Shown piece by piece: positions 1 to 64,000 of a stretch of 64,000 nt of DNA. Source of the DNA: an uncultured Gammaproteobacteria bacterium. Its GTDB lineage: Bacteria; Patescibacteriota; Microgenomatia; UBA8517. How positions within the stretch are numbered: the first letter of the stretch is position 1; the number at the start of each line of letters is the position of its first letter. The position numbers and the translations under genes were made by a program. The notes below the pieces were generated by a model. The model had not been told where the DNA came from. It saw only the letters and a list, made by a program, of their open reading frames with translations, and did no database searches. The stretch spans positions 184,754-248,753 of the forward strand of contig OZ246419.1 of NCBI GenBank assembly GCA_965231135.1. The letters run 5' to 3'.

Positions 1-234
1 TTCTTTACGCCATGGGCACTATCTCCGCGCATTATGTTTTTGTATCACTATCTGCCCTCAATTCCCTTTATGGCGATTTTAATTGCATATGTTTTAAGAA
101 GATTTAAAGAATGGAGAATTCCATTTTTTGTTCTTGCCCTAATTTTATTTATTTATTTTTATCCACACTGGGCGGGACTTAAAATTCCATTGCAACTTGA
201 TACTTCATATTACTGGTTCCCAAGCTGGAGATAA
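1..234 (+). CDS. 3' end of an integral membrane protein; the gene continues upstream of the window
   Basis: A hydrophobic ORF (helices such as IPFMAILIAYVL and FFVLALILFIYFY) runs off the 5' edge. The tail resembles family-39 glycosyltransferase (PMT-like) tails, but the match is weak. Confidence 0.3.
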   Translation, partial: FFTPWALSPRIMFLYHYLPSIPFMAILIAYVLRRFKEWRIPFFVLALILFIYFYPHWAGLKIPLQLDTSYYWFPSWR

Positions 235-635
235 TCTAATTTTTCTTTTGCTTCTTTGTAACTAATACACCAAAGATAAAGTGGGCCTGATAAATATTTT
301 GCTCTGCGAGCTGTATCGAATTTCATATTTTTACTCTTTAGATATTTTATTTGCGTTTTTATTGCTTCAAATTCTTCATTAAAACGAAAGTTTCTCGAGA
401 AACAGTATTTTAAACCCCAAATAAACCAGCCAGCTTGTTTTTGTCTTTTGATGTGAGTTTGTTCGTGTAATAAAACTGAAACGTATTCTGGATTTGGATT
501 TTTTGACTTTAAGTTTTCGTAAATATTTTTTGGAATATAAATATTTGGATAAATTGCGTGAGCTGTATATTTGCCAAGAAGTGGCAAAGCTGTCCATGGA
601 AAAGTTTTGATTTTTACATTAGAAGGCAATTCCAT
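210..635 (-). CDS. putative Zn-dependent hydrolase with an HExxH motif (YgjP/DUF45-like)
   Basis: A 141-aa ORF carries LLHEQTHIKRQ followed by an aromatic-rich segment (WFIWGLKYCF). No other recognisable domain. Confidence 0.4.
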   Translation of the reverse strand: MELPSNVKIKTFPWTALPLLGKYTAHAIYPNIYIPKNIYENLKSKNPNPEYVSVLLHEQTHIKRQKQAGWFIWGLKYCFSRNFRFNEEFEAIKTQIKYLKSKNMKFDTARRAKYLSGPLYLWCISYKEAKEKLDYLQLGNQ

Positions 636-769
636 ATTGGAATTATATAATTTTATTTAATAAGGTAAAAACTTAAAACCCAGAAAGTTGAAAATAAAAT
701 TCCGGAGCCAATAAAATTTGATTAAAAAAGGAGCTGCAAATAAACCTGAGTAACTGATGAAGTTTGGCA

Positions 770-1330
770 TTAAAGTACTAATGCAAGGCTTATAACTAAC
801 AGTACAGCTCCTGCACCAATACCGATAATTGTTGGTTCAACTGTACCAGAGTTTGGCAATTGAGGGGCTGGGGTTGGAGACGCTGTTGCGATAAACGGTG
901 TTGCTGTTGCAGTAGATGTTGGCGTTGGTGACGGTGTTGGTGATGCTGTTTGGCAAACACAGGAAGTACTATCAGTACATGATGGATTTCTACAAACTCC
1001 GCCTGAGCAAGCCATTCCTGATATACAATCTGAATTGGTTGAACATGTTGTTCCACACTGGGGAACTGGAGTTGGGGTGGGGGTTGGAGAAACTGTTGGC
1101 GTTGGGCTAGCTGACGCTGTTGGGGTAGGTGTTGCAATAGTGAAAGTTAAGGCAGTGCAAGCTGGTGCTGGAGTTGCTGCATGAGGCTCACTGACAGGTG
1201 CATTTGGTGCAACTGCAGTTTGGCGAGATTGATAAAGCTTGATAGCAGTAAAGACCGCAATTCCTGCTAAAACAAGAGTTGCGATGACAATTATTATTGT
1301 GATAATATTTTTCTTTAAAAAATCTTGCAT
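770..1330 (-). CDS. Cys-rich cell-surface protein with Pro/Thr linkers, a candidate sortase substrate
   Basis: Has an N-terminal signal anchor and PTPTPS linkers. Its 8-Cys module PQCGTTCSTNSDCISGMACSGGVCRNPSCTDSTSCVCQ is shared with the next gene. The C terminus carries LPNSG followed by a hydrophobic tail. Confidence 0.5.
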   Translation of the reverse strand: MQDFLKKNIITIIIVIATLVLAGIAVFTAIKLYQSRQTAVAPNAPVSEPHAATPAPACTALTFTIATPTPTASASPTPTVSPTPTPTPVPQCGTTCSTNSDCISGMACSGGVCRNPSCTDSTSCVCQTASPTPSPTPTSTATATPFIATASPTPAPQLPNSGTVEPTIIGIGAGAVLLVISLALVL

Positions 1331-1331
1331 A

Positions 1332-2414
1332 TTAGAACCATTGATTTAAGCTTGCTTCATGAACTTCTGCTGTAATACTGAAACTTGAAACTCCTGATGG
1401 AATTGTATAGACCATATAAAAAGTTGAAGCGTCACCCGGCTTTGTTGATGTAACTGATGGTTGGAGGCTGCCATTGATCGTGAATCTTGCCATGTCTAGA
1501 GTACCAGTTGTCGTTCCGGTTACTGCAAGATTAACGTTTGTACCTGGAGTAAGCTGAGAAAGTTGGGCGATTGTTAAAGGTGCCCAGTTTGTGTCATATG
1601 CTTGTATATTTGAACAGGAAGCAGTAATTGTTGATGGTGTTGGAGTAGGTGTTTGACAGACACACGTTGCGGAAGTTATACAAGAAGGATTTCGACAAAC
1701 TCCTGCAGAGCAAGTCATACCATTTGCACAGTTAGCATTTGTTGTACAAGTACTTCCACATTGAGGAACTGGAGTTGGTATTGGTGTTGGGGCTGGAGTT
1801 TGAGCTGCGGCGCAACTGCAAACACCATTGCCTGAACCGACAACATCTATTTGTTGACAGGAACCTGCAGCTGGGGTTGTACAATAAGTACCAGTACCAA
1901 CTGTTTGGGTACCTTGATTGTTTTGAGAGGTAGGACAATTTGGACCACTGAATCTTTGGATCTGGACTGTGCCTGATGTTACATTAATACAACTTCCCGA
2001 TGCATTCCAATTTGAACCGCTTCCTCCGCCTCCGCCACAATTGTTTCCTCCATTACAAAACCCTCCTTGAGGTGCGCATTCAGGATGATTACTGCTTGAT
2101 GCTGCAGACCACGATCCACCTCTGCCCGCACAAGATCCAGCATCACTGCAGATATTGGAACAATTTCCTGCTGCTTCCTGGGGAATTAATTGTTTATTGT
2201 TTTGATTTTTGACAACTGCGACTCCTGCAACTAATGCCCCAATCATAAGTAGAAGGCTAAACATAGTTACGACGACTCTTTTTAAATTACTTTTTGGGCC
2301 TGGAGTAGAAGATGAAGTAACAACTGGATTTGGATCTGTTGGGCCGATTTGAGAAACTGGCGGAATTACCTGCTCGGTTGGGTTTTGAGGAACAGAACTA
2401 TCCATATATTTCAT
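1332..2414 (-). CDS. secreted Cys-rich protein paralogous to 770..1330
   Basis: Has a TM anchor and Gly/Cys-rich regions. It contains the same 8-Cys module (PQCGSTCTTNANCANGMTCSAGVCRNPSCITSATCVCQ) and PT linkers as its neighbour. Confidence 0.5.
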   Translation of the reverse strand: MKYMDSSVPQNPTEQVIPPVSQIGPTDPNPVVTSSSTPGPKSNLKRVVVTMFSLLLMIGALVAGVAVVKNQNNKQLIPQEAAGNCSNICSDAGSCAGRGGSWSAASSSNHPECAPQGGFCNGGNNCGGGGGSGSNWNASGSCINVTSGTVQIQRFSGPNCPTSQNNQGTQTVGTGTYCTTPAAGSCQQIDVVGSGNGVCSCAAAQTPAPTPIPTPVPQCGSTCTTNANCANGMTCSAGVCRNPSCITSATCVCQTPTPTPSTITASCSNIQAYDTNWAPLTIAQLSQLTPGTNVNLAVTGTTTGTLDMARFTINGSLQPSVTSTKPGDASTFYMVYTIPSGVSSFSITAEVHEASLNQWF

Positions 2415-2455
2415 AATATTGCAGTATCTTATGTGGAGTCAAGCAGAATTTCAGT

Positions 2456-3166
2456 TTAGGGAAGATTTATCTGTACAGATGGAACTTGATTTGAACCTGT
2501 GTTATTAGTTTGATTTCTGAAATCGTAAGCGTTTCCAAGAATTATTAAAGGAACTGGATTTGCGTCCTGTAAATTAATTTTTGCGGATGCAATTGAAGTT
2601 ACCGAGCTTTCAACAAGGATTTGTAAAAGAGTATTACCATCAACTTTTGGAATTGTTGCTATCCAATTTCCGCTTGGAGTAACAATACTTGCAAAATTAC
2701 TATTTCCTTCGACAATATAAACCAAAGCGTTTTTGGCTGGAAAATTATCTTTGTCAAAGACTTGTCCAGAAATGATTTGAGTATTTGTTGAAGAATTTTT
2801 TGTTACCGCTGATGAAACGGGCAAATTGTCAAAAAAGCTACCACTTGAGTTTATACGAAATGAATAATTGGTATTATTTTGCAGATTGGTTATTTTTACA
2901 AAATGAGTTAGAGTTTTGGTTGTGATTTCACTTTCGTTTGTTTGGCCGTTTCCTGAATATTCTACAAAACCAATTGAAGGATTATCTGTCAGCCAAGTGA
3001 CAGTAAAAGAATTGCTTTCAATATTTGTAACTCTTACATCTTGAGGATTGTCGAGAGTGTCTGCATTTGAAGTAAAAACTTTTGCTTCGTTGATTATAAA
3101 AACAGACGAAGTAATAGCAGTTAATAAAATAAAAATTGCTAGGACACTTGGAATTTTTGCTTTCAT
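2456..3166 (-). CDS. secreted protein with a fibronectin-III-like beta-sandwich
   Basis: Has a signal peptide (MKAKIPSVLAIFILLTAITSS). The pattern VRVTNIESNSFTVTW...NTNYSFRI is typical of FN3 domains. Confidence 0.4.
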   Translation of the reverse strand: MKAKIPSVLAIFILLTAITSSVFIINEAKVFTSNADTLDNPQDVRVTNIESNSFTVTWLTDNPSIGFVEYSGNGQTNESEITTKTLTHFVKITNLQNNTNYSFRINSSGSFFDNLPVSSAVTKNSSTNTQIISGQVFDKDNFPAKNALVYIVEGNSNFASIVTPSGNWIATIPKVDGNTLLQILVESSVTSIASAKINLQDANPVPLIILGNAYDFRNQTNNTGSNQVPSVQINLP

Positions 3167-3495
3167 GGTGTTGCAGATGGTGACGGGGTAACACTTGCTG
3201 AAGGCGTACTTACTGATATTGGAGTTGGAGAAGGCGTAAGCGATGGAATTGGTGTTCCTGTTTCTGATACTGCTTCGGTATTTCCTATTTGATCATCTGT
3301 AAGATAGTTTCTTGCTTGTATTGCATCTAAACTTTTTGTATCAAGAGTTGGATCAAGGGGATTAATTATTGCTTGGGGAACAGGAGGGACAGGTTTGGTT
3401 GTAAGGCTGTGATAAACTTCAAATCCAGTCCAAAAGATCACTGTTATTAGTGTAAGAATTGCTGTTATTAATATTCCAGGTTTTTTTGCTTTCAT
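3163..3495 (-). CDS. small membrane-anchored Pro/Ser/Thr-rich protein (possibly PilP-like, an accessory pilus protein)
   Basis: N-terminal TM segment followed by a PSPTP-rich tail. The ATGA overlap with the downstream gene indicates operon coupling. Confidence 0.35.
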   Translation of the reverse strand: MKAKKPGILITAILTLITVIFWTGFEVYHSLTTKPVPPVPQAIINPLDPTLDTKSLDAIQARNYLTDDQIGNTEAVSETGTPIPSLTPSPTPISVSTPSASVTPSPSATP

Positions 3496-3496
3496 A

Positions 3497-4102
3497 TTAT
3501 TGTATGTAAGGAATTTGTGGCGTAATTGTCAAATTCAAAACATTATTTTGAATACTAAGATCAAATTTGATAAAGTTTGCCGGTCTTCTTAAATTTTCAA
3601 TATCTTTTATCATGTTTTCAAGACTTGAATAATCTCCTGTAGCTAAGAAAGTAATTTGTGCGGACTGAGCAGCAGGAGCTGCACTTGATGATGCAACTAA
3701 AGGAATATTTGATGTTTGCATACTTTGAATACTAACATTTTCTTTTTGCGCAAGACCAACAATTTGGCGAATGTAATCTTGTATACCAGGATTAAACGGA
3801 ACTGCCTGGTCTAATAATTTGATTTTATCTTCGTTTTGGTTGAAGAGATTTTGGGCAATCCCTAAATTTTTAATTTTGGTGTCAAGAGCGTCGGATGTTT
3901 GCTGTTCTGCTTGTATTTTTGTAAGTAGATCGCTTATTGTTACAAGAGTTGGTTTAATTGCGAACACAAAAAAGATTGCAACTGCAGTGATAGAAAGAAG
4001 GACTTCCAGATAAGATTTCAGATCCTGTCTTTGTCTATACAAGGCAAAGATATTTGCAAAATATCTTTGATAAGTAACTTCTCGAAAACTATTAGTTGCC
4101 AT
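3497..4102 (-). CDS. pilO: type IV pilus assembly protein PilO-like
   Basis: Single TM helix, a coiled-coil region, and a size and position immediately after the pilN-like gene that fit PilO. Confidence 0.5.
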   Translation of the reverse strand: MATNSFREVTYQRYFANIFALYRQRQDLKSYLEVLLSITAVAIFFVFAIKPTLVTISDLLTKIQAEQQTSDALDTKIKNLGIAQNLFNQNEDKIKLLDQAVPFNPGIQDYIRQIVGLAQKENVSIQSMQTSNIPLVASSSAAPAAQSAQITFLATGDYSSLENMIKDIENLRRPANFIKFDLSIQNNVLNLTITPQIPYIQ

Positions 4103-4655
4103 TTGCCCTCCCTTTAATTGTCGCAGTTATCATGAAAGTTAAATCAGGATTTCCTTCTTTTGCGTTAACTGAAGTTACGGCAGCGCTTGTGAAATTTGTT
4201 CCTGAATTTAAACTTTGAAGAAATAAAGAAATGTCGTTTTGGTTTTGGGTGGTGCCTGTTAATTCTAGTTTTGATCCGTTAATATTTGTTTCTGTCAGAA
4301 TAATATCTGAGGGAATTTTACCGCTTATTTCGTCTAGAATTGGGCTTAAATTATTGGATGCTACATTATAAGTTGCAAAGAGGGCAATTTGAGACTGGGT
4401 TTGACGAAATTTATTTTCAAAAATGGAATATGAAGAGACAATGGTTTTTTTTTGGTTTATATCGTCTATCAACTGCGAAGATTTGGCATCAAGGACAAAA
4501 CGAGACAAGAAGGCAGCCATAACAATCATTTCTGTAGCTATAACAATATAACGAAATGTAGTTAAGACCCATTTTAGAGTACGGCCGAATGTTGAAGCTT
4601 CAAATTCTTCTTGGGGAAGAAGATTAATTTGTTTTTCTTTGATTTTTTTAGCCAT
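4092..4655 (-). CDS. pilN: type IV pilus assembly protein PilN-like
   Basis: The conserved N-terminal INLLP motif, then a TM helix and a periplasmic domain. Confidence 0.6.
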   Translation of the reverse strand: MAKKIKEKQINLLPQEEFEASTFGRTLKWVLTTFRYIVIATEMIVMAAFLSRFVLDAKSSQLIDDINQKKTIVSSYSIFENKFRQTQSQIALFATYNVASNNLSPILDEISGKIPSDIILTETNINGSKLELTGTTQNQNDISLFLQSLNSGTNFTSAAVTSVNAKEGNPDLTFMITATIKGRANGN

Positions 4656-4714
4656 GGCAGGATAGTTATTTCAATATACCATATGAAAGAATGTGAAAGA
4701 ACTATCGCGAAGCG

Positions 4715-4729
4715 ACAAGCTTCGCTTAT
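4715..4729 (-). repeat. stop-codon-embedded hairpin motif ATAAGCGAAGCTTGT at the 3' end of rpsT (a member of the dispersed family)
   Basis: The reverse complement of 4715..4729 reads ATAAGC-GAA-GCTTGT with the rpsT TAA stop inside it. It extends to a 7-bp stem GCGAAGC/GCTTCGC. Confidence 0.5.
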
Positions 4730-4974
4730 TTTTTCTTTGAAGTTTTATTTAACTTTGAGAGAGAGGATTTGATTCTTGCAGCTTTGTTTTTATGAATAGT
4801 GTGCTTTTTAGCAGCACGATCTGCAAGAGACATTGCAGATTTAATTGCTTTATCGCTTTTTGATTTTTTTGCTTGTCTAATTGCTGCCTCAAGCTTTTTT
4901 ATAATAGATAAATTAATGATTCCTTTTTTTGTGGAACCTCTTAACGCTCTTTTTGCTGATACTGTTACTGGCAT
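4726..4974 (-). CDS. rpsT: 30S ribosomal protein S20
   Basis: Basic 82-aa protein carrying the IHKNKAAR signature of S20. Confidence 0.85.
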   Translation of the reverse strand: MPVTVSAKRALRGSTKKGIINLSIIKKLEAAIRQAKKSKSDKAIKSAMSLADRAAKKHTIHKNKAARIKSSLSKLNKTSKKK

Positions 4975-5001
4975 ATCTTCAAGTATAATATAAATTCAGG
5001 C

Positions 5002-6681
5002 ATGAATCAAATTCTTAATAAGTCCAAGAAAATATTTTTATCAGAGCAGACTTCAATCCTTTCTGCTGCAAATGTAATTATGGTGATGACATTTTCATCG
5101 CTTATTTTGGGATTGCTGCAAAAGCGTGTGATATTAACCTTTTTTGATCAGGACCAATTTTCGCTTTTTTCTGCAGCATTTAGATTGCCTGATCTTGTTT
5201 TTTCTGTTCTTGTTTATGGAATGTTTGCTTCTGCTTTTATACCGATTTTTACAAAATTACTTCGACGAGGGAATAAAGAAGCATGGGAGACTGCAAGCCG
5301 CACTGTAAATATTTGTTTAATTTCATTTGCCTTTTTTGCAATACTGATTGGGATTTTTGCAGACCAATTTTATTCTTTGATTGCACCAGGATATACAGGA
5401 GCTGAGATTCATTTAATTGCAAACTTGGCACGGGTGATGTTTTTTGCACAAGGAATTTTTGTGATTAGTTATGTATTAACTAGTGTTCTTGAATCTTTGA
5501 GAAGATTTTTGATTCCTGCACTTGCTCCTGTATTTTATAATTTGGGATTAATAATTGGAACAGTGCTACTTCATAAACAACTTGGGCTTATGGCACCTGC
5601 TGTTGGAGTAGTTCTTGGAGCATTAACGCATTTTTTGATTCAATTACCACTTGCTTATCAGCTTGGATTTAGATTTGGAAAAAATATAAAACCAAACGAC
5701 GGAGTGAAAGATATTGCAAAACTTGCTGCTCCAAGGCTTGTTGATTTGGGATTTCAACAAATTGCTGATACAGTCGTGCTTTATTTTGCATCTTTAATTT
5801 CTGTTGCTTCTTATGGATATTTTACCCTTGCCAATTCATTACAGGCTGCGCCTGTCCGGCTTTTTGGAACAAGTTTGGCAAAGGCAGCACTGCCAACTTT
5901 AACTCGGGAAAATGAAAACTTACCAAAATTCCGCGATATTTTATTTAGGACAATTTACCAAATGTTTTTTTTGGTTGCTCCTGTTGTTACTTTATTGATA
6001 GTTCTTCGTATTCCTATTGTTAGAATTTTATTTGGAACTTATAAATTTGATTGGGATGCAACAGTCGAGACAGGGATGGTATTAACGGGATTTAGCGTAG
6101 GGATCGTCTTTCAGACTTTTGTGCCAATGCTTGCGAGAGGGTTTTATGCACTTCATGATACGCAAACTCCTGTAATTATTTCTGTAATTGGAGATTCGTT
6201 TGTGATTGTATCAAGTATATTTTTGGTAAGTAGCCTTCACATGTCTTCCTGGGCACTTGGATTTGCTTATTCGATTGGCGCTTTCATTGAAACAATAATT
6301 TTACTGATTGTTTTGAAACGTAAAATCAAAAACTTTTCTTTGGTCAAAGTAATATTGCCATTGTCAAAAACATTCTTTGCTTGCATTGTTTCAGGGGGAG
6401 TAATGTATTATTTACTTAAGTTTTTTGATAAATGGGATCCTATCAAAATAGCAAGACCAATTGCATTTCAGACGCTTGTAATTGATACAAGATATACTCT
6501 TAATTTGATTGTGCTTACAGGGCTTGTTGCAATTATTGGGATGGTTATATATATAGTATTGTCTTTTGTTTTGAAGTCACAGGAGTTAAATGACATATGG
6601 ATGACAATTTGGTCGAAGAGAGGATTTATTTTGCGAACACCTACAGAACCAGCCGAAGACCTTGAAAACGGAGTATCGTGA
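5002..6681 (+). CDS. murJ: lipid II flippase MurJ
   Basis: A 559-aa polytopic membrane protein. The N-terminal FRLPDLVF...GMFASAFIPIFTK block is typical of MurJ/MviN. Confidence 0.85.
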   Translation: MNQILNKSKKIFLSEQTSILSAANVIMVMTFSSLILGLLQKRVILTFFDQDQFSLFSAAFRLPDLVFSVLVYGMFASAFIPIFTKLLRRGNKEAWETASRTVNICLISFAFFAILIGIFADQFYSLIAPGYTGAEIHLIANLARVMFFAQGIFVISYVLTSVLESLRRFLIPALAPVFYNLGLIIGTVLLHKQLGLMAPAVGVVLGALTHFLIQLPLAYQLGFRFGKNIKPNDGVKDIAKLAAPRLVDLGFQQIADTVVLYFASLISVASYGYFTLANSLQAAPVRLFGTSLAKAALPTLTRENENLPKFRDILFRTIYQMFFLVAPVVTLLIVLRIPIVRILFGTYKFDWDATVETGMVLTGFSVGIVFQTFVPMLARGFYALHDTQTPVIISVIGDSFVIVSSIFLVSSLHMSSWALGFAYSIGAFIETIILLIVLKRKIKNFSLVKVILPLSKTFFACIVSGGVMYYLLKFFDKWDPIKIARPIAFQTLVIDTRYTLNLIVLTGLVAIIGMVIYIVLSFVLKSQELNDIWMTIWSKRGFILRTPTEPAEDLENGVS

Positions 6682-6683
6682 GC

Positions 6684-6721
6684 TTGACAAGGTCCTAGCA
6701 GTCGTATTATATTAGTGCTAA
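6684..6721 (+). promoter_or_regulatory. sigma70-like promoter (TTGACA, then TTATAT 17 nt later) overlapping CIRCE-like operator no. 1 (CTAGCAGTC-N9-TAGTGCTAA)
   Basis: TTGACA at 6684-6689. The inverted repeat at 6695-6721 resembles the CIRCE consensus TTAGCACTC-N9-GAGTGCTAA. The hrcA ATG at 6723 follows 2 nt later, which implies a leaderless or near-leaderless mRNA. Confidence 0.6.
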
Positions 6722-6722
6722 G

Positions 6723-7448
6723 ATGACTGGTGCTTTAACTTCGAGACAAACTCAGATACTTAAATCGATTATTGAAGAGTTTATTGCAACTGCGACTCCT
6801 GTTGGGTCAAATGCTCTTGAAAAAAAATATAATTTAGGAATTTCTCCTGCAACAATCCGCGCTGAAATGGTTAATTTGACAGCTATGAAATATTTAAAGC
6901 AACCTCATACTTCAAGCGGAAGAATTCCTACTCCAATGGCGATGAAATTTTATATAAACCAACTTATGGAAGAGAAACAACTGGGAGTAGTTGATGAAGT
7001 GCAGGCAAAAGAACAAGTAGCAAGTGCAAAGGATGACTTTGATAAATTAATGAGTAATGCAACACAAGCGCTAGCTAATAAAACACATAGCTTGGCTGTA
7101 GCTGCAACTGACGAAGGAGATGTTTGGAGAGCGGGAATGAAAAATGTTTTTGATAATCCTGAATTTGAAACTTTGGAAGTTTGCCAGAGAATTTTTTCCA
7201 TGATTGAAGAAGCGAATTTGGTACATGAACTTTTTTTTGAGAGACTTACAGGAATGAGCCCGGTTGAAATTCTTTTTGGACAGGAGCTTTCTTGGCCAAT
7301 GCTATCTGACCTTGGAGTTGTTGCAACAAGATTTGATATAAATGGACGACACGGTGCAATTGGAGTAATTGGACCATTTAGACAGGCGCCAAATATGATT
7401 CCAAGTGTTCGGTATTTTAGAACTTTACTTGAAGAATTATTAGTATAA
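6723..7448 (+). CDS. hrcA: heat-inducible transcription repressor HrcA (short form)
   Basis: The N-terminal winged helix (LTSRQTQILKSIIEEFIATATPVGS...ISPATIRAEM...QPHTSSGRIPT) matches HrcA. It is followed by grpE-dnaK. Confidence 0.85.
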   Translation: MTGALTSRQTQILKSIIEEFIATATPVGSNALEKKYNLGISPATIRAEMVNLTAMKYLKQPHTSSGRIPTPMAMKFYINQLMEEKQLGVVDEVQAKEQVASAKDDFDKLMSNATQALANKTHSLAVAATDEGDVWRAGMKNVFDNPEFETLEVCQRIFSMIEEANLVHELFFERLTGMSPVEILFGQELSWPMLSDLGVVATRFDINGRHGAIGVIGPFRQAPNMIPSVRYFRTLLEELLV

Positions 7449-7450
7449 CT

Positions 7451-7478
7451 CGTACTTTCTTTTAAAAGAAAGATACGG
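7451..7478 (+). other. long AU-rich hairpin between hrcA and grpE
   Basis: The near-perfect palindrome cgtactttctttt/aaaagaaagatacg gives a roughly 13-bp stem with one bulge and no U tract. Confidence 0.35.
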
Positions 7479-7487
7479 CAAAGAAAT

Positions 7488-7952
7488 ATGAAACAAAAGA
7501 AACAGGAAAATAAAAAAGAAAATATTGAAGTTGAGATACTTAAAAATCAACTTGCTCGCACTCTTGCTGATTATGATAATCTGCAAAAGAGAACCCAAGA
7601 AGAAAAAATCACATGGATAAAATTTGCAACTGAAAAATTAATTCAAAACCTACTTCCTGTGCTTGATGGTTTTGAAATGGCACAAAAACATTTGAAAGAT
7701 GCTGGGCTTGCAATAACAGTTGGACAATTTAAGGATGTTTTAAAACAAGAAGGACTTGAGGAGATAAATCCAAAAGTTGATGAAACTTTTGATGAAAATA
7801 CAATGGAGGCAATTGAAATAGTTGAAGATAAAGAAAAGAATAATCAAATTGCTGAAGTTTTAACAAATGGATGGAAATTTATGGACGGAATGGTTGTAAG
7901 GCATGCAAGAGTAAAAGTTTTTAAGAAAAATGAGGCTGAAAAAGCCTCTTGA
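7488..7952 (+). CDS. grpE: nucleotide exchange factor GrpE
   Basis: 154-aa protein with a coiled-coil N terminus and a GrpE-like C terminus. It sits between hrcA and dnaK. Confidence 0.85.
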   Translation: MKQKKQENKKENIEVEILKNQLARTLADYDNLQKRTQEEKITWIKFATEKLIQNLLPVLDGFEMAQKHLKDAGLAITVGQFKDVLKQEGLEEINPKVDETFDENTMEAIEIVEDKEKNNQIAEVLTNGWKFMDGMVVRHARVKVFKKNEAEKAS

Positions 7953-7986
7953 CAAGGAATTGGCAGTCGTTATATATTAGTGCTAA
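7949..7986 (+). promoter_or_regulatory. sigma70-like promoter (TTGACA overlapping the grpE stop) plus CIRCE-like operator no. 2 (TTGGCAGTC-N9-TAGTGCTAA)
   Basis: Nearly the same sequence block as the hrcA element. It lies 20 nt upstream of the dnaK ATG. Confidence 0.6.
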
Positions 7987-8006
7987 TAGAGCTTTATTAA
8001 ATAAAT

Positions 8007-9905
8007 ATGTCGAAAATAATTGGAATTGATTTAGGGACTACAAACAGCTGCGTTGCTGTACTTGAAGCCGGAAGACCAAAAGTTATTCCTGGAGTTGATA
8101 CTGGAAAAAATACTACACCTTCTGTGGTTGAGCCAATTAAAAATCTTGTAGGGGACGTTGCAAAGCGCCAAATGATTCTTAATCCAAAAAATACAATTTA
8201 CTCTGCAAAACGTTTAATGGGTCGTCGATTTGAAGACAAAGAAGTACAAAGAACTATCGATATGGTGCCTTACAAAATTGTTAAGGGTAAAAATGAAATG
8301 GCTGATATTGAAGTTGATGGTAAAACATTTACTCCCCAGGAAATTGGATCACGAGTTTTGATGAAACTCAAAAAAGATGCTGAGAAATATTTAGGGGAAA
8401 CTGTAGACCGCGCTGTAATTACAGTCCCTGCATATTTTGATGATGCGCAAAGACAAGCTACAAAACAAGCTGGAGAAATTGCAGGACTTAAAGTAGAACG
8501 CATTATAAACGAACCAACTGCTGCTGCTCTTGCTTACGGAATGGAAAAGAAAGCAAATCAGAAAATCGCAGTTTACGATCTTGGAGGAGGAACCTTTGAT
8601 ATTTCAGTACTTGAACTTGGAGACGGAGTCTTTGAGGTAAAAGCCACAAACGGAGATACACACCTTGGAGGAGATGATTTTGATGCAAAGATAGTTGATT
8701 ATATTTGTGAAGAATTTAAGAAAGAAACGAGCGTTGATCTTAAAAAAGATCCACAAGCGCTTCAAAGAGTTCGAGATGCAGCTGAAAAAGCAAAAATTGA
8801 ATTAAGCGCTGCTGAAGAGGTAGAAATTAATCAGCCTTATATTACACAACACGACGGACAGCCGCTTCATTTAACAATGAAATTAACACGCGCCAAACTT
8901 GAAGGATTAGTTGATGATTTGATTCAAAAAACAATTAAACCAGTCGAAGAGTGTTTGAAGGATTCTAAATTAAGCGCGAAAGATATTGACGAAGTGATTA
9001 TGGTTGGAGGAATGACTCGTATGCCAAAGGTTGTAGAAACAGTTAAGCAATTTTTTGGAAAAGATCCAAACCAATCAGTTAATCCAGATGAGGTTGTTGC
9101 TGTTGGAGCTGCAATTCAAGGAGGAATTCTTGGAGGAGAAGTAAAAGATATTTTGTTACTTGATGTAACACCACTTACTTTGGCAATTGAAACAATGGGA
9201 GGAGTTGCAACGCCAATGATTCCAAGAAATACAACTATTCCAACAAGCAAGACAGAAACTTTTTCGACGGCAAGCGATAACCAAACACAGGTACAAATTC
9301 ATGTGACTCAAGGAGAGAGACCACTCAGTAATGACAATAAAACTTTGGGAACATTTACACTTGATGGAATTCCACCAGCACCAAGAGGAGTTCCTCAAGT
9401 TGAAGTTACTTTTGATATGGACAGCAGCGGAATTCTTAAGGTGACTGCAAAAGATAAAGCAACTGGAAAGACACAAAATATTCAAATTACTGGAGCTGTA
9501 GGCCTTTCTGATGATGAAGTAAAACGAATGCAGGAAGAAGCTGAGAAAAATAAAGCAGAGGATGAGAAAAAAGCTGAAGAAATTAAGCTCAAAAATCAAG
9601 CTGATGCTTTGATTACAACCGCTGAGAAGGCACTTAAAGATGGAGGAGATAAAGTGCCAGCTGATGTAAAAGAAAAAGTTGAAGCCAAAATAAAAGACCT
9701 TAAAGATGTAATGGAAAAAGGCTCTAAAGATGAAATTGAAGAGAAAACTAAAGCTTTGTCTGAAACTTTATCTGAAATAGGACAGGCAATGTATAAAGGT
9801 CAACAACCAGCTTCTGGAGAACAAAAAGAAGAGAACACAGAAGAAAAGAAAGATGAGAATGCTTCAGAAAAAGATAAAGCTGAAGAGGGACAGGTAGTGG
9901 AATGA
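8007..9905 (+). CDS. dnaK: molecular chaperone DnaK (Hsp70)
   Basis: [22 protein letters not shown] and the full Hsp70 architecture, with an acidic Lys/Glu-rich tail. Confidence 0.95.
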
Positions 9906-10135
9906 GTAGAGAACATCATACTTCGCACCCAGTTGGTTTATCATTAGATCTTGATCAGTATTATGCAAGGAATCTTAAGTTTTTAGAGGGAGGATTTAAT
10001 CCATATCCGAAATTAACACCGGACGAATCAAAAGAATATTTATTGCTCGGTATAAATATATGCAGTGCAATAGATTTTGATGAAAACTCTGTAAACAGAA
10101 TGAGAGAACTTGAGATTAAGCTGATTGGTAAATAA
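9902..10135 (+). CDS. hypothetical small protein, translationally coupled to dnaK by an ATGA overlap
   Basis: 77-aa ORF with no recognisable motif. Confidence 0.3.
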
Positions 10136-10714
10136 TTATTTAAACTTCAGAGTAGAAAGGATTTGGATGTCAAGAGGATTTGTGGAATCATAAGTGATTC
10201 CGTAGACTTTGTTTTTATTTTCAATAACTGCAGTGTCTAATTTATTTTGGATTCCATCAAATTTATAAGCTTGCCCAAAAATACTTCCAATTCCTGGATT
10301 ACCGTCGAAATTTAGATTTGGATAAATTATCATTAAATATTTTTGTGGATAAGTTGCATCTATATTTGCTTTTTCATAAGCTATTTGCCAATCTGTTGTA
10401 GTGCTAAAAGTTGTTGGGTATACAGAAACTTCACTAACACTACATGAAGCGTCGCCTACAAAACAGAGAGCAAAACCATCATGATCCTCGCCATCTTGGA
10501 CATGTTTTTCGATTCTATCTGCAGGATAATAAATTGAAAAATCATCTGCATCGTATTTTGCCCAACCTTTTGGCGGATTTGAGGAGTTGATCTCAATTTT
10601 AGTGTAATTTATTTGAAGAGTTGGTTTTTTGTAATTTATATATGGAAGAGTTAGAACACTAATTATCAATGTAATTAGAATTGAAATAAATGTGGCAGTT
10701 TTTAAATTCATCAA
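10136..10714 (-). CDS. hypothetical secreted or membrane-anchored protein
   Basis: Has an N-terminal signal anchor (LKTATFISILITLIISVLTL). No recognisable domain. Confidence 0.4.
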   Translation of the reverse strand: MMNLKTATFISILITLIISVLTLPYINYKKPTLQINYTKIEINSSNPPKGWAKYDADDFSIYYPADRIEKHVQDGEDHDGFALCFVGDASCSVSEVSVYPTTFSTTTDWQIAYEKANIDATYPQKYLMIIYPNLNFDGNPGIGSIFGQAYKFDGIQNKLDTAVIENKNKVYGITYDSTNPLDIQILSTLKFK

Positions 10715-10748
10715 TTTTATTATTGCAGAAAAAGAATAGTTTGTGTAG

Positions 10749-10780
10749 TATAATTAGCACTGGGAATATATGGCTGCTAA
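10749..10780 (+). promoter_or_regulatory. a -10 element (TATAAT) plus CIRCE-like operator no. 3 (TTAGCACTG-N9-GGCTGCTAA) that overlaps the dnaJ start codon
   Basis: The left half-site matches the CIRCE consensus at 8 of 9 positions. The element spans the dnaJ ATG at 10770. Confidence 0.5.
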
Positions 10781-11624
10781 TTATTACGATACACTTGGGG
10801 TATCAAAATCTGCAACAGCAGAAGAAATAAAAAAGGCTTACCGTAAGCTTGCTTTGGAGTGGCATCCTGACCGTCATCCGAATGACAAAGAAGCTGCAGA
10901 GAAAAAATTTAAAGAAATAAATGAAGCTTATCAAGTGTTGAGTAATCCACAAAAGAAACAAATGTTTGATGCTGGAGCTGACCCAAATGCACGAGGAGGA
11001 GGCAATCCTTTTGCAGGGGGAAATCCTTTTGGGGGAAACGGAAGCTATAGTTATACATATAGTACCGCTGACGGGCAAAACCCTTTTGGAGATTTTGGAG
11101 ATCCTTTTGATATATTTTCTCAATTTTTTGGAGGGGGAAATCCGTTTGGAGGAAGACAAGCTGCAAAACCTCGCTATTCATTAACAATTGATTTTATGGA
11201 AGCAATGAAGGGAGTTTCTAGAAATGTAGAGATTGATGGAAAGAAGAGAACAATTAAAATCCCTGCTGGAGTTAATAATGGGAATACAATTGATTTTCGC
11301 GACTTTAGAGTCACAGTGAATGTTAAACCACATGAAATGTTTGAACGAGATGGTGATGATATTTTGGTGAATGTAAAAATTCCTTTTTCGATGGCCATCT
11401 TAGGCGGAGAAATAAAAGTGCCAACAATTGAAAAGGAAATAAAAATAAAGATAAGAAATGGAACACAAGCTGGTACCATGATGAGACTGCATGGAGAAGG
11501 AGCTCCGAGAATTAGCGGACGAGGGCGAGGAGATGAATATATAAAAATAAATATTGAAACTCCATCGCGTTTAACAAGGGAACAGAAACAAATTGTGGAA
11601 GAGATGAAAAGAGAAGGTTTATGA
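10770..11624 (+). CDS. dnaJ: class-B J-domain co-chaperone (DnaJ/CbpA-like, no zinc finger)
   Basis: Has a J domain with the HPD motif, then a Gly/Phe-rich region, then a C-terminal substrate-binding domain. It has no cysteines at all, so the CxxCxGxG zinc finger is absent. Confidence 0.8.
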   Translation: MAANYYDTLGVSKSATAEEIKKAYRKLALEWHPDRHPNDKEAAEKKFKEINEAYQVLSNPQKKQMFDAGADPNARGGGNPFAGGNPFGGNGSYSYTYSTADGQNPFGDFGDPFDIFSQFFGGGNPFGGRQAAKPRYSLTIDFMEAMKGVSRNVEIDGKKRTIKIPAGVNNGNTIDFRDFRVTVNVKPHEMFERDGDDILVNVKIPFSMAILGGEIKVPTIEKEIKIKIRNGTQAGTMMRLHGEGAPRISGRGRGDEYIKINIETPSRLTREQKQIVEEMKREGL

Positions 11625-11629
11625 GTAAA

Positions 11630-12649
11630 TTAAGGATGAATGCCTGGATAAAGAGCATACTTTCGTTTCACTTTTTCCCACATTCGTTGTAAATCCAGAT
11701 CTTTGTATTCAGTAGTTCTTTTTTCATCTTTTTCGTATGGTCTTTGAATGTTGTAAAGTTTTGGTGTTGGAAGATTATCGTTTTGTTTACTCAGATAATC
11801 ATGAAGTCGCTTTATTGTTGTTTGGAATCCGTAATCAACAGAACACCAGCTTCCCGTCATTGCAACTCCTGAGTCAAACATCCATCCACCTGAAGGATTT
11901 TTGACTTCTGGAATTCCATAATAAGAGATAATATTGCCATATTCTGTAAGTGATTTAAGATTCTCGTTATCTCTTATCGGGCTTGCTATAACTACTCCTT
12001 CAATTATTTTTTTAGGATCCAACTCCTTTTTTAAAAGTTCACTGTTAACTTGACCCATAGCTCCTTTTAGTTTGGTTCCACTTAATATGAAATCGTCTGG
12101 TATGAGAACCTTTGAATGGTCTGGATCTATTGCACAGCGCCTAGCTATTGCTGAAGTGTCTGTTTCTAATTTAATCCTTCCTCTTATTTCAGGGAATTGT
12201 TCTGTTTGTGAATCTATCTCTTCTAGAATTCTAAGTGTTATGTATTGCGGGCTTCTGTCTTGATAGGGATATAAGTAGACTGTTTTTCCTTGTTGTGCGG
12301 TTTCAATAATGTGTCGTGCTAGTCCATATGATGCTTCTTGGAGTTCGTGTTCGCCAAGAAATACTAAGTTTTCTCCGAACGATGTTGCGAGTTGGAGAGT
12401 TTCCTGCGAATTTTTGTTACTATTTTTTTGTGAAATTGTTTTGACCTCATTTATATAATTGGAAATTTGATTAATTCCTTCTGCTTCAGTTATTTTATTT
12501 TCATACCCTCGATTGAATGGAACACCTTCTGGAATTGATGTGATCATATTGGTTCGAGGAACGGGATGGTCGAGGACTTGTTTTAATTTTGGGCCCTCTT
12601 TAAAGTATATAAAACTCTGTTCACGGTTATTGATTTCTGTTTCTGACAC
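11630..12649 (-). CDS. hypothetical protein with a PRTase-like PRPP-binding motif
   Basis: VLIPDDFILSGTKL fits the phosphoribosyltransferase motif, but the protein is not an obvious purine or pyrimidine salvage enzyme. Confidence 0.35.
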   Translation of the reverse strand: MSETEINNREQSFIYFKEGPKLKQVLDHPVPRTNMITSIPEGVPFNRGYENKITEAEGINQISNYINEVKTISQKNSNKNSQETLQLATSFGENLVFLGEHELQEASYGLARHIIETAQQGKTVYLYPYQDRSPQYITLRILEEIDSQTEQFPEIRGRIKLETDTSAIARRCAIDPDHSKVLIPDDFILSGTKLKGAMGQVNSELLKKELDPKKIIEGVVIASPIRDNENLKSLTEYGNIISYYGIPEVKNPSGGWMFDSGVAMTGSWCSVDYGFQTTIKRLHDYLSKQNDNLPTPKLYNIQRPYEKDEKRTTEYKDLDLQRMWEKVKRKYALYPGIHP

Positions 12650-12677
12650 AATTAATTATAAAACAAAAAACATTTGT

Positions 12678-12706
12678 TTGACTTCAAAAAGTAATAAGCG
12701 TAAACT
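12678..12706 (+). promoter_or_regulatory. sigma70-like promoter TTGACT-17-TAAACT upstream of nusA
   Basis: Good -35 and -10 hexamers with 17-nt spacing. No other plus-strand gene lies upstream. Confidence 0.45.
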
Positions 12707-12717
12707 ACTTTTAGTTA

Positions 12718-12741
12718 GGTGGGAAAGTTCCCGCCTTTTTT
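12718..12741 (+). terminator. intrinsic-terminator-like hairpin plus U6 in the nusA leader (candidate attenuator)
   Basis: GGUGGGA-AAGU-UCCCGCC forms a 7-bp stem with a 4-nt loop, followed by UUUUUU. It ends 12 nt before the nusA ATG. Confidence 0.5.
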
Positions 12742-12752
12742 ATTAACACATT

Positions 12753-13841
12753 ATGCCAGCACAAACAGCTAGAACAGAATTTGCACAAGCACTTAAAGCA
12801 GTTGCTACCCAAACAGGGCTTGATGCAGATGTAATTATTGAACAAGTAAAGCAAGCAATAATTGCTGCATATAAGCGAGATGCAAGAGAAGAAGGAATTG
12901 ATACAGAAATTAAAAATTATGATGTCGAGATTCATCCAGTAAGCGGTGAAATGAGAATTTTTGCATCAGATGTCGAAACTGGAGAAAACAAAGAAGACGT
13001 AACTCCTCCTGGATTTGGACGTATTGCTGCACAAACTGCAAAACAAGTAATTCATCAGAAACTTCGAGAAGCAGAACACGGAGCAGTTATTGCACAATTT
13101 GAAGGGAAAGTGGGAACTTTGGTTTCAGGAATGGTTCTTCGCTTTGATGGCGGAGATGTGCGAGTTGAAATTGGGAAAGCTGAAGGAATAATGCCTTATG
13201 ACAAAAGGATTCCAAACGAAAGATTAAATCTTAACCAAAGATTAACTTTTTTATTTGAAGAAGTAAAAGAAACTCCACGAGGACAAGAAATAATATTATC
13301 GCGCAATTCTGAAGAGTTTGTAAAGAAATTATTTGAACGAGAAGTTCCTGAAATCTCCTCAGGCAATGTACAGATAAAAGCAATTTCAAGAGAAGCTGGA
13401 ATTCGTACTAAAATCGCCGTTTATTCAAATCAAAGCGGCGTTGATCCAGTTGGAAGCTGTGTTGGGCAAAAAGGAGTGCGTGTACAGGCTGTTACAAATG
13501 AACTTGGAGGAGAGCGAATTGATATTATAGCTTGGACTGATGAAGAAAAAGATTTTGTAAAAGCATCACTTTCTCCAGTTGAAGTAATTTCAATTAAACT
13601 TGAGAAGAAAGAGAAAAAAGCTACTGTTGAAGTAGCTGCCGATGCACTTTCAATTGCAATTGGAGCAAACGGGCAAAATGTACGCCTTGCATCGAAGTTA
13701 ACTGGATACGAGATAGACATAAAAGCTGACGAAACGAAGAAAGCTGAAGAGGTACATGAAGAGCTAAAAGAAGAAAAACCAAAAGAAAGCGATGAGAAAA
13801 AAGAAGAGTTTTTAGCAAAAGAAGAAACTCAAGAGAAATGA
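12753..13841 (+). CDS. nusA: transcription termination/antitermination factor NusA
   Basis: N-terminal domain, S1 domain and two KH domains (VGSCVGQKGVRVQAVTNELGGERIDII). Confidence 0.9.
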   Translation: MPAQTARTEFAQALKAVATQTGLDADVIIEQVKQAIIAAYKRDAREEGIDTEIKNYDVEIHPVSGEMRIFASDVETGENKEDVTPPGFGRIAAQTAKQVIHQKLREAEHGAVIAQFEGKVGTLVSGMVLRFDGGDVRVEIGKAEGIMPYDKRIPNERLNLNQRLTFLFEEVKETPRGQEIILSRNSEEFVKKLFEREVPEISSGNVQIKAISREAGIRTKIAVYSNQSGVDPVGSCVGQKGVRVQAVTNELGGERIDIIAWTDEEKDFVKASLSPVEVISIKLEKKEKKATVEVAADALSIAIGANGQNVRLASKLTGYEIDIKADETKKAEEVHEELKEEKPKESDEKKEEFLAKEETQEK

Positions 13842-13853
13842 TAGGCGCAATTT

Positions 13854-15227
13854 ATGAATACAAGAGTTCCCATTGTAACTGTAGTCGGCCATGTCGATCA
13901 TGGAAAAACTTCACTGCTTGATGCAATACGCAAAACATCTGTAACAAAAAGGGAAGCTGGAGGAATTACACAATCAATTGGAGCAAGCGTAGCTACAACT
14001 TCGAACGATTCAAAAATAACTTTTATTGATACTCCAGGGCATGCACTTTTTGCAAACATGAGATCGCGGGGAGTAAATATGGCAGATATTGCGATTTTGG
14101 TTGTTGCAGCGGATGACGGAGCGCAACCGCAAACTAAAGAAGCAATAAAGCTTTTACAAGAATCACAAACACCATTTGTGGTTGCTGTAACAAAAATCGA
14201 TTTACCAACAGCTAATATTGAAATAGCATTGCAATCGCTTGAAAAAGAAGGAGTCTATTTTGAAAAACGCGGAGGAGATGTGAGTTATATTGGCGTTTCT
14301 TCGAAGACTGGAGAAGGAATAAATGAACTTTTGGATTTAATCAGTTTAGTAAGTGAAGTAAATGAAATAAAAGGGAACGAAAATGACCCACTTAATGGAT
14401 ATGTAATTGAAACTGCAAAAGATAAAAGAGGACAGCTTGTATCAATTGTTTTAAAGAGCGGAAAAATTAAAATAGGGGATGAAATTTTTGCAAATACTTT
14501 AAAAGCAAAAGTAAAAGGTTTATTTGATGACAATCAAAAACCGACTAAAGAAGTGATTGCTGGGTATCCAGCGCAGGTGCTTGGATTTGATGAACTTCCA
14601 AAAGTAGGTAGTATTATTTCTTCTGAAGTACATGAAGAAAAGAAAGTTGAAAATAAGATTTCTAATAACACAGAAGCTAAATTAAAAATATTTGTGAAGG
14701 CAAAAACGGCAGGAAGCCTTGAGGCACTTCTTGCTAATGTTCCAGCAGGGGTTCAAGTTGTTGCGTCAGGGGTGGGCGATGTTATTGAATCAGATATTTT
14801 TATTGCAAAAGCAGGAAACGCTGATATTTATTTGTTTGAATCAAAATTTTCAAATCAAATAAAGAAACTTGCTGAAACAGAAAGCGTTAAATTAGAAAGA
14901 TATGATGTAATTTACGATTTGCTTGATAAACTTTCTGAAATTTTAGAAAAGGGAAAGGAAGAAATTTTAGGGAAGGCTGAAATAATTGCAAGTTTTCCGT
15001 TTAATGATAAAAGAGTTGCCGGATGCAAAATTATAAGCGGGAAAATTACTAAAGGAACAAGCGTGAAACTAATGAGAGGAGAAAAAGAATTAGGGAGAGT
15101 CAAGATCACTTCGATAAGAAAACAAAAAGTAGAAGCGCTTGAAGTAAAGCAGGGAGAAGAATGTGGAATCTTAATGCTGCCGCAACTTGATTTTGAGGCT
15201 CATGATATGTTACTATCGGTCGCGTAA
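13854..15227 (+). CDS. infB: translation initiation factor IF-2, minimal form that starts at the G domain
   Basis: [24 protein letters not shown] and the C-terminal beta-barrels. It is only 457 aa. Confidence 0.9.
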   Translation: MNTRVPIVTVVGHVDHGKTSLLDAIRKTSVTKREAGGITQSIGASVATTSNDSKITFIDTPGHALFANMRSRGVNMADIAILVVAADDGAQPQTKEAIKLLQESQTPFVVAVTKIDLPTANIEIALQSLEKEGVYFEKRGGDVSYIGVSSKTGEGINELLDLISLVSEVNEIKGNENDPLNGYVIETAKDKRGQLVSIVLKSGKIKIGDEIFANTLKAKVKGLFDDNQKPTKEVIAGYPAQVLGFDELPKVGSIISSEVHEEKKVENKISNNTEAKLKIFVKAKTAGSLEALLANVPAGVQVVASGVGDVIESDIFIAKAGNADIYLFESKFSNQIKKLAETESVKLERYDVIYDLLDKLSEILEKGKEEILGKAEIIASFPFNDKRVAGCKIISGKITKGTSVKLMRGEKELGRVKITSIRKQKVEALEVKQGEECGILMLPQLDFEAHDMLLSVA

Positions 15228-15235
15228 GTTGAAAT

Positions 15236-16063
15236 ATGCAAAATTCACTTAAATCAGTTATAAGTACAGCAAAATCTATTTTGATTTTATTACCGGAGAA
15301 TCCATCTTTTGATGAGGTGGCTTCAGCTACGGCTCTTTATCAAGCTATGACAACTGATAAAGATAAAGAGGTAAACGAATATTGCCCAAGCCCAATGATT
15401 GTTGAATATAACCGATTAATTGGCGTAAATAAGATAAAAAGCGAACTTGGAAATAAAAATCTTACTTTAAGTTTTTCAGGATATAATCCTCAAGGAATTG
15501 AGAAAGTTTCCTGGGATATTGACGATGGACAATTTAAATTGACAATAGTTCCAAAAGTGAATGTTGCTCCGCCAAATCAGGATCAAGTAATTGTGGGCTA
15601 CGAAGGAATTGCAGCTGATTATGTCATTTTAATTGGAGGAAAAGGAGATGAAAGTTTCCCAGTTTTGAAAAAAGAAGAGCTTGCAAGTGTAGCACTTGCT
15701 CATGTGGGAATTAACCCATTAACATTGACCGGAAAAACAATTGCATCTTTGGCATCACAAGCTTCAAGTATTTCAGAATTAACAGCAAATTTAATTAAAG
15801 CAAGCGGATACGAAATTACAAACGATATTGCAACAAACTTGCTTATGGGAATTGAAGAAACAACAAACCATTTTGCAAATTCTGGTGTAACTGCTGATAC
15901 ATTTGCACTTATTTCAGAATTAATGCGCGACGGAGGGAAGAGATTGAATCAAGGACAAGTGCAAGCTGAAGATTTTCCAACTGGAGCCATCCCAACTATG
16001 CCAAGCGATGTTCCAACTTCATGGACAGAACCAAAGATTTTTAAAGGGACTTCAGTAAGTTAA
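15236..16063 (+). CDS. NrnA-like DHH/DHHA1 family protein, apparently catalytically degenerate
   Basis: The spacing pattern matches NrnA, but DHH and the Asp ligands are replaced (ILILLPENPSFDEVAS). Confidence 0.35.
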   Translation: MQNSLKSVISTAKSILILLPENPSFDEVASATALYQAMTTDKDKEVNEYCPSPMIVEYNRLIGVNKIKSELGNKNLTLSFSGYNPQGIEKVSWDIDDGQFKLTIVPKVNVAPPNQDQVIVGYEGIAADYVILIGGKGDESFPVLKKEELASVALAHVGINPLTLTGKTIASLASQASSISELTANLIKASGYEITNDIATNLLMGIEETTNHFANSGVTADTFALISELMRDGGKRLNQGQVQAEDFPTGAIPTMPSDVPTSWTEPKIFKGTSVS

Positions 16064-16064
16064 A

Positions 16065-16427
16065 ATGTCAAAAGCGGATAACGAACAAAATTTAGGAGCT
16101 GCAGAATTAAATTCGAGATTAACCAATCCAGAGTTTTTGATTGAAGCTGGTGCGAAGTTTATTGCAGATAATGATGAAGAATTTTTCGCTATTGCTGAAT
16201 ATTATCGTGATTTTGGAAATGTACTGCCTATGAATATTGAAAGGATGGGTGAATTATTAGATGGCTTGGACTTTTTGGTTGGAAGACTTTCTATACTTTT
16301 TCCTGAATACAAACAAAGACTTGGTGACTTAAACAGTTTTGGTCAAAGCCATACAGTACTACACAAAAAAGTAGAGACAGAGTTGTTTTTGAAGAGAGCA
16401 AAGGCTTTTGCAGATTTAACAAAGTAG
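16065..16427 (+). CDS. hypothetical protein
   Basis: 120-aa acidic ORF in the nusA-infB-rpsO operon. It is not RbfA-like. Confidence 0.35.
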   Translation: MSKADNEQNLGAAELNSRLTNPEFLIEAGAKFIADNDEEFFAIAEYYRDFGNVLPMNIERMGELLDGLDFLVGRLSILFPEYKQRLGDLNSFGQSHTVLHKKVETELFLKRAKAFADLTK

Positions 16428-16496
16428 TGATATACTACTTAAGATCGTAAACACAGTTTTGATTGAAATATCATTACTTTGTTACTGATGACATGT

Positions 16497-16787
16497 ATGG
16501 CATTACAAATAGACGAGAAACAATCTATAATTAAAAAGTACGCTCGAGAAAAAGGCGATACTGGAAGCCCTGAAGTACAAATTGCGTTACTTACTTCTCA
16601 GATTGAGAAATTAGTAAAACATTTAGGTGAACATGGAAAAGATGTAAACTCAAGACGCGGCCTTTTATCAATGGTTGCAAAGCGACGCAGACTTTTAAGC
16701 TATCTCCAAAAAAGAGATAAAGAGAGATTTGATAAACTCTCACAAGGATTAGGATTAAAGAAATCAAATAAAAATGAAGAAAAATAA
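16497..16787 (+). CDS. rpsO: 30S ribosomal protein S15
   Basis: GDTGSPEVQIALLTSQI...HSRRGLL matches S15. The start is taken at MALQI (ATG at 16497); the track ORF starts from TTG at 16479. Confidence 0.85.
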   Translation: MALQIDEKQSIIKKYAREKGDTGSPEVQIALLTSQIEKLVKHLGEHGKDVNSRRGLLSMVAKRRRLLSYLQKRDKERFDKLSQGLGLKKSNKNEEK

Positions 16788-16814
16788 GCAGAGCTTGTCA
16801 GCTAAAGCTGATAA
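16784..16814 (+). repeat. 31-nt compound palindromic element ATAAGCAGAGCTTGTCAGCTAAAGCTGATAA in the rpsO-pnp spacer
   Basis: It contains the rpsO TAA stop. A copy inside rpoB (37616-37646) matches it at 30 of 31 positions, and shorter copies sit at other gene ends. Confidence 0.6.
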
Positions 16815-16815
16815 C

Positions 16816-19128
16816 ATGATAGAAAAGTCCATTGATCTTGGCGGACGAAAACTTACACTTCAAACAGGAAAAATAGCTGGACAAGCTGATGGAGCAGTTC
16901 TAGCTACATACGGCGAAACAGTAGTGCTTGCGACTGTAGTATCTGCAACCCCAAAAATGGTTGTAGACTTTTTACCTCTAACAGTTGATTATCAGGAAAA
17001 ACTTTATGCTGGAGGAAGGATAAAAGGAAGCAGATGGGTAAAACGAGACGGAAAACCATCTGATGAAGAGATTTTAACTTCAAGAGTAATTGATCGTAGC
17101 ATTAGACCTTTGTTTCCAAAAGAATACCGCAATGAAGTACAGGTTATTGTTACAGTTTTATCAGTAGATAAAGAAAATGATCCAAAAATTGTTGGAGCTA
17201 CTGCAGTTTCTGCAGCACTTGCGATGAGCACTGTTCCTTGGATGGGGCCAGTTGCTCCAATCTGCGTAGGACTTAAAGATGGACAATACATTTTGAATCC
17301 AACAGATTCTCAAATGCAAGAATCAAGTCTTGATCTTGTAGTTTCTGCAACTGACAAAGCAGTTGTAATGGTTGAAGCAGGCGCCGCAGAAGTAAGCGAG
17401 GAAGAAGTACAAAAAGGAATTGCTTTTGCACAGGATGAAGGACAAGTTTTAATAAAATTGATAAATGAATTTGCAAAAGAAGTAGGGAAGACAAAACAAG
17501 TTGTAGTTGAACATAAATACGATAAAACAATTGAAGAGAAAGTTAAAAAGGCAATTGGAAACAAATTTGATGAAATTATTCCTGAAATGGCCACAAAAGA
17601 AATGGCTGGGGGGATGTTTTTTGAACTTAAGAATGCAATAATTGATTCTTTTGAAAAAGATAGCGAAAAAATAGAAGCTGCTGAAGTTTATGAAAAATTA
17701 TTTAAGAAAGCAGTACGAGAAATTTTACTTTCTGGAAAGCGACCAGACGGACGAAGCCACACAGAAATAAGACCAATTTGGATTGAAGTTGGCGTACTTC
17801 CACGAACACACGGATCTGCAATATTTACAAGAGGACAAACACAGGTCCTGTCGATTGCAACTCTTGGAACAAGCCAAGTATCACAACTGCTTGAAACAGC
17901 AGAAGGAGAAGAAGAGAAAAATTACATGCATTACTACACAATGGCTCCTTTTACAACTGGAGAGACCGGAAAAGTAGGATCTCCAAACAGACGCGAAATT
18001 GGACATGGGGCACTTGCAGAGCGAGCATTGCAACCAGTTGTTCCTTCTATGAAAGATTTTCCATATACAATTCAAGTAAATTCTGAAGTCATGAGCTCAA
18101 ATGGTTCAACTTCCATGGCAAGCACCTGCGGAAGCACACTTGCTTTGATGGATGCCGGAGTTCCAATAAAATCTCCAGTTTCAGGAATTGCAATGGGTTT
18201 AATTGTTGAAGATGATAAAAAATATGCAGTATTAACTGACATTATTGGACTTGAAGATTTTAATGGTGACATGGATTTTAAAGTTACAGGGACTGATAAA
18301 GGAATTACTGCACTTCAGCTTGATGTAAAAACTTTACAATTAACTCCTAAAATTTTGGGAGAAGCACTTGAACAATCAAAGGCAGCAAGAAAAGAAATTA
18401 TGGATAAAATAAAAGCTGCAATTGCAGAACCAAGGCAATCAGTTTCAAAATATGCACCAAAGATAAAGACAATCAAAATTGATCCAGCAAAAATCGGCGA
18501 AGTTGTAGGCAGCGGAGGCAAAACAATTAAGAAAATAGTTGCAGAAACTGGAGCTGATGTAAAAGTGGAAGATGATGGAAGCGTAAATATTTCTGCAATT
18601 GACAGTGAGGCAATGCAGAAAGCAGTAGATTGGATTGAAGGACTTGTAAAAGAAGTACAACCTGGAGAAATTTATGAAGGAGAAGTAGTTCGTATTCAGC
18701 CATTTGGAGCTTTTGTACAAATACTTCCAGGCAAAGACGGCATGGTTCATGTATCTGATATGAGCGAGAATCCAGAAGAATTTGTCGACAATGCTGAAAG
18801 CAAAGTAAAAGTAGGAGATAAAGTAAAGGTGAGAGTAAAAGAAGTTGATCAAATGGGCAGAATTAATCTTTCAATGAGAATGGATCCATCGACTGATAAA
18901 CAAAAATCTGACCGCAACGGCGGAGATCGAGGAGGACGTGGAGGCTTCAGAGGAGGAGACAGACGGGGCGGTTTTGGCAGACGAGATGATCGAGGGCCAA
19001 GAAGAAGTTTTGGCGGACAGAGGAGAGATTTTCACAGAAACGATAGAGGATTTTCACGAGGAAGAAATGATGGGGAACAAGGCGGACCTCATTTTCCAGC
19101 TAGCAGATTTGTTGAAGAAAACAAATAA
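16816..19128 (+). CDS. pnp: polyribonucleotide nucleotidyltransferase (PNPase) with a C-terminal RGG-rich tail
   Basis: Two RNase PH domains plus KH and S1 domains. The start is taken at MIEKSIDLGGRKLTLQTGK, which aligns with E. coli PNPase residue 1; the track ORF extends to 16774. The last roughly 75 aa are Arg/Gly-rich. Confidence 0.9.
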   Translation: MIEKSIDLGGRKLTLQTGKIAGQADGAVLATYGETVVLATVVSATPKMVVDFLPLTVDYQEKLYAGGRIKGSRWVKRDGKPSDEEILTSRVIDRSIRPLFPKEYRNEVQVIVTVLSVDKENDPKIVGATAVSAALAMSTVPWMGPVAPICVGLKDGQYILNPTDSQMQESSLDLVVSATDKAVVMVEAGAAEVSEEEVQKGIAFAQDEGQVLIKLINEFAKEVGKTKQVVVEHKYDKTIEEKVKKAIGNKFDEIIPEMATKEMAGGMFFELKNAIIDSFEKDSEKIEAAEVYEKLFKKAVREILLSGKRPDGRSHTEIRPIWIEVGVLPRTHGSAIFTRGQTQVLSIATLGTSQVSQLLETAEGEEEKNYMHYYTMAPFTTGETGKVGSPNRREIGHGALAERALQPVVPSMKDFPYTIQVNSEVMSSNGSTSMASTCGSTLALMDAGVPIKSPVSGIAMGLIVEDDKKYAVLTDIIGLEDFNGDMDFKVTGTDKGITALQLDVKTLQLTPKILGEALEQSKAARKEIMDKIKAAIAEPRQSVSKYAPKIKTIKIDPAKIGEVVGSGGKTIKKIVAETGADVKVEDDGSVNISAIDSEAMQKAVDWIEGLVKEVQPGEIYEGEVVRIQPFGAFVQILPGKDGMVHVSDMSENPEEFVDNAESKVKVGDKVKVRVKEVDQMGRINLSMRMDPSTDKQKSDRNGGDRGGRGGFRGGDRRGGFGRRDDRGPRRSFGGQRRDFHRNDRGFSRGRNDGEQGGPHFPASRFVEENK

Positions 19129-19139
19129 GCAGAGCTTGT
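19125..19139 (+). repeat. stop-embedded motif ATAAGCAGAGCTTGT at the pnp 3' end
   Basis: The same 17-nt AAATAAGCAGAGCTTGT as at the rpsO stop. The pnp TAA lies inside it. Confidence 0.5.
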
Positions 19140-19224
19140 GCCTTCGGCATAATACTTCAGAAGATTTGCATAAATTTTTGTAAAAAATTATTCAGCCTTA
19201 AAAATTTATTACCACTTCCCTATT

Positions 19225-19980
19225 TTATTTATTATTCAAAGGAGCAACTAATGGTTTAACGCGGGAGTAAGCTTGAAGAAGAAGCCATCTATCAATTTCA
19301 ATTCCTGGAATTAAGGAAAGTCTGTAACCACGGCCTTCTTTGAAGTTTTCAAGTCCTTGTAGGTTTTCAAAAGAACGCACGATTCTTGCACCCTGGGTTA
19401 GTCCAATTATTATGGTAGGATATATAGGGTAAGCTTCGCCGGCTATTATACTTCCAAAACATAATACAATTTGAAATCCATCCAGTTTGTCAGTTAGAGT
19501 GGTCTTACTAAGAAGTAAGTGTTCAGTGCCTTGTTTTCTAATTGCCTGTTTTATAGCTAAATTAATTTGATTAGACCATTCTGAGGAATTTTTGGTTGCT
19601 AAACCTTTGTCGTTTATTCTTTGTCTTATTTCACTTGTGTTTAAGTTAACTTGTAACTCTGGCCATGAGTAATGTTTACTATTTCCCTTTATATGTTTAT
19701 CTGGATTCAATTCATTTGATTGTATTGCAACTTCGTTTACTTTAGTTGCACCCATAATTGCAGAGTTTCCAGATCTGCCTATAATTTGAGCTTCGACAGA
19801 AGATACGTCACCATTATTTTTACTTACTATTTTTAAATGTCGGAATCCTGCTAAATGTATTAATTGTGTTGCATAAGTTGTGTCTATGCCGATTGAATCT
19901 TCTTGACCGTAAGGAAGCTGAACTTCAGTTCTGACACGGGAACTTTGGGCATTACCTATTGATTGTATTCTTTCTCCCAC
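19225..19980 (-). CDS. hypothetical protein
   Basis: 251-aa ORF convergent with pnp. No recognisable motif. Confidence 0.35.
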   Translation of the reverse strand: MGERIQSIGNAQSSRVRTEVQLPYGQEDSIGIDTTYATQLIHLAGFRHLKIVSKNNGDVSSVEAQIIGRSGNSAIMGATKVNEVAIQSNELNPDKHIKGNSKHYSWPELQVNLNTSEIRQRINDKGLATKNSSEWSNQINLAIKQAIRKQGTEHLLLSKTTLTDKLDGFQIVLCFGSIIAGEAYPIYPTIIIGLTQGARIVRSFENLQGLENFKEGRGYRLSLIPGIEIDRWLLLQAYSRVKPLVAPLNNK

Positions 19981-20038
19981 AGATGAGATTATAAGTTAAT
20001 TATAAAGTTTTATCAATTATGGTAAGCTTAGTTGGAAT

Positions 20039-21079
20039 ATGGCTCTCAATAATTCTGATTTAAATAATTTAGAAGATAAAATAAATAAAACATATTTACC
20101 TGAAGAACTGAGATCTCAAGTAAATGTGAAACTTAATCAACTTGATAAACTTAGTGGAACTGATGCATTTTTAACTGAAGTAGACAGATTAACCAGTTAT
20201 GTTGATTGGATCACTTCCCTACCTTGGCAAAATCGTACGAAAGATATTTTAGATTTAGATTATGCAAAGAAAGTTTTAGATTCACATCATTATGGCCTTG
20301 GAGAAATTAAAGACAGAATTTTTGAATATTTGTCTGTAATGAAACTAAAAGGAGCCGATACGAAAGATATAGCGAGAGCTCCAATTCTTTGCTTTGTGGG
20401 ACTTGTTGGAACTGGAAAAACGACAATTGCTTTAAGCATTGCTGAAGCTATGGGACGAAAGTTTGCAAGAATTCCCTTTGGAGGAATGGGAGATCCGCTT
20501 GATCTTCGCGGACAATCAAGACTTCATCCTGAAGCAGAACCGGGAAAAATTATAAAAGCACTTCGCACTTGCGGCAGTAAGAATCCTGTAATACTTCTTG
20601 ATGAAATTGATCGTGTAACTGCTGAGGGACGTTCATCGATCATGGGAGTTTTGGTTGAACTTCTTGATCCTGGACAAAATAGTGCATTTGTTGATCATTA
20701 CATAGATTTCCCATTTGATTTGTCTGAAGTGCTTTTTATTGCAACAGCAAATAATACAACAAATATTGCGACAGCAGTATTGGATCGCCTTGAGCCATTA
20801 CAAATGCCAAGTTATACAGATCAGGAAAAAATTATGATTGCAAGGCAATATGTCCTTCCGCATAAAATGAAAGAAGCAGGATTAACTGATCAACAGCTTT
20901 CGTTTGATGAAAATGTTTGGCCGCAAATTGTAAGACCACTTGGCTATGACGGCGGAATTCGTACACTTGAGAGAACAATTGATGGAGTTGTCCGTAAAGT
21001 TGCGAGAGAAATTGTGGAAGGAAAGTCGCAAAGCGTCACGATCTCCCCTACTAATGCCAAGAATTATTTACCACAATGA
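20039..21079 (+). CDS. Lon-family AAA+ ATPase module with no proteolytic domain
   Basis: The sequence YVDWITSLPW...HYGLGEIKDRIFEYLSV, the Walker A motif GLVGTGKTT, the Walker B motif ILLDEIDR and the sensor motif FIATANN align with the LonA ATPase region. The ORF ends before the Ser-Lys protease domain. Confidence 0.8.
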   Translation: MALNNSDLNNLEDKINKTYLPEELRSQVNVKLNQLDKLSGTDAFLTEVDRLTSYVDWITSLPWQNRTKDILDLDYAKKVLDSHHYGLGEIKDRIFEYLSVMKLKGADTKDIARAPILCFVGLVGTGKTTIALSIAEAMGRKFARIPFGGMGDPLDLRGQSRLHPEAEPGKIIKALRTCGSKNPVILLDEIDRVTAEGRSSIMGVLVELLDPGQNSAFVDHYIDFPFDLSEVLFIATANNTTNIATAVLDRLEPLQMPSYTDQEKIMIARQYVLPHKMKEAGLTDQQLSFDENVWPQIVRPLGYDGGIRTLERTIDGVVRKVAREIVEGKSQSVTISPTNAKNYLPQ

Positions 21080-21678
21080 GTAAAAGAGAAGAACTTACTA
21101 AACTTCGAGAGGAAATGCTTAAGGATGATCTGCTTCCACTTAAAAATGGCGCGACGAATCTGGTTTTTGGAAACGGCACACCAAACAGCAAAATACTTTT
21201 TATTGGCGAGGGGCCAGGGTTTAATGAAGATCAACAAGGATTGCCGTTTGTGGGAGCGGCAGGAAAATTACTTGATAAAACTTTGGAATCTATAGGACTA
21301 CATAGAAAAGATGTCTTTGTAACAAATGTGGTGCATCACCGGCCGCCGGAAAATCGCGATCCTCTTCCTGAAGAGCTTGGTGCTTATGGAAAATATTTAG
21401 ATAAAATTATTGAAATAATAAAACCAAAGGTGATTGTGACTTTGGGAAGATTTAGTATGGGGAAATTTTTGTCTGAAGTAAAAATCAGCACTGTTCATGG
21501 AAAAGAAAAAAGAATAAAATGGCATAACTTGAATTTAGTTGTGGTGCCGATGTATCATCCTGCAGCAGCACTTCGAAACGGAAATATGATGACAAGCTTT
21601 AAAGAAGATTTTTTGAAATTACCAAAAATTATTGAAGAGAATACAAAAGAAGAAATGAAACAAGATAGTTTAATATGA
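21076..21678 (+). CDS. family-4 uracil-DNA glycosylase
   Basis: Motif A is GEGPG...PFVGAAG and motif B is HPAAALRNG. An ATGA overlap couples it to the Lon-like gene. Confidence 0.8.
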   Translation: MSKREELTKLREEMLKDDLLPLKNGATNLVFGNGTPNSKILFIGEGPGFNEDQQGLPFVGAAGKLLDKTLESIGLHRKDVFVTNVVHHRPPENRDPLPEELGAYGKYLDKIIEIIKPKVIVTLGRFSMGKFLSEVKISTVHGKEKRIKWHNLNLVVVPMYHPAAALRNGNMMTSFKEDFLKLPKIIEENTKEEMKQDSLI

Positions 21679-23351
21679 GTCTTAAATTTATACCAATATC
21701 TGGAACAACTGGAGTTACTGAGAACTGCTATGTCTATGAGTCAGGTGACTCAATGATTGTAGTTGACTGCGGAGTTGGTTTTCCAGAACCTGAAATGTAC
21801 GGAGTTGATTTAATTATTCCGGACTTTACTTATATAAAAGAAAATAAAAATAAATTGAAGGGAATTTTTATTACTCATGGGCATGAAGATCATATTGGTG
21901 CTCTCCCCTTTTTACTTAAAGATGTTCAAGCTCCGATTTATGCAACTAAGTTAGTGGCAGCTTTTATTCAAGATAAATTTGAGGACTATGAAACTGCCGC
22001 TCCTAAAGTCACAATAATTGATCCGGAGAAAGATGTGATTGCGGCAGGGCCTTTTAAAGTAAGCAGTTTTAGAATTTCACACAGCGTTCCGGACGGCGTT
22101 GGTTTTTGTATAGAAACTCCCGAAGGAAAAGCTTTCCATGTACCGGATTATAAATTTGACTGGACCCCAGTTGACGGAAGACCTTTTGATGTACAACGAG
22201 CTGCTATTTTGGCTGCGGGAGGAAATACTTTAATGCTTGCATCTGATGCACTTGGAGCGACGAGCCCGGGCCATACTGAAAGCGAAGCTTCGCTTGAGGG
22301 GAAAATTTACAATATTGCTGAGAAAGCAAAAGGGCAAATATTTTTTACAACTATTTCTTCAAACATATCGCGCATGCAGCAAGCAATTAATGTGGCACAA
22401 AAACTAAACCGTAAAGTTGTTTTTGTGGGACGTTCGATAGATCGAAAAGCAAATATTGCGAAGAACTTAGGGTTTTTGAGTTATCCAAATGGTTTAGTTA
22501 TAAGTGCCAAGCAGGCAGGAAAGCTAAATGATAAGCGGAGCTTGTCACTTCGTGATAATCAAATAATGTACATAATATCAGGAAGTTATGGGCAGCCAGG
22601 AAGTGCACTTTATCGTGTTGCTTTAAATGAGCATGAATTTTTAAGTATTGCTAAAGATGATGTGGTGATATTTTCTTCAGATCCTGCGCCGCCAGGGAGC
22701 AAAACAAATGTTGATTTTGTAGTAGATCATATTATCGAAGACGGAGCTGATGTGCATTATTATGATTTACAGGAAGATCTTCATGTATCAGGACACGGGT
22801 GTATTGAGGATATTAAATTTTTATTTGGAATAATTAAACCAAAATATTTTGTGCCAATTGGAGGAACGATAAGACATAACAGAGAATATGCTCGAATAGC
22901 TGAAGATATGGGAAATGATATTCGTAATGTATTTCAATTAAAAGAAGGAGATGTTTTAGAATTTATAAACAAAAATGCACAAATTAATGGACATATTCCT
23001 GTAAAAAGCGTTTTAGTTGACGGACTTGGAGTTGGCGATGTTGGAAATGTAGTACTACGAGACCGCAATGTTTTAGCGAGAGAAGGAGTTGCAATTGCGA
23101 TAATACAAGTAGACTCTGCTACGCAAAAGATTGTAGATGCACCGGAAATAATTTCAAGAGGATTTGTATTCAGCGGAAAAAGTACTGGGCTACTTCAGGA
23201 AGCAGGAAAGGCTCTGATGCAGAATTTACAAAAGAAAAATCAGATGGATGGAAAGGTGGCGAAGGATGCAAGCGTTGATTTTCTTGAAAGATATTTCTTT
23301 GAGAAACTGCAGAGAAGGCCAATGATTTTACCTGTGATTGTGGAAGTATGA
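21675..23351 (+). CDS. rnj: ribonuclease J
   Basis: Metallo-beta-lactamase HGHEDHIG plus the beta-CASP domain and a C-terminal domain, 558 aa in total. Confidence 0.9.
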   Translation: MSLKFIPISGTTGVTENCYVYESGDSMIVVDCGVGFPEPEMYGVDLIIPDFTYIKENKNKLKGIFITHGHEDHIGALPFLLKDVQAPIYATKLVAAFIQDKFEDYETAAPKVTIIDPEKDVIAAGPFKVSSFRISHSVPDGVGFCIETPEGKAFHVPDYKFDWTPVDGRPFDVQRAAILAAGGNTLMLASDALGATSPGHTESEASLEGKIYNIAEKAKGQIFFTTISSNISRMQQAINVAQKLNRKVVFVGRSIDRKANIAKNLGFLSYPNGLVISAKQAGKLNDKRSLSLRDNQIMYIISGSYGQPGSALYRVALNEHEFLSIAKDDVVIFSSDPAPPGSKTNVDFVVDHIIEDGADVHYYDLQEDLHVSGHGCIEDIKFLFGIIKPKYFVPIGGTIRHNREYARIAEDMGNDIRNVFQLKEGDVLEFINKNAQINGHIPVKSVLVDGLGVGDVGNVVLRDRNVLAREGVAIAIIQVDSATQKIVDAPEIISRGFVFSGKSTGLLQEAGKALMQNLQKKNQMDGKVAKDASVDFLERYFFEKLQRRPMILPVIVEV

Positions 23352-23729
23352 AGAAATATTATTGTTTGGGTCAACGTAATCTTCAAGAAATTCTCCGTCA
23401 TCTCCTAATTTTATTTTTTCTCTACTTTTTCGTTTAGGTTTTTCAGGTTGATAGTTTAATGATTGTTTTAGTTTGTTTACTTTACTGTTTATTCTGTTTT
23501 GAATGAATAAATTTATTATTTCATAAGTGGTATTTAGTCCCCAAGTAATTACAGCAGTTTCATAGATAAATGTAGAGGTGGGAATGTGAGATTGATTGTT
23601 ATATAAAAGTGCCATAAATTCTGAGAGTTGTGTTATTCCCTGTATAATTAAAACGTTTCCTCTTGTTTTGCTTTGCTCTTGTAGTTTTCCTAATTCAACT
23701 GCTTGTTGTAGTTGTTCGTTTTCTAACAT
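23328..23729 (-). CDS. hypothetical protein
   Basis: 133-aa ORF whose 3' end overlaps rnj by 24 nt. No motif found. Confidence 0.25.
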   Translation of the reverse strand: MLENEQLQQAVELGKLQEQSKTRGNVLIIQGITQLSEFMALLYNNQSHIPTSTFIYETAVITWGLNTTYEIINLFIQNRINSKVNKLKQSLNYQPEKPKRKSREKIKLGDDGEFLEDYVDPNNNISSYFHNHR

Positions 23730-23788
23730 TTGTGAAAGGATTATAACAAATTATGATTTGAATATGTAGCTTTGTGCTAAAATGAATT

Positions 23789-25903
23789 ATGGCTCGTGAA
23801 CCCGTAAAAAAGCGCAAGGATAAGCGCGCTTATAAAATGAAAATGAAGCCTGAGACGGCTCAGAGTCTTGCCCAGATACTTTTTTTTGCACTTGCAGGAC
23901 TTGTTGTTGTTTCATTTTCTCGGGAAGGATTGATACTTGTTAAGTTAAACGACTATCTTCTACAGTTTTTTTCCTGGACTGCTATTTTTTTACCTTTTAT
24001 TTTTGTTGCTTGCGCTTTCTTTCTATCGAAATTTAAAAGGCCTTTGGGACAGCCAAATGTGATTGTAGGATTTTTGCTTTTTTTTATTTCATTAAATGCA
24101 ATTGTACAAGGAGGCCAAATTGGGGAAACTACTTTTGGATCAGTTGCTGCACTTCTTACAAATATTGGAGCATTTATAATGTATCTGGGAGTAATGATTA
24201 TTGGAATAATCATTTTATTTGATACTTCGCTTGATACAATACTTGCTTTGATTGCAAAAGGACTAATAAAGTTGAAGGGTTATATTTTGGGAGATAAAAC
24301 TCTGGCGACTATAAATTTGAAAGATAAAAGTGAATTGAAAGTCATAGGAGCCACTTCTTCTACAGAGAATCAAACACAAAAACAGAACACAGCGCCTGCT
24401 CAAAAAACTTCAGAAATGGAACAGAAAATTATTAGTAATGTTCCTGGCGAAACCAAAGTTTGGAAGTATCCTCCAAAATCTATTTTGACTCAGACTCAAG
24501 CAGGGCATGCTGACCGAGGCGATATAAAAGGCAATGCAAAAATTATTGAGCAAACACTCGAATCTTTTGGAGTGACAGCGCGCGTTGTTGAAGTAAACTT
24601 GGGACCTGCAGTTACTCAGTATGCACTTGAAGTAGCTCTTGGAACAAAACTTGCAAAAATTACAGGACTTGAGCGTGATTTGGCGAGAGCACTATCTTCT
24701 CCAACTGGAGCAATAAGAATTGAAGCGCCAATTCCCGGGCGAAACTTAGTGGGTATTGAACTTCCAAACAGAATGGCTGAATTTGTACCAATGAAGAAAA
24801 TGATGGATAGCGAGACTATGCAAAACGCTAAAAGCAAACTTGCTGTTGCTCTTGGATTTGATGTGACTGGAAAACCAATAATTGCTGATATTGGAAAAAT
24901 GCCACATGTACTTATTGCTGGACAAACAGGAAGCGGAAAATCTGTCTGTATAAATACTTTTTTGGCATCATTACTTTTTAGAGCATCACCAGCAGAACTT
25001 AAACTAATTCTTGTTGATCCGAAACGGGTTGAGCTTACTGGATATAATAATATTCCCCATTTGCTTACGCCAGTGATTGTTGAGCCGGAAAAAGTTGTTT
25101 CGGCGCTTCGTTGGCTGATGGCAGAAATGGACAGGCGATATAAACTTTTTGCTGAAGCTGGGGCGCGCAATATTGACGGATATAATGAAATGAGCGGATT
25201 TCAAGCACTTCCGTATATAGTTTTATTTATTGATGAGTTGGCTGATATTATGCTTTTTTCACCTGTAGAAGTTGAAGACTCCATAACTCGTATTGCGCAA
25301 ATGTCACGAGCTGTGGGAATCCATATGGTCCTTGCAACTCAGAGACCTTCAGTTGATGTTATTACAGGGCTTATTAAAGCAAATGTTCCAACTCGTATTG
25401 CTTTTGCTGTTTCGTCTTTAGTTGATTCAAGAGTTATTCTTGACACTCAAGGAGCTGAAAAATTATTGGGTAAAGGAGACATGCTTTATTTGCCACCGGA
25501 ATCTGCAAAGCCTGCACGTATTCAGGGAGCATTTGTTTCTGATAAAGAAATTGCAGATTTGGTGACATTTATTAAAAATGAAGGAGTGCCAACACAATAT
25601 ACTGAAGAAGTTACATCGATGTCTAAGGCTGGGCCTGGAGGAGCATCTTCTTCGGTTCCTGGAGCACCTGCTGATGCTGATGATTTATTTGCAGAGAGCG
25701 TGAGACTTATTTGCCAATATGACAAAGCTTCTGCTTCGTTACTTCAGCGAAGACTTTCAATTGGATATGCAAGAGCTGCACGTATACTTGATCAACTTGA
25801 AGCTGCTGGGGTTGTAGGACCTGCTGACGGAGCAAAACCACGCGAGGTGAAAATAAAAGATGCAGAAAGCTTTTTAAGCGGCGGACAAGCGGCTTCGGAA
25901 TAA
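23789..25903 (+). CDS. ftsK: DNA translocase FtsK/SpoIIIE
   Basis: N-terminal TM helices, a motor domain with LIAGQTGSGKS, and a C-terminal gamma winged helix (LLQRRLSIGYARAARILDQLE). Confidence 0.9.
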   Translation: MAREPVKKRKDKRAYKMKMKPETAQSLAQILFFALAGLVVVSFSREGLILVKLNDYLLQFFSWTAIFLPFIFVACAFFLSKFKRPLGQPNVIVGFLLFFISLNAIVQGGQIGETTFGSVAALLTNIGAFIMYLGVMIIGIIILFDTSLDTILALIAKGLIKLKGYILGDKTLATINLKDKSELKVIGATSSTENQTQKQNTAPAQKTSEMEQKIISNVPGETKVWKYPPKSILTQTQAGHADRGDIKGNAKIIEQTLESFGVTARVVEVNLGPAVTQYALEVALGTKLAKITGLERDLARALSSPTGAIRIEAPIPGRNLVGIELPNRMAEFVPMKKMMDSETMQNAKSKLAVALGFDVTGKPIIADIGKMPHVLIAGQTGSGKSVCINTFLASLLFRASPAELKLILVDPKRVELTGYNNIPHLLTPVIVEPEKVVSALRWLMAEMDRRYKLFAEAGARNIDGYNEMSGFQALPYIVLFIDELADIMLFSPVEVEDSITRIAQMSRAVGIHMVLATQRPSVDVITGLIKANVPTRIAFAVSSLVDSRVILDTQGAEKLLGKGDMLYLPPESAKPARIQGAFVSDKEIADLVTFIKNEGVPTQYTEEVTSMSKAGPGGASSSVPGAPADADDLFAESVRLICQYDKASASLLQRRLSIGYARAARILDQLEAAGVVGPADGAKPREVKIKDAESFLSGGQAASE

Positions 25904-25916
25904 CTTCTGAGACATC

Positions 25917-26555
25917 ATGAAAACTATTGGAGATTTAATAAAACAGGCACGTTATAAAGAAAATCTATCTCGAAGCGATTTGGGAGAGATGACTCATATA
26001 CGTACTGAATTTATTGCTGCAATTGAAGAAGCAAACTGGGAGAAATTGCCGCCATTTAGTATTACAAATGGATTTGTAAAATCAATTGCGCATTTTTTGG
26101 ATATTGATGAGAATCAAGCAGTTTCAATTTTTCGCCGTAGCTATCCCCCATCTTTGATAAAAATAGTTGATAAGCCAAAAAATTTTAAAGAAGTAAGACG
26201 GAGATTTAGCTGGGGTCCGCGTATGACTTTTATTGTTGGAGTTTTAATTATTATTTTAATTGTTGTCGGATACCTTGGATTTCAATATAGGAAATTTAAT
26301 AGTTCACCAAATTTAATAGTAAACAATCCGACACAAAATGAAATAATTAACCAACCTGAAGTGAATGTAAATGGAAAGACAGATCCTGATGCAACTGTCA
26401 TTATTAATGGGCAAAGCGTAATAGTGAATGATGACGGAAGCTTTGCGGCACAAGTTGATGTTGCAACTGACACAAAAGAAATTGATATTACGGCAAAATC
26501 TAGGGCTGGAAAAGTGAGCACTGTCGCGCGTACAATTAAGGTCCTGTTACAATAA
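25917..26555 (+). CDS. RodZ-like membrane protein with a helix-turn-helix
   Basis: XRE-type HTH (IGDLIKQARYKENLSRSDLGEMTHIRTEFIAAIEE), then one TM helix and an extracytoplasmic domain. Confidence 0.55.
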   Translation: MKTIGDLIKQARYKENLSRSDLGEMTHIRTEFIAAIEEANWEKLPPFSITNGFVKSIAHFLDIDENQAVSIFRRSYPPSLIKIVDKPKNFKEVRRRFSWGPRMTFIVGVLIIILIVVGYLGFQYRKFNSSPNLIVNNPTQNEIINQPEVNVNGKTDPDATVIINGQSVIVNDDGSFAAQVDVATDTKEIDITAKSRAGKVSTVARTIKVLLQ

Positions 26556-26559
26556 GATT

Positions 26560-26799
26560 ATGAGTGGAGTAGAAACTTTATTAACAATTGTCGTTGTAGC
26601 TTTAGCGATACTTTTTATTTTTGTGGGAGTTCAAGTGACTTTAGTCATACTTGATTTAAGACGCACGATAAGAAGATTAAATAGTTTACTTGAAGATGCA
26701 ATTTTGGGTGGAGGATTAATAAGACCTGATAAATTAACTGGAGTGTTGGAGTTTTTTAGAAAGAAAAGGGAAACAGGCAGCCACGGACAGCAAATTTAA
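26560..26799 (+). CDS. hypothetical small membrane protein
   Basis: 79 aa with one TM helix. Confidence 0.3.
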   Translation: MSGVETLLTIVVVALAILFIFVGVQVTLVILDLRRTIRRLNSLLEDAILGGGLIRPDKLTGVLEFFRKKRETGSHGQQI

Positions 26800-28625
26800 T
26801 TTATTTTATATCTGAAAACTCTTAAGGCGTTAAAAATTGGAAGAAAGTCAGTTGCAAAATTATAAGCTGCAGCACCTTGCGGACCTATAAAATTTCCAAA
26901 AACTAACCCAAGCCCTAATGCGTTTGTTGCTCCCCATAAAAAGAAATTTTGGCGAGCAATGTTTTTAGTGTATTTGCTTAAATTGATTGCAGTCGTGAGT
27001 TTTAACAAATTATCTTGCATTAGAGCAATATCTGCTGACTCGATTGCGCTATCTGCTCCAATTGCTCCCATTGCTATTCCAATATCGGCAAGCTTAAGAC
27101 TTGCAGCGTCATTGACACCATCGCCAACCATGGCAACCTTACCTTTAGAGGATTTCAGGTAGGACTTGATGTAATTTAATTTGTCTTCAGGAAGAAGATT
27201 GGCATGAAATGTTTCTATGCCTACAACTTTCGCAACGCGAGCGGCGACTAAGTCATTATCTCCTGTAATCATGACAATATTTTTAACACCTTGATTTTTG
27301 AGAGCTGAGATAGTAATTCTTGCTTCAGGACGAATTTGATCTGCAAGAGTGAGGATTGATGCTAATTTTTTATTAACTGCCAGGTAAACGACCTGGAAAC
27401 CCTGGCTTTGATTTTCTTTTGCAATTTTCATCTCTTCATTTGTTATTTTTACTTTTTCATTCTTCATAAACTGAAGTTTGCCAGCAATAACCTCGCGCTT
27501 TCCAAAATTTGCTTTGATACCAAAACCTGCATACTCTTCAAATTTTTCTGGAGATTCTATTTTTAGACCATCGTTTTTTGCGTGAGCAATGATTGCTTTT
27601 GCTATTGGATGTTCTGAAACAGATTCAAGATCTGCGATAAGCTTGAGCGCTTCGTGACTTTTATATTTATTAAAGGTAATTATTTTTTCTGTTTTAACAT
27701 TGCCTTTGGTAAGAGTTCCTGTTTTATCAAATAAAACTGTTTCTAAATTAGATAAACCTTCAAGATATTCACTACCTTTGATAATTATTCCCTGTTTCCC
27801 AGCTTTTGCGATAGCCCCCCAAAAAGCCATGGGAATAGAAACTGCGATATCATCAGCACATGTTACAAGAAGAATGGATAAAATTAAATCAATATTTTTA
27901 GTGATCGTGAAAATAATAATTGAAAGAGATAAGGTTACTACTATATAAATAGTTGTGAATTTGTCGGCAACTCCCTGGATTCCCTGTTTTTCGTTTTGAG
28001 CATTTTTAATTAAGGAAACGATTTTCTCAAAAGTTGTATCTGCGCCGACTTTTTCTGTTTTAATCTCAAGCGATCCTGATAAATTTAAAGTGGAAGATAA
28101 AACTTTCTGGCCAACACTTTTAGTAACTGGCAATGATTCTCCGGTGAGGCTTGATTGATCAATACTGCCTTCACCTTCGATAATTTTTCCGTCGACTGGA
28201 ATTCTATCTCCTGCTTCAACAACTACAATATCTCCGACTTGAACTTTTTGTATGTCTACAGTTTTAATATCGCGGCCAACTTTTATTTTTACTTTTTCGG
28301 GGCGAAGCTTTAATAAACTTTTAACTGCATCATCTGCTTTGCTTCTCGTGTAATCTCCAAAAATTCTTGCACTGGTGATCATTAAATTAATAAAGGCAAC
28401 CGATGACCATTCCTGATGAATAAGAGAAACAAACAAAGCAATTGAAGCTAGTAAATCTACAGAAACTTTTTTGTCCTTCAGGGATTCTGCCGCACTAATT
28501 ATTACTGGAACTGTTGCAATAACGCCTACTATAGTTATTAGAGAATTTGACCAGGTGGATTTAAAAAGATAATAGAAGATTAGTGAAAGAATTAAAGAAA
28601 CAAGAATAGTAAAATTTATTTTCAT
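26796..28625 (-). CDS. cation-transporting P-type ATPase (P1B-like, no N-terminal metal-binding domain)
   Basis: DKTGTLT, MITGDN and VAMVGDGVNDAASL motifs. The TM6 region reads CADD rather than the CPC seen in most P1B ATPases. Confidence 0.8.
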   Translation of the reverse strand: MKINFTILVSLILSLIFYYLFKSTWSNSLITIVGVIATVPVIISAAESLKDKKVSVDLLASIALFVSLIHQEWSSVAFINLMITSARIFGDYTRSKADDAVKSLLKLRPEKVKIKVGRDIKTVDIQKVQVGDIVVVEAGDRIPVDGKIIEGEGSIDQSSLTGESLPVTKSVGQKVLSSTLNLSGSLEIKTEKVGADTTFEKIVSLIKNAQNEKQGIQGVADKFTTIYIVVTLSLSIIIFTITKNIDLILSILLVTCADDIAVSIPMAFWGAIAKAGKQGIIIKGSEYLEGLSNLETVLFDKTGTLTKGNVKTEKIITFNKYKSHEALKLIADLESVSEHPIAKAIIAHAKNDGLKIESPEKFEEYAGFGIKANFGKREVIAGKLQFMKNEKVKITNEEMKIAKENQSQGFQVVYLAVNKKLASILTLADQIRPEARITISALKNQGVKNIVMITGDNDLVAARVAKVVGIETFHANLLPEDKLNYIKSYLKSSKGKVAMVGDGVNDAASLKLADIGIAMGAIGADSAIESADIALMQDNLLKLTTAINLSKYTKNIARQNFFLWGATNALGLGLVFGNFIGPQGAAAYNFATDFLPIFNALRVFRYKIN

Positions 28626-28652
28626 AAATTAATTATAGACGAAATTGAAGTT

Positions 28653-29132
28653 CTAAAGTTTGACTATATTGAAACCATCGACACCGTTGCCTGTAATATC
28701 TCCTGGATTTTTATCACTTGCAAAGTAGTAGAGAGGCATTCCACGCCACGCAAATTGTTTGCTGCCATCATCATCACTTCTTGTTATGACTGTAATTCCG
28801 TCTGGAAAACTCCCTTGGGCTGTTGCTTTTGAAGAATATGCTGGCCAAGCTTGCAAGCAACCTCCTGTGCAATTGCTAACTCCGTTTGTATCTTTGGCAT
28901 AAGTATAAAGAGTCATGCCTGCGAAATCTGTCATGTAATTTCCATATGACGCATTAGTTTTGGTTAAGTAAATATTGCTTGAGTCTGTTTGCGTATTAGG
29001 ACTAGTTTCGATACTTGTTTGAGTTGGTGGTTTTTCTGAGGTTATATGACTAGTTAGAAAACTGCAACTAAAAGAACTACTACTCCGATGCTTATATGAT
29101 TTACAATATATTAAATGGATACAAGGAAACAA
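28653..29132 (-). CDS. secreted lipoprotein repeat protein (Lipoprotein_15 / COG4315-like); start uncertain
   Basis: MTLYTYAKDTNG..SNCTGGCLQAWP...KQFAWRGMPLYYFASDKNPGDITGNG matches the secreted-repeat family. The ORF as called has no signal peptide. Confidence 0.4.
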   Translation of the reverse strand: MFPCIHLIYCKSYKHRSSSSFSCSFLTSHITSEKPPTQTSIETSPNTQTDSSNIYLTKTNASYGNYMTDFAGMTLYTYAKDTNGVSNCTGGCLQAWPAYSSKATAQGSFPDGITVITRSDDDGSKQFAWRGMPLYYFASDKNPGDITGNGVDGFNIVKL

Positions 29133-29420
29133 GGATTACTTCAAGCTGCTGGCGTAACTTTATATTGTTTAGCTGTTGGACTTTTCTTTGGACAAGCAAA
29201 TAAATTTTTGCCAAAACAAGATTCGTTTTTGACTCCGATTGTAGTTTTAACTCTTTTTTGTGCATCTGCACTTATATGTGCTTTGATTGTATTTTATAAA
29301 CCTTATTTATTGTTTTTTGCCGGTAAGAAAACGCAAGCAATTGAAACTGTGATGTATACAGCAGCCTGTATATTTGCCTTTGCAGTTATTGGACTGATTG
29401 GATTAATTATTTTAGGATAG
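29115..29420 (+). CDS. hypothetical small membrane protein
   Basis: 101 aa with three predicted TM helices. Confidence 0.3.
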   Translation: MDTRKQGLLQAAGVTLYCLAVGLFFGQANKFLPKQDSFLTPIVVLTLFCASALICALIVFYKPYLLFFAGKKTQAIETVMYTAACIFAFAVIGLIGLIILG

Positions 29421-29422
29421 GT

Positions 29423-29455
29423 ATAAGCTGAGCTTGTAACACTGCGTGTTATAAT
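29423..29455 (+). promoter_or_regulatory. motif copy ATAAGCTGAGCTTGTA followed by an extended -10 (TGtTATAAT) that gives a leaderless alaS transcript
   Basis: TGTTATAAT at 29447-29455. The alaS ATG at 29462 sits where the transcription start is expected. Confidence 0.4.
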
Positions 29456-29461
29456 AGCTTC

Positions 29462-30796
29462 ATGACTGGAAACGAAGTTCGTAAAAAATATTTAGAGTTT
29501 TTTGAAAAACGAGGACATAAAATAATTAAACCTGCTCCGCTTGTTTTGAAAGACGACCCAACTACTTTGTTTACGTCAGCTGGAATGCAACCATTAGTTC
29601 CATATCTTTTGGGTAAAGCTCATGATGAAGGTAAACGATTAACAGATTCTCAACCTTGTTTTAGATCTCAAGATATTGAAGAGGTTGGTGACAATCGACA
29701 CGATACGTTGTTTGAAATGCTTGGGAATTGGAGTTTAGGAGATTATTTCAAAAAGGAGCAAATCCCCTGGATTTGGGAATTTATTATAAAAGAACTTGGA
29801 CTTAATCCTGAAAATATTCATGTAACACTTTATGAAGGAAATGAAAGCGTACCTAAAGACGAGGAAACATATAAATTGTGGAGAGAATTGGGAATTTCTG
29901 ATGAAAGAATTCATTATTATAAAAATAAAAATTGGTGGAGTATTTCAGGGCCACCTGAAAATATGAGAGATGGAGAAGTAGGAGGACCTGATAGTGAAAT
30001 CTTTTTTGAGTTTGAAAACGTAAAGCACGATCCGAAATATGGTAAAGAATGTCATCCTAATTGTGACTGTGGTAGATTTTTGGAAATTGGGAATTCTGTT
30101 TTTATCCAGTACAAAAAGGTTGACGGGAAACTTGTAGAGCTTCCAAATAAAAATGTGGATTTTGGAGGAGGACTTGAGAGATTAACTGCTGCAACAAGTA
30201 ATGACCCTGATATTTTTAAGTCAGATTTATTTTGGCCTGTCATTGAAAAAATAGAAGAGCTTTCTGGTAAGAAATATGAAGATTATCAATCTTCAATGAG
30301 AATTATTACAGATCACATTAAGGCTTCAACATTTTTGATTGCAAACGGGGTCACCCCAAGTAATAAATTGCAAGGATATGTTTTAAGAAGATTGCTGCGA
30401 CGTGCGGCTCTTCAAATGAGAAATTTAAATATTGATTTGTCTCAAAAAGATTTTAATGAAATGTTTGTTATTGTAGAAAAAGTTTTTGATATTTATTCTT
30501 TATATTTGGATAAAAAAGATTTGGTAAAAGTGCAAGCTGAAATAACTTCTGAACTTGAAAAGTTTGGAAGAGCTTTGGAAAACGGAGTCAAAAGGATAAA
30601 TAAAACTGATATTAAAGATATAGATGAAAAATTTGCATTTGATTTGATGCAAAGTGAGGGATTTCCATTTGAAATCACACAAGAGTTGGTTGGAAAAAAA
30701 GGAGTTAATTTGGATAAAAATAAATTTGAAGAAATGCTTCGCGAACATCAGGAGCTTTCAAGGAAATCTTCAGAGGATAAATTTAAAATTAAATAA
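29462..30796 (+). CDS. alaS: alanyl-tRNA synthetase, catalytic plus tRNA-recognition domains only (no editing or C-Ala domains)
   Basis: FTSAGMQPL, FEMLGNWSLGDYFK and GGGLERL align to AlaRS residues 1 to about 460. The ORF stops at 444 aa, and the next gene is unrelated. Confidence 0.8.
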   Translation: MTGNEVRKKYLEFFEKRGHKIIKPAPLVLKDDPTTLFTSAGMQPLVPYLLGKAHDEGKRLTDSQPCFRSQDIEEVGDNRHDTLFEMLGNWSLGDYFKKEQIPWIWEFIIKELGLNPENIHVTLYEGNESVPKDEETYKLWRELGISDERIHYYKNKNWWSISGPPENMRDGEVGGPDSEIFFEFENVKHDPKYGKECHPNCDCGRFLEIGNSVFIQYKKVDGKLVELPNKNVDFGGGLERLTAATSNDPDIFKSDLFWPVIEKIEELSGKKYEDYQSSMRIITDHIKASTFLIANGVTPSNKLQGYVLRRLLRRAALQMRNLNIDLSQKDFNEMFVIVEKVFDIYSLYLDKKDLVKVQAEITSELEKFGRALENGVKRINKTDIKDIDEKFAFDLMQSEGFPFEITQELVGKKGVNLDKNKFEEMLREHQELSRKSSEDKFKIK

Positions 30797-30816
30797 GTTC
30801 TGCTACAATGAATTAA

Positions 30817-32916
30817 ATGCAAGAGTACTTCTGGTCTTTATGTGTGGAGATAAACTCTCTTCAGGCTGCTATCTGGACTGTAAAAGACGGCAGTGCTCAG
30901 ATTGTTTGTACCTCAAATCCAGTAGTATATGAAGATGATGAGACTTTGGTGAAAGCTGCCGATGAAGTTTTATCAAACTGCGTACAACTTCTTCCTGAGG
31001 AAATTGCAGAACCGACAAAATGTGTCTTTGGAGTTTCAGCATCTTGGGTTGTTGATGGACAAATTGAAAAAGCACATCTTGAGAAAATAAAATTAATTTG
31101 CAATAAACTTTCTTTAACTCCAACAGGATTTGTAGTTTTATCTGAGGCAATTTCTTATTTTGAAAAATCAACGGAAAAAACTCCGCTTTCGGCAATTTTG
31201 GTGGGAGTTTATGCGCAGAGTATTGACGTCACGATATTTCGCCTTGGAAATTTAACAGGCTCTGTCAATGTTGCAAGAAGCACGAGTATTACTGACGATG
31301 TTACTGAAGGACTTGCAAGATTTGAGAATGGAGATGCGTTGCCTTCTAGATTTTTGGTTTATGGAAGTAATGACGGGGATTTGGAAGAATTTAAACAGGA
31401 GCTAATTAAAGCTGACTGGGAGCGTGCGAATGAAAATATTAAATTTTTACACACCCCACAAGTGGAAATTTTTAATACCACTGCAAAAATGGCGGCAATA
31501 AGCCTTGCTGGAGCTGCCGAGACAGGAACTGCAACTGAAATTGTTTTTGAGCAAGCCCTGGAAACTGCGAAAGAAAATAAGCCTGAGATGCTTAGCGAAG
31601 ACATCAATAATGTGACAGAGCCTGAAAGTAAAAAGAGTTTGTTCGAATCCGAATTCGACAGTGTTGATCCTGCATCGCTTGGATTTGGAAATGGCTTTAA
31701 TACAACTCCACAAGAAGTAAAAGAAAACATTCAAAATACAATTCAGAATTTTGAACCGCAAGTAATTAAAAATAAAATGCAGGACTTTAAATTGCCGAAA
31801 TTTAAAAACACTAGAATTTTAAAAGAAAACTTTTTGTTTGTAGGAGTAATAGCTTTGTTTTTTATTTTGGTAATTGGATTTTGCTATGTATGGTTTGTTC
31901 CAAAAGCAACAGTAACAATTTTCATATCTCCACAGAAAATAAATGAAACAAAACAGGTGAAGTTTGATACTAATGCAAGTGGAGTTAATGCAAGTACACT
32001 TACAATTCCTGCGAAAATTGCAATAGCTTCTGTCAGTTCTTCAAAAACAAAAAGCACAACTGGAACGACAGTTGTTGGAACTCCATCTAAAGGAAGCGTG
32101 ACTTTTTATAATGTGGGAGGTTCGACAACAATTTCTGCTGGGACAACTCTTTCTGCATCAAGCCTTAATTTTAGTTTGGATAATGATGTACAAATAGCGA
32201 GCGCTTCGGGAGCGGCAGCGGCTTCTTCTGCAAACGGAAATATAACAGCCCAACAAGTTGGTGCTGATTCAAATTTGGCAAGCGGAACTTATTTTACTGT
32301 AGGAAATTTTTCATCAAGCCTTATTCAGGCAAAAAATGGAAATGATTTGGCAGGAGGAAGCAGCCAGGAAGTTGCCGCTGTTTCAAGCGATGATGCAACT
32401 AGCCTTCAAAACGATTTGAAACAAGATCTGACAACAAACGGAACGAATAATTTGAAATCGCAACTGAATGGAGGAAATTTACTGATACCTGACTCTGTAG
32501 CTTTGACAATTAGTTCTTCGACTTTTGATAACAAAGTGGGAGCACAGGCAAGTACTGTAAAATTAAATGAAAGTGCAAAAGTTACTGGAACAACTTTTAC
32601 AAAAAGCGATATGAATAATTTGGCAAAACAAATTTTTGCAAGCGAAATTCCTAGCGGCTATACATTAACTGATGACGCAATTGATTATCAGCCAGGTAAA
32701 ACATCGACACAATTTATAATTAACTTGCTGCCTGTGACTGATGCAAACAAAATTAAACAGGAAATTTTAGGAAAGAATATAAATGATTTGAAAAATGTTT
32801 TGGGAAATATACAAGGGCTTGAGGATGTACAAGTAACGGGGACTCCAAAATTATTGCAGCTGCCCTTCTTGCCCCATGTAGTTGATCATATTACAATTCA
32901 GTTTGTGGCGAAATGA
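30817..32916 (+). CDS. large bitopic membrane protein: cytoplasmic N domain of about 330 aa, one TM helix, and an extracellular Ser/Thr/Gly-rich domain
   Basis: TM helix at FLFVGVIALFFILVIGFCYVWFV. The N domain is faintly FtsA/PilM-like. It is coupled to the sortase gene by a 4-nt overlap. Confidence 0.4.
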   Translation: MQEYFWSLCVEINSLQAAIWTVKDGSAQIVCTSNPVVYEDDETLVKAADEVLSNCVQLLPEEIAEPTKCVFGVSASWVVDGQIEKAHLEKIKLICNKLSLTPTGFVVLSEAISYFEKSTEKTPLSAILVGVYAQSIDVTIFRLGNLTGSVNVARSTSITDDVTEGLARFENGDALPSRFLVYGSNDGDLEEFKQELIKADWERANENIKFLHTPQVEIFNTTAKMAAISLAGAAETGTATEIVFEQALETAKENKPEMLSEDINNVTEPESKKSLFESEFDSVDPASLGFGNGFNTTPQEVKENIQNTIQNFEPQVIKNKMQDFKLPKFKNTRILKENFLFVGVIALFFILVIGFCYVWFVPKATVTIFISPQKINETKQVKFDTNASGVNASTLTIPAKIAIASVSSSKTKSTTGTTVVGTPSKGSVTFYNVGGSTTISAGTTLSASSLNFSLDNDVQIASASGAAAASSANGNITAQQVGADSNLASGTYFTVGNFSSSLIQAKNGNDLAGGSSQEVAAVSSDDATSLQNDLKQDLTTNGTNNLKSQLNGGNLLIPDSVALTISSSTFDNKVGAQASTVKLNESAKVTGTTFTKSDMNNLAKQIFASEIPSGYTLTDDAIDYQPGKTSTQFIINLLPVTDANKIKQEILGKNINDLKNVLGNIQGLEDVQVTGTPKLLQLPFLPHVVDHITIQFVAK

Positions 32917-33575
32917 TTAAGAAAAAAAGAATTAAAATAATTGGAGCTGTTTGCGGATTTTTGGGATTCATTGTGATTGCATGGATTTTCTACCCAATTG
33001 TTGCTTATCAAATTAATGCACCAAAATTAATGACTTTTTTGTCCCCGATTGCACAAGCTGACGGTGTAATAAACACAGATGCAAATATTAATGATACTGA
33101 TGCTGCCACCTGGTTTCCGACTAAAGCTTCTAATTTATTTACAAATGATCCTGTTTCTTTTTATACAATTACAATACAAAGACTTGGAATAGTTAATGCA
33201 AAAGTTGCGATTGGAGGAGAGGATTTGTCACAATCTTTGATTCAATACCCAGGGACTGCGCTTCCCGGGCAAATAGGTAATACAACAATTTTTGGGCATA
33301 GCGTCTTGCCTGCTTTTTATAACCCTAAAAATTATTTAACAATTTTTTCTACAATTCCAACTCTTAATGAAGGAGATATTATAACGGTCAATTATGATGG
33401 AATAACCTATAAATATAGCGTTGAGCAAAAATATATAGTGGATCCGTCTGACGTGCAAGTGCTTTCTCAGGATGAAAGTGATTCGTTTTTGACTTTAGTT
33501 ACTTGTGTACCTCCCGGGCTTACAACTTATAGGGGAGTAATTAAGGCAAGGATTATGCCAGTAGGAGAGAATTAG
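32913..33575 (+). CDS. sortase family transpeptidase
   Basis: N-terminal TM anchor. The catalytic residues are His in TTIFGHSV, Cys in the TLxTC motif TLVTCVP, and Arg in TYRGVIKARI. Confidence 0.7.
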   Translation: MIKKKRIKIIGAVCGFLGFIVIAWIFYPIVAYQINAPKLMTFLSPIAQADGVINTDANINDTDAATWFPTKASNLFTNDPVSFYTITIQRLGIVNAKVAIGGEDLSQSLIQYPGTALPGQIGNTTIFGHSVLPAFYNPKNYLTIFSTIPTLNEGDIITVNYDGITYKYSVEQKYIVDPSDVQVLSQDESDSFLTLVTCVPPGLTTYRGVIKARIMPVGEN

Positions 33576-33576
33576 T

Positions 33577-33960
33577 ATGATAATAGCTTTTGATTTTGGA
33601 TTAAAAAAAGTTGGAGTTGCAATTGCCTCTTTGAAATTGGCAGAACCGCTTGTGGTGATTAGATATGAAACTCAGGAAGAGCTATTTAAAAAATTAAAAG
33701 AACTAATAGAGAAGGAAAAACCAGAAACGGTTGTTGTTGGTTTATCTGAAGGAATAATGGAAGAGAAATCAAAAGAGTTTGGAGATAAAATTTTTGAAGT
33801 GTTTAATATTCCGGTGAGATTTTCAGATGAAACACTTTCAACTCAAGATGCACAGAATTTATCGCTTGCAGCGGGATTAAAGAGGAAAAAAAGAAAAGAA
33901 ATGGAAGATGCTTATGCAGCAGCAGTGATGCTACAGAATTTTATTGATTTGAACTTATGA
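33577..33960 (+). CDS. ruvX: YqgF/RuvX-like nuclease (putative pre-16S rRNA nuclease)
   Basis: MIIAFDFGLKKVGVAIAS is the RNase H-like YqgF N terminus. The protein is 127 aa. Confidence 0.7.
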   Translation: MIIAFDFGLKKVGVAIASLKLAEPLVVIRYETQEELFKKLKELIEKEKPETVVVGLSEGIMEEKSKEFGDKIFEVFNIPVRFSDETLSTQDAQNLSLAAGLKRKKRKEMEDAYAAAVMLQNFIDLNL

Positions 33961-34481
33961 AGATTAGCTTTACACCTAAATCTCAAGATCGTAGAATTGT
34001 TGAGGCATTTGAAAGCTATAAAGACATTTGGAATAAAGATGGTTATAGAATTATTTCTTCAATAGAAAAAGTTACTGGGCTTAAATTTTCAAAAGATCAT
34101 TTAGAAGCTACTATCATTGATGGGCCAACTAGTCATTCTCATCCTTTACAACTTTCTTGTTTTGGTATTGATAAGGGAAGAAAAAGAACATTAATGCATG
34201 AATTAGGACATATTATTTTGGATGATAATGAAATTGATGTGCTAGCGGATAATGATGAAGACTTGAGTTTTGTAAATCACAAACTTCTTGATTTGGTTTT
34301 ATTTGATATTTTTTGTGAGTTTTATAACGGTGATGAGGAGATTGCAAGGCAACATGTTGAAAGAGATAAAGAAATTAATCCTCAATATTATTCGGATGCT
34401 TGGGATTGGGCATTATCTATGAATAGAGAAGAGAGACAAAAGTTATTTGCAAAAGCTCGGGAGTCTAAGAGATTCCCATAG
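33957..34481 (+). CDS. hypothetical protein with an HExxH motif
   Basis: TLMHELGHIILDD; otherwise acidic and unassigned. Confidence 0.35.
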   Translation: MKISFTPKSQDRRIVEAFESYKDIWNKDGYRIISSIEKVTGLKFSKDHLEATIIDGPTSHSHPLQLSCFGIDKGRKRTLMHELGHIILDDNEIDVLADNDEDLSFVNHKLLDLVLFDIFCEFYNGDEEIARQHVERDKEINPQYYSDAWDWALSMNREERQKLFAKARESKRFP

Positions 34482-34492
34482 AAGTTTAATGG

Positions 34493-34732
34493 TTGCATAA
34501 GGATTTCAATTTGTTAAACTACATTAATATGTTTAAGAATGTAATTGCTCCAATACAAGCATGGCTCCTTTCTCAAGGGAAATGTGTGGGATGCGGAACT
34601 CCGCTTTCTGAAGGCTCAAAGAAAAAATTTAAAGGGGATAATGAGCAGGTAACTTGCAAGAAATGTGGACGTATTTATGTTCATGAAACAAAAACAAACA
34701 AATATCGCCGAGCACTTCTTTCTGAAGTTTAA
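34493..34732 (+). CDS. small zinc-ribbon protein
   Basis: Cys ligands at CVGCG...CKKCG, 79 aa. Confidence 0.35.
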   Translation: MHKDFNLLNYINMFKNVIAPIQAWLLSQGKCVGCGTPLSEGSKKKFKGDNEQVTCKKCGRIYVHETKTNKYRRALLSEV

Positions 34733-34750
34733 ATAGTTTATACTCTTATC

Positions 34751-35704
34751 GTGAAGAAGTTAATTCTACTTTTTTTGGCCTTTATAATTGTAATTGTTAT
34801 TGCCGGTTTCTGGTTTGTTAATGGTCTTACTCCAAAAGATAATAATTCGCAAACAAAAAGATTTGTGATTGATCAGGGAGAAACAGCAAGTGCAATAGGA
34901 ATTGATTTAGCCAAAAATAACTTAATAAAAAGCGCGACGGCATTTAGAATTTATTCGCAAGTTACCCAAACTGCCAGAAAAATTAAACCTGGATCTTATG
35001 ATTTGAGCAGTAATCAGTGGGTGCCACAAATAATTGCCAAGCTTTTAAATGGGCCGACAGAAATTTGGGTAACAATTCCTGAAGGACTTCGTAAAGAAGA
35101 GATTGCTGAGAAGTTTACTGACTTTGATAAATTTAATAAACAGGAATTTTTAAATTTGACTAAAAATGATGAGGGATATTTATTCCCTGATACATATTTA
35201 CTTCCAAGAGATGCTACAGCAAGCACAATTGTGAAGATAATGACGGATAATTTTAATAAACAATACACAGAGGCAGCAAAAAATAAAACCAATCCCCTTT
35301 CTAAAAATGATATCGTGATTTTGGCCAGTATTGTTCAGAGAGAAGCGATAACTGCCGAGGATATGCGAGGAGTTGCATCAGTTCTAATGAACCGTTACAA
35401 CTCTGGAATGTCGCTTGGATCTGATGTGACCTTGGAATATGCACTTGGACAACAACCGGACGGAGGCTGGTGGAAAAAAGATCTAACAGTTGACGATTTG
35501 GCTTTAGATTCGCCTTACAATACAAGAACGAATGCCGGATTTCCGCCGACACCAATAAGTAATCCAGGATTGGTTGCTTTGGAAGCAGCAGCAAACCCAC
35601 CGAACACTTCGTATTTATATTATTTGTCAGATTCTGATGGAAAACTTCATTTTGCTCAAACCTTGGAAGAGCATAATGCCAATATACAGAAGTATTTACA
35701 ATAG
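34751..35704 (+). CDS. mltG: endolytic murein transglycosylase MltG (YceG-like)
   Basis: N-terminal TM helix, then KIKPGSY, LASIVQREA and NTRTNAGFPPTPISNPG motifs. Confidence 0.8.
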   Translation: MKKLILLFLAFIIVIVIAGFWFVNGLTPKDNNSQTKRFVIDQGETASAIGIDLAKNNLIKSATAFRIYSQVTQTARKIKPGSYDLSSNQWVPQIIAKLLNGPTEIWVTIPEGLRKEEIAEKFTDFDKFNKQEFLNLTKNDEGYLFPDTYLLPRDATASTIVKIMTDNFNKQYTEAAKNKTNPLSKNDIVILASIVQREAITAEDMRGVASVLMNRYNSGMSLGSDVTLEYALGQQPDGGWWKKDLTVDDLALDSPYNTRTNAGFPPTPISNPGLVALEAAANPPNTSYLYYLSDSDGKLHFAQTLEEHNANIQKYLQ

Positions 35705-35708
35705 GGTG

Positions 35709-35736
35709 TTGACAGACTTCAAAATACATGTATAAT
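35709..35736 (+). promoter_or_regulatory. sigma70-like promoter TTGACA-16-TATAAT upstream of rpoBC
   Basis: Near-perfect hexamers. A leader hairpin gtctac-ttggagt-gtagac follows at 35745-35763. Confidence 0.5.
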
Positions 35737-35778
35737 CGACCTTAGGTCTACTTGGAGTGTAGACATAATTCTCGTCTG

Positions 35779-38700
35779 ATGGCAAATAAACAAAATCGCC
35801 GCAATTTTGGCAGAACAGAAAACAATTTACCTGAGCTTGATTTGTCTTTGGTTCAAAGACAATCTTGGGATTGGTTTTTAAAAGAAGGAATTTCGGAAGA
35901 ACTTACAAATATTTCTCCAGTTGAAGATTTTGCAGGAAAAAATTGGGAACTTTCTTTTGGTAAACATACTCTTGAAGCCTCTCAAGTTACCCCAAAAGAA
36001 GCAAGAGAAAAAGGAATAACATACTCAACTCCATTTAAAGTCGAAACAACACTCACAAATAAAAGAACAGGAGCATCTGTCACACAGGAAGTTTTCTTTG
36101 GAAATATTCCACAAATGACAACTGTTGGAACATTTATTATTAATGGAATTGAAAGAACTGTTATTAACCAAATCGTTCGAAGCCCAGGAGCATATTTCTC
36201 AGGAACTTTGGATGCAGCAAGCGGCCGTATGCTTTATAAAGCAGAAATAAGACCACTTCATCACGGAAGCTGGCTTGAATTTGAAACTGGACGAAACGAT
36301 GTTATTTCAGCTCGCATTGATCGACGCCGAAAGGTAAATGCCGCAACCATACTTCGCGCTCTTGGAATTTATTCAAATGATGAAATTACAAGAATTTTTG
36401 CTGATGTGAATAAAGACGGAAATCATAATTATGTACAAAAGACTATTGAAAAAGATCCAACAAGAACAAGAGAAGATGCACTTCTTGAAATTTACAAGAA
36501 ACTTCGACCTGGAGAACCAGCTCTTTTGGATAATGCAGAAACACTTTTCCATAACCTTTTCTTTGATAACCGCCATTACGACTTAGGAAAAGTTGGAAGA
36601 TATAAAATTAATAAGAGATTAGGACTTAATGTTGAAAATAATAAACAAAACTGGGTACTTACAAAAGATGATATTGTCCAAACACTTCATTATTTAATTG
36701 GACTTCAAAATGGAATTGGACGAGTTGATGATATTGACCATCTTTCAAACAGACGCCTTCGATGTGTCGGGGAACTTGTTGCAACTCATGCATTTCGTAC
36801 AGGACTTTTAAGACTTGAAAGATCTATAAAAGAGAAAATGTCTTTGGTTTCTCAAGAAGAAAAACCAAATCCATCAGCTTTAATTAACGCAAGACCATTA
36901 ATCGCTTCTTTGAATGAATTTTTCAGAAGCAATCAGCTTTCAACAATACTTGATAATACAAATCCACTTTCAGAAATAGATAATTTACGAAGAGTATCTG
37001 TTTTAGGACCTGGAGGAATTAATCGAGAACGTGCGAGCTTTTCAATCCGAGACGTTAATCCTTCTCAATATGGAAGAATTGATCCTGTCAGGTCTCCAGA
37101 AGGAATGAACATTGGACTTGTTACTTATTTAACTCTTTATGCACGTGTAAACGAATTTGGATTTATTGAGACACCTTACAAAAAAGTTGATAATAGAAAA
37201 ATTACTAATGAAATTGTTTATTTAACTGCTGACGATGAAGAGAAATATTACATTACTCACAACGGAATTAATATTGATGACAGCGGAAAAATAACAGACG
37301 ACAGAGTTGCTATCCGATATGCAGGAAACTTTACAGAAGGATCTTCAAAGTTGGTTCAATATATCGATTTGACACCAAGGCAGGTATTTGGAGCATCTGC
37401 ATCTTTAATTCCTTTCCTTGACCACGATGAAGGAAACCGTGCTCTTATGGGAAGTAACATGCAATGTCAGGCTGTTCCACTTGTTGCGCCAAGCTCACCA
37501 GTTGTTGGAACAGGAATGGAAGCGACTGTTGCCTCTTCAATGGGAAGAGTTGTAAAAGCTGAATATCCAGGAACTGTTTCTTTTGTTGATGCAGACAAAA
37601 TTGAAATTAAACTTGATAAGCAAAGCTTGTCAGCTAAAGCTGATAAAAAATTGCCTGACGATGCTGTTTTGTCTAGAGATGGTAAAACAATTACTTATTA
37701 TTTGACTAAATTCTGGAGAACTTCACAATCAACTTGTTATAACCAGAAAGCTAAAGTAGTTCTCGGACAGAAATTAAACCCTGGAGACTTAATAATTGAT
37801 GGACCTGCTACAGAAGACGGAGAACTTGCACTGGGTCAAAATTTAGTTGTAGCTTATGCATCAATTTCCGGATACGGATTTGAAGATGCAATTTTGATTT
37901 CTGACAGAATAGTTAAGGATGACCTACTTACTTCAATTAACATTCGTGAATATACAGCTGACGTTGTTGAAACAAAACTTGGACCTGAAGTTGTTACAAA
38001 AGATATTCCAAACGTTTCTGAAGACCAATTAGCTAATTTGGCAAGTGATGGAATTGTTGTTGTCGGAGCTGAAGTTCATCCAAATGACATCTTGGTCGGA
38101 AAAATTGCACCAAAAGGTGAAATGGAACTTACTGCAGAAGAAAGACTTCTTCGTGCTATCTTTGGAGAGAAAGCAAGAGAAGTCCGAGATACATCACTTC
38201 GAGTGCCACACGGAGAAGAAGGAATTGTTATTGATGTACAAGTACTTAGCAAAGAAAAAGGAGATGAACTTGCACCTGGAGTAATATCTTCTGTAATTGT
38301 TAAAGTTGCACAACTTCGTAAAGTAACTGTAGGAGACAAAATTGCAGGGCGACATGGAAACAAAGGTGTTATTTCAAAAATAATGCCTGAAGCTGATATG
38401 CCTTACTTGCCAGATGGAACTCCAGTTGATTTGGTTATATCACCTCTTTCGGTACTTGCTCGTATGAATCTTGGACAATTACTCGAATGTCATTTGGGAT
38501 GGGCACTTGATAAGAATCATTCGAAAGCAAGCGTACCTGTCTTTGATAAGATTCCAGAAAGCAAGATTCACGATGAACTTAAAGAGGCTGGACTTCCAGT
38601 TTCTGGAAAAACAAGACTTATTGATGGAAGAACTGGAGAGGCACTTTCTGAAGATACAGTTGTTGGAATTGGATACATCATGAAGCTTAAGCACATGATT

Positions 38701-41700
38701 GAAGATAAGACACATGCACGTAGCACTGGTCCATATTCTCTTGTTACACAACAACCACTTGGAGGAAAAGCACAAATGGGAGGACAAAGACTTGGAGAAA
38801 TGGAAGTCTGGGCACTTGAAGCACATAGAGCAGCTCATACTTTGCAGGAAATGTTGACAATAAAATCTGATGATATTGTAGGACGCGCTGCAGCATTTGG
38901 AGCAATTGTTAAAGGACAGGAAATTCCTGAAGCTAAAATACCTGAAAGCTTTAAAGTATTGGTTCGAGAACTTAATGCACTTGGACTTGCAATTGATGTT
39001 GATGGAACAATGGCAGCAGTTACTGAAGAGCACACAACTGATGACGGAGTAGTAATCCAAGAAAAGAAACAACCAGTTACTGATCCACTTTTAAAGCTTC
39101 GCGAACTCGAAGATCTTAAATCTTTGCAAATTAAACTTGCCAGCGAAGGTGAAATAAGATCCTGGAGCCGAGGAGAAGTTACAAAACCAGAGACTATAAA
39201 CTACAGAACACTTAAACCTGAAAAAGACGGACTTTTTGATGAGAGAATATTTGGTCCAACACGCGACTGGGAATGTTACTGTGGAAAGTATAAAAGAATT
39301 CGTTATAAGGGAGTAATTTGCGATAAATGTGGAGTTGAAGTTACAGAAAGCAGAGTTCGACGAGAGAGAATGGGACATATTGCACTTGCAGCTCCTGTAG
39401 TTCATGTATGGTTTTTCAAAGGAGCACCAAGCAAAGTATCTTTACTTCTTGATTTGCCTCCTCGCGCTATTGAGCAAGTTGTCTATTTTGCAAGATATAT
39501 TGTTATGAGCGTTGATGATAAAAAGAGAAAAGAAGCAATTGATGTCTTAATAAAGACTCGAGAAGAAAAAATTAAAGAAACTCGAGAGATTTCTGCAGAA
39601 CGCCGAGAACTTATAAAACAAGACGGAGAAGATCGTAAAGGAAAGATAGCAAACAGAATCAAAGATAAAGAACAAGCAGCTCTTGCAATCAGCGAAGTTG
39701 ATCTTGATGTACGTAAGAAAGAAACTACTTTGGTTGAAGAAGAAAAAGCAACTATTGAGAAAACAACCGAACTTTTTGATCGCATGACTGATTTGGTTAA
39801 GAAAATTAGTCCTTTTGGATTTTTATCTGAGGATGAATACGATCAGCTTTCAACTTATGATGTATCTGATTTTCTTGAAGTAAAAATGGGAGCAGAAGCT
39901 CTTCTTATAGCCTTAAGCAAACTTAATTTGGATGAACTTTCAAAGAGTTTGCGAGCAGAACTTGAAGGATTGCAAGGAAAAGGTGCAAGATATTTGAAAG
40001 TTGCAAAAAGACTTAAGCTTATTGACGGACTTCGTGAGGCAAAAGTAAGCCCAACAAGCGTTATTTTGAAAGTAATCCCAATACTTCCACCAGATTTACG
40101 ACCAATGGTCCAACTTGCTGGAGGAAGATTTGCAACTTCTGACTTGAATGATTTATATAGACGCGTAATAAATAGAAATAACAGACTTAAGCATCTTATT
40201 GGCCTTGGTGCACCAGATATTATTTTAAGGAATGAAAAAAGAATGTTGCAGGAAGCTGTTGACTCTTTAATTGATGCATCTCAGCGAAAAGCTATGCGAC
40301 GTGGACGAGGAAGACTTGCACTTCGATCACTTTCTGACATGCTTAAAGGAAAGCAAGGAAGATTTAGAGCAAATCTTTTGGGTAAGCGTGTGGATTACTC
40401 CGGACGTTCAGTTATTATTGTTGGGCCTGAACTTAATTTGAATCAATGTGGACTTCCAAAGGAAATGGCGCTGGAAATGTTTAAGCCATTTGTACTTCGA
40501 GAAGTTATTAAGCGAGAAATTGCACCTAATGTGAAATCTGCAAAGAATTTACTTGAACGCCGACCACCAGAAGTGTTTGATATTTTGGAAGAAATTACAA
40601 AAGATCATCCAGTGTTACTTAATCGTGCACCAACACTTCATAAACTTGGAATTTTGGCATTTTACCCAGTTTTAATTGAAGGAAGCGCTATCAGACTTCA
40701 TCCAGCAGTATGTTCTGGGTTTGGAGCTGACTTTGACGGAGATCAAATGGCAGTACATGTCCCACTTTCTAAGAAAGCAATCGAAGAAGCTAAGACTCTT
40801 ATGATGTCTGATAAGAATTTACTTAAGACATCTGACGGATCGCCTGTTGCAACGCCCGCTTCAAAGGAAATGGCGCTTGGAGTTTATTATTTCACAAGTT
40901 TAGATACAAGAATGAAAGCTTCTGAAACAATTTTTGCTGACAAAGCTGAAGCAATATTTGCTTATCAAATTGGAAAAGTAGCTTTAAGACAACAAATCAA
41001 GGTCAAAGTTGATAATGAAGTAAATGAAACAACTGTTGGACGCATTTTATTTAATGAAATACTTCCAGAAGGATTTAGATTTGTAAACGAAAACGTTTCT
41101 TCTGGAATTATTAAAGATTTAGTCACTGAAGCTTATACAAAAGTATCTCAAGAGAGACTTGTAAAACTTATTGATGATATTAAGAACCTTGGATTTGTTG
41201 GAGGAACAATTTCAGGACTTTCATTTGCGGTGTCGGATGCTGCAATATTTGAAGGAAAAGCAAAAATTATTAAGGAAGCAGATAAAAAAGTCGACGAAAT
41301 TGAAAAAAGTTTCCATCAAGGTCTTATTACAAACGAAGAAAAGAAAAGAAGCATTCAACAAATCTGGATTGAAACAACTGAAGAAATTGCTGACAAAACC
41401 TGGAATGTAATACCTGCTGATTCACCAATTCGCACAGTTATTGATGCTAAAGTGGGACGCACTTCCCGTGACCAGATTAAGCAGCTTGGTGGAATGAGAG
41501 GTTTGGTCGTTGATCCGCTTGGAAAAATCGTTGAACTTCCTGTCAAAAGCAACTTTAGAGAAGGGCTTTCAGTTTTTGAATATGTTGCATCAGGACGCGG
41601 ATCTCGTAAAGGACTTACTGATACAGCTTTGAAAACAGCTGATGCAGGATATCTTACACGTCGATTAGTTGATGTAACTCATGATGTATTAATTCGTGAA

Positions 41701-42780
41701 GAAGACTGCGGAACAAAAGACGGAATTCTTATTAAAAAATCAGTACGAGGAGGAAGTTTCTACAAGAGAATTTTTGGAAGATTTGATACAAACGGAGAAC
41801 TTATTGATGAAAAGCGAGCAAAAGAACTGGCAGATGATGCAAATGTTACAGAATTTGTAGTTCGTTCCCCTCTTACATGTAAGACAAGATTTGGAGTTTG
41901 CCAGAAGTGTTATGGATGGGACCTTTCAAATAAACAGGTTGTAGAACTTGGAATGCCAATTGGAGTTATTGCGGCACAATCAATTGGAGAACCTGGAACT
42001 CAGCTTACACTTAGAACCAAACATAGCGGAGGAGTTGTTGGAGCTGACGTTACACAAGGACTTCCAAGAGTTGAAGAGTTATTTGAATCTCGTATTCCAA
42101 AAACAGTATCGCCAATTTCTGAAATAGCTGGAAAAGTATCTATCAAAGAGAGCGAAGACGGGAATGTTGTTAAAGTCACAAGTGTTAATACCAAACCAAA
42201 AGAAGAGCGAGAATATATTATCGCAAAGACAAACAAGATTAGTGTTGAGGATGGACAACTTATCGATGCAGGAACACAACTAGCTAGCGGATACCTTGAT
42301 ATTAAAGAAATATTACAAGTACGAGGACTTGGAGCAGCACAAGAATATTTGGTAAATGAATTACAGGCAGTTTATGAATCACAGGGAATTTCAATTAATG
42401 ATCGCCATTTTGAAATCATTGTCCGCAAGATGTGTGATACAGTCCGCATTTTGACAAGCGGAGACAGCAGATTCTTGCCAGAAGAGCTTACTGATAAATC
42501 AACATTTGAAGAAGAAGTTGAAAAAGTTATCGCATCAGGCGGAGAAGCAGCAACTGCAAGACAAATTATACTTGGAGTCACAAAGAGAGCTTTGTACACA
42601 AACAGCTGGCTATCTAGCGCATCTTTCGAACAGACAACTGATGTTTTGGCCGAGTCAGCACTAGAAGGAAGCAAAGATCGCTTACTTGGACTTAAAGAGA
42701 ATGTTATTATTGGCCGCCTAATTCCAATTGATCCAAAGAGAGCGGCTCTTCATGGACAAGCTGAGCCTGCTGCTGTATAA
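35779..42780 (+). CDS. rpoBC: fused DNA-directed RNA polymerase beta-beta' subunit (rpoB-rpoC in one ORF)
   Basis: The ORF is continuous. The beta C terminus ([27 protein letters not shown]...[17 protein letters not shown]) joins, through a linker of about 45 aa, the beta' N terminus ([35 protein letters not shown] plus the Zn finger CYCGKYKR...CDKCGVEV). The start is taken at the first ATG (MANKQ); the track ORF begins 27 nt upstream at a TTG. Confidence 0.9.
37616..37646 (+). repeat. in-frame copy of the 31-nt intergenic palindromic element, inside rpoB
   Basis: ATAAGCAAAGCTTGTCAGCTAAAGCTGATAA encodes [10 protein letters not shown]. It matches the rpsO-pnp spacer element at 30 of 31 positions. 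Confidence 0.6.
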
Positions 42781-42788
42781 TTTAGCCT

Positions 42789-43241
42789 ATGCCAACGATT
42801 GCACAATTAATTAGAAAACCAAGAAGCAAAAAACCAACAAAGCAAAAGGCAACGTCTTTAAAATGGTGGTTTAATGCAAAGGACAGAAAATTTAAAAGAG
42901 AGTCTTCTCCTTTCAAAAGAGGAGTGGTGCTATCTGTGCGTACAATGACTCCAAAGAAACCAAATTCAGCTCTTAGAAAAGTGGCAAGAGTTCGACTTTC
43001 AAATAAACAAGAAGTTACAGCTTATATTATGGGTGAAGGACATGAGCTTGCAGAACATGCAATTGTTTTAGTTCGCGGAGGCCGTGTCAAAGATTTACCA
43101 GGAGTTAAATATCATATAGTACGAGGCAAAAACGATACAACAGGAGTTGTTGGACGAAAGACTGCAAGAAGCCGATATGGTACAAAGAGGGAAGGAGGAT
43201 CCGCCAATGCGAAGACAGCAAGCGCGAGTGCGACAGCTTAA
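42789..43241 (+). CDS. rpsL: 30S ribosomal protein S12 with a short C-terminal extension
   Basis: [19 protein letters not shown] and [17 protein letters not shown]. The tail overlaps the rpsG start by 35 nt. Confidence 0.9.
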
Positions 43242-43683
43242 CCCTGATCCAATTTATAATGACGTTTTAGTAAGTAAACTTATTAATCGTTCAATGCGCG
43301 ATGGAAAGAAAAGTGTTGCCCAAACTCAAATTTATAAAGCTTTTGAAATTATTAAAGAACAAACAAAAGAGGATCCAATGAAAATTTTCCACGCTGCTAT
43401 GGAAAATATTTCTCCAAACATGGAAGTGCGACCAAGAAGAATTGGAGGAGCTGCTTATCAAGTCCCAATGAGTGTACGAGGAACAAGACGAGAAACTCTT
43501 GCAATAAGATGGCTTGTGACTGTAGCTCGTACAAAATCAAACACTGAATTTCATAGTTTTGGAGAAAAGATGGCTTCAGAATTAATGGATGCATATAAAG
43601 GTGAAGGAATGGCAATGAAGAAAAAGAAAGACGTTGAAAATATGGCAGAAGCAAATAGAGCATTTGCTCACTTCAAGTGGTAA
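43207..43683 (+). CDS. rpsG: 30S ribosomal protein S7
   Basis: [19 protein letters not shown]...MRDGKKS. A GGAGG Shine-Dalgarno sits 8 nt upstream of the ATG at 43207; the track ORF is over-extended. Confidence 0.9.
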
Positions 43684-43687
43684 GTAT

Positions 43688-43957
43688 ATGGCTGAGAATT
43701 TAAGACTAAATCCTGACGAAGAAGAAGCAGCAGGTTGGGTTGCTAAAATGAATGAACCGAATGTATCTAGAGTATTAGATAGTTTACAAGATGATTATCC
43801 AGATTCCGATGTGGTGGTTAAACCTTTAATTTTGAATGAAGTTTATGGTGTTATATTTGGAAATAGAGGTAGTTCTACTAATAGATATTTAGTTGTTAAT
43901 GTAAGTATTAGACAAGATAAAGTGTACGGTACAGAAGTGAAAGAAGGAAGAATTTGA
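43688..43957 (+). CDS. hypothetical 89-aa protein inserted between rpsG and fusA
   Basis: The ATG lies 5 nt after the rpsG stop. Its own stop abuts the fusA ATG. No recognisable motif. Confidence 0.4.
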   Translation: MAENLRLNPDEEEAAGWVAKMNEPNVSRVLDSLQDDYPDSDVVVKPLILNEVYGVIFGNRGSSTNRYLVVNVSIRQDKVYGTEVKEGRI

Positions 43958-43958
43958 T

Positions 43959-46139
43959 ATGGCACAGGTACAAGCAACAAAGAAAAAGGCAGCGATGGTG
44001 ATGAGTACGACTACTGATCGTAATCTTCCAATGGAAAAAATCCGAAATATCGGGATTATTGCCCATATTGACGCTGGAAAAACTACAACTACTGAAACAA
44101 TTCTTTTTGAAACAGGCAGAGTTTACAAAAAAGGAGATGTAACTGACGGAACAACAGCAACTGACTGGATGCCTCAAGAGAGAGAACGAGGAATTACAAT
44201 AGTTTCTGCTGCTATCACAACTTTTTGGGATCCAAGCGAGCGAATTAAAGATTTCAAGAGTGCAGTAGAGGGCGGTAAATACAGAATTAATATTATCGAT
44301 ACTCCAGGACATATTGATTTTACGGCTGAAGTAGAGCGATCGCTTCGTGTACTTGATGGAGCTGTAATGGTTTTTGATGGACGAACTGGAGTTGAATCAC
44401 AATCAGAAACTGTTTGGAGGCAAGCTAATAAATATAACGTGCCGCGTGTTTGTATTCTTAATAAATTAAATTTAATTGGAGCTGACTTTGAAGGAAGCAT
44501 AAAATCCATTCATGAAAGACTTGGAGCAAACGCAAGCCCAATTAATATTCCAATAGGCAATGAACACGAGCTTCGTGGAGCAGTTGATCTTATTAAAATG
44601 AAAGCTTACACATACAAAGGAATTGAAGATAAAGATCTTACCGAAGAAGAAATCCCAGGAGATTTAATGGACAAAGCAAAAGAATTTAGAACAAAACTTA
44701 TTGAAGCTGTTGCGGAGTTTGATGATGAAGTACTTTCTAAATACTTGGAAGGACAAGAACTTACAGAAGTTGAAATAAAACGAGCTATTCGAAAAGGAAC
44801 AGTACAAGGAAAATTCTTCCCAATTTTGGGCGGAGACAATCGTATGGCAACTGTCCAACTTTTACTTGATGCAGTTGTTGAATACTTACCTTCTCCAAAC
44901 GATGTCCCTCCTGTCAAAGGAATTAATCCAAAAACTGGTTTGGAAGAAGAAAGAAAGCCAGAAAACAGTGAACCTTTTTCAGGGCTTGCATTTAAAGTTA
45001 TTACAGATCCACATGTTGGACGACTTGTTTATGTCCGTATTTATTCAGGAACCTTGAAACCTGGAGATGAAGTTTATAATGTTACAAAATCTCGAGGAGA
45101 GAGAATTGGAAAATTGGTTTTAATGCATGCAGACCAGAGAGAACTTATTAACGAAGCTTATGCTGGAGAAATTGTTGCTGTTGTTGGAATTAAAGATACA
45201 ACCACAGGAGACTCAATAACAAACCCAGCACATCCACTTCATTTGGAATCAATTACTTTTCCTGAGCCAGTGGTGTCTTTGGCAATTGAACCTGCTACAA
45301 AATCAGATCAAGAGAAAATGGGAATTGCACTTTCAAAACTTTCTGACGAAGATCCAACTTTCCATATAAAAAGCAATCCTGAAACTGGGCAAACAATTAT
45401 TTCAGGAATGGGAGAACTTCAGCTTGAAGTCTTGGTTGACCGTATGAAACGTGAATTTAATGTTGTTGCGACAACCGGAGCTCCACAAGTAGCTTTCAAA
45501 GAAACTATTAAGAAAGAAGGAGAAGGAGAAGGGAAATATGTCAGGCAAACTGGAGGCCGCGGACAATATGGACACTGTTTGCTTCGCGTTGAGCCAAAGG
45601 GAAGAGGAGAAGGATTTGAGTTTGTTAATGCAATTAAAGGAGGAGCAATTCCAGCTGAGTTTATTGCTCCAATTGAAAAAGGAGTTAAAGAGAAGCTTGA
45701 AAACGGAATTTTGGCAGGATTTCCACTAGTAGATATAAAAGTTACAGTTTATGACGGAAGTTATCATGATGTTGACTCTTCAGAAATGGCTTTTAAGATT
45801 GCTGGAAGCATGGCAGTTGAAGCTGCGTGCCGTAAGGCTGATATGATTCTTCTTGAACCAATTGTAAAAGTTGAAGTTTCAACTCCAGCTGAGTTTATGG
45901 GAGATATTATTGGAAGCCTTTCAAGTAAACGTGGACAAATTAGCGGAACTGAAGAAAAAGGAATGATGACTGTAATTAATGGAACAGCTCCTTTGATGGA
46001 ACTTAGCGGATATGCGACACAGTTGAGATCAATTTCTCAAGGAAGAGCTTCAGCTTATATCGAGCCTTCTCACTACGAGGAAGTTCCTGCAAATATTACT
46101 GCACAGATAGTTGCGAAGAGCGGAAAAGCTATAAACTAA
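43959..46139 (+). CDS. fusA: elongation factor G
   Basis: NIGIIAHIDAGKTTTTE and DTPGHIDF plus domains II to V, 726 aa. Confidence 0.9.
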   Translation: MAQVQATKKKAAMVMSTTTDRNLPMEKIRNIGIIAHIDAGKTTTTETILFETGRVYKKGDVTDGTTATDWMPQERERGITIVSAAITTFWDPSERIKDFKSAVEGGKYRINIIDTPGHIDFTAEVERSLRVLDGAVMVFDGRTGVESQSETVWRQANKYNVPRVCILNKLNLIGADFEGSIKSIHERLGANASPINIPIGNEHELRGAVDLIKMKAYTYKGIEDKDLTEEEIPGDLMDKAKEFRTKLIEAVAEFDDEVLSKYLEGQELTEVEIKRAIRKGTVQGKFFPILGGDNRMATVQLLLDAVVEYLPSPNDVPPVKGINPKTGLEEERKPENSEPFSGLAFKVITDPHVGRLVYVRIYSGTLKPGDEVYNVTKSRGERIGKLVLMHADQRELINEAYAGEIVAVVGIKDTTTGDSITNPAHPLHLESITFPEPVVSLAIEPATKSDQEKMGIALSKLSDEDPTFHIKSNPETGQTIISGMGELQLEVLVDRMKREFNVVATTGAPQVAFKETIKKEGEGEGKYVRQTGGRGQYGHCLLRVEPKGRGEGFEFVNAIKGGAIPAEFIAPIEKGVKEKLENGILAGFPLVDIKVTVYDGSYHDVDSSEMAFKIAGSMAVEAACRKADMILLEPIVKVEVSTPAEFMGDIIGSLSSKRGQISGTEEKGMMTVINGTAPLMELSGYATQLRSISQGRASAYIEPSHYEEVPANITAQIVAKSGKAIN

Positions 46140-46141
46140 AT

Positions 46142-46414
46142 ATGGAAAATATTTCTAGAAGAGGAGTCGGATTTAGATTGGATAGTCGCAAAATTGGCGA
46201 AGAAGTTACTATTGTTCCAAGAAGTGTTGATCAATTGACAATGAATTATGTTGTCTTGGTTGTGGATCGTAAAGATTCAAAAAAACAACCAGGTAATCCC
46301 ATGATTAAGGTGAGGTTTGCGAATCAGGGTGGTAGTGGTTTTTATCTTGGCGGAGGTACGGCAGCCGTACCAGTTAAAACTTCATTTATAGGTCTTTCTG
46401 AAGAAGATTTCTAA
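46142..46414 (+). CDS. hypothetical 90-aa protein (inserted between fusA and tuf)
   Basis: No motif. It starts 3 nt after the fusA stop. Confidence 0.35.
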   Translation: MENISRRGVGFRLDSRKIGEEVTIVPRSVDQLTMNYVVLVVDRKDSKKQPGNPMIKVRFANQGGSGFYLGGGTAAVPVKTSFIGLSEEDF

Positions 46415-46440
46415 CGTGGAAAAGCTAAAGCATAAAATAA

Positions 46441-46941
46441 ATGAAAAGATCTTCAATTCCTAAGGAATTAGAACGTGAAGTTCTAGTTGAAGCTGGTCAC
46501 AGATGTGCGATTCCTACTTGTCAGAGAACTCCCGTAGAAATAGCTCATATAGATCCATGGTTTAAAGTGAAAGAGCATAGATTTGAAAATTTGATTGCTC
46601 TTTGTCCAAATTGTCATGATAGATATGATAAAAAACATGAAATTGATAGGAAATCTATGCTTCGATATAAAGCTAATCTTTCGGTAATTAATAATAGATA
46701 TGGCGACCTAGAGAAAAGAATACTTACACTTTTTGCTGAAAGTCCAAATGATGAATTTGTTTGGGTTGTTGGAGGATTGGATATATTATTAATGTATTTA
46801 TTGAGAGATGGATTATTAGTTCCTTCAGGTAAGGATAGTGGAGTTATACTTTCCGGTATTCCTTCTGCTAAAGAATATCGTTTGACTACAAAAGGCAGAG
46901 GGTTTGTTAATAACTGGGTTTCACCAAGAAAATTAAGTTGA
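46441..46941 (+). CDS. HNH endonuclease
   Basis: EAGHRCAIPTC...EIAHIDPW...NLIALCPNCHDRYD is a Cys4 HNH core. A C-terminal domain of about 80 aa follows. Confidence 0.7.
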   Translation: MKRSSIPKELEREVLVEAGHRCAIPTCQRTPVEIAHIDPWFKVKEHRFENLIALCPNCHDRYDKKHEIDRKSMLRYKANLSVINNRYGDLEKRILTLFAESPNDEFVWVVGGLDILLMYLLRDGLLVPSGKDSGVILSGIPSAKEYRLTTKGRGFVNNWVSPRKLS

Positions 46942-46952
46942 TTAATTGCCTG

Positions 46953-46981
46953 TTGACAGGCTTAAACTAGCCTCATATAAT
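46953..46981 (+). promoter_or_regulatory. consensus sigma70 promoter TTGACA-17-TATAAT for tuf
   Basis: Perfect hexamers at 46953-46958 and 46976-46981. A leader of about 70 nt with a small hairpin (ccctagaattaggg) follows. Confidence 0.6.
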
Positions 46982-47055
46982 ACCTACAGTTATCTCGGCA
47001 AATGTCGGGATTTACTTTTCCCTAGAATTAGGGTAATATACAAGAATAAATAAAT

Positions 47056-48252
47056 ATGGCAGGAGATGTAAAACAACATTTTGATCGCAGCAAACCACAT
47101 GTCAACATTGGTACTATTGGCCACGTTGATCACGGAAAAACAACTTTAACTTCAGCAATTGCTACAGTTTTATCAAAGCAACCAGGAAACACATCAAAAG
47201 CTATGGCTTATGACCAAATCGATTCTTCTCCTGAAGAAAAAGCAAGAGGCGTCACCATTAACATTACGCACGTCGAATACGAAACAAAGAAAAGACATTA
47301 TGCTCATATCGATGCTCCAGGACATGCAGATTATATTAAGAACATGATTACAGGTGCAGCTCAAATGGACGGAGCAATCTTGGTTGTCTCAGCACCAGAT
47401 GGAGCAATGCCACAAACAAGAGAACACGTAATCCTTGCAAGACAAGTCAACGTTCCAGCACTTGTTGTAGCACTTAACAAAATTGATATGGTTCAAGATG
47501 AAGAGCTTGTACAATTGGTTGAAGATGATATCAGAAGCTTGCTTGAGAAATATCAATATCCAAAAGATACTCCAATAGTTAGAGTTTCAGCTCTTAAAGC
47601 ACTTGAAGGAGATAAAGATGCTGAAGCGCAGATCATGAAATTAATGGATACAGTTGATGAATATATTCCAGATCCAGTTCGAGAAACAGATAAACCTTTC
47701 TTAATGCCTGTTGAAGATGTCTTCTCTATAAAGGGGCGAGGAACAGTTGTTACCGGACGCGTTGAACGTGGAATGCTTAAAGTAAATGAAGAAGTTGAGA
47801 TTGTTGGAATTAAAGCAACTGCAAAATCAGTTGTTACGGGAATTGAAATGTTCCGCAAAACACTTGATGAAGCACAAGCTGGAGATAACACAGGACTTTT
47901 ACTTCGAGGAATTGAAAAAGATGATATAGAACGCGGACAAGTTTTGGCAAAGCCAGGCTCAATTACACCTCATACAGAATTTGATGCTGAAGTTTATATT
48001 CTTAGTAAAGAAGAGGGCGGACGCCATACACCATTCTTTACAGGATACAAACCACAATTTTACATTAGAACAGCTGATGTAACTGGAGAAGTCACACTTA
48101 ATGAAGGGGTTGAAATGATAGTGCCTGGAGATAATGCCAAAATGAAAGTTAAATTAATAGTCCCTGTAGCTATGGAAGAGGGACTACGCTTTGCAATTCG
48201 AGAAGGAAGCAAAACAGTAGGCGCTGGTGTTATCACCAAGATTATAGCCTAA
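47056..48252 (+). CDS. tuf: elongation factor Tu
   Basis: [19 protein letters not shown] and NKIDMV motifs, 398 aa. Confidence 0.95.
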
Positions 48253-48269
48253 GCACTTTAAAACGATTT

Positions 48270-48581
48270 ATGCCAGTTGGAAGACTTAGAGTCAAATTAA
48301 AAGCATATGATGCTCGCGTTCTAGATGAAGCAGCAAGTAAAATACTTGAGACTGCTATTGCAACCGGCGCAAAAATCGTTGGACCAATCCCCTTACCTAC
48401 AAAAAGAAGTATAGTTTCTATTGTGCCATCAACCTCAAGAGGAATTAAAAATCATCAAGATCATTATGAAATGTTAGTTCATAAAAGATTAATTGACATT
48501 GTGGATCCATCTGATCGTACAATTGATTCATTATCTAATTTAGATCTTCCAGCAGGTGTCTCCATTGAGATTAAGATGTAA
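48270..48581 (+). CDS. rpsJ: 30S ribosomal protein S10
   Basis: RLRVKLKAYD...GPIPLPT matches S10. Confidence 0.9.
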   Translation: MPVGRLRVKLKAYDARVLDEAASKILETAIATGAKIVGPIPLPTKRSIVSIVPSTSRGIKNHQDHYEMLVHKRLIDIVDPSDRTIDSLSNLDLPAGVSIEIKM

Positions 48582-48587
48582 GATTGC

Positions 48588-49022
48588 TTATATCTTAAAA
48601 TCCTTCTTAATTTTATTAAGTATTTTTTCTTTAATGATTGGAAAATTGACTATTTCTTGAGTGTATTGTTCTTTATTTAGGTCCGAAATTAGATTTCCAA
48701 AGCCAGACTTGCTTTGTTCTGATTTCTCTGGTCTAATTCCTGCAAAACCAACTGCTCCACAGTGAGGGCATGGTCCTTCTATCCACTCTTTGGCAGTACA
48801 TTTCCAGCATTTACCACATCTACAACAATCTCTTAATATGCATTCATCCGGACTGTTTGTATCTTTTATGCCACAAAAAGGTAAAACCTCTTTTGGTTTT
48901 GTCATGGTAGTTACAACTTTATTGCAATCTGGACAGACGCTTCCTGCTGGGAGAAATGCCCCGCATATTTGACAGAAAGATGTGTTGTCTAGTTTTTCTG
49001 AAGACATTTGATGATTATACAA
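48588..49022 (-). CDS. cysteine-rich small metal-binding protein (15 Cys) on the opposite strand to the flanking ribosomal genes
   Basis: CQIC...CPDC form a zinc-ribbon pair. A dense CILRDCCRCGKCWKC...CPHC cluster follows; it contains CxxCxxC...CP. Confidence 0.45.
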   Translation of the reverse strand: MYNHQMSSEKLDNTSFCQICGAFLPAGSVCPDCNKVVTTMTKPKEVLPFCGIKDTNSPDECILRDCCRCGKCWKCTAKEWIEGPCPHCGAVGFAGIRPEKSEQSKSGFGNLISDLNKEQYTQEIVNFPIIKEKILNKIKKDFKI

Positions 49023-49101
49023 TAAATCGAACTTAAATTCTATTATTATAGGTTTAAATAGAGTATTTTATTTTTTTGTAACGCATAGCATTTAGCCTTG
49101 C

Positions 49102-49130
49102 TTGCAAGCTTGCCTTCAGTTTGATATAAT
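49102..49130 (+). promoter_or_regulatory. promoter TTGCAA-17-TATAAT with an extended -10 (TGaTATAAT) for the rplC operon
   Basis: The -10 is at 49125-49130, preceded by TG at 49122-49123. Confidence 0.5.
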
Positions 49131-49201
49131 TTCACTTAATAAATGAGGAGGGGAACCGCCTAACTAACCTCGAGGTAGTCTTGATTTGAAACCAGTAACT
49201 G

Positions 49202-49224
49202 GGTGTCGACGAGACACCTTTTTT
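49202..49224 (+). terminator. hairpin ggtgtc-gacga-gacacc plus U6 in the rplC leader (candidate attenuator)
   Basis: 6-bp GC-rich stem and TTTTTT, lying 38 nt upstream of the rplC ATG. An orphan AGGAGG and a 6-codon mini-ORF (49143-49163) lie upstream in the same leader. Confidence 0.45.
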
Positions 49225-49261
49225 ATTGTCTCTAGCTAGGCATGTTAGCGTTACGACTAAT

Positions 49262-49930
49262 ATGATAAATAAAGTCCTTGGAATTAAAAAAGAAATGGGA
49301 GCTACTTTTAACGAAGGAGTAAGAGTTCCTGTGACTAAAGTTGCAATTGAAAATTGTGTTGTGACTGAAGTCAAAACACAAGACCGTGACGGCTACTGGT
49401 CAGTCCAACTTGGTGTAGGACACAAGAAAGCAAAGAATATTACCAAACCAATGAAAGGCCATCTTCTCAAAACAAAAGACGCAAAAGAAACTCCAAAATA
49501 TTTACCAAGATTTATTAAAGAAATAAGAACTCAAGAAGAACCTACGGAAAAAGTCGGAAATGAAATAAAAGCTTCCGACATTTTTGTTTCTGGAGATAAG
49601 GTTAGCGTTACTGGAGTTTCTAAGGGAAAAGGGTTTGCTGGAGGAGTTAAAAGGTGGCACTTTAGAGGAGGAAGCAAGACTCATGGACAATCAGACCGTT
49701 GGAGAGCACCAGGATCAATTGGACAAGGAACAACTCCAGGAAGAGTTTATAAAGGCAAACACATGGCAGGACACATGGGAGTAGAACAAATAAAAGTTAA
49801 AGGACTCAAAATAGTTTCAGTTGATGCAGAAAAGAATGAAATACTTGTAAGCGGAGCAATTCCAGGAACAGTCGGAGGTTTAGTAATTCTTGAAAGAATT
49901 GGAGAAAGAAAGGAACAAGCAAATGCTTAA
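49262..49930 (+). CDS. rplC: 50S ribosomal protein L3
   Basis: MINKVLGIKKEMG...VPVTKV...GKGFAGGVKRW. The start is taken at the internal ATG at 49262. Confidence 0.9.
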   Translation: MINKVLGIKKEMGATFNEGVRVPVTKVAIENCVVTEVKTQDRDGYWSVQLGVGHKKAKNITKPMKGHLLKTKDAKETPKYLPRFIKEIRTQEEPTEKVGNEIKASDIFVSGDKVSVTGVSKGKGFAGGVKRWHFRGGSKTHGQSDRWRAPGSIGQGTTPGRVYKGKHMAGHMGVEQIKVKGLKIVSVDAEKNEILVSGAIPGTVGGLVILERIGERKEQANA

Positions 49931-50555
49931 AGTAGATTCATATTCAGCAAAAGGAATTAAAGGGACAACACAGGTAAACTTGCCAAAAGAATGGGAAGCT
50001 GAAGCAAACGAAAGTTTACTTGCACAAGCAATTCGAGTTTACGATGACCGAAATCATATTGGACTTCGTAAAGCAAAAACTCGAGCTGAAGTTTTAAGAA
50101 CTGGTAAAAAACTTTACAGCCAGAAAGGAACTGGAGGAGCAAGACATGGATCAAGAAGAGCACCTGTATTTGTTGGCGGAGGAGTCGCTTTAGGACCTCG
50201 ACCAGTAAAAAGAGAATTAACTTTATCGACAGCTTTGAAGCGAAAAGCAATTGCTGTAACGATGACAATGGCTGTTAAAGAAAAAAGAGTGATAGTAAGT
50301 GATATGAATTTTGCTAAGACAAAAGACGCAAATAATTTTATTGAAAAAGTTTTAGGAAAAAATACAAAGATGGTTACTTTTGTAATTGCAAAAGATAACT
50401 TTAAAAATGAAAAGTTTTTAAGAAATATAGAAAAAGCACGAGTAAATGTTTTTCCAAGCATTAATGCATATGATATTTATTTTGGAGGAAATATAGTTTT
50501 GGACAAAGCAATTTTTGGAAAAGAAGAAAAGAAAGGAAAACAAATAAGCAAATAA
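49923..50555 (+). CDS. rplD: 50S ribosomal protein L4
   Basis: KGTGGARHGSRRAPVFVGGG. The ATG at 49923 overlaps the rplC stop. Confidence 0.85.
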   Translation: MLKVDSYSAKGIKGTTQVNLPKEWEAEANESLLAQAIRVYDDRNHIGLRKAKTRAEVLRTGKKLYSQKGTGGARHGSRRAPVFVGGGVALGPRPVKRELTLSTALKRKAIAVTMTMAVKEKRVIVSDMNFAKTKDANNFIEKVLGKNTKMVTFVIAKDNFKNEKFLRNIEKARVNVFPSINAYDIYFGGNIVLDKAIFGKEEKKGKQISK

Positions 50556-50567
50556 GAATTTGCTTGT
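50544..50567 (+). repeat. long variant of the stop-embedded hairpin, ATAAGCAAATAAGAATTTGCTTGT, followed by GATTACA (rplD-rplW spacer)
   Basis: 10-bp stem with an AAGA loop. The rplD TAA stop is in the stem. An identical 24-mer sits at 55131-55154. Confidence 0.55.
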
Positions 50568-50579
50568 GACGATTACATC

Positions 50580-50903
50580 ATGAAAATAATGCCAATAATG
50601 ACAGAAAAATCAATGAAGTTATCTAAAAATAATATTTATACTTTTTGGATGCCTGTAGCATTAACCAAAACAGAAATTAAAAATTTGATTGCTAAGAATT
50701 TTAAGGTTGAAGTAGTTGACATCAAAACCGTTAATTATAAAGCTCGCAAACACAGGAATATGAGAGGACAAGAGCAGAAAGTAAAAGCAGCCAAGAAAGC
50801 AATTGTAGTTTTGAAAGAAGGACAAAAGCTTGATTTTTTTGAAGAGGAAAAGAAAGTAACAAAGAAAGCTAAAACAAAAACAAAGAAAGAAGGTACAAAA
50901 TGA
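50580..50903 (+). CDS. rplW: 50S ribosomal protein L23
   Basis: The 107-aa protein matches the L23 family. It has a Lys-rich tail. Confidence 0.85.
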   Translation: MKIMPIMTEKSMKLSKNNIYTFWMPVALTKTEIKNLIAKNFKVEVVDIKTVNYKARKHRNMRGQEQKVKAAKKAIVVLKEGQKLDFFEEEKKVTKKAKTKTKKEGTK

Positions 50904-51667
50904 TAATAGGGAGTTTATCGAAGCGCCGCTTCGTATTAAAGAAACATTCCGGAAGATCTAAAGGAAAAGTTACTGTTCGCCATCAAGGAGGACGAAACAA
51001 AAGATTTTTCAGAGAAATTGATTTTAACAGGCATATTAAAGAAGGGGTCCAGGGAACTGTAGTTGCAATTGAGGTTGATCCAAATCGAAATGCAAGGATA
51101 GCACTTGTCCATTATACAGACGGAGATAAAAGATATATAATTGCACCTAATGGCCTTAAAATTGGGCAGAAAGTAATGGCTAGCGAAAATGCATCTCTTG
51201 AAATAGGAAATGCAACAGCCCTTTCTAAAATCATTATTGGTACACAAATACACAATATTGAAATAAGTCCAAATAAAGGCGGACAGATTGTAAGAGGAGC
51301 AGGATCAGTTGCGATTTTACAAGGAAAAGAAGATTATTATGTCTTGGTTAAAATGCCAAGCGGGGAAATTAAAAGATTTAATCCGCAGTCATGGGCGAGC
51401 ATTGGACAGGTTGGAAATATTGAGGTTGCAAACCAAAGAATTCGAAAAGCTGGAATTAACATAAGACGAGGAATACGACCGACAGTAAGAGGAGTTGCTC
51501 AAGATCCTCATTCTCATCCACACGGAGGGGGAGAAGGAAGAAGCGGAGTTGGACTTAAATATCCAAAGACCCCTTGGGGAAAGCCAGCTGTTGGAAAAAC
51601 AAGACGACATGGTAAATATTCTGATAAACTTGTTGTTTCAGGACGAAAGTTAGGAAAACATCATTAA
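50900..51667 (+). CDS. rplB: 50S ribosomal protein L2
   Basis: [12 protein letters not shown]...PHGGGEGR. Confidence 0.9.
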
Positions 51668-51668
51668 T

Positions 51669-51950
51669 ATGAGCAGAAGTAGTAAAAAAGGACCATACGT
51701 AGACGATAGACTTTTAAAGAAGGTCGACAAGGGTATGGGAACAAAAGGAAATGCAATTAAGACTTGGAGCCGTGATAGCCAAATCCCACCAGCATTTGTT
51801 GGAAAGTATTTCCAAGTACATAATGGTCATATTTTTATTGAAGTATTTATAAGCGAAGATATGGTAGGACATCGCCTTGGTGAATTTTCACCAACACGTA
51901 CATTCCATGGACATGGACAAATTGTGAAGAGAACAATGGATAAGACATAA
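51669..51950 (+). CDS. rpsS: 30S ribosomal protein S19
   Basis: SKKGPYVD...HNGH...VGHRLGEF. Confidence 0.9.
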
Positions 51951-51958
51951 GGAGAAAT

Positions 51959-52375
51959 ATGGCAGAATATATAGCAACACAAAAATTTTTAAGAATGAGT
52001 CCTAAGAAAATTAGGATAGTAGTTGATGCAGTTAAAAAGATGAAACCAACCCAAGCTGTTGAAGTCTTGCTTTATGTAAATAAAAGAGCAAGCGAGCCTG
52101 TACAAAAAACTATAAAGACAGCAATTGCCAATGCACGAATGCAGGGAGCAAATGTTGAGGAATTGGTTTTTAAAGAGATACAAATTGGACAAGGGCCAAC
52201 ACTTAAGCGAGGTATGGCAGCTCCTCGCGGACGATATCATCCGATTATGAAACGCATGAGCCATATTCGAGTCGTGTTGCAAACAAAGCCAGTTGAAGTT
52301 AAGAAATTGGAAGAGAAAAAAGTTGAAGAGCCAAAGAAAGAAGTTAAGAAAACAGTAAAGAAAGGAAAAAAATAA
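51959..52375 (+). CDS. rplV: 50S ribosomal protein L22 (Lys-rich C-terminal tail)
   Basis: AEYIATQKFLRMSPKKIRIVVD...GPTLKRGMA. Confidence 0.85.
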   Translation: MAEYIATQKFLRMSPKKIRIVVDAVKKMKPTQAVEVLLYVNKRASEPVQKTIKTAIANARMQGANVEELVFKEIQIGQGPTLKRGMAAPRGRYHPIMKRMSHIRVVLQTKPVEVKKLEEKKVEEPKKEVKKTVKKGKK

Positions 52376-52376
52376 A

Positions 52377-53027
52377 ATGGGACAGAAAGTTAATCCAATA
52401 GGATTTAGAACAGGAAGATTTATATCCTGGAAATCAAGATGGTTTGATGAGGGAACTGATTATAAGAACTTTTTGGTTGAGGATGTAAAACTACGCGAAA
52501 TGTTAATGGAAAAATTGAAGCTTGCTGGAATAGAAACCGTTGAAATTGAAAGATTGCCAAAGGCAATTGTTATAACTCTTTATGTAGCAAGACCTGGAGT
52601 TGTTATCGGACGAGGCGGAAGCGGAATTGAAGAGATTAAAAAGCAAGTTGTTGCTTTGATGAGAACATTAAGGGGCGGAAAAGCAGTACAAACGAAAATT
52701 GATTTACATGTAAATGAAATCAAAAATCCAGATTTGAGCGCTTATTTAGTAGCTGGCAGAGTTATTTCAGATCTTGAACGCCGTATGCCATCAAGAAGAG
52801 TTGCTACAAAAGCGATGGAAAAAGTAATGCAATCTGGAGCTAAGGGAGTAAAAATAGTTTTTGCAGGACGTGTTAATGGAGCTGATATCGGACGTACTGA
52901 AGCTTATCATGTAGGAAGCGTCCCAACTCAAACATTAAGAAAAGAAATTGATTATGCAGAAATGCCAGCGCTTTTGAAAAGAGGATATGTAGGAGTTAAG
53001 GTTTGGATTTATAAGGAGGAAAAATAA
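52377..53027 (+). CDS. rpsC: 30S ribosomal protein S3
   Basis: MGQKVNPIGFR has the KH fold, and GRGGSGIEEIKK follows. Confidence 0.9.
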   Translation: MGQKVNPIGFRTGRFISWKSRWFDEGTDYKNFLVEDVKLREMLMEKLKLAGIETVEIERLPKAIVITLYVARPGVVIGRGGSGIEEIKKQVVALMRTLRGGKAVQTKIDLHVNEIKNPDLSAYLVAGRVISDLERRMPSRRVATKAMEKVMQSGAKGVKIVFAGRVNGADIGRTEAYHVGSVPTQTLRKEIDYAEMPALLKRGYVGVKVWIYKEEK

Positions 53028-53039
53028 GCGAAAGCTTGT
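53024..53039 (+). repeat. stop-embedded hairpin ATAAGC-GAAA-GCTTGT at the rpsC 3' end
   Basis: 6-bp stem with a GAAA tetraloop. The rpsC TAA lies inside the 5' arm. Confidence 0.5.
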
Positions 53040-53049
53040 GTAAACATAA

Positions 53050-53463
53050 ATGTTACAGCCAAAAAGAAGTAAATATCGAAAAGCATTTAGAGGAAGAAGA
53101 AGAGGATTATCCTCAAGAGGATCGACACTTGCTTTTGGAGAATTTGGAATTAAAGCATTAGAACATTCTTGGATGAGTGCAGCACAGATGGAAGCAGTAA
53201 GGCGCACTGTAACAGGAGATATGAAGAGAAAAGGAAGAGTATGGTTAAGAGTCTTTCCTGATAAGCCAGTTACTGCACGCGCTGCAGGACAACGTATGGG
53301 AAGCGGAAAAGGAGAGATTGACAGGTATGTTATGGTTGTAAGACCAGGAAGAATGATTTTGGAAGTTGCAGGAGTTGATGAATTAACAGCACGCAAAGCT
53401 TTAAGAGGCGCAACTTATAAAATGCCTTTTAAATCAAGAATTATTGCGAAGGGAGAACTTTAA
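53050..53463 (+). CDS. rplP: 50S ribosomal protein L16
   Basis: MLQPKRSKYRK...RMGSGKGEID. Confidence 0.9.
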   Translation: MLQPKRSKYRKAFRGRRRGLSSRGSTLAFGEFGIKALEHSWMSAAQMEAVRRTVTGDMKRKGRVWLRVFPDKPVTARAAGQRMGSGKGEIDRYVMVVRPGRMILEVAGVDELTARKALRGATYKMPFKSRIIAKGEL

Positions 53464-53467
53464 AGAT

Positions 53468-53677
53468 ATGAAAGCAAAAGAATTAAAAGATTTGAGAACA
53501 AAAGAAAAAAGCGAATTATTGAAAATGGTTAGGAGCGCAAAAATGGAACTTATTAATTTAACAGGAAAAATGTATGCAGGAAAAGAAAAGAATTTAAAGA
53601 AAACTAGAAATATGAGAAAAGAAATTGCACAATTATTAACAATTGCAAAAGAGATGAAGGAGGTAAAGAAAAAATAA
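53468..53677 (+). CDS. rpmC: 50S ribosomal protein L29
   Basis: MKAKELKDL...ELINL. The ATG lies 4 nt after the rplP stop. Confidence 0.8.
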   Translation: MKAKELKDLRTKEKSELLKMVRSAKMELINLTGKMYAGKEKNLKKTRNMRKEIAQLLTIAKEMKEVKKK

Positions 53678-53680
53678 AGT

Positions 53681-53911
53681 ATGAAAATATTTACAGGAAA
53701 AGTAGTAGCAACTAAGAATGCAAAGACGGCAACTATTGAAGTTGAACGTTTTGTAACGCATCCAATATATGACAAGAAAATTAAAAGATCACGAACTTTC
53801 CAAGTTCATGATGAAATTGGAGTAAATGTTGGGGATGTTGTGAATTTTATAGCGAGTAAACCACATAGCAAGACAAAAAAGTGGGAAATTTATGTGGAGG
53901 GTAAGAAATGA
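53681..53911 (+). CDS. rpsQ: 30S ribosomal protein S17
   Basis: GKVVATKNAKTATIEVER...NVGDVV. Confidence 0.85.
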   Translation: MKIFTGKVVATKNAKTATIEVERFVTHPIYDKKIKRSRTFQVHDEIGVNVGDVVNFIASKPHSKTKKWEIYVEGKK

Positions 53912-54273
53912 TATATCTAAGAACAGTTTTAAATCCAGCTGACAATAGCGGTGCTAAAAAATTAATGGTAATGGGAGTTCCTGGAAGACTTGGAAAGAAA
54001 GCTCATTTAGGACAAGTTGTGAAATGTGTTGTCCATGGAGCTGATTCTGCCGGAGTGGTTCTTGATCAGGAAAAAGTAAATGTTGTGATTGTACGAACAC
54101 ACAAAGAAACAAGAAGAGCTGATGGGACTTATGTACGATTTGATGATAATGCAGGGGTTGTTATTGATAAAGACGGATTACCAAGAGGGACTAGAATTTT
54201 GGGGCCTATTGCAAGAGAAGTTAAAGAAGCTGGATATACAAAAATTGCATCTTTAGCAAGGGAGGTTATTTAA
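53908..54273 (+). CDS. rplN: 50S ribosomal protein L14
   Basis: MIYLRTVLNPADNSGAKK. Confidence 0.9.
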   Translation: MIYLRTVLNPADNSGAKKLMVMGVPGRLGKKAHLGQVVKCVVHGADSAGVVLDQEKVNVVIVRTHKETRRADGTYVRFDDNAGVVIDKDGLPRGTRILGPIAREVKEAGYTKIASLAREVI

Positions 54274-54585
54274 ATGTTTAAATTTAAAAAAGGAGACGAA
54301 GTTAAAATTACAGCTGGAAAAGATAAAGGAAAGACGGGAAAAATTGAACAAGTAATGCCAAAAAAATCTGCTGTCTTAGTTCCTGGAGTAAATATTTACA
54401 AGAAACATGTTAAAGCGCAGCTTACAGCTGACGGAAAAGGTGGAGTTTATGAACTTTCCAGACCTTTAACACTTGGAAAAATTGCTTTAATTTGCCCAAA
54501 TTGTAAAAAAATTACAAGAGTTGGAGTAAAGATTGTTGATGGTAAGAAGGTTCGAATTTGTAGAAAGTGCGGGAAAACTATATGA
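54274..54585 (+). CDS. rplX: 50S ribosomal protein L24 with a C-terminal CxxC...CxxC zinc ribbon
   Basis: KOW motif KKGDEVKITAGKDKGKTGKI, with a tail reading CPNCKK...CRKCGK. Confidence 0.85.
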   Translation: MFKFKKGDEVKITAGKDKGKTGKIEQVMPKKSAVLVPGVNIYKKHVKAQLTADGKGGVYELSRPLTLGKIALICPNCKKITRVGVKIVDGKKVRICRKCGKTI

Positions 54586-55142
54586 GTTTACAAGAAGATT
54601 ATAAAAAAACAATTAAAGATGAGTTAGTTAAAGAATTTGCTATTAAAAATGTGATGGCAATTCCAAAATTGACTAAAATTGTTGTGAACTGCGGAACTGG
54701 AGAAGCTTTGAAGAGTAAAGAAATTGCAACACAAATTGCAGAAGATTTAGCAACAATTACTGGGCAAAAAGTAAAAATTACTAAAGCAAGAGTTTCGATT
54801 GCAGGATTTAATTTGAGACTTGGAATGAATGTGGGAATGGTTGTGACACTTCGCGGAAAGCGAATGTATGATTTTTACGAAAAATTGGTTAAAATAGTGC
54901 TTCCAAGACTAAGAGATTTTAGAGGAGTGCCTTTGAAAAGTTTTGATCAGGCAGGAAATTATACTTTGGGAATTGTAGAGCATACAGTTTTTCCTGAAAT
55001 TGATTTGGCAAAAGTTACAAATCCACGAGGAATGGAAATCACTTTTGTAACAAATGTAAAAAATGTAGAGCAATCGAGAAAATTATTGGAATTAATGGGA
55101 ATGCCGTTTGAAAAACTTGAAAGGAGAAATATAAGCAAATAA
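54582..55142 (+). CDS. rplE: 50S ribosomal protein L5
   Basis: PKLTKIVVNCGTGEA...GMEITFVT. Confidence 0.9.
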   Translation: MSLQEDYKKTIKDELVKEFAIKNVMAIPKLTKIVVNCGTGEALKSKEIATQIAEDLATITGQKVKITKARVSIAGFNLRLGMNVGMVVTLRGKRMYDFYEKLVKIVLPRLRDFRGVPLKSFDQAGNYTLGIVEHTVFPEIDLAKVTNPRGMEITFVTNVKNVEQSRKLLELMGMPFEKLERRNISK

Positions 55143-55154
55143 GAATTTGCTTGT
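55131..55154 (+). repeat. second copy of the long stop-embedded hairpin ATAAGCAAATAAGAATTTGCTTGT, followed by GATTACA (rplE-rpsN spacer)
   Basis: Identical 24-mer to 50544-50567. The rplE TAA is in the stem. Confidence 0.55.
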
Positions 55155-55168
55155 AATTGATTACAATT

Positions 55169-55354
55169 ATGGCAACAACAGCTAAAGAAGTAAGAGAACA
55201 TAAAAAATTAAAGTACAAGGTTCAATACAGAAACCGATGTAGGCTTTGTGGCCGAAGCCGTGGTTATATGAGAAAATTCGGAATTTGCAGACTTTGTTTT
55301 AGGGAACTTGCCAATAAAGGCGAAATTCCAGGAGTTAGAAAGGCGTCTTGGTAA
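55169..55354 (+). CDS. rpsN: 30S ribosomal protein S14, zinc-binding Z-type
   Basis: 61 aa with CRLCGR...CRLCFRE. The start is taken at the ATG at 55169. Confidence 0.85.
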
Positions 55355-55355
55355 T

Positions 55356-55736
55356 ATGGTAAATTATACAGTTGGAGATTTTTTAATTAGAGTAAAGAAT
55401 GCAGCAAGAGCTGATCGCACTGATTTAACAGTTAATTCGACAAAGCTTGTAAAAGCAATTGCAGAATGTTTAAAAACTGAAGGATTTTTGAGCGAGGTTT
55501 CTGTAAATGAAGGAAAATTAACAGCAAAAATTGCAATTTCTCATAAGAAACCAGTTTTGATGGATCTTACACTTATTTCAAAACCAGGACTACGCGTTTA
55601 TCGCAATATCGATGAACTAAAACTTAGAAAGAAAGGATCGTCAATATTAATTTTAACGACACCAAAAGGAATTATTTCAAATAAAAAAGCAATTAAAGAG
55701 AATGTTGGTGGAGAAGTAATCGCGGAGATTTGGTAA
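55356..55736 (+). CDS. rpsH: 30S ribosomal protein S8
   Basis: DFLIRVKNA...LILTTPKGI. The ATG lies 2 nt after the rpsN stop. Confidence 0.85.
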   Translation: MVNYTVGDFLIRVKNAARADRTDLTVNSTKLVKAIAECLKTEGFLSEVSVNEGKLTAKIAISHKKPVLMDLTLISKPGLRVYRNIDELKLRKKGSSILILTTPKGIISNKKAIKENVGGEVIAEIW

Positions 55737-55737
55737 T

Positions 55738-56289
55738 ATGTCAAAATTTGCAAAAAGACCAGTAACAATACCAGCAGGAGTTCAAATTCAATTGGATTCC
55801 AATAAGATTAAAGTAACCGGAGCAAAAGGAAATCTTGAAAGAGAAATTCCAGAAACTGTTCAGGTTTCTATGAAAGAAAATGAATTAAGTTTTGGTTCAA
55901 AAGAAAAGACAGAAACTAAATTTGGAAGAAGCATACTTGGAACTACAAAAAGCCATGTAGTTAACATGATTGAGGGAGTTACTAATGGATTTAATAAAAA
56001 GCTTGAATTGCAAGGAACAGGATACCGCGCGGAAGTAAGAGGAAATGATTTGGTTTTGACAATTGGATTTTCTCACCCAGTTACTTTTACTGCACCAACT
56101 AATGTGAAATTTGTAGTAGAAAAAAATGTTGTTACTGTTGAAGGAATTGATCTTAATACAGTTACACAACTTGCAGCAAATATAAGACGTGCAAAAGAAC
56201 CAGATCCATACAAAGGAAAAGGAATAAGATATTTGGGAGAAGTTTTGAAGTTGAAACCTGGAAAACAGGCAGCAAAGACAGCAGCTTAA
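55738..56289 (+). CDS. rplF: 50S ribosomal protein L6
   Basis: [14 protein letters not shown] and the two-domain L6 pattern. Confidence 0.9.
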
Positions 56290-56299
56290 ATTTAATACT

Positions 56300-56569
56300 A
56301 TGAAAAAAACTAACAAAACTGAACAAAGATTTAGACTTAGTGTATTTAGAAGTAATAAATTTATTTATGCTCAAGTGATTGATGATATTAAAGGACATAC
56401 AATTGCAGCAGCAAAAGGAACTGATGCAGTAAAAGTTGGAGAGGAAGTTGCAGAAAAAGCAATTAAGGCAAAAGCTAAAAAGATTACATATGACAGACGC
56501 AAATATAGATATCATGGAAAAGTTAAAGCTTTGGCTGATGCAGCTCGTGCGAAAGGATTAGAATTTTAA
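56300..56569 (+). CDS. rplR: 50S ribosomal protein L18 (short)
   Basis: [18 protein letters not shown], 89 aa. Confidence 0.85.
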
Positions 56570-56570
56570 T

Positions 56571-57083
56571 ATGCAAAACAATAACCGAAACAACAATAGA
56601 AGAAATAATAATTTTTATCAGGCTGAAAAAGAATTTACTGAGACAGTTGTGCAAATAAATAGAATTTCCAAGAAAACAAAAGGCGGAAACCAAATGAGAT
56701 TTGCAGCTCTTGTAGTTGTTGGAGATAAAAAAGGAAAAGTTGGAGTCGGACTTGCAAAAGCAAAAGACGTGCGTAGTGCAGTCCAAAAAGCTATAACTGC
56801 AGCAAAACGTAAATTGATTGTAGTTCCGCTTCGCGGAACAACAGTTGCCTATGAAGTTAATGTGAAATATGGAGCAGCAAAAATAGTTTTGAAGCCGGCA
56901 CCACAAGGAAGCGGAATTATTGCAGGAGGAGCAATTCGAGTTGTACTTGATGCCGCAGGAGTGCGCGACGCAAGTGCAAAAATTTTGGGAACAAAAAATA
57001 AAATTAGTAATGTATATGCGACAATCTCGGCACTTGAGAAAATAAGTGATATTGTAGAAAGGAAAAACATAAATGCAAAATGA
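56571..57083 (+). CDS. rpsE: 30S ribosomal protein S5 with an Asn/Arg-rich N-terminal extension
   Basis: RISKKTKGGNQMRFAALVVVGD...GSGIIAGG. The next gene is rplO, so no rpmD (L30) lies between them. Confidence 0.9.
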   Translation: MQNNNRNNNRRNNNFYQAEKEFTETVVQINRISKKTKGGNQMRFAALVVVGDKKGKVGVGLAKAKDVRSAVQKAITAAKRKLIVVPLRGTTVAYEVNVKYGAAKIVLKPAPQGSGIIAGGAIRVVLDAAGVRDASAKILGTKNKISNVYATISALEKISDIVERKNINAK

Positions 57084-57495
57084 TTTGCAAAAATTAGTAA
57101 AGCCTCGCCATAAAAGAGTTGGACGTGGAGGGGGAAGTGGAAAGGGATTTCATACTGCAGGGCGCGGACAAAAAGGACAAAAAACAAGAAGAACGATCAA
57201 TGTGCTTTTTGAAGGATATAAAGTAAAGAAATCATTGCTTCGTCGTCTTCCAATGCAGAGAGGAAGAAGCAAATTTAAAGCTAACGATAAGCCATTAATT
57301 ATTAATTTAGAAGTGCTTAATTTAATGAAAGATGGAGAAACTGTAACAATTGAAACGCTTGCAAAAGCTGGAATAGTAGACATTAAAGATGCAAAACGAT
57401 TTGGGGTCAAAATTTTGGGTAAAGGAGAACTCAAGAAGAAACTTAAAATAGAATTACCGATGTCTAAATCAGTTGCTAAACGAATAAATGCTTAA
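57073..57495 (+). CDS. rplO: 50S ribosomal protein L15
   Basis: [23 protein letters not shown]. Confidence 0.9.
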
Positions 57496-58780
57496 GTCTA
57501 TTGCAGATTTTTTTGTAAAGTGCGCAAAGTCTGACGTCGTCAGAAAGAAAATTTTTATAACAGCCCTACTTCTGGTTGTATTTCGTTTTATAGCTCATGT
57601 TCCTGTTGCAGGAATTGATAGAACTTCACTTCAACAACTTTTTAATGGAAGCCCGCTTTTATCTCTTCTTGATGTTTTTTCTGGAGGAACACTTGCAAAT
57701 TTTTCTATTATGGCGCTTGGACTTAACCCTTATATTAATGCCTCGATTATCTTGCAACTTCTTGGATATGTGATTCCATCAATTGAAGAATTACAAGAAG
57801 AAGGAGAGTATGGACAAGATAAAATTAATCAATACACAAGATTTTTAACTGTACCCTTGGCTGCGCTTCAGGGAATGGGTGCTTATTTGCTTCTTAAAGG
57901 ACAAGGAATTATTGGGACTTTGGGACCAGTACAGTTGCTTGCATTTATTTTAACTTTGGTTGCTGGAACAATGTTTGCTGTCTGGCTTGGGGAACTTATT
58001 ACTGAATACGGGGTTACAAACGGAGTTTCATTTCTTATTTTTGCAGGAATTATTTCAAGGCTTCCTGTAGCACTTGGAACTTCAATTGGAACAATTACAA
58101 AAACTGACTTAACAAAAGTGGGAATATTTGTAGTAGTTGCGCTTCTTATTATTACTTTAGTTGTCTATGTATCTGAAGCTGTTAGGCGCATTCCGATTAA
58201 ATATGCAAGACGAAATAACGGCTCTTCTCCAATTGCGCAGGCGTCTTATATTCCATTACAACTAAACCAAGCTGGAGTAATTCCAATAATTTTTGCAATT
58301 GCACTTGTATCGGCGCCTTCTTTGATTGCTCAATTTGCTGGAGGAATTGCACATGGAGCTGTCTCGAAGTTTTTTACGCAGCTTCTGGTTTATATGAACC
58401 CAAATACAATTCTTTACAATGTGTTTTATTTTCTTTTGGTGGTTGGGTTTACTTATTTTTATACTGCGACAGTTGTTTTTAATCCTGAAAAAGTTACTGA
58501 AAGATTACAGCGAAATGGTGCTTTTATTCCCGGGAAAAGGCCTGGAATGCAGACTCAGAAATATTTAGGATATGTGGTAAACAGAGTTACTCTTGCTGGA
58601 GCGGTATTTTTGGGATTTATTGCAATCTTACCATCAATACTTCAATCAACATTACAAATTTCCAATTTGGTTATTGGAGGAACTGGAGTATTGATTGTTG
58701 TTTCAGTAATTCTTGAAATGGTTCGAGATCTTCAGGCGCAGCTTTCTATGAAGAAATATGAGAGATTTGTGGCAGAATAA
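57488..58780 (+). CDS. secY: preprotein translocase SecY
   Basis: Protein of 430 aa with 10 TM helices, in the conserved position after rplO. Confidence 0.9.
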
Positions 58781-58785
58781 ATTTT

Positions 58786-59334
58786 ATGAATATAGTAATA
58801 CTTGGACCTCAAGGAAGCGGAAAAGGAACACAAGCAAAATTACTTGTTGAAAAATTTGGTTTTTTTTATTTTGAGAGCGGAGAATTTCTAAGGCAGATAG
58901 CCGAAAATAATGAAGTGCTTCGCAATATGATGGATGAAGGGAAATTGGTCCCAAGCGAAGAGCTGGTAGCTTATATTGAAGCATATTTGGATGAAAAACA
59001 AGTTTATGACAATATTCTTTTTGATGGATTTCCAAGGCAGCTTGAACAGTATAAATTTGTAAAGGGATGGCTTTCTGATAAAAAAGTAAAAATAGATCTT
59101 GTTTTAGTTTTGAATATCAGTGAAGAGACAACACTTAATAGATTAAGTTTGCGAAAGCGCGAAGATGATACAGAAGAATCTATAAAAGAAAGATTAAAAC
59201 TTTATAATGACCAGACTGTGCCTTTAATTGATGAATTAAGAAAAGATACTAAAGTTGTTGAAGTTGATGGAGAAAGAACAGTTGATGCAATACAAAAAGA
59301 TTTGGAAAGAATAATTGAAAATGCGAAAAATTAG
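58786..59334 (+). CDS. adk: adenylate kinase (short, no zinc lid)
   Basis: P-loop ILGPQGSGKGTQ. The LID domain is reduced and has no Cys. Confidence 0.85.
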   Translation: MNIVILGPQGSGKGTQAKLLVEKFGFFYFESGEFLRQIAENNEVLRNMMDEGKLVPSEELVAYIEAYLDEKQVYDNILFDGFPRQLEQYKFVKGWLSDKKVKIDLVLVLNISEETTLNRLSLRKREDDTEESIKERLKLYNDQTVPLIDELRKDTKVVEVDGERTVDAIQKDLERIIENAKN

Positions 59335-60076
59335 TTTAAAAACAGAGGCAGAAATGCAAATAATGCTTGAAGGAGGCAAAAAACTTGGAAGAGTTAAAAA
59401 AGCATTGGGTAAAGCAGTAAAACCTGGAGTTAATGCCATGGAAATTGAAAACCTAGCCCGCAAACTTATTAAAGAAGAAGGGGCTAAGGGAAGCTTTGAT
59501 AAAGTACCTCACTATAAATGGGTGACTTGTATTAATGTAAATGACGGAGTTGTTCATGGCATTCCAAAAGAAACAACTATTTTTAAAGAAGGAGATGTTG
59601 TGAGCGTTGATGTGGGAATTTATTATAAAGGATTTCATACTGACACAGCTTTGACTGTATATTTAGGTAAAGATCAGGGCAAAAAGGATTTTTTGGCTTA
59701 CGGAAGAAAGGCGGATTTAGCTGGGATTGCCCAAGTGAAAAAAGGGAAAACTATTGGAGATATAGCGAAAGCTATTGAGAAGGAACTAATTGCACATAAT
59801 TTGAGGCCGATTTGGGTACTTACAGGACATGGTGTGGGGCATGAATTACACGAAGAGCCTTCTATTCCTAATTATTTTAGCGATGATCCTGTTATGGATT
59901 TGGTTATAGGAGAGGGAATGGTGCTTGCAGTTGAGGTGATGTATACGCCTGGAGATGGCGAAATTCGGCAGGATAAAGACGGGTGGACACTACGCACAAA
60001 AGATGGTACAATAGCAGGACTTTGGGAAGAGACCGTAGCGATAACTAGCCGCGGTCCTATTGTGTTAACTGAATGA
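59315..60076 (+). CDS. map: methionine aminopeptidase type I
   Basis: Pita-bread fold with metal ligands in DVGIYYKGFHTD and TGHGVGHELHE. Confidence 0.85.
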   Translation: MKMRKISLKTEAEMQIMLEGGKKLGRVKKALGKAVKPGVNAMEIENLARKLIKEEGAKGSFDKVPHYKWVTCINVNDGVVHGIPKETTIFKEGDVVSVDVGIYYKGFHTDTALTVYLGKDQGKKDFLAYGRKADLAGIAQVKKGKTIGDIAKAIEKELIAHNLRPIWVLTGHGVGHELHEEPSIPNYFSDDPVMDLVIGEGMVLAVEVMYTPGDGEIRQDKDGWTLRTKDGTIAGLWEETVAITSRGPIVLTE

Positions 60077-60288
60077 AAACGACTAATACAGAAATTTTTG
60101 AAGGGGAAGTACGAGAAGCGCTGCCAAATACAATGTTTAGGATAGTTTTGGCAGATGGTCGTGTGATTCTGGCAACACTTACTGGAAAAATGAGAAGAGG
60201 GTTTGTGAGAGTTTTTCCGGGAGATAGAGTGAAAGTAGAAATGACGCCTTACGATAAAGATCGAGGACGTATAGTTTGGAAGAGATAG
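60073..60288 (+). CDS. infA: translation initiation factor IF-1
   Basis: 71-aa S1-like OB fold (MFRIVLADGRVILATLTGKMR). Confidence 0.9.
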   Translation: MKTTNTEIFEGEVREALPNTMFRIVLADGRVILATLTGKMRRGFVRVFPGDRVKVEMTPYDKDRGRIVWKR

Positions 60289-60300
60289 AAAGGAAAATAT

Positions 60301-60414
60301 ATGAAAGTTAAATCGTCAATAAAAGTAATGTGTAAAGATTGTAAAATTGTTAAACGTAAAGGATTTCTGTATGTGATTTGCAAAAATCCTAAGCACAAAC
60401 AAAGACAGGGTTAA
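60301..60414 (+). CDS. rpmJ: 50S ribosomal protein L36 (not in the ORF track)
   Basis: Translates to [37 protein letters not shown]. This matches the L36 consensus, including the Cys3His ligands. Confidence 0.85.
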
Positions 60415-60420
60415 AAAAAT

Positions 60421-60840
60421 ATGGCAAGACTAGCTGGAATAGAAATGAACGACAATTTGAGACTCGCATACGCGTTAACGCGTATTAATGGTATTGGCTG
60501 GAGCAAATCAGAGGAAATTATGAAAGCTTTAAAAATGGATGAAAGCAAAAGATTAAAAGATTTAGGTCCTGATGATTTTTCTGTAATTACAACAAAACTT
60601 GATGAATATACAACTGAGGGAGATTTAGTAAGACAGATAAGAGGAAATATAGCAAGACTTCGAGAAATTGGAACGTACCGCGGAACAAGACATGCAAAAG
60701 CGCTTCCTGTACGAGGACAGCGAACAAGAACAAACGCACGTACAAAGCGAGGAAAACGTAAGACTGTTGGAGCATTTAAGAAAGAAGTTTTAACAAAGAT
60801 GGACACAACCGCAAAGGAGGATGCAAATGCCAAGAAGTAA
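60421..60840 (+). CDS. rpsM: 30S ribosomal protein S13
   Basis: MARLAGIEMNDNLRLAYALTRINGIG. Confidence 0.9.
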   Translation: MARLAGIEMNDNLRLAYALTRINGIGWSKSEEIMKALKMDESKRLKDLGPDDFSVITTKLDEYTTEGDLVRQIRGNIARLREIGTYRGTRHAKALPVRGQRTRTNARTKRGKRKTVGAFKKEVLTKMDTTAKEDANAKK

Positions 60841-61201
60841 TGATAAGCGTTTATCGCAAGATAAAGGTAAAGCATATATTTATGCTTCGTTTAATAACAC
60901 ACTTGTAACTATTACTGATGATGAAGGAAGAACACTTTCTTGGGGAAGTAGCGGTAAAAGCGGATTTAAAGGAACACGCAAAGCAACACCATTTGCAGCA
61001 ACAACTGCAGTTGAGAGTGTTACAAAAACAGCAAAAGATAAAGGAATTTCTGAAGTTGAAGTTTATATTAAAGGACCTGGACCAGGGCGAGATGCAGCAC
61101 TTCGAGCAATTCGAGCAGCTAACATGAAAATTTCTATGATAGCTGATCTTACACCACAGCCATTTGACGGACCGAGACCAAAGAAAAGGAGAAGAGGGTA
61201 A
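60827..61201 (+). CDS. rpsK: 30S ribosomal protein S11
   Basis: AYIYASFNNTLVTITD...GPGPGRDAALRA. A GGAGG Shine-Dalgarno sits 6 nt before the ATG at 60827. Confidence 0.85.
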   Translation: MPRSNDKRLSQDKGKAYIYASFNNTLVTITDDEGRTLSWGSSGKSGFKGTRKATPFAATTAVESVTKTAKDKGISEVEVYIKGPGPGRDAALRAIRAANMKISMIADLTPQPFDGPRPKKRRRG

Positions 61202-61202
61202 T

Positions 61203-61805
61203 ATGGCACGTTATACAGGACCACTCGACAGATTAAGCAGACGAGAGAATTTCGATTTGTTTAGTAAGGGAGCTAAATTAACTCGCCTTTCACAGACCCC
61301 TGGAATGCACGGACCAAAAGGACAAATGAGAGCGCAATCTCAATTTGGACGCCAACTTCGCGAGAAACAGAAAGTAAAGAGAATGTATGGAATATTGGAA
61401 CGTCAATTTGCAAAATATATGGAGGCAGCACTTAAATTTAAAGGAAACTCTGCAAATGAACTTTTCGTGCTACTTGAAAGTAGACTTGATAATGTAGTAT
61501 ACAGACTTGGATTTGCAAAGACCCGCCCACAGGCCCGCCAGCTTGTATCACATAGGCATGTGTTAGTTAACGGAAAAACTGTTAATATTCCATCATATCA
61601 ATTGAAACCTGGAGATACAGTTGCACTTGATCAGTCTGCAATGACTGTGCCTAATGTTTCTAAGTTACTTGCTGATAAGGAACCAACAATTCCAGGCTGG
61701 TTAAATAGAAAAGCAGGAGCTGGAAAAGTCGAGAGAACAGTAAAAAGAGACGATATTAAGGAATTAATTAATGAATCTGATATAATAGAGTTTTACTCTA
61801 GATGA
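61203..61805 (+). CDS. rpsD: 30S ribosomal protein S4
   Basis: MARYTGP...RLDNVVYRLGFA. The ATG at 61203 follows the rpsK stop; the track ORF is over-extended. Confidence 0.9.
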   Translation: MARYTGPLDRLSRRENFDLFSKGAKLTRLSQTPGMHGPKGQMRAQSQFGRQLREKQKVKRMYGILERQFAKYMEAALKFKGNSANELFVLLESRLDNVVYRLGFAKTRPQARQLVSHRHVLVNGKTVNIPSYQLKPGDTVALDQSAMTVPNVSKLLADKEPTIPGWLNRKAGAGKVERTVKRDDIKELINESDIIEFYSR

Positions 61806-61811
61806 AAAGAG

Positions 61812-62735
61812 GTGAATTTTATGGAGCCAATGTTTGAAATTACAGAAGAAAAACAAGGAGATAATTATTCTAAATTTATAATTTCTCCTCTTCCATATGG
61901 TTATGGAAATACTTTGGGAGTAGCCCTTCGCAGGGTTTTACTTTCGAGTCTTAAAGGATCAGCTATTACTCAAGTTAAGATTGCTGGAGTTAAACATCAA
62001 TTTTCAAGCCTTACAGGAATGAAAGAAGATGTCTTAGACTTTTTGCTTAATCTTAAAAAAGTGAGATTTACTAATGTAAGCGAAACTGCGAAAGCAACAC
62101 TTGATGTAACAACAAGCGGTGAAGTGAAAGCAGGCGACATTAAAGTCTCAGGAGGAGTTAAAGTAGCAAATCCTGATTTAGTTTTGGCAAACCTTTCAAA
62201 AGGAGCAAAATTATCAGCAGCCTTAACTATTGAAAGTGGAGTTGGATATTCTCCATTTGAAGAAAGAGTCAAAGAGGGCGTTGGAGTTATTGCTCTTGAT
62301 GCGCTTTTTTCACCAATTGTTCGAGTTAACTACAAAGTTGAAGAAACTCGTGTTGGACGAATTACCAATTACGATAAACTTTCAATGGAAGTCTGGACTG
62401 ATGGAACAATTAAACCAAATGAAGCAGTAAAAGCTGCATCAAATATTTTAGTTTCTTGCTTTAATCAAATCGTTAACCCTAAAGAAGTTAGCAAAAAAGT
62501 TGATGCTGAAGTAAAGACAGTTTCCGGACTTGGACAAGTTGGAAAACTTTCAGTTGAAGAAATCGGACTTCCAACAAGAGTAGCTAATGCTCTTGCAAAA
62601 GCCGGTTATGAAACAGTTGAAAAACTTGTTAATGCCAAACGCGAAGATTTAATGCATGTACGAAATCTTGGAGAGAAATCTTTGAAGATAATCCGCGCAG
62701 CATTAATGGAGAAAGGAGTGGAGTTTAATGTATAA
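61812..62735 (+). CDS. rpoA: DNA-directed RNA polymerase alpha subunit
   Basis: N-terminal dimerisation domain plus a C-terminal domain (EEIGLPTRVANAL), 307 aa. Confidence 0.9.
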   Translation: MNFMEPMFEITEEKQGDNYSKFIISPLPYGYGNTLGVALRRVLLSSLKGSAITQVKIAGVKHQFSSLTGMKEDVLDFLLNLKKVRFTNVSETAKATLDVTTSGEVKAGDIKVSGGVKVANPDLVLANLSKGAKLSAALTIESGVGYSPFEERVKEGVGVIALDALFSPIVRVNYKVEETRVGRITNYDKLSMEVWTDGTIKPNEAVKAASNILVSCFNQIVNPKEVSKKVDAEVKTVSGLGQVGKLSVEEIGLPTRVANALAKAGYETVEKLVNAKREDLMHVRNLGEKSLKIIRAALMEKGVEFNV

Positions 62736-63078
62736 AAAAGTTTACGGGAAAAAACTTTCCCGCGATACTGATACAAGACAAGCTCTTTTTCGGTCTTTGA
62801 TTGTCTCTTTGATTCTTAATGGAAAAATTGAGACAACAAAGACTAAAGCGAAAGCTATTCAGGCTGATGTAGATAAACTATTTACACTTGTAGCTAAAGA
62901 CAATGTTGCAAATCGAAGACTCGTTTTATCAAAGCTTGCTAATGATAGTGTCGCTATGGAAAAGATCTTTTCTTTGAAAAAGAAAACGGAAGAAAGGAAA
63001 TCTGGATTTACCAGAATTACTGTACTTCCTAATAGAAGAGGAGATAATGCACCAATGGTGCGAATGGAATTTGTATGA
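62728..63078 (+). CDS. rplQ: 50S ribosomal protein L17
   Basis: RQALFRSLIVSLILNGKIETT. Confidence 0.85.
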   Translation: MYKKVYGKKLSRDTDTRQALFRSLIVSLILNGKIETTKTKAKAIQADVDKLFTLVAKDNVANRRLVLSKLANDSVAMEKIFSLKKKTEERKSGFTRITVLPNRRGDNAPMVRMEFV

Positions 63079-63503
63079 TGAAGAATTTGTTTGTTTCATA
63101 CCAACCTAAAGCAAAAGAAGTAAAAAGAGACTGGAAGCTATTTGATGCAAAAGATCAAGTACTTGGCAGACTTGCAACTCAAATAGCAATGTCTCTTATG
63201 GGTAAAACTAAAGCTACCTACAGCCCACATATGGACAATGGAGATAATGTGGTTGTAATTAATGCAGCAGAAATTACTGTAACAGGCAAAAAAGCTGAAC
63301 AAAAGAGATATTACGGACATTCAGGATATCCTGGAGGATTTAAAGATATATCTTATGCTCATATGAAGGCAACTCATCCAGAAAGAATAATTGAATTAGC
63401 TGTAAAAAGAATGTTACCTGAAAATCGTTTGAGAGATAAAAGAATGGCAAGACTTTTTATAAGCAATGATAGTAATAATCCAAAGAAGGAAATGTTTAAA
63501 TAA
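63075..63503 (+). CDS. rplM: 50S ribosomal protein L13
   Basis: WKLFDAKDQVLGRLATQIA...GDNVVVINA. Confidence 0.9.
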   Translation: MMKNLFVSYQPKAKEVKRDWKLFDAKDQVLGRLATQIAMSLMGKTKATYSPHMDNGDNVVVINAAEITVTGKKAEQKRYYGHSGYPGGFKDISYAHMKATHPERIIELAVKRMLPENRLRDKRMARLFISNDSNNPKKEMFK

Positions 63504-63931
63504 TGGCAACTAAAAAGAATTACACTTATGGAGTAGGTAAGCGAAAAAACGCTTCTGCAAGAGTGCGACTTTATAAGCAAAGCTTGCACGGCGATGCCGG
63601 TAAAGGAAGCGAGGAAAATACAGTAAACGGACAAGTTGTCGGAAAATATTTTCCAGGAGATGCTGCAAGAGTTTCCTGGAGCAAACCGCTTGAACTACTG
63701 ATGTTAACTGATAAATATTTCTTTACAGCAAGAGTTACTGGAGGAGGAAAAGAAGGACAACTTGATGCAGTAGTTCATGGGCTTTCAAGAGCTCTTTCAA
63801 AAGTAAAAACAGAACACCGTCAGCCTCTTAAAAAAGCAGGACTCTTGAAAAGAGATTCAAGAGAACGCGAAAGAAGAAAGATGAACACTGGTGGAAAAGC
63901 GAGACGTCGTAAGCAATCTCCAAAACGTTAA
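63503..63931 (+). CDS. rpsI: 30S ribosomal protein S9 (with an internal insertion)
   Basis: YGVGKRKNASARV...ARRRKQSPKR. It overlaps rplM in a TAATG arrangement. Confidence 0.9.
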   Translation: MATKKNYTYGVGKRKNASARVRLYKQSLHGDAGKGSEENTVNGQVVGKYFPGDAARVSWSKPLELLMLTDKYFFTARVTGGGKEGQLDAVVHGLSRALSKVKTEHRQPLKKAGLLKRDSRERERRKMNTGGKARRRKQSPKR

Positions 63932-64000
63932 TTCTTTTTTGCAACTAAAATAATTCTTTGCTGGTTTTTACCTGATTTAGTTTGACCAATAAAATTATTT

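Follow-up and report, generated by a model that had tools for sequence, protein, structure and literature searches.

A 31-nt repeat in rpoB of a Microgenomates bacterium is probably an inserted copy of a very short repeat

Introduction

Rickettsia palindromic elements (RPEs), which belong to an alphaproteobacterial genus, span ~100-150 bp, and mycobacterial interspersed repetitive units (MIRUs) span 40-100 bp, often lie in tandem, and carry a small internal ORF that is coupled to the next gene. RPEs are palindromic repeats that sit in frame in housekeeping genes with no relation to one another and give their proteins additional peptides, and MITEs are usually <500 bp long and carry 4-30 bp repeats at their ends (PMC10969869). 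MIRUs are found as short repeats at the boundaries between operon genes, follow the direction of transcription, and spare the expression of their neighbors (PMC12548453). For Patescibacteria, a keyword search of the literature found no described repeat family. The genomes of these bacteria are very small and streamlined and leave hardly any room between genes.

Here, we analyze a 31-nt match between rpoB and the rpsO/pnp junction of a small groundwater bacterium, in a 64-kb window (the whole stretch of DNA that was analyzed). We consider it likely that the rpoB 31-mer is the product of a duplicative insertion, and that the element inserted is a very short repeat peculiar to this lineage of Microgenomates (Patescibacteria).

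Results

The host gene is a fused rpoB-rpoC ORF on the + strand (35779-42780; 2333 aa; HWA52200.1). Within its rpoB part, ATAAGCAAAGCTTGTCAGCTAAAGCTGATAA at 37616-37646 is identical to 16784-16814 at 30 of 31 positions (the sole mismatch is A/G) and is translated in frame as 11 residues. This match, noticed in a sequence-only reading of the window, is real: 100 shuffles gave 0.00 expected pairs matching at 30/31. The repeat proper (37617-37646, + strand) is in frame and reads TAA-GCAAAGC-TTGTCAGC-taaa-GCTGATAA; its two palindromes, which had been taken as nested, are in fact adjacent, with a central TTGT common to both. It falls in a loop of the beta subunit that corresponds approximately to E. 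coli beta residues 736-749 and differs in length among relatives and among solved polymerases. An AlphaFold model of this beta fragment (mean pLDDT 59.7) was too poor to position the insert.

The earlier count of ten codons gives way to nine: the unit that fits an insertion would be the 27 nt at 37620-37646, with a GATAA direct repeat on either side, adding QSLSAKADK. Removal of these 27 nt leaves a predicted empty allele, ...CTTGATAA/AAAATTGCC, that would encode KLDKKLPDD, in agreement with KLDKK in relatives. Even the nearest relatives share no more than 57-74% identity with rpoB at this site and their loops differ in length, so that the 27-nt indel is drawn by analogy and not directly seen; look-ups through S12, YceG and a 67-aa neighbor returned only the window's own strain and no empty allele, and L23 and the 142-aa S9 matched no record. 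Orthologous rpoB genes do not encode the residues of the repeat, which leaves the suggestion of an insertion unrefuted.

What had been described as a two-copy element proves to be a family, with at least 10 copies in the window. Its consensus runs (A)TAA, a mini-hairpin of the form GC-loop-GC, and TTG(T/C)-stem-loop-stem-(A/G)TAA, in which the second hairpin has a variable stem; the element measures 22-32 nt including one flanking TAA. Two pairings are open to the central GCTTG(T): with the TAAGC upstream of it, which forms hairpin 1, or, through its TTG, with the downstream TAA at the base of hairpin 2. The pattern TAAGC-N-GCTTGT has 10 matches in the window against 1.16 expected, and the full, hand-made descriptor has 8 against 0.2 expected in 300 simulations; the tenth copy is the one in rpsI. 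A pattern match at 49915 on the minus strand, which is antisense to a gene and has only the first hairpin, was taken as chance, and a descriptor of hairpin 2 by itself was unspecific, with 135 matches.

The variable stems defeated alignment with MAFFT, and we used the hand descriptor and manual pair counts in place of a covariance model. Across 10 distinct second hairpins, all but one of 72 pairs (71/72) are canonical or G-U, and positions 4-8 show compensatory changes; the predicted folds have low stability (-6 to -12 kcal/mol). The G-T wobbles make the fold specific to the sense strand, and all ten copies lie on the mRNA-sense strand. GC skew indicates a single replication direction over the whole window, and the minus-strand copy after rpsT runs against that strand pattern.

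Rfam 15 gave no match at gathering score over the window and none at E<=10 at the element sites. No copy has a T-run on its 3' side, and five copies have a start codon 0-7 nt further on, features that do not fit an intrinsic terminator. Terminal inverted repeats were absent on inspection from the cores of the rpoB, S3/L16 and rpsI copies, and only the rpsT copy has GCGAAGC...GCTTCGC. We found no further copy in the 9.8 kb to the left of the window. An exact scan of GTDB genomes, JGI metagenomes and viral contigs, sets without the source genome and its close kin, found no shared 23-mer (19-mer for the viral set).

In seven copies the element overlaps the stop codon of a gene with the same orientation or lies no more than 3 nt from it: rpsT, rpsO, pnp, a 101-aa ORF, rplD, rpsC and rplE. 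The copy at 4702-4728 (minus strand) supplies the TAA stop of the minus-strand gene rpsT (S20), and the one at 19126-19152 (+ strand) supplies that of pnp. The partner of the rpoB repeat (16785-16814, + strand) was called intergenic in the sequence-only reading, and it does lie at the rpsO/pnp junction, but it contains the rpsO stop TAA (16785-16787), and the deposited pnp CDS (HWA52219.1, ATG 16774) passes through it in the same frame for 14 residues. An alternative pnp ATG at 16816 would leave an rpsO-pnp spacer of 28 nt. The copy at the pnp stop has 17 nt (AAATAAGCAGAGCTTGT) in common with the rpsO/pnp copy and a distinct second hairpin (TTGTGCC-ttc-GGCATAA).

The copy at 29424-29454 (+ strand), whose second hairpin has 9 bp, begins 3 nt past the TAG stop of the 101-aa ORF and ends 7 nt 5' of the alaS ATG. 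Between rplD (L4) and rplW (L23), the first hairpin of the copy at 50545-50577 (+ strand) is long, AAGCAAAT-aaga-ATTTGCTT, and the L4 frame enters this copy to terminate at the TAA in the first-hairpin loop (...ISK*). The copy shares a 24-nt exact repeat with the copy between rplE (L5) and rpsN (S14) at 55132-55166 (+ strand), which encodes the L5 C-terminus, also ...ISK*, so that these two copies provide the final codons of L4 and L5. The copy at 53025-53049 (+ strand) supplies the rpsC (S3) stop and is followed immediately by the rplP (L16) ATG. At both S3/L16 and L5/S14, AAGGAG(G) stands just 5' of the element, and the next ATG comes 0-2 nt past hairpin 2.

The three other copies lie in frame within essential genes and add 9 codons to rpoB, 8 to RNase J and 9 to rpsI, with insert lengths of 24-27 nt that are all multiples of 3 and a frame without a stop in the element; at least two of the three (rpoB and RNase J) occupy sites of variable length in the protein. 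The RNase J gene, assigned by Pfam (ORF 21675-23351), carries its copy at 22532-22558 (+ strand) as 24 nt, or 8 in-frame codons, flanked by GATAA, and reads NDKRSLSLRDNQ in this region. Alignment with B. subtilis RNase J1 (PDB 3zq4) shows an 8-residue gap at this copy, and the RNase J of two relatives (L082 and L085) has exactly 8 residues fewer there. In rpsI (S9; 63503-63931), the in-frame copy at 63574-63603 (+ strand) reads TAAGCAAAGC-TTGC(A)CGGC-gat-GCCGGTAA, and exactly 27 nt (63574-63600) are missing from a sister-strain contig that is ~99.3% identical (L090). The empty rpsI allele is TTTA-TAA-AGG and the filled allele is TTTA-TAA-(24 nt)-TAA-AGG; insertion of a TAA-ended unit 3' of a TAA would look identical to a target duplication.

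The gene-end sites are also occupied in some genomes and empty in others. The S3/L16 and L5/S14 junctions are empty in all relatives compared, L4/L23 is empty in the three relatives with both flanking genes matched, and relatives have an empty orthologous site at rpsO/pnp. A related species (contig L001, 1764-1794) has the element at the same rpsO/pnp junction, with 2 changes in 31 nt where the surrounding DNA is ~78% identical in an alignment judged by eye. At L14/L24 the element is present in two genomes (L004 and L005), with compensatory changes between them, and the site is empty in the window and in two others (L003 and L009). The sister strain (L095) has a different, unrelated hairpin at S3/L16, and over the 11.5 kb compared, this junction and the rpsI copy are its only structural differences from the window. 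To judge from the aligned junctions, the TAA target pattern seen in rpsI appears to recur at S3/L16 and L14/L24. Logan contigs tend to break at copies of this repeat: one (L091) ends within the rpsI copy, and another (L099) begins just past the L4/L23 copy.

Discussion

A family of at least ten copies, clean insertions in RNase J and rpsI, and empty junctions in relatives all support the earlier suggestion that a small mobile or structured element was inserted in frame into an essential gene. We propose that the rpoB copy is probably a 27-nt REP/MITE-like insertion in a length-variable beta loop and a tolerated passenger there. The element lands at TAA, as the single TAA of the empty rpsI allele and the TAA on both sides of the 24-nt core in the filled allele show, and the copies that survive are the harmless ones, seven of them on or beside a stop codon that the insertion regenerates or supplies. 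In rpoB, 27 nt would have entered at the TAA of GAT-AAA, converting KLDKKLPDD to an 18-residue form with nine added residues that presumably have no role in RNA polymerase. The source may have been the rpsO/pnp copy or a common parent; the rpoB copy retains CAAAGC, the state found at rpsO/pnp in the related species. The hairpins may be retained because an unfolded insert would disturb neighboring translation signals or propagation of the element.

Many of these features would also be expected of a working cis-acting RNA signal, which could be a site for a ribonuclease or RNA-binding protein, a stabilizer of mRNA 3' ends, or a loop-out that holds an upstream Shine-Dalgarno sequence close to the start codon that follows; the rpoB, rnj and pnp copies would then be kept because they tie the expression of genes for RNA synthesis and RNA decay to that factor. 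For the other suggestion of the sequence-only reading, one RNA or DNA signal required at both sites, the positive evidence is limited to conserved pairing and orientation. The invariant sense orientation, which includes the minus-strand rpsT copy despite one replication direction, the wobble pairs that restrict the hairpin to the sense strand, the pairing kept by compensatory change at L14/L24, the placement of AAGGAG(G) and ATG around the S3/L16 and L5/S14 elements, the contact of three copies with RNA-metabolism genes (pnp, rnj and rpoB), and the few changes in the rpsO/pnp copy between species all argue for it, and strict transcription orientation, the minus-strand copy and the strand-specific fold suit a constraint at the RNA level no less well, and perhaps better, than they suit a pure DNA parasite. 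However, the same junctions work without the element in relatives, and a sister strain without the rpsI copy and with an unrelated hairpin at S3/L16 indicates that individual copies are dispensable. The conservation at rpsO/pnp is not exceptional, since an equally long exact run (23 nt) between the two species (the window and L001) also occurs in ordinary coding sequence; moreover, the hairpins are weak, Rfam gives no family, and the window is rich in housekeeping genes regardless. Taken together, we regard a dedicated RNA signal as improbable. We give somewhat more credence, still with considerable doubt, to an ultra-small mobile element (19-29 nt core) with an internal TAA-finding guide, and/or a host RNA tag on the rpoB, rnj and pnp transcripts: the central TTG(T/C) would pair with TAA on either flank and thereby home the element to TAA, the safest of which is a stop codon, and the stop codon would be rebuilt on landing.

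Hairpin-forming sequences are hot spots of template switching, and the rpoB patch could in principle be a one-off replication error that is independent of any mobile family, in which the nascent strand at the rpoB GATAA jumped 20.8 kb to the rpsO/pnp hairpin, copied 27 nt and returned at GATAA, with gene conversion as an equivalent route. The identity block is edged by (G)ATAA on both sides at both loci, and the rpoB copy is nearly identical to one specific copy, that at rpsO/pnp, as such an event predicts. Yet the same architecture, flanks and frame are found at two more intragenic sites with different second hairpins, and the element recurs at seven gene ends and at another junction in other genomes, which argues that the copying process is recurrent and TAA-selective rather than a single accident. 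We consider an isolated error very improbable, and a single GATAA-microhomology template switch from rpsO/pnp is untenable given the family of copies, but the family as a whole could still be copied by template switching. We see next to no likelihood that the match is an assembly artefact or arose by chance convergence: the genome is AT-rich and Logan contigs tend to break at these repeats (L091 and L099), but shuffles predict no such match, the reading frame is intact, and the rpoB copy is present in the NCBI record and in the assemblies of two other sequencing runs, and is thus not an assembly error.

If the rpoB repeat is a duplicative insertion, as we favor, then selfish or semi-selfish DNA can survive in a packed genome by using stop codons and tolerant protein loops as landing sites. 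Both structural differences that separate two ~99.3%-identical strains in the 11.5 kb compared are due to an element of 22-32 nt. This element lengthens RNA polymerase beta, RNase J and S9 by short peptide segments and rewrites the C-termini of L4 and L5, and core proteins can thus gain lineage-specific inserts from it. In practical terms, such repeats break short-read assemblies and shift predicted starts, for example that of pnp. Our analysis covers ~74 kb of the 810,692-bp contig overall. Among Pfam-annotated gene calls in ~55 kb of this 811-kb contig, a span that starts ~10 kb to the left of the window and runs to window position ~45,600, we found no transposase; the remainder of the window holds ribosomal-protein and other housekeeping genes where called. 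Nor did any called gene in the ~74 kb seen match RAYT (Y1 transposase) in Pfam.

The element resembles the RAYT-associated REP/BIME repeats of Enterobacteria and Pseudomonas in its length of tens of nucleotides, its imperfect palindrome beside a conserved linear motif, its many dispersed copies just past stop codons in operons (10 copies in 64 kb here), and its stems that covary between copies. It differs in its motif, which is (A)TAAGC-N-GCTTG(T/C) and not the GT(A/G)G of REPs, in its single rather than paired copies, and in having the stop codon as part of the element. It is also not purely extragenic: three copies are translated inside rpoB, rnj and rpsI, and two more end L4 and L5. To our knowledge, no REP has been described in which an internal TTG pairs with a TAA on its flank. 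Here, TTG(T/C) can base-pair with the (A)TAA on either side, and predicted folds alternate between these pairings, which resembles the hairpin-plus-guide ends of IS200/IS605 elements, a likeness in form only. If the guide idea holds, target recognition would be akin to that of single-stranded systems (IS200/IS605, REP-RAYT), in a unit without inverted terminal repeats.

MITEs with a 3-bp TAA/TTA duplication (Tourist-like, IS5/Harbinger-related) are similar in being non-autonomous, with AT-rich targets and stem-loops, and the presence of TAA on both sides of the filled rpsI site, once in the empty site, and the strain-to-strain differences in occupancy are shared features; the present element, in contrast, has no terminal inverted repeats and is far smaller. 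Like MIRUs, all seven non-coding copies are intercistronic and follow operon orientation, but there is one copy per site with, on inspection, no internal ORF linking the neighbors, and the element is hairpin-based and anchored on the upstream stop. With RPEs the element shares in-frame insertion and translation with the host protein; compared by description, it differs from them in adding 8-9 codons, in lying mostly on stop codons, and in belonging to Patescibacteria.

Results

The rpoB repeat belongs to a family of hairpin-forming elements

The 31-mer ATAAGCAAAGCTTGTCAGCTAAAGCTGATAA (37616-37646) recurs at 16784-16814 with a single A vs G difference, confirming the match between rpoB and the rpsO-pnp element described in the sequence-only reading; 100 dinucleotide-preserving shuffles gave no match with three or fewer mismatches. 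It is the window's longest dispersed near-exact repeat with the exception of one 24-mer, ATAAGCAAATAAGAATTTGCTTGT, which an exact-repeat census of the window places 3' of both rplD and rplE; the same census finds AAATAAGCAGAGCTTGT also 3' of the pnp stop codon. The pattern TAAGC-N(1-25)-GCTTGT has 10 matches in the window against 1.16 expected, a fuller descriptor that also requires a perfect hairpin of 5 bp or more, beginning at TTG, has 8 compared with 0.2 in 300 simulations, and a one-mismatch search adds a copy in rpsI. A search for further copies, as that reading had proposed, covered about 74 kb of genome and raised the number in the window from two to ten: copy a (4702-4728, minus strand, after rpsT), b (16785, rpsO/pnp junction), c (19126, after pnp), d (22532, inside RNase J), e (29424, before alaS), f (37617, inside rpoB), h (50545, L4/L23 junction), i (53025, S3/L16 junction), j (55132, L5/S14 junction) and k (63574, inside rpsI).

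The element is thus repeated, and its hairpins are kept. Its parts are, in order, (A)TAA, GC-loop-GC, TTG(T/C), a stem-loop-stem that varies between copies, and (A/G)TAA. The central GCTTGT has two possible partners, (A)TAAGC on its upstream side and, for its TTGT portion, ATAA on its downstream side, and predicted minimum-energy folds adopt either pairing at similar energies (-6 to -12 kcal/mol). In ten distinct second hairpins, 71 of the 72 pairs counted are either canonical or G-U, and positions 4-8 are occupied by several different Watson-Crick pairs. The fold is sense-strand-specific owing to a G-T wobble at position 3. All ten copies are co-directional with the local gene, even minus-strand copy a, although GC skew is positive over the whole window.

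Two other sets of repeats were noted. A 39-nt repeat, 85% identical between 6683-6721 and 7948-7986, lies upstream of hrcA and dnaK; with its TTGACA...TATATT promoter-like hexamers and CIRCE-like inverted repeat TAGCAGTCG-N-TTAGTGCTAA, it is probably an ordinary HrcA heat-shock operator. Imperfect 12-nt-periodic, G/T-rich, GGTGTTGG-like repeats (families D1-D3 and D5) in minus-strand ORFs at 860-1800 suggest a repetitive, low-complexity protein.

Copies lie at gene ends or are read in frame

Copies survive only at stop codons or, in frame, at places where protein length differs between species. The leading TAA is the upstream gene's stop in five cases (rpsT, rpsO, pnp and rpsC, and rplN in relatives). 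The L4 and L5 frames instead run into the copies that follow them (h and j, respectively) and terminate at a TAA in the first loop, so that both proteins end in ISK; copy e starts 3 nt past a TAG stop. The next start codon lies 0-7 nt downstream in five copies. Measured as core plus one TAA, the seven non-coding copies span 22-32 nt, and multiples of three are not favoured among them; the three intragenic copies span 27, 24 and 27 nt, and all share the frame K(Q/R)SL..., with TAA split across codons.

The rpsO/pnp copy had been taken for a plain spacer element, a description that does not hold: the rpsO stop codon (TAA, 16785-16787) belongs to copy b, and the deposited pnp CDS, which begins at ATG 16774 inside the rpsO overlap, continues across the copy in the frame used in rpoB. 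An alternative ATG at 16816 would give the N-terminus of relatives, MKKIEK.... L001, an ENA groundwater contig from a related species whose PNPase N-terminal fragment is 84-86% identical to the window's, carries the element at the same junction, and its sole upstream in-frame pnp ATG overlaps rpsO. The L001 version, CAAAGCTTGTCAGCTAAAGCTGATAAAAA, has 29 nt identical to copy f, and is nearer to it than the window's own copy b is. The element is absent from this junction in relatives L082 and L085.

In the window (16740-16787) and L001 (1730-1767), S15 is extended at its C-terminus by about 7-10 residues rich in Lys, Asn and Glu; in L082 and L085, which are without the extension, S15 ends ...LGLEK. 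Three element-bearing genes have similar terminal codons (GAAGAAAAATAA, GAAGAAAACAAATAA and GAGGAAAAATAA), and together these sequences suggest that the element's 5' limit may precede TAA by a few bases. The called L001 pnp protein is 168 aa because of an in-frame TAA at 2261-2263 (AAA, Lys, in the window), which might reflect a sequencing error, a pseudogene or variation between strains.

Orthologous sites are filled in some genomes and empty in others

Occupancy of orthologous sites by the element varies, both among genera and among strains. In the closest GTDB genomes (L002-L019), S3/L16 and L5/S14 are short junctions free of the element, as is L4/L23 in three relatives with both flanking genes matched; one empty junction reads GAGGAATAAAAAATG in L006 vs GGAAAAATAA[GCGAAAGCTTGTGTAAACATAA]ATG in the window. 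RNase J reads KLNK--------DQILY in L082 and L085 vs KLNDKRSLSLRDNQIMY in the window, B. subtilis RNase J1 (3zq4) has the identical 8-residue gap, and removing copy d's 24 nt between two GATAA repeats yields KLNDNQIM. Conversely, the rplN stop codon of L004 and L005 bears TAAGCAAAGC-TTGC...GTAA, with compensatory differences between the two orthologous hairpins, at a junction that is empty in the window (TAAATG), L003 and L009.

The strongest evidence for insertion is polymorphism between strains. Logan contigs from run SRR12170516 represent a sister strain with about 99.3-99.5% identity to the window. In contig L090, precisely the 27 nt of copy k are missing from rpsI, giving an S9 of 133 aa vs 142 with LYKGTE in place of LYKQSLHGDAGKGSE; the filled site has a TAA on either side where the empty site has one. 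In another, L095, copy i is replaced by an unrelated hairpin. In about 11.5 kb compared, rpsI and S3/L16 are the only structural differences, the others being point substitutions. Contigs from SRR12170514 showed zero differences from the window strain where compared, and include the rpoB copy and the start of copy k, where the contig ends inside the element.

The L095 hairpin, GGAGTTCGTTAATTTTTTAACGAAAAAATTACG (L095 625-690; about 53010-53050 in the window, strain about 99.5% identical), has no second occurrence among the fetched DNA, and S3 there terminates KGVR rather than K. Element repeats appear to break short-read Logan assemblies: L091 ends within copy k (window 63598) and L099 begins just past copy h (about 50587). 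L005 carries a longer, AT-rich palindromic repeat, distinct from the element, at S3/L16 and L14/L24 (about 20760-20850; CCAATAA...ATACAAAT...GGAAATTTG(G)AA(A)TT...GGTA), and L009 and L019 have 130-140-nt inserts at ribosomal-protein gene junctions; such junctions seem to be general repeat landing sites in this group. In the str operon, the fusA-tuf interval (46142-46941) holds a 166-aa HNH endonuclease ORF (Pfam PF01844), which may be a free-standing homing endonuclease, beside a 90-aa ORF without a Pfam match.

The rpoB copy

The window derives from an 810,692-bp contig of a Patescibacteria MAG (RpoBC, HWA52200.1; PNPase, HWA52219.1; S15, HWA52220.1) whose EF-G relatives are Microgenomates/Woesebacteria-like genomes. 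Copy f is translated within a fused rpoB-rpoC ORF, and the insert maps to a beta loop corresponding to about E. coli residues 736-749 (from an alignment range of 649-848), where solved polymerases have 9-20-residue gaps and one cyanobacterial enzyme is as long as the window's. Aligning relatives' rpoB, as proposed for detecting an indel, revealed a variable loop: KLDKK is followed by 19-21 more variable residues. The inserted length would be 27 nt, and excising the 27 nt between copy f's two GATAA repeats leaves a peptide fitting the KLDKK pattern. The comparison yielded neither an empty allele nor any ortholog above 74% identity, so we infer the indel by analogy with rnj and rpsI.

The fusion itself is one 2333-aa ORF (35779-42780) with no stop between rpoB and rpoC. 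In L003, L004, L018 and L019, which contain the whole gene, the rpoB ORF ends after about 1130-1180 aa, so the fusion appears to be specific to the window's lineage.

Discussion

The proposal that a small mobile or structured element was inserted in frame into rpoB is supported by the family of copies, the empty sites and the strain polymorphism. The element may also have an RNA-level role, in processing, stabilisation or looping out, the last possibly keeping an upstream AAGGAG near the next ATG; such a role is favoured by the copies' strict orientation with transcription and by the maintenance of their pairing. Individual copies are dispensable between strains and genera, which argues against a required signal. 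Copy f, we infer, came from the rpsO/pnp subfamily and is carried as a passenger.

We propose that TAA sites gain new copies, whether the element replicates itself or is replicated by other means. On this view selection would spare insertions that regenerate a gene-end stop codon, as well as stop-free, multiple-of-three insertions in tolerant loops, and would purge others. Candidate copying mechanisms are a transposase, its gene lying outside the region examined, that acts on the hairpins in single-stranded form, and template switching promoted by the hairpins. The central TTG is complementary to both flanking TAAs, a suggestive hint of guide-target recognition.

The element matches no Rfam family, and a full-text search turned up no account of such repeats from Patescibacteria. 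REP sequences are the closest likeness in working, sharing size, hairpin and gene-end position, but the element lacks their GTAG motif and is not extragenic. It shares TAA flanks with Tourist-like MITEs, yet has no terminal inverted repeats and is far too small; unlike a terminator, it has no U-tract. Operon-friendly placement is in common with MIRU (PMC12548453), although the element has neither an internal coupling ORF nor tandem arrays. Rickettsia palindromic elements have likewise spread in frame into housekeeping genes (PMC10969869), but are longer, at 100-150 bp. What is notable here is the very small size, the use of stop codons, the strain-level polymorphism in a reduced genome, and three in-frame landings in essential genes inside 64 kb.

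Follow-up and report, generated by a model that had tools for sequence, protein, structure and literature searches.

The window, that is, the whole 64-kb stretch of DNA analyzed in this study, comes from a Woesebacteria-like Patescibacteria MAG (Woesebacteria/Microgenomates clade) and contains, in this order, a fused rpoBC gene, rpsL, rpsG, fusA, a 90-residue open reading frame (hereafter ORF90), a gene for an HNH nuclease, tuf, rpsJ, and rplC. The rpsL promoter (42753-42781) precedes rpsL (42789-43241), and rpsG ends at 43683. The left flank of the segment under study is fusA, which occupies 43959-46139 on the plus strand; its product, EF-G, matches the Pfam models GTP_EFTU, EFG_III, EFG_IV, and EFG_C and shares 75 to 90% identity with Woesebacteria EF-G. 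The right flank, tuf, lies at 47056-48252 on the same strand and encodes an EF-Tu (Pfam GTP_EFTU, D2, and D3) that is 78 to 85% identical to those of relatives. The two ORFs that an earlier note on this DNA had placed between fusA and tuf were borne out at 46142-46414 (ORF90, 90 aa) and 46441-46941 (the HNH gene, 166 aa), both on the plus strand, and a paralogue search of the 64-kb window found no second copy of either. Downstream of the HNH gene, also on the plus strand, are the tuf promoter, TTGACA-17 nt-TATAAT, at 46953-46981 and a leader hairpin with a T-run at 46992-47019, between the promoter and the tuf start codon.

The fusA-tuf junction was compared among genomes retrieved with EF-G as the anchor. 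The anchor search yielded 80 species representatives, the nearest of which were Woesebacteria/Microgenomates at 75 to 78% identity, and a protein search added closer relatives at 86 to 90% EF-G identity (four closer loci, making 84 related loci in all). No homologue of ORF90 or of the HNH gene was detected by tblastn in the 80 species representatives or the four closer relatives, and the protein clusters of ORF90 and of the HNH product hold only the source MAG. Judged from these searches, the insert is specific to the source genome. The absence of both genes from the 80 species representatives and the four closer relatives agrees with the proposal of the earlier note that the segment is an insertion and not a component of the lineage; the same two genes did not recur at this position across the lineage.

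Interruptions between fusA and tuf are common in Patescibacteria. Among the 12 closest species representatives from which both genes were retrieved, fusA and tuf are 62 to 128 nt apart in nine, and other insertions of 0.7 to 1.7 kb occupy the junction in three. In 55 Patescibacteria loci with both genes, fusA and tuf are separated by a median of 115 nt, with gaps of more than 400 nt in 15 loci and of more than 1 kb in 12; in 12 further loci, tuf was not found within 3 kb of fusA. The premise that rpsL-rpsG-fusA-tuf is almost invariably contiguous therefore fails in this phylum, and an interruption between fusA and tuf is not the rarity that it was taken to be. The four closest lineages, at 88 to 90% EF-G identity, show four different states: the junction is empty in L213, holds ORFs of 226 and 91 aa with no assignment in L214, holds a 527-aa β-helix/dockerin protein together with ORFs of 495 and 77 aa in L216, and holds ORF90 and the HNH gene in the window. 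Elsewhere, the cargo includes an AbiEi/AbiEii toxin-antitoxin pair, two AAA_14/DUF4143 ATPases, and a Phd/YefM-like antitoxin, and the occurrence of such genes in the same slot fits the earlier description of the insert as selfish or defense-type cargo. The rpsG-fusA and rpsJ-rplC junctions vary in a manner similar to fusA-tuf. A literature search returned nothing relevant on fusA-tuf gene order in CPR, and the same was true of PDC-M68.

The edges of the insert are exact, namely, the fusA stop codon on the left and the tuf promoter on the right. In relatives, the −35 box of the tuf promoter begins 7 to 12 nt past the fusA stop codon. In the window, ATTGCCnGTTGACA, which is ancestral, picks up again immediately 3′ of the HNH stop codon. 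The insert therefore spans approximately 46140-46943 on the plus strand, a segment of about 0.8 kb that is missing from all the relatives examined. As had been recognized, the site at 46953-46981 is of the consensus σ70 type (a perfect 12/12 match); the hairpin and T-run follow it. The idea that tuf acquired this promoter through the insertion did not hold. All 11 aligned relatives (11 of 11) have an identical −35 TTGACA upstream of tuf, and the −10 TATAAT is conserved; the promoter is present in relatives with a contiguous fusA-tuf pair as well as in those with cargo, and the closest relatives have the same layout. In close relatives, the order is fusA stop codon, TTGACA, 17-nt spacer, TATAAT, hairpin, T-rich run, and tuf start codon, and most relatives have a second −10-like box before the tuf start codon. 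Single-sequence folds placed a leader hairpin of 5 to 9 bp with a T-rich tract at one common position in all 12 relatives, with stems that vary in sequence from one relative to another. In shape, the tuf leader hairpin and T-run resemble a terminator or an attenuator. Cargo, where present, always lies upstream of the tuf promoter. The alignment of relatives thus indicates that the tuf promoter is ancestral in the clade and older than the insertion, and a pre-existing boundary between transcription units is the more likely explanation of why this site tolerates cargo. No terminator-like site was predicted between 46139 and 46941; because none is predicted after fusA, ORF90 and the HNH gene are probably expressed by read-through from the rpsL promoter, which would make them the co-transcribed tail of the rpsL-rpsG-fusA transcript.

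The earlier note had suggested looking for a shift in composition or codon usage in 46142-46941, and no shift relative to the window genes was found. The HNH gene has a GC content of 0.333, a GC3 of 0.162, and a CAI of 0.695, and ORF90 has a GC content of 0.377 and a CAI of 0.606; in GC content as in CAI, both are inside the range of the window's own genes, which for CAI by the same measure is 0.596-0.794. The contig that carries the closest HNH homologue (71% identity) has a GC content of 0.35. The host-like composition of the insert could reflect long residence or a donor with a similar composition, and it gives no independent sign of foreign origin. Integrase and transposase genes, terminal repeats, introns, inteins, and known RNA elements were all lacking at the insert; an Rfam scan of 43000-49500 at E ≤ 1 gave three sub-threshold chance matches, none of them inside the insert. 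A search for terminal repeats or a target-site duplication around the insert revealed short repeats at chance level only. One short similarity (repeat family D2, plus strand) links the fusA stop/ORF90 start junction (46122-46140) with the ORF90 stop/HNH start junction (46418-46436), with P ~0.006-0.01 in a targeted local alignment, a test that was chosen post hoc. Both copies sit before start codons, and −10-like A/T boxes are common upstream of ATG in the host genome. This similarity may be a duplication scar or merely a start-region motif that the two junctions have in common, and it was not relied upon.

The source is a MAG to which both ORFs are unique, and an assembly or binning artefact, that is, a chimeric MAG junction, would account for such a pattern. 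We assign this explanation a negligible probability because the joins are seamless, with the ancestral letters that precede the −35 box resuming directly past the end of the HNH gene, composition and codon usage are host-like, the contig is 810 kb long, and the HNH protein and ORF90 are each on record from two sources, NCBI and Logan.

The HNH assignment made in the earlier note agrees with the profile search, in which the 166-aa protein scored 34.9 bits against PF01844 (cut-off, 21.4) and 23.2 bits against PF13391 (HNH_2; cut-off, 21). In an alignment of 40 homologues, the Cys4 site (C22, C27, C55, and C58) and the catalytic H36, N50, and H59 are invariant, and all of these residues are present in the window protein, which keeps 27 of the 27 invariant columns. 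The AlphaFold2 (AF2) model of the protein has a pLDDT of 89.8 and predicts an N-terminal β-β-α HNH domain, a long helical segment, and a C-terminal α/β domain, the last in agreement with the C-terminal domain described before. By profile, residues, and the β-β-α fold of the superfamily, the protein belongs to the HNH (β-β-α-metal) superfamily. The HNH domain corresponds to approximately residues 8-68 (46462-46644, plus strand), and the predicted C-terminal, winged-helix-like domain corresponds to approximately residues 87-160 (46699-46920, plus strand), preceded in the model by a long helix at approximately residues 70-86 within a helical segment that reaches up to residue 100. The C-terminal domain of this protein lies outside all Pfam and PADLOC model matches, and members of the family give weak matches to PadR, HTH_45, and Rep3-WH2. 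The predicted fold is McrA-like in its HNH part and winged-helix-like in its C-terminal part; the long helix in the model may mediate dimerization. Because the protein is full length and keeps all the family-invariant residues, the window nuclease is, by sequence, intact and not a relic.

The other ORF is an orphan. ORF90 had no match in Pfam, NCBIfam, PADLOC, or PHROGs, and among 5.8 billion proteins, it matched only itself. An exhaustive HMMER search against 1.84 billion representatives returned five giant Big_7 Ig-repeat proteins with weak repeated matches, which cover residues 2-33 of ORF90 (~30 aa) and are summed over the Ig repeats of giant surface proteins. We dismissed a relationship with Big_7 Ig repeats as noise or, at most, a strand-level resemblance, since it consists of weak matches of ~30 aa. 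The codon statistics of ORF90 are coding-like: its in-frame log-likelihood is 0.268 bits per codon, every off-frame control is lower (maximum, −0.203), and the score falls at the 14th percentile of genuine in-frame 270-nt segments. A stop-free run of its length has a probability of ~0.04 in a random 301-nt stretch. The single-sequence AF2 model (pLDDT, 37.5) was uninformative. ORF90 is probably a real, young small gene.

To find relatives of the HNH protein, we searched protein databases, and 2,264 proteins were obtained at E ≤ 0.001. The best 120 of these 2,264 are ~165 aa long, share 50 to 71% identity with the window protein, and are nearly all full-length. The family comprises more than 2,000 clusters at 90% identity, and its hosts include Patescibacteria, Chloroflexota, and Actinomycetota such as Micromonospora. 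The family is found mostly on chromosomes, as solo genes; 24 homologues (40-64% identity) are on IMG/VR contigs, plasmids gave three partial matches only, and no match was found in 50,697 sequenced phage genomes. Across 75 full-length loci, the HNH gene has no recurrent neighbor except between near-identical genomes, a result that is firm only for low- and mid-GC loci because spurious long ORFs are called at high GC.

These loci bear on the possibility that ORF90 and the HNH gene form a toxin-antitoxin or toxin-immunity module in which ORF90 neutralizes the nuclease. The two genes are adjacent, tightly spaced, and on the same strand, the small ORF leading in the manner of type II toxin-antitoxin operons, and toxin-antitoxin modules fill the fusA-tuf slot in other genomes. 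However, ORF90 has no homologue anywhere searched, and the lack of a conserved upstream partner in the 75 HNH loci implies that the nuclease generally needs none; the pair is not conserved. We therefore regard such a module as very unlikely.

Individual homologues have varied neighborhoods. One lies between hsdS and hsdR of a type I restriction-modification operon, with an AAA_15/21 ATPase and a PIN protein nearby; another overlaps the gene for an OLD-like AAA_15/21 ATPase, whose Toprim-like C-terminal motif was read by eye; and a third adjoins a methyltransferase, with an AlbA_2-like protein (likewise a by-eye reading) downstream. Homologues also lie among integrases, BrnT/BrnA, and RE_NgoBV and near a KAP NTPase. 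Some homologues are in ordinary metabolic neighborhoods, and none was found beside translation genes in the contexts examined. Defense or mobile settings account for roughly six of about 12 loci with precomputed gene calls, a count that is anecdotal. The homologues in a type I restriction-modification operon, by an OLD-like ATPase, and between integrases also fit the suggestion of selfish or defense-type cargo. The GC content of the HNH gene follows that of the host, from 0.36 to 0.64; because it tracks the host in this way, the gene is taken up as a resident of very different genomes, where it is under purifying selection.

The earlier note had offered, as an alternative, recruitment of the nuclease for a host function. 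Such a function might lie in translation or in regulation via the winged-helix-like domain, with the gene kept in the str region for co-expression. The host-like composition and codon usage, the probable co-transcription with rpsL-rpsG-fusA, and the strong conservation of the HNH family are compatible with this idea. Conservation across the clade, which it requires, was nevertheless not seen: the gene is missing from every relative, including those at 88 to 90% EF-G identity, and the homologues lie in unrelated contexts, never by translation genes. Nothing that we found supports recruitment, which its absence from all relatives contradicts, and we consider it extremely unlikely.

The other proposal of the earlier note was a homing-endonuclease relic. 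A free-standing homing endonuclease would cut in or near fusA or tuf of genomes that lack it, and repair would copy the gene in, with the conserved genes as homology arms. Several features suit this mechanism: the gene is wedged tightly between two highly conserved genes without an integrase, transposase, or terminal repeats; an HNH domain joined to a DNA-binding domain is a typical homing-endonuclease design; presence or absence at fusA-tuf differs among close relatives (75-90% EF-G identity); and the insertion could have left the short similarity between the two junctions as its scar. However, no homologue was found at fusA-tuf in the 84 related loci, so that recurrence at the site was not seen, and the lack of a recurrent flanking gene in the 75 full-length loci argues against a conserved homing site. 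The phage genomes held no match, and the locus has no intron, intein, or known RNA element. Moreover, the other cargo at fusA-tuf is unrelated, which makes the variability of the slot independent of the HNH enzyme. The relic reading is contradicted by these results and by the full-length protein with its invariant residues kept, and an active homing endonuclease is, in our estimation, unlikely.

We lean toward the explanation that the insert is accessory cargo in a variable slot and that it includes a solo, defense-type DNA nuclease, possibly similar to a Type IV restriction enzyme. Our confidence is high in the first part, that of accessory cargo in a variable slot, and evenly balanced on the second, functional part, whose reasoning is that published for stand-alone winged-helix nuclease fusions (PMC11037411). 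In the Woesebacteria/Microgenomates clade, the str operon is already divided in two, rpsL-rpsG-fusA on one side and tuf, a unit under its own promoter, on the other, and lineages carry differing cargo at the split because insertion there disrupts nothing. The winged-helix-like domain would bind DNA, perhaps as a dimer via the long helix, and once bound would position the HNH domain for cutting. A nuclease that has neither a cognate methyltransferase nor an immunity partner has to leave its own genome uncut, most likely by recognizing a feature of foreign DNA, which might be, for example, a modified base, as in Type IV restriction enzymes. The McrA-like catalytic domain of the protein fits a dependence on modification. 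Against a defense role, an identity of ~60% across phyla is high for a defense gene.

The insertion itself carries little weight; it adds a further accessory nuclease gene to a slot whose content varies, a finding that is real but ordinary. In Patescibacteria, Woesebacteria included, the str and S10 junctions are often filled anew with cargo that differs even at 88 to 90% EF-G identity, and operon synteny taken as "universal" needs qualification as a baseline for anomalies in this phylum. The turnover at these junctions suggests where streamlined genomes keep accessory and defense genes. The ~165-aa family with an HNH and a winged-helix-like domain is large, strongly conserved, and uncharacterized, and it is a compact candidate for a modification-dependent or structure-specific nuclease. 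A broader proposal, which we put forward as tentative and consider doubtful in its full form, is that this family, with the HNH domain followed by the winged-helix-like domain, represents minimal Type IV-like, single-gene defense nucleases and that translation-operon junctions are the main cargo and defense slots of Patescibacteria. If true, an uncharacterized and very widespread family of defense nucleases would extend across Patescibacteria, Chloroflexota, and Actinomycetota, and the cargo at the rpsG-fusA, fusA-tuf, and rpsJ-rplC junctions of these tiny genomes would ride on the strongest transcripts of the cell.

Among known systems, the Type IV modification-dependent enzymes offer the closest comparison for the protein. 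EcoKMcrA was its top match, in both structure and sequence, among solved structures, and the window protein has two features of the Type IV class, namely, a McrA-type HNH catalytic domain and a stand-alone gene (flanked by fusA and tuf here and without a recurrent neighbor across the 75 loci). EcoKMcrA and ScoMcrA are 277 to 560 aa long and have a DNA-reading domain before the HNH domain, whereas the window protein has the HNH domain first and is 166 aa long, and the likeness is confined to the HNH core. A published argument (PMC11037411) holds that nuclease fusions of the stand-alone winged-helix type probably read modified DNA. The wH-HNH Type IV enzymes share the same design logic, a winged-helix sensor and an HNH domain in a stand-alone gene, the reader role being putative here; their domain order is the reverse of the HNH-then-winged-helix order of the window protein, and this reversal relative to the characterized enzymes speaks against a Type IV-like reading. 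PADLOC mREase_IV models match the HNH core in 31 of 40 family members, and none matched the window protein at E ≤ 0.01. The PADLOC matches of the family cover 20 to 50 residues of the HNH core only, and no defense-family model spans the whole protein. Membership in Septu PtuB, CBASS Cap5, Zorya ZorE, or Shedu was rejected, as the matches were to the HNH core only and no partner genes were found in the window.

The HNH core also resembles that of IscB (NCBIfam NF040563, E = 1.5e-7; PDB 9k2z, E = 0.0018), but the window protein is about one-third the size of IscB and has no RuvC domain and no ωRNA or HEARO-type RNA. An IscB/HEARO RNA-guided nuclease was rejected because the NF040563 score of 30.8 bits, against a cut-off of 175, comes from the HNH core only and no Rfam RNA was found in 43000-49500. 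Phage free-standing HNH homing endonucleases (T4 Mob-type and I-HmuI-like) are likewise wedged between conserved genes without mobility genes; unlike them, the window family has neither a recurrent insertion site nor a match in the 50,697 phage genomes. Structural matches of the protein to viral HNH proteins were weak (E ≥ 1.8e-3). As for the site, it differs from the accessory-gene hotspots flanked by core genes and the insertions between concatenated translation operons described previously (PMC6735719) in that the boundary lies inside the str operon, which is single in model bacteria, and in that the cargo is small, with one to three genes. With those hotspots, it shares a fixed site, a boundary between transcription units, and variable cargo.

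The tuf leader region occupies 46953-47055 of the window, and its counterparts lie upstream of tuf in nine str loci of related species representatives retrieved by EF-G (L007, L011-L017, and L023) and in the closest relatives' loci (L213, L214, and L216). A hairpin followed by a T-run, with the shape of an intrinsic terminator, is located 10 to 15 nt past the consensus promoter. The hairpin folded at the same position in 12 of 12 genomes, and its stem sequences were divergent. The promoter spacer contains a conserved motif, GGCTnAnTTAGCC. Past the hairpin and T-run, most relatives have a further −10-like box near the tuf ATG. The hairpin and T-run could be an attenuator, could specify a tiny RNA, or could serve as the terminator of the upstream unit. 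The same arrangement, a promoter-like site and then a hairpin with a T-run, is repeated on the plus strand upstream of rplC (start at 49226), where a TTGCAA-17 nt-TATAAT site with an extended TG (49102-49130) precedes a GC-rich hairpin and T-run (49201-49219) that stop 7 nt short of the rplC start.

Most genes in the window lack a Shine-Dalgarno sequence, and at many gene starts a TATAAT-like box ends 5 to 10 nt upstream of the ATG; examples are the starts at 5002, 10770, 26796-28625 (minus strand), 29462, 30817, and 42789. This pattern suggests that the organism commonly produces leaderless mRNAs. The start at 42789 is the ATG of rpsL, whose promoter (42753-42781) is located within the end of rpoBC. 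The latter is a fusion of rpoB and rpoC in a single uninterrupted ORF of 2342 codons (35752-42780, plus strand), and the fusion was also called in the closest relatives, with 2311 amino acids in L213 and 2318 amino acids in L214.

Other junctions in the window also hold additional ORFs. A Cys-rich 144-aa ORF lies on the minus strand between rpsJ and rplC (48588-49022); it appears to hold several CxxC pairs and therefore resembles a zinc ribbon. Its codon statistic was weak (0.026). A positional homologue was detected by tblastn on the minus strand of the closest relative (L213 8829-9092; E = 1.3e-9), indicating that this ORF predates the fusA-tuf insert. The rpsG-fusA gap is occupied by a 107-aa ORF (43634-43957, plus strand), and its codon statistics, at 0.247 bits per codon, look like those of a coding sequence. 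The content of this slot differs among relatives; for example, L213 encodes an fn3-like 238-aa protein there, and the str loci L008-L010, L014, and L020 carry insertions of 1 to 3 kb.

At the fusA-tuf slot, a similarity of approximately 30 nt was found between the fusA-stop/ORF90-start junction (46122-46140) and the ORF90-stop/HNH-start junction (46418-46436), namely, GGAAAAGCTATAAACTAAATATGGAAAA versus GGAAAAGCTAAAGCATAAAATAAATGAAAA. A targeted test gave P values of approximately 0.006 to 0.01, the test having been picked post hoc. The similarity could be a scar of the separate arrival of ORF90 or merely a motif shared by start regions. The second copy reads "GKAKA*," an echo of the fusA tail "GKAIN*." The EF-G of the window (fusA, 43959-46139) has a short tail, "...AKSGKAIN*," and that of the closest relatives reads "...AK(S/A)GKVEMARG(N)*." The protein search did not find the window's own EF-G at approximately 100% identity, the top match being 90%, but the ORF90 and HNH proteins of the same metagenome-assembled genome did turn up.

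Homologous small hydrophobic membrane-like proteins of 77 to 91 amino acids with a C-terminal HCGV...C are encoded directly 5′ of the tuf promoter in L214 (8011-8286) and L216 (5742-5975), and neither the window nor L213 has one. In L211 (3101-10391), which lies on a 5.2-Mb contig, a type I restriction-modification operon carries an insertion between hsdS and hsdR, consisting of the HNH homologue P0037 (62% identical) and three small ORFs. Upstream are genes for an AAA_15/21 ATPase and for a PIN protein.

Follow-up and report, generated by a model that had tools for sequence, protein, structure and literature searches.

What lies between rpsJ and rplC in this genome, and how is the ribosomal protein cluster that follows it expressed? 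The window, as we will call the whole 64-kb stretch of DNA analyzed here, comes from the tiny genome of an uncultured, Woesebacteria-like member of the Patescibacteria. In this genome, the main ribosomal protein cluster is split after rpsJ. A tuf-rpsJ unit, in which the two genes are spaced by 17 nt, ends with rpsJ, and the remainder of the cluster, opening with rplC and continuing with rplD, rplW, rplB, rpsS and further genes, restarts from its own promoter upstream of rplC. The interval 48588–49261 is an operon boundary that holds two separate items, a cysteine-rich gene and the promoter and leader of rplC (Table 1). Taken as a whole, the locus is best explained by a separate cysteine-rich gene next to an rplC promoter equipped with an autogenous transcription attenuator, a reading that we hold to be somewhat probable.

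Table 1. Features at the rpsJ-rplC boundary, in coordinates of the window.
Feature	Position	Strand	Description and evidence
rpsJ (S10)	48270..48581	+	Pfam Ribosomal_S10, E=2.1e-27; ORF list
Cysteine-rich zinc-ribbon gene	48588..49007	-	ORF list; homologue at same position; codon-position differences; family; synteny
-10 hexamer of the cysteine-rich gene	49019-49014	-	TATAAT; read from sequence
rplC-operon promoter	49102..49130	+	-35 TTGCAA 49102-49107; 17-nt spacer; extended -10, with TG 49122-49123 and TATAAT 49125-49130; present in relatives
rplC leader (5' UTR, ~125 nt)	49137..49261	+	putative start; conservation compared with L001
Mini-ORF, 6 codons (MRRGTA)	49143..49163	+	ATG 49143; TAA 49161-49163
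Hairpin P1	49144..49172	+	fold; core GAGG 49145-49148 pairs with CCUC 49168-49171; 19-nt loop
Small hairpin CCAG-UAA-CUGG	49192..49202	+	weak candidate antiterminator; linker-to-terminator pairing compared with shuffles
Intrinsic terminator	49201..49224	+	hairpin GGGTGTC-GACGA-GACACCT 49201-49219 (7-bp GC-rich stem, 5-nt loop), U6 tract to 49224; RNAalifold; structural alignment
rplC (L3)	49262..49930	+	Pfam Ribosomal_L3; alignment with relatives

In a scan of the window alone, 16 promoter-like sites were found compared with 17.7 in shuffled sequences, and 5 terminator-like sites compared with 3.5. Since such hits are no commoner than in shuffles, the case for the reality of these elements rests on their conservation in relatives and not on matches to a consensus. 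The pattern TTGC-N-TGnTATAAT is present in all 12 relatives for which upstream sequence is available. Transcription would start near 49137. The leader is 75% identical to that of the related locus L001, whereas the rplC coding sequence reaches 69% and the spacer that precedes the promoter 32%. Reading the sequence upstream of rplC reveals no Shine-Dalgarno sequence; genes of this kind are the majority in the window, TATAAT also precedes the ATG by no more than 25 nt at several other window genes, and leaderless mRNAs seem to be in wide use in the host genome. A BoxA/nut-like interpretation of the 5' end of the leader (CACUUAAYAAA) has been rejected, the motif being shared by the window with L001 and L165 alone.

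The rplC leader is a conserved, structured 5' UTR of a ribosomal protein operon. Promoter, P1 and terminator recur together upstream of rplC in 13 loci (L3 identity 49–64%), and the leader is present in related loci with or without the cysteine-rich gene. The P1 core, G[A/U]GG...CC[U/A/G]C, is kept in 13/13 leaders as GAGG/CCUC (5), GUGG/CCAC (7) or GUGG/CCGC (1), its variable pair being AU in five members, UA in seven and UG in one. P1 is short (4–6 bp), and its register relative to a conserved GGAGGUG-like box differs between two subtypes. The terminator of the relatives consists of a GC hairpin followed by U6–8, and its RNAalifold consensus contains 8 pairs, 4 of them with compensatory changes. 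In a structural alignment of 13 leaders, 90.1% of the cells pair, compared with 81.2% in shuffles (0/500), with 94% of cells paired for the terminator, and the covariation score is 0.36, compared with 0.20 in shuffles (0/500); the alignment has been fitted to the structure and the sequences are related, so that shuffle counts and z-scores overstate their independence. MAFFT followed by RNAalifold on the full leaders returns the terminator only, and in plain alignments the registers of P1 conflict. In a strict hairpin-plus-U scan, a terminator before rplC is found almost only in the Microgenomates relatives and not in the other ~140 loci. Loci from Daviesbacteria and Shapirobacteria have different rplC leaders, which also end in terminators.

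The initial annotation had proposed that rplC has its own extended -10 promoter, that a GC hairpin with U6 (49202-49224) lies 38 nt before the rplC ATG, and that this layout resembles an attenuator. All three proposals are upheld: the promoter sites are those listed in Table 1, the hairpin is the terminator described above, with a U-tract 38 nt from ATG 49262 in the window, and this conserved intrinsic terminator is placed so that expression of rplC needs read-through. In L003, L086, L088 and L171, the U-tract lies merely 11–13 nt from the rplC ATG, which leaves no room for another promoter, so all transcription of rplC must pass the terminator. Obligatory passage implies that the element is an attenuator and not the end of an operon. 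Between the terminator and rplC there is no space for a second promoter, and the entire cluster that follows can therefore be expressed only by read-through. The rplC leader most probably represents a further case of a known type of feedback attenuator.

In such a mechanism, the nascent leader of ~90 nt would fold P1 and then the terminator hairpin with its U-tract. The alternative fold, predicted in most relatives, would be a competing helix, formed between the linker on one side and the terminator's 5' strand and loop on the other. Control would most likely be autogenous: the product of one of the downstream ribosomal protein genes, once it exceeds the rRNA, would bind P1 or the linker and favor termination, possibly with the assistance of NusA. 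By analogy, the effector may be an operon-encoded ribosomal protein such as L4. The antiterminator is suggestive in relatives and weak in the window. Pairing of the linker with the 5' strand of the terminator, compared with shuffled linkers, has a mean z of -1.14 with negative values in 12 of 13 leaders and z=+0.5 in the window, for sequences that are related to one another. L082 and L085 use GGAG:CUCY in this pairing where L083 and L084 use CAAG:CUUG. RNAalifold on a plain alignment of truncated linkers gives no consensus antiterminator helix, and the small CCAG-UAA-CUGG hairpin of the window overlaps the first two G residues of the terminator stem. The folding of the leader and its comparison with relatives, which had been suggested as a check, have supported promoter, P1 and terminator as conserved elements, but not an antiterminator in the window itself.

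The lack of an antiterminator signal in the window itself speaks for a fixed insulator, or leaky terminator, that has no sensor. Such an element would end the tuf-rpsJ transcript, shield rplC and pass a constant fraction of transcription from the strong rplC promoter, with P1 acting as a 5' stabilizing stem-loop instead of a ligand site. This explanation is favored by L082 and L086, where the stretch from rpsJ to the promoter has no terminator of its own, and by the window, where it has no convincing one. It also fits L149, which keeps only the promoter, an AT-rich hairpin and U8 without the P1 box, and, in the window, tuf and nusA, which likewise have promoter-proximal hairpins followed by U-rich tracts. 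On the other hand, the P1 loop and linker are conserved beyond the needs of a plain stem-loop, with GGUUCGUC...AUAA kept in six loci and GCCUAACUAA in the window and L001. The linker-terminator pairing that stands above shuffles in 12/13 leaders points the same way, and a strong promoter placed straight before an unregulated terminator would be wasteful for very highly expressed genes. We regard a fixed insulator as rather unlikely.

Promoter, P1 and terminator together also form a complete transcription unit with conserved internal sequence, as would be expected of an independent gene for a trans-acting small RNA of ~85–90 nt whose position at rplC is incidental or secondary. We consider this improbable, because the unit lies directly upstream of rplC and in the same orientation in 13/13 loci, even in relatives where genes for an FtsJ-type methyltransferase or a toxin-antitoxin system have been inserted upstream of it. 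In addition, rplC would be left without any other promoter where the U-tract is 11–13 nt from its ATG, and known small RNA families are unmatched.

The initial annotation had also drawn attention to an orphan AGGAGG and a 6-codon mini-ORF in the leader. Both are present, but the weight given to them is not sustained. The AGGAGG (49146-49151) is contained in P1, and although GGAGGTG is found nowhere else in the window, a role as a conserved 30S-binding box has been rejected since the GGAGG core is altered in 5/13 leaders (L084, L085, L086, L163 and L171). Short ORFs of 5–11 codons occur in all members of the leader family. A leader-peptide attenuator with a conserved peptide and regulatory codons has been rejected because the peptide is not conserved and the substitutions have no third-position bias, ORFs this short being weak evidence either way. 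Another reading is translation-coupled attenuation, in which ribosomes on a near-leaderless mini-ORF (AUG or GUG) over P1 would choose between terminator and antiterminator and thereby sense translational capacity. In all 14 leaders an ATG or GTG is followed, in frame, by a stop codon that lies in the P1 loop, and the mini-ORF starts a few nucleotides from the putative transcription start in a genome where leaderless mRNAs appear to be common. Against this, the variable sites of the mini-ORF in L082–L085 are as frequent at the first two codon positions as at the third. A 3-nt frame-preserving deletion in L086 removes one codon of the GGAGGUG box and changes the peptide, which becomes a different one of 9 codons, while keeping the GUUCGUC RNA motif. 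Such short ORFs are moreover expected by chance at 36% GC. The chance that translation-coupled attenuation operates here is very small, and the mini-ORF is probably incidental to the RNA motif.

The other item in the interval is the cysteine-rich gene, whose stop codon is separated by 6 nt from that of the convergent rpsJ. It had initially been described as encoding an opposite-strand protein of 144 aa with 15 cysteines between rpsJ and rplC. The position is correct, but 144 aa are obtained only if the minus-strand ORF (48588-49022) is counted from TTG 49022; the start is most likely ATG 49007, which gives 139 aa, and 13 cysteines are counted. The NCBI annotation lists the same 139-aa product as hypothetical protein VG895_04005. 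A TATAAT lies 6 nt before ATG 49007, with TTG 49022 just upstream of the hexamer, and the same layout of TATAAT followed by ATG is repeated in L001, L163, L173 and L174. With this spacing the mRNA would be leaderless or near-leaderless, and the gene is predicted to be transcribed separately, on the minus strand, from its own TATAAT.

Judged from its sequence, this ORF is a real, conserved and uncharacterized gene, because substitutions are in excess at third codon positions (35/27/70 differences at positions 1/2/3 compared with the L001 homologue), 12 of the 13 cysteines are kept in the homologue P0002, which is located at the same position, and a family of ~28 relatives exists. Different codons are used for 26 of the 59 residues that are identical between the window protein and the L001 homologue. 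The profile search that had been recommended recovers a family of 29 sequences (E<=1e-3 among 1.84 billion representatives; ~28 distant relatives and the window protein), but no named family, with no match of the family to Pfam or NCBIfam. The question of conservation in relatives, likewise raised at the outset, has been answered positively. Seven of the nine family members examined sit between rpsJ and rplC, convergent with rpsJ and sometimes overlapping it, and the other two are located elsewhere in the genome. The identity of family members drops with host divergence from 48% to 29%, and they diverge in step with EF-Tu, S10 and L3. The gene is inherited vertically at this spot.

The predicted product contains two zinc ribbons and extra conserved cysteines. 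The knuckles of the window protein are C12-x2-C15 ... C25-x2-C28 and C62-x-C64 ... C80-P-x-C83-G, that is, two knuckles of the CxxC/CPxC type around a beta-hairpin. The second pair, CC-x-C ... C-P-x-C-G, is the motif common to all members, and C45, C61, C62, C64, C80 and C83 are invariant in the 29 sequences. The family signature reads P..LP.CG ... R.CC.CG..W......W..G.CP.CGA.G, usually with a second, N-terminal ribbon. The AF2 model, given the family alignment, has a confident core (pLDDT 88–96 for residues 11–40 and 51–90), with short strands at the knuckle sites. The zinc-ribbon pair proposed at first is thus recovered. The same annotation had likened a CxxCxxC...CP cluster to Fe-S or Zn sites, of which the Zn ribbon holds but the Fe-S site does not. 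The actual spacing is C64-x2-C67-x2-C70-x9-C80-P and not the CxxCxxCxxxCP of a 4Fe-4S ferredoxin-type site, C67 is confined to the window protein (P0001) and its closest relative P0002, and C70 is replaced by T, S, A, V or W in many members. The protein gives only generic zinc-ribbon matches, with no curated zinc-ribbon family or solved ribbon above threshold. Its matches to RNA polymerase subunit P/Rpo12, eL40, Nop10 and rubredoxin-type knuckles are short, generic and sub-significant. Unlike known small zinc-ribbon proteins, the family has its own signature, six invariant cysteines and a fixed genomic position.

This conserved position suggests a zinc-binding protein that is linked to translation or the ribosome and may touch nucleic acid, and its fixed address in the most conserved cluster makes it plausible that the gene encodes a translation factor specific to this lineage. 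In a stronger version, the protein would be a part of the translation apparatus specific to the Woesebacteria-like Patescibacteria, and its convergent position against rpsJ would itself be functional, for example through antisense coupling with tuf-rpsJ expression; we consider this version unlikely. Under it, the protein could bind the ribosome as an additional component, serve an FtsJ/TlyA-type rRNA methyltransferase as its partner, or be a dedicated trans-acting regulator that binds the rplC leader. A gene for such a methyltransferase is often the divergent neighbor of the cysteine-rich gene. An obligate pairing of the two has been rejected, given that the methyltransferase is missing from the window and L003 has it without the cysteine-rich gene. 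The idea that the ORF arose by chance or antisense to other genes, or is a newly inserted mobile-element gene foreign to the locus, finds some basis in its being the sole minus-strand gene within a long plus-strand run, in the varied cargo of the rpsJ-rplC gap in relatives and in the distant homologue P0030, which adjoins an integrase and a TraG-like gene, but is largely refuted, and scarcely credible, in view of the third-position excess, the invariant Cys and Pro positions, the confident AF2 core, the shared locus of 7/9 members and the divergence that follows EF-Tu, S10 and L3.

The autogenous control of ribosomal protein operons is known in detail from E. coli and from a small number of Firmicutes. 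A literature search on such leaders in the Patescibacteria found nothing. A conserved rplC attenuator, if true, would mean that feedback through RNA still controls ribosome synthesis in these reduced genomes, and that the classical S10 operon is divided differently here, rpsJ having gone to the tuf unit while the leader stands before rplC. With the cysteine-rich gene comes a conserved protein family that lacks annotation and occupies a constant place within the gene cluster most strongly conserved among bacteria. Neither item overturns established knowledge; both are concrete additions, and the leader, at ~90 nt, is small enough for direct in vitro study.

At the gathering threshold, Rfam matches neither the window nor any of 19 related loci, a result that bears on the S10 leader only if Rfam 15 holds its model. 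A search at E<=10 over the leader region at 49 kb (48950-49350) returns nothing relevant, and the rimP-leader model does not match the nusA leader of the window. L10_leader (RF00557) has been rejected, with 15.9 bits compared with a gathering threshold of 44 (E=2.7), and the element lies upstream of rplC, not rplJ. In a search for mimicry of an effector's binding site on rRNA, local alignment of the leaders with E. coli 23S rRNA, a reference that is not the host's own, gives no score above shuffles. The shared words, the 8-mer GGUGGUUC at position 2396 and CGAGAGGA of the sarcin-ricin loop, the latter in L171 only, are within chance. A resemblance of the window's P1 to 23S nt 180–215 (GGGGAAC...CUAAGUACCCCGAGG), seen by eye, has been rejected because local alignment of all leaders does not pick this region.

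The S10 leader of E. coli is 172 nt long, whereas the element here measures ~90 nt to the U-tract and has no detectable sequence or structure homology to it (HD/HE etc.). Like the S10 leader, it is a promoter-proximal leader of a big ribosomal protein cluster, with an upstream hairpin and a terminator tens of nucleotides before the first cistron. The S10 leader precedes rpsJ, the first cistron of its operon, whereas the element here follows rpsJ, which belongs to the tuf unit, and precedes rplC. In E. coli, L4 acts on the S10 leader with NusA to terminate transcription and also represses translation; this RNA is confined to the Gammaproteobacteria, as are most of the E. coli ribosomal protein RNAs (PMC3616713).

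The leaders of Firmicutes, such as L20/infC and those of L10, L13, L19 and L21, share with the rplC leader a sensor helix and a terminator in the 5' UTR of a ribosomal protein operon. Unlike them, the element described here has no Rfam model at threshold. L20 of B. subtilis acts by attenuation through terminator and antiterminator alternatives (PMC1865079), and several of the Firmicute leaders have been found by comparative genomics alone (PMC1913097). A further comparison is offered by the "multiform" rpsL-leader and rimP/nusA-leader (PMC2965389). The likeness is that of a lineage-variable attenuator before a translation operon, in which the terminator is the most conserved element and the sensor varies by clade, and nusA in the window is likewise preceded by a promoter-proximal terminator. 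The operon here is that of rplC, and the Patescibacteria lie outside that survey as far as the text searched goes.

The window has a GC content of 36% and carries nearly all of its genes on the plus strand. The gene order is fused rpoB-rpoC, rpsL, rpsG, fusA, a 90-aa ORF, an HNH endonuclease ORF, tuf, rpsJ, a Cys-rich ORF on the opposite strand, rplC, rplD, rplW, rplB and onward. The nearest L3 proteins among species representatives belong to Candidatus Woesebacteria (56–58% identity). The fused rpoB-rpoC is a single 2,333-aa ORF in which all Rpb2 (beta) domains are followed by the Rpb1 (beta') domains. The HNH ORF (Pfam HNH, E = 1.7e-8) and the unannotated 90-aa ORF, both in the fusA-tuf gap, are another insertion into the str/S10 cluster. 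The majority of the window genes have no Shine-Dalgarno motif, SD-like motifs being found chiefly ahead of genes inside the r-protein run, and in several a TATAAT stands at most 25 nt upstream of the ATG (rpsL, 42789; genes at 10770, 29462 and 30817), which suggests that leaderless or very short-leader mRNAs may be frequent in this genome.

Coordinates of features in the window and in related loci used for comparison
Feature	Locus	Position	Strand
nusA upstream region	window	12678-12752	
nusA	window	12753-13841	
Fused rpoB-rpoC	window	35779-42780	
90-aa ORF	window	46142-46414	
HNH endonuclease ORF	window	46441-46941	
tuf upstream element	window	46953-47055	
Hairpin in tuf upstream element	window	46992-47011	
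tuf	window	47056-48252	+
rpsJ	window	48270-48581	+
Cys-rich ORF	window	48588-49007	-
TATAAT of Cys-rich gene	window	49019-49014	-
rplC promoter	window	49102-49130	+
rplC leader	window	~49137-49261	+
CCAG/CUGG alternative pairing	window	49192-49202	
rplC terminator	window	49201-49224	+
rplC	window	49262-49930	+
Region with 47-nt overlap of Cys-rich gene and rpsJ	L163	5001-5769	
Region with 47-nt overlap of Cys-rich gene and rpsJ	L173	4001-4760	
Region with 47-nt overlap of Cys-rich gene and rpsJ	L174	1264-2011	
rpsJ-rplC gap cargo	L002	316-2329	
rpsJ-rplC gap cargo	L083	1363-2143	
rpsJ-rplC gap cargo	L163	3842-4931	
rpsJ-rplC gap cargo	L003	1836-2384	
P0030 gene region with phage-type integrase	L167/L168	4108-5333	
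Daviesbacteria-like rplC leader	L004	~2190-2500	
Daviesbacteria-like rplC leader	L005	~2300-2500	
Daviesbacteria-like rplC leader	L090	~2330-2500	

Re-reading of the window sequence found all coordinates of the initial annotation to be correct. The Cys-rich ORF stands, with 13 cysteines instead of the reported 15. Its length is 139 aa instead of 144, as translation almost certainly begins at ATG 49007: a TATAAT lies 6 nt upstream of it, a TTG (49022) lies just upstream of the TATAAT, and the same TATAAT/ATG layout is found at the homologous genes in loci L001, L163, L173 and L174. The NCBI entry for the product, from an 810-kb contig of a 'Patescibacteria group bacterium', names it a hypothetical protein. 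When 5.8 billion proteins were searched by word index, the only matches were the protein itself and P0002 (49% identity), which keeps 12 of the 13 cysteines and is encoded in L001 in the same place, on the opposite strand between rpsJ and rplC. The two genes differ at 35, 27 and 70 sites in codon positions 1, 2 and 3, and use different codons at 26 of 59 identical residues, which is the pattern that purifying selection leaves in a protein-coding gene. Among 1.84 billion representatives, a profile search picked out 29 proteins at E ≤ 1e-3. The ORF, which might have proved absent or unconserved in relatives, is conserved in this family, and by these comparisons the gene is real.

The family alignment contains invariant P38, C45, C61, C62, C64, C80, P81 and C83, with the signature P..LP.CG ... 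R.CC.CG..W......W..G.CP.CGA.G, and most members also have an N-terminal CWSCG...CxC ribbon. No Pfam or NCBIfam model reached its cut-off with the protein. Among solved structures, the best match is to archaeal RNA polymerase subunit P, through its 29-residue zinc ribbon (E = 0.008). An Fe-S-like CxxCxxC...CP cluster had been suggested, but C67 occurs only in the window protein and P0002, and a ferredoxin motif would be spaced differently, which rules it out as a family feature. The protein is instead read as two zinc ribbons, C12/C15/C25/C28 and C62/C64/C80/C83, the second within the family signature. A third Cys4 site (C45/C61/C67/C70) may exist in the window protein. Judged from sequence, the protein represents a new zinc-ribbon family that carries no annotation and whose place in the S10 cluster is fixed, and nothing on the gene was found in the literature search.

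Synteny has been examined for nine family members. In seven (the window, L001, L163/164, L165/166, L171/172, L173 and L174), the gene is convergent with rpsJ and precedes rplC. Three of these show a 47-nt overlap of its 3' end with that of rpsJ; in the window, 6 nt separate the two stop codons and no terminator lies in this interval, so the two transcripts must be expected to overlap in antisense. Identity to the window protein falls from 48% to 29% in step with the divergence of EF-Tu, S10 and L3, which speaks for vertical descent accompanied by losses and against repeated insertion. Of the two non-syntenic members, one is near a Trp-repressor-like gene. The other, P0030, is the most distant member of the family; its gene directly follows that of a phage-type integrase, a TraG/DUF87-like ATPase gene is close by, and, unlike the syntenic members, it probably belongs to an integrative element. 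In four syntenic members the Cys gene and rplC are separated by an FtsJ/TlyA-type methyltransferase gene (PF01728); the 64-kb window has none and L003 has one without the Cys gene, so the pairing is not obligate. In this lineage the rpsJ-rplC gap, 8–35 nt in most other bacteria among the L3 loci compared, is an insertion hot spot, its cargo by genome being a YafQ-type toxin with its partner, a retropepsin-like ORF, small minus-strand ORFs or the methyltransferase.

In the window alone, matches to promoter and terminator consensus are no commoner than in shuffled sequence, so the reality of the rplC sites must be judged from relatives. From the -35 box to the rplC ATG, the window and L001 share 75% identity, compared with 69% for the rplC coding sequence, 60% for the Cys gene and 32% for the spacer from the Cys ATG to the -35 box; the terminator hairpin and loop are identical. 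Thirteen loci have this layout before rplC (the window, L001, L165, L002, L003, L163, L082–L086, L171 and L173), with L3 proteins of leader-bearing loci 49–64% identical to that of the window, and a related-looking but aberrant leader occurs in L088. All 12 relatives having upstream sequence keep TTGC-N18/19-TGnTATAAT, bearing out the extended -10 promoter assigned to rplC. The leader is kept where rpsJ is directly upstream (L082, L086), where further genes stand between rpsJ and the leader (L002, L003, L083) and where the FtsJ gene extends into the -35 box (L171, L173), and its conservation does not depend on the Cys gene. When all 160 L3 loci were scanned strictly for a hairpin plus U-tract, these Microgenomates relatives were almost the only ones with a terminator immediately before rplC, and a search of Rfam with the leader gave no family match.

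RNAalifold on a plain MAFFT alignment recovered the terminator with 8 pairs, 4 of them with compensatory changes (for example, U-A in six members versus C-G in six). The 5' hairpin, P1, is present in 13/13 leaders with a G[A/U]GG ... CC[U/A/G]C core (GAGG/CCUC in five, GUGG/CCAC in seven, GUGG/CCGC in one) and a loop of 15–21 nt. In ten members only a single 5' partner is possible, and it matches in all ten; the register of P1 relative to a conserved GGAGGUG-like box differs between two subtypes. A manual structural alignment gave 90.1% pairing cells versus 81.2% in shuffles and a covariation score of 0.36 versus 0.20 (0/500 for both), with 40–58% pairing in slid controls; this alignment was fitted to structure, which biases the P1 figures in favour of P1.

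The RNA existing before the terminator 3' strand is made was also folded and compared with shuffled linkers. The linker pairs with the terminator 5' strand and loop more stably than shuffles in 12/13 leaders (mean z = -1.14; L083, z = -3.7), the sequences being related and non-independent. An outer antiterminator-like helix is formed by GGAG:CUCY in L082 and L085 and by CAAG:CUUG in L083 and L084. Against this, the window has z = +0.5, with CCAG/CUGG, overlapping two terminator base pairs, as its only alternative, and RNAalifold on the plain alignment gave no consensus linker helix. The case for an antiterminator in the leader family is suggestive.

The mini-ORF and orphan AGGAGG of the initial annotation are present, with little sign of the significance attached to them. 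Every leader has a 5–11-codon ORF with an ATG or GTG start, but the encoded peptides lack conservation, variable sites are as common at codon positions 1 and 2 as at position 3, and the GGAGG core is altered in five members. In L086, a 3-nt frame-preserving deletion in the GGAGGUG box gives a different 9-codon peptide while the RNA motif GUUCGUC is kept. Both features are treated as probable by-products of the RNA motif.

The U-tract ends 11–13 nt before the rplC ATG in L003, L086, L088 and L171, 19–25 nt in L002, L163 and L082, and 38 nt in the window. No promoter fits into this space, so every transcript of rplC and of the long r-protein run after it must, on this layout, pass the terminator. 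The element would then be an attenuator and not an operon end, with termination either regulated or partial and fixed. Regulation, by a hypothetical effector, is the better reading and one we hold to be somewhat probable, because the P1 loop and linker are conserved, the linker pairs with the terminator, and precedents exist in E. coli L4 acting at the S10 leader (PMC3616713), B. subtilis L20 (PMC1865079) and variable rpsL leaders (PMC2965389). A fixed leaky terminator would also let transcription through to rplC, and is less likely given the same conservation and pairing. The attenuator architecture proposed initially is upheld by the conserved terminator and the need for read-through, while L4 is a candidate effector purely by analogy; overall, the initial observation is confirmed with corrections and its interpretation partly supported.

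Other leader elements have been observed in the window and its relatives. Upstream of tuf, a perfect sigma-70-type promoter (TTGACA, 17 nt, TATAAT) precedes a hairpin, after which comes UUUACUUUU. In L001, L165, L163 and L174, tuf again has this promoter, the hairpin with compensatory changes, and the UUUACUUU tail; L171 keeps TATAAT, the hairpin and a UUUAGUUU tail, the stretch compared ending short of its -35 region. The cluster thus seems to contain a second conserved leader element here. Upstream of nusA (Pfam NusA_N, KH_5), a promoter-like TTGACT-17-TAAACT precedes a terminator, AGGUGGGAAAGUUCCCGCCU plus U6, ending 11 nt before the ATG; the architecture is similar to the published rimP/nusA-leader attenuator (GGG...CCC stem), and no Rfam model matches even at E ≤ 10. 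Daviesbacteria-like loci have a different rplC leader, with a long conserved block (UUUCAGUAGAUCGCGCGUCCCCCUUCGCUAAAGCUACGGAGGGACAAGUCGGAU...) common to L004 and L005, of which L090 has only the start (UUUCAGUGAUUGUGCGUCC...); each of the three ends in a terminator before rplC. Terminators also precede rplC, after yet other upstream sequences, in L011 (Shapirobacteria-like), L095, L141 and L142. None of these rplC leaders matched Rfam.

No r-protein leader from the Candidate Phyla Radiation came up in the literature search. The rplC leader fails the tests for L10_leader membership, and fails on position and homology as a member of the E. coli S10 leader family. It fits the generic r-protein leader/attenuator class, of which it would be a new Patescibacteria-specific member. 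In function it looks like a counterpart of the E. coli S10 leader that has shifted downstream by one gene, with rpsJ joined to the tuf unit and the leader ahead of rplC.
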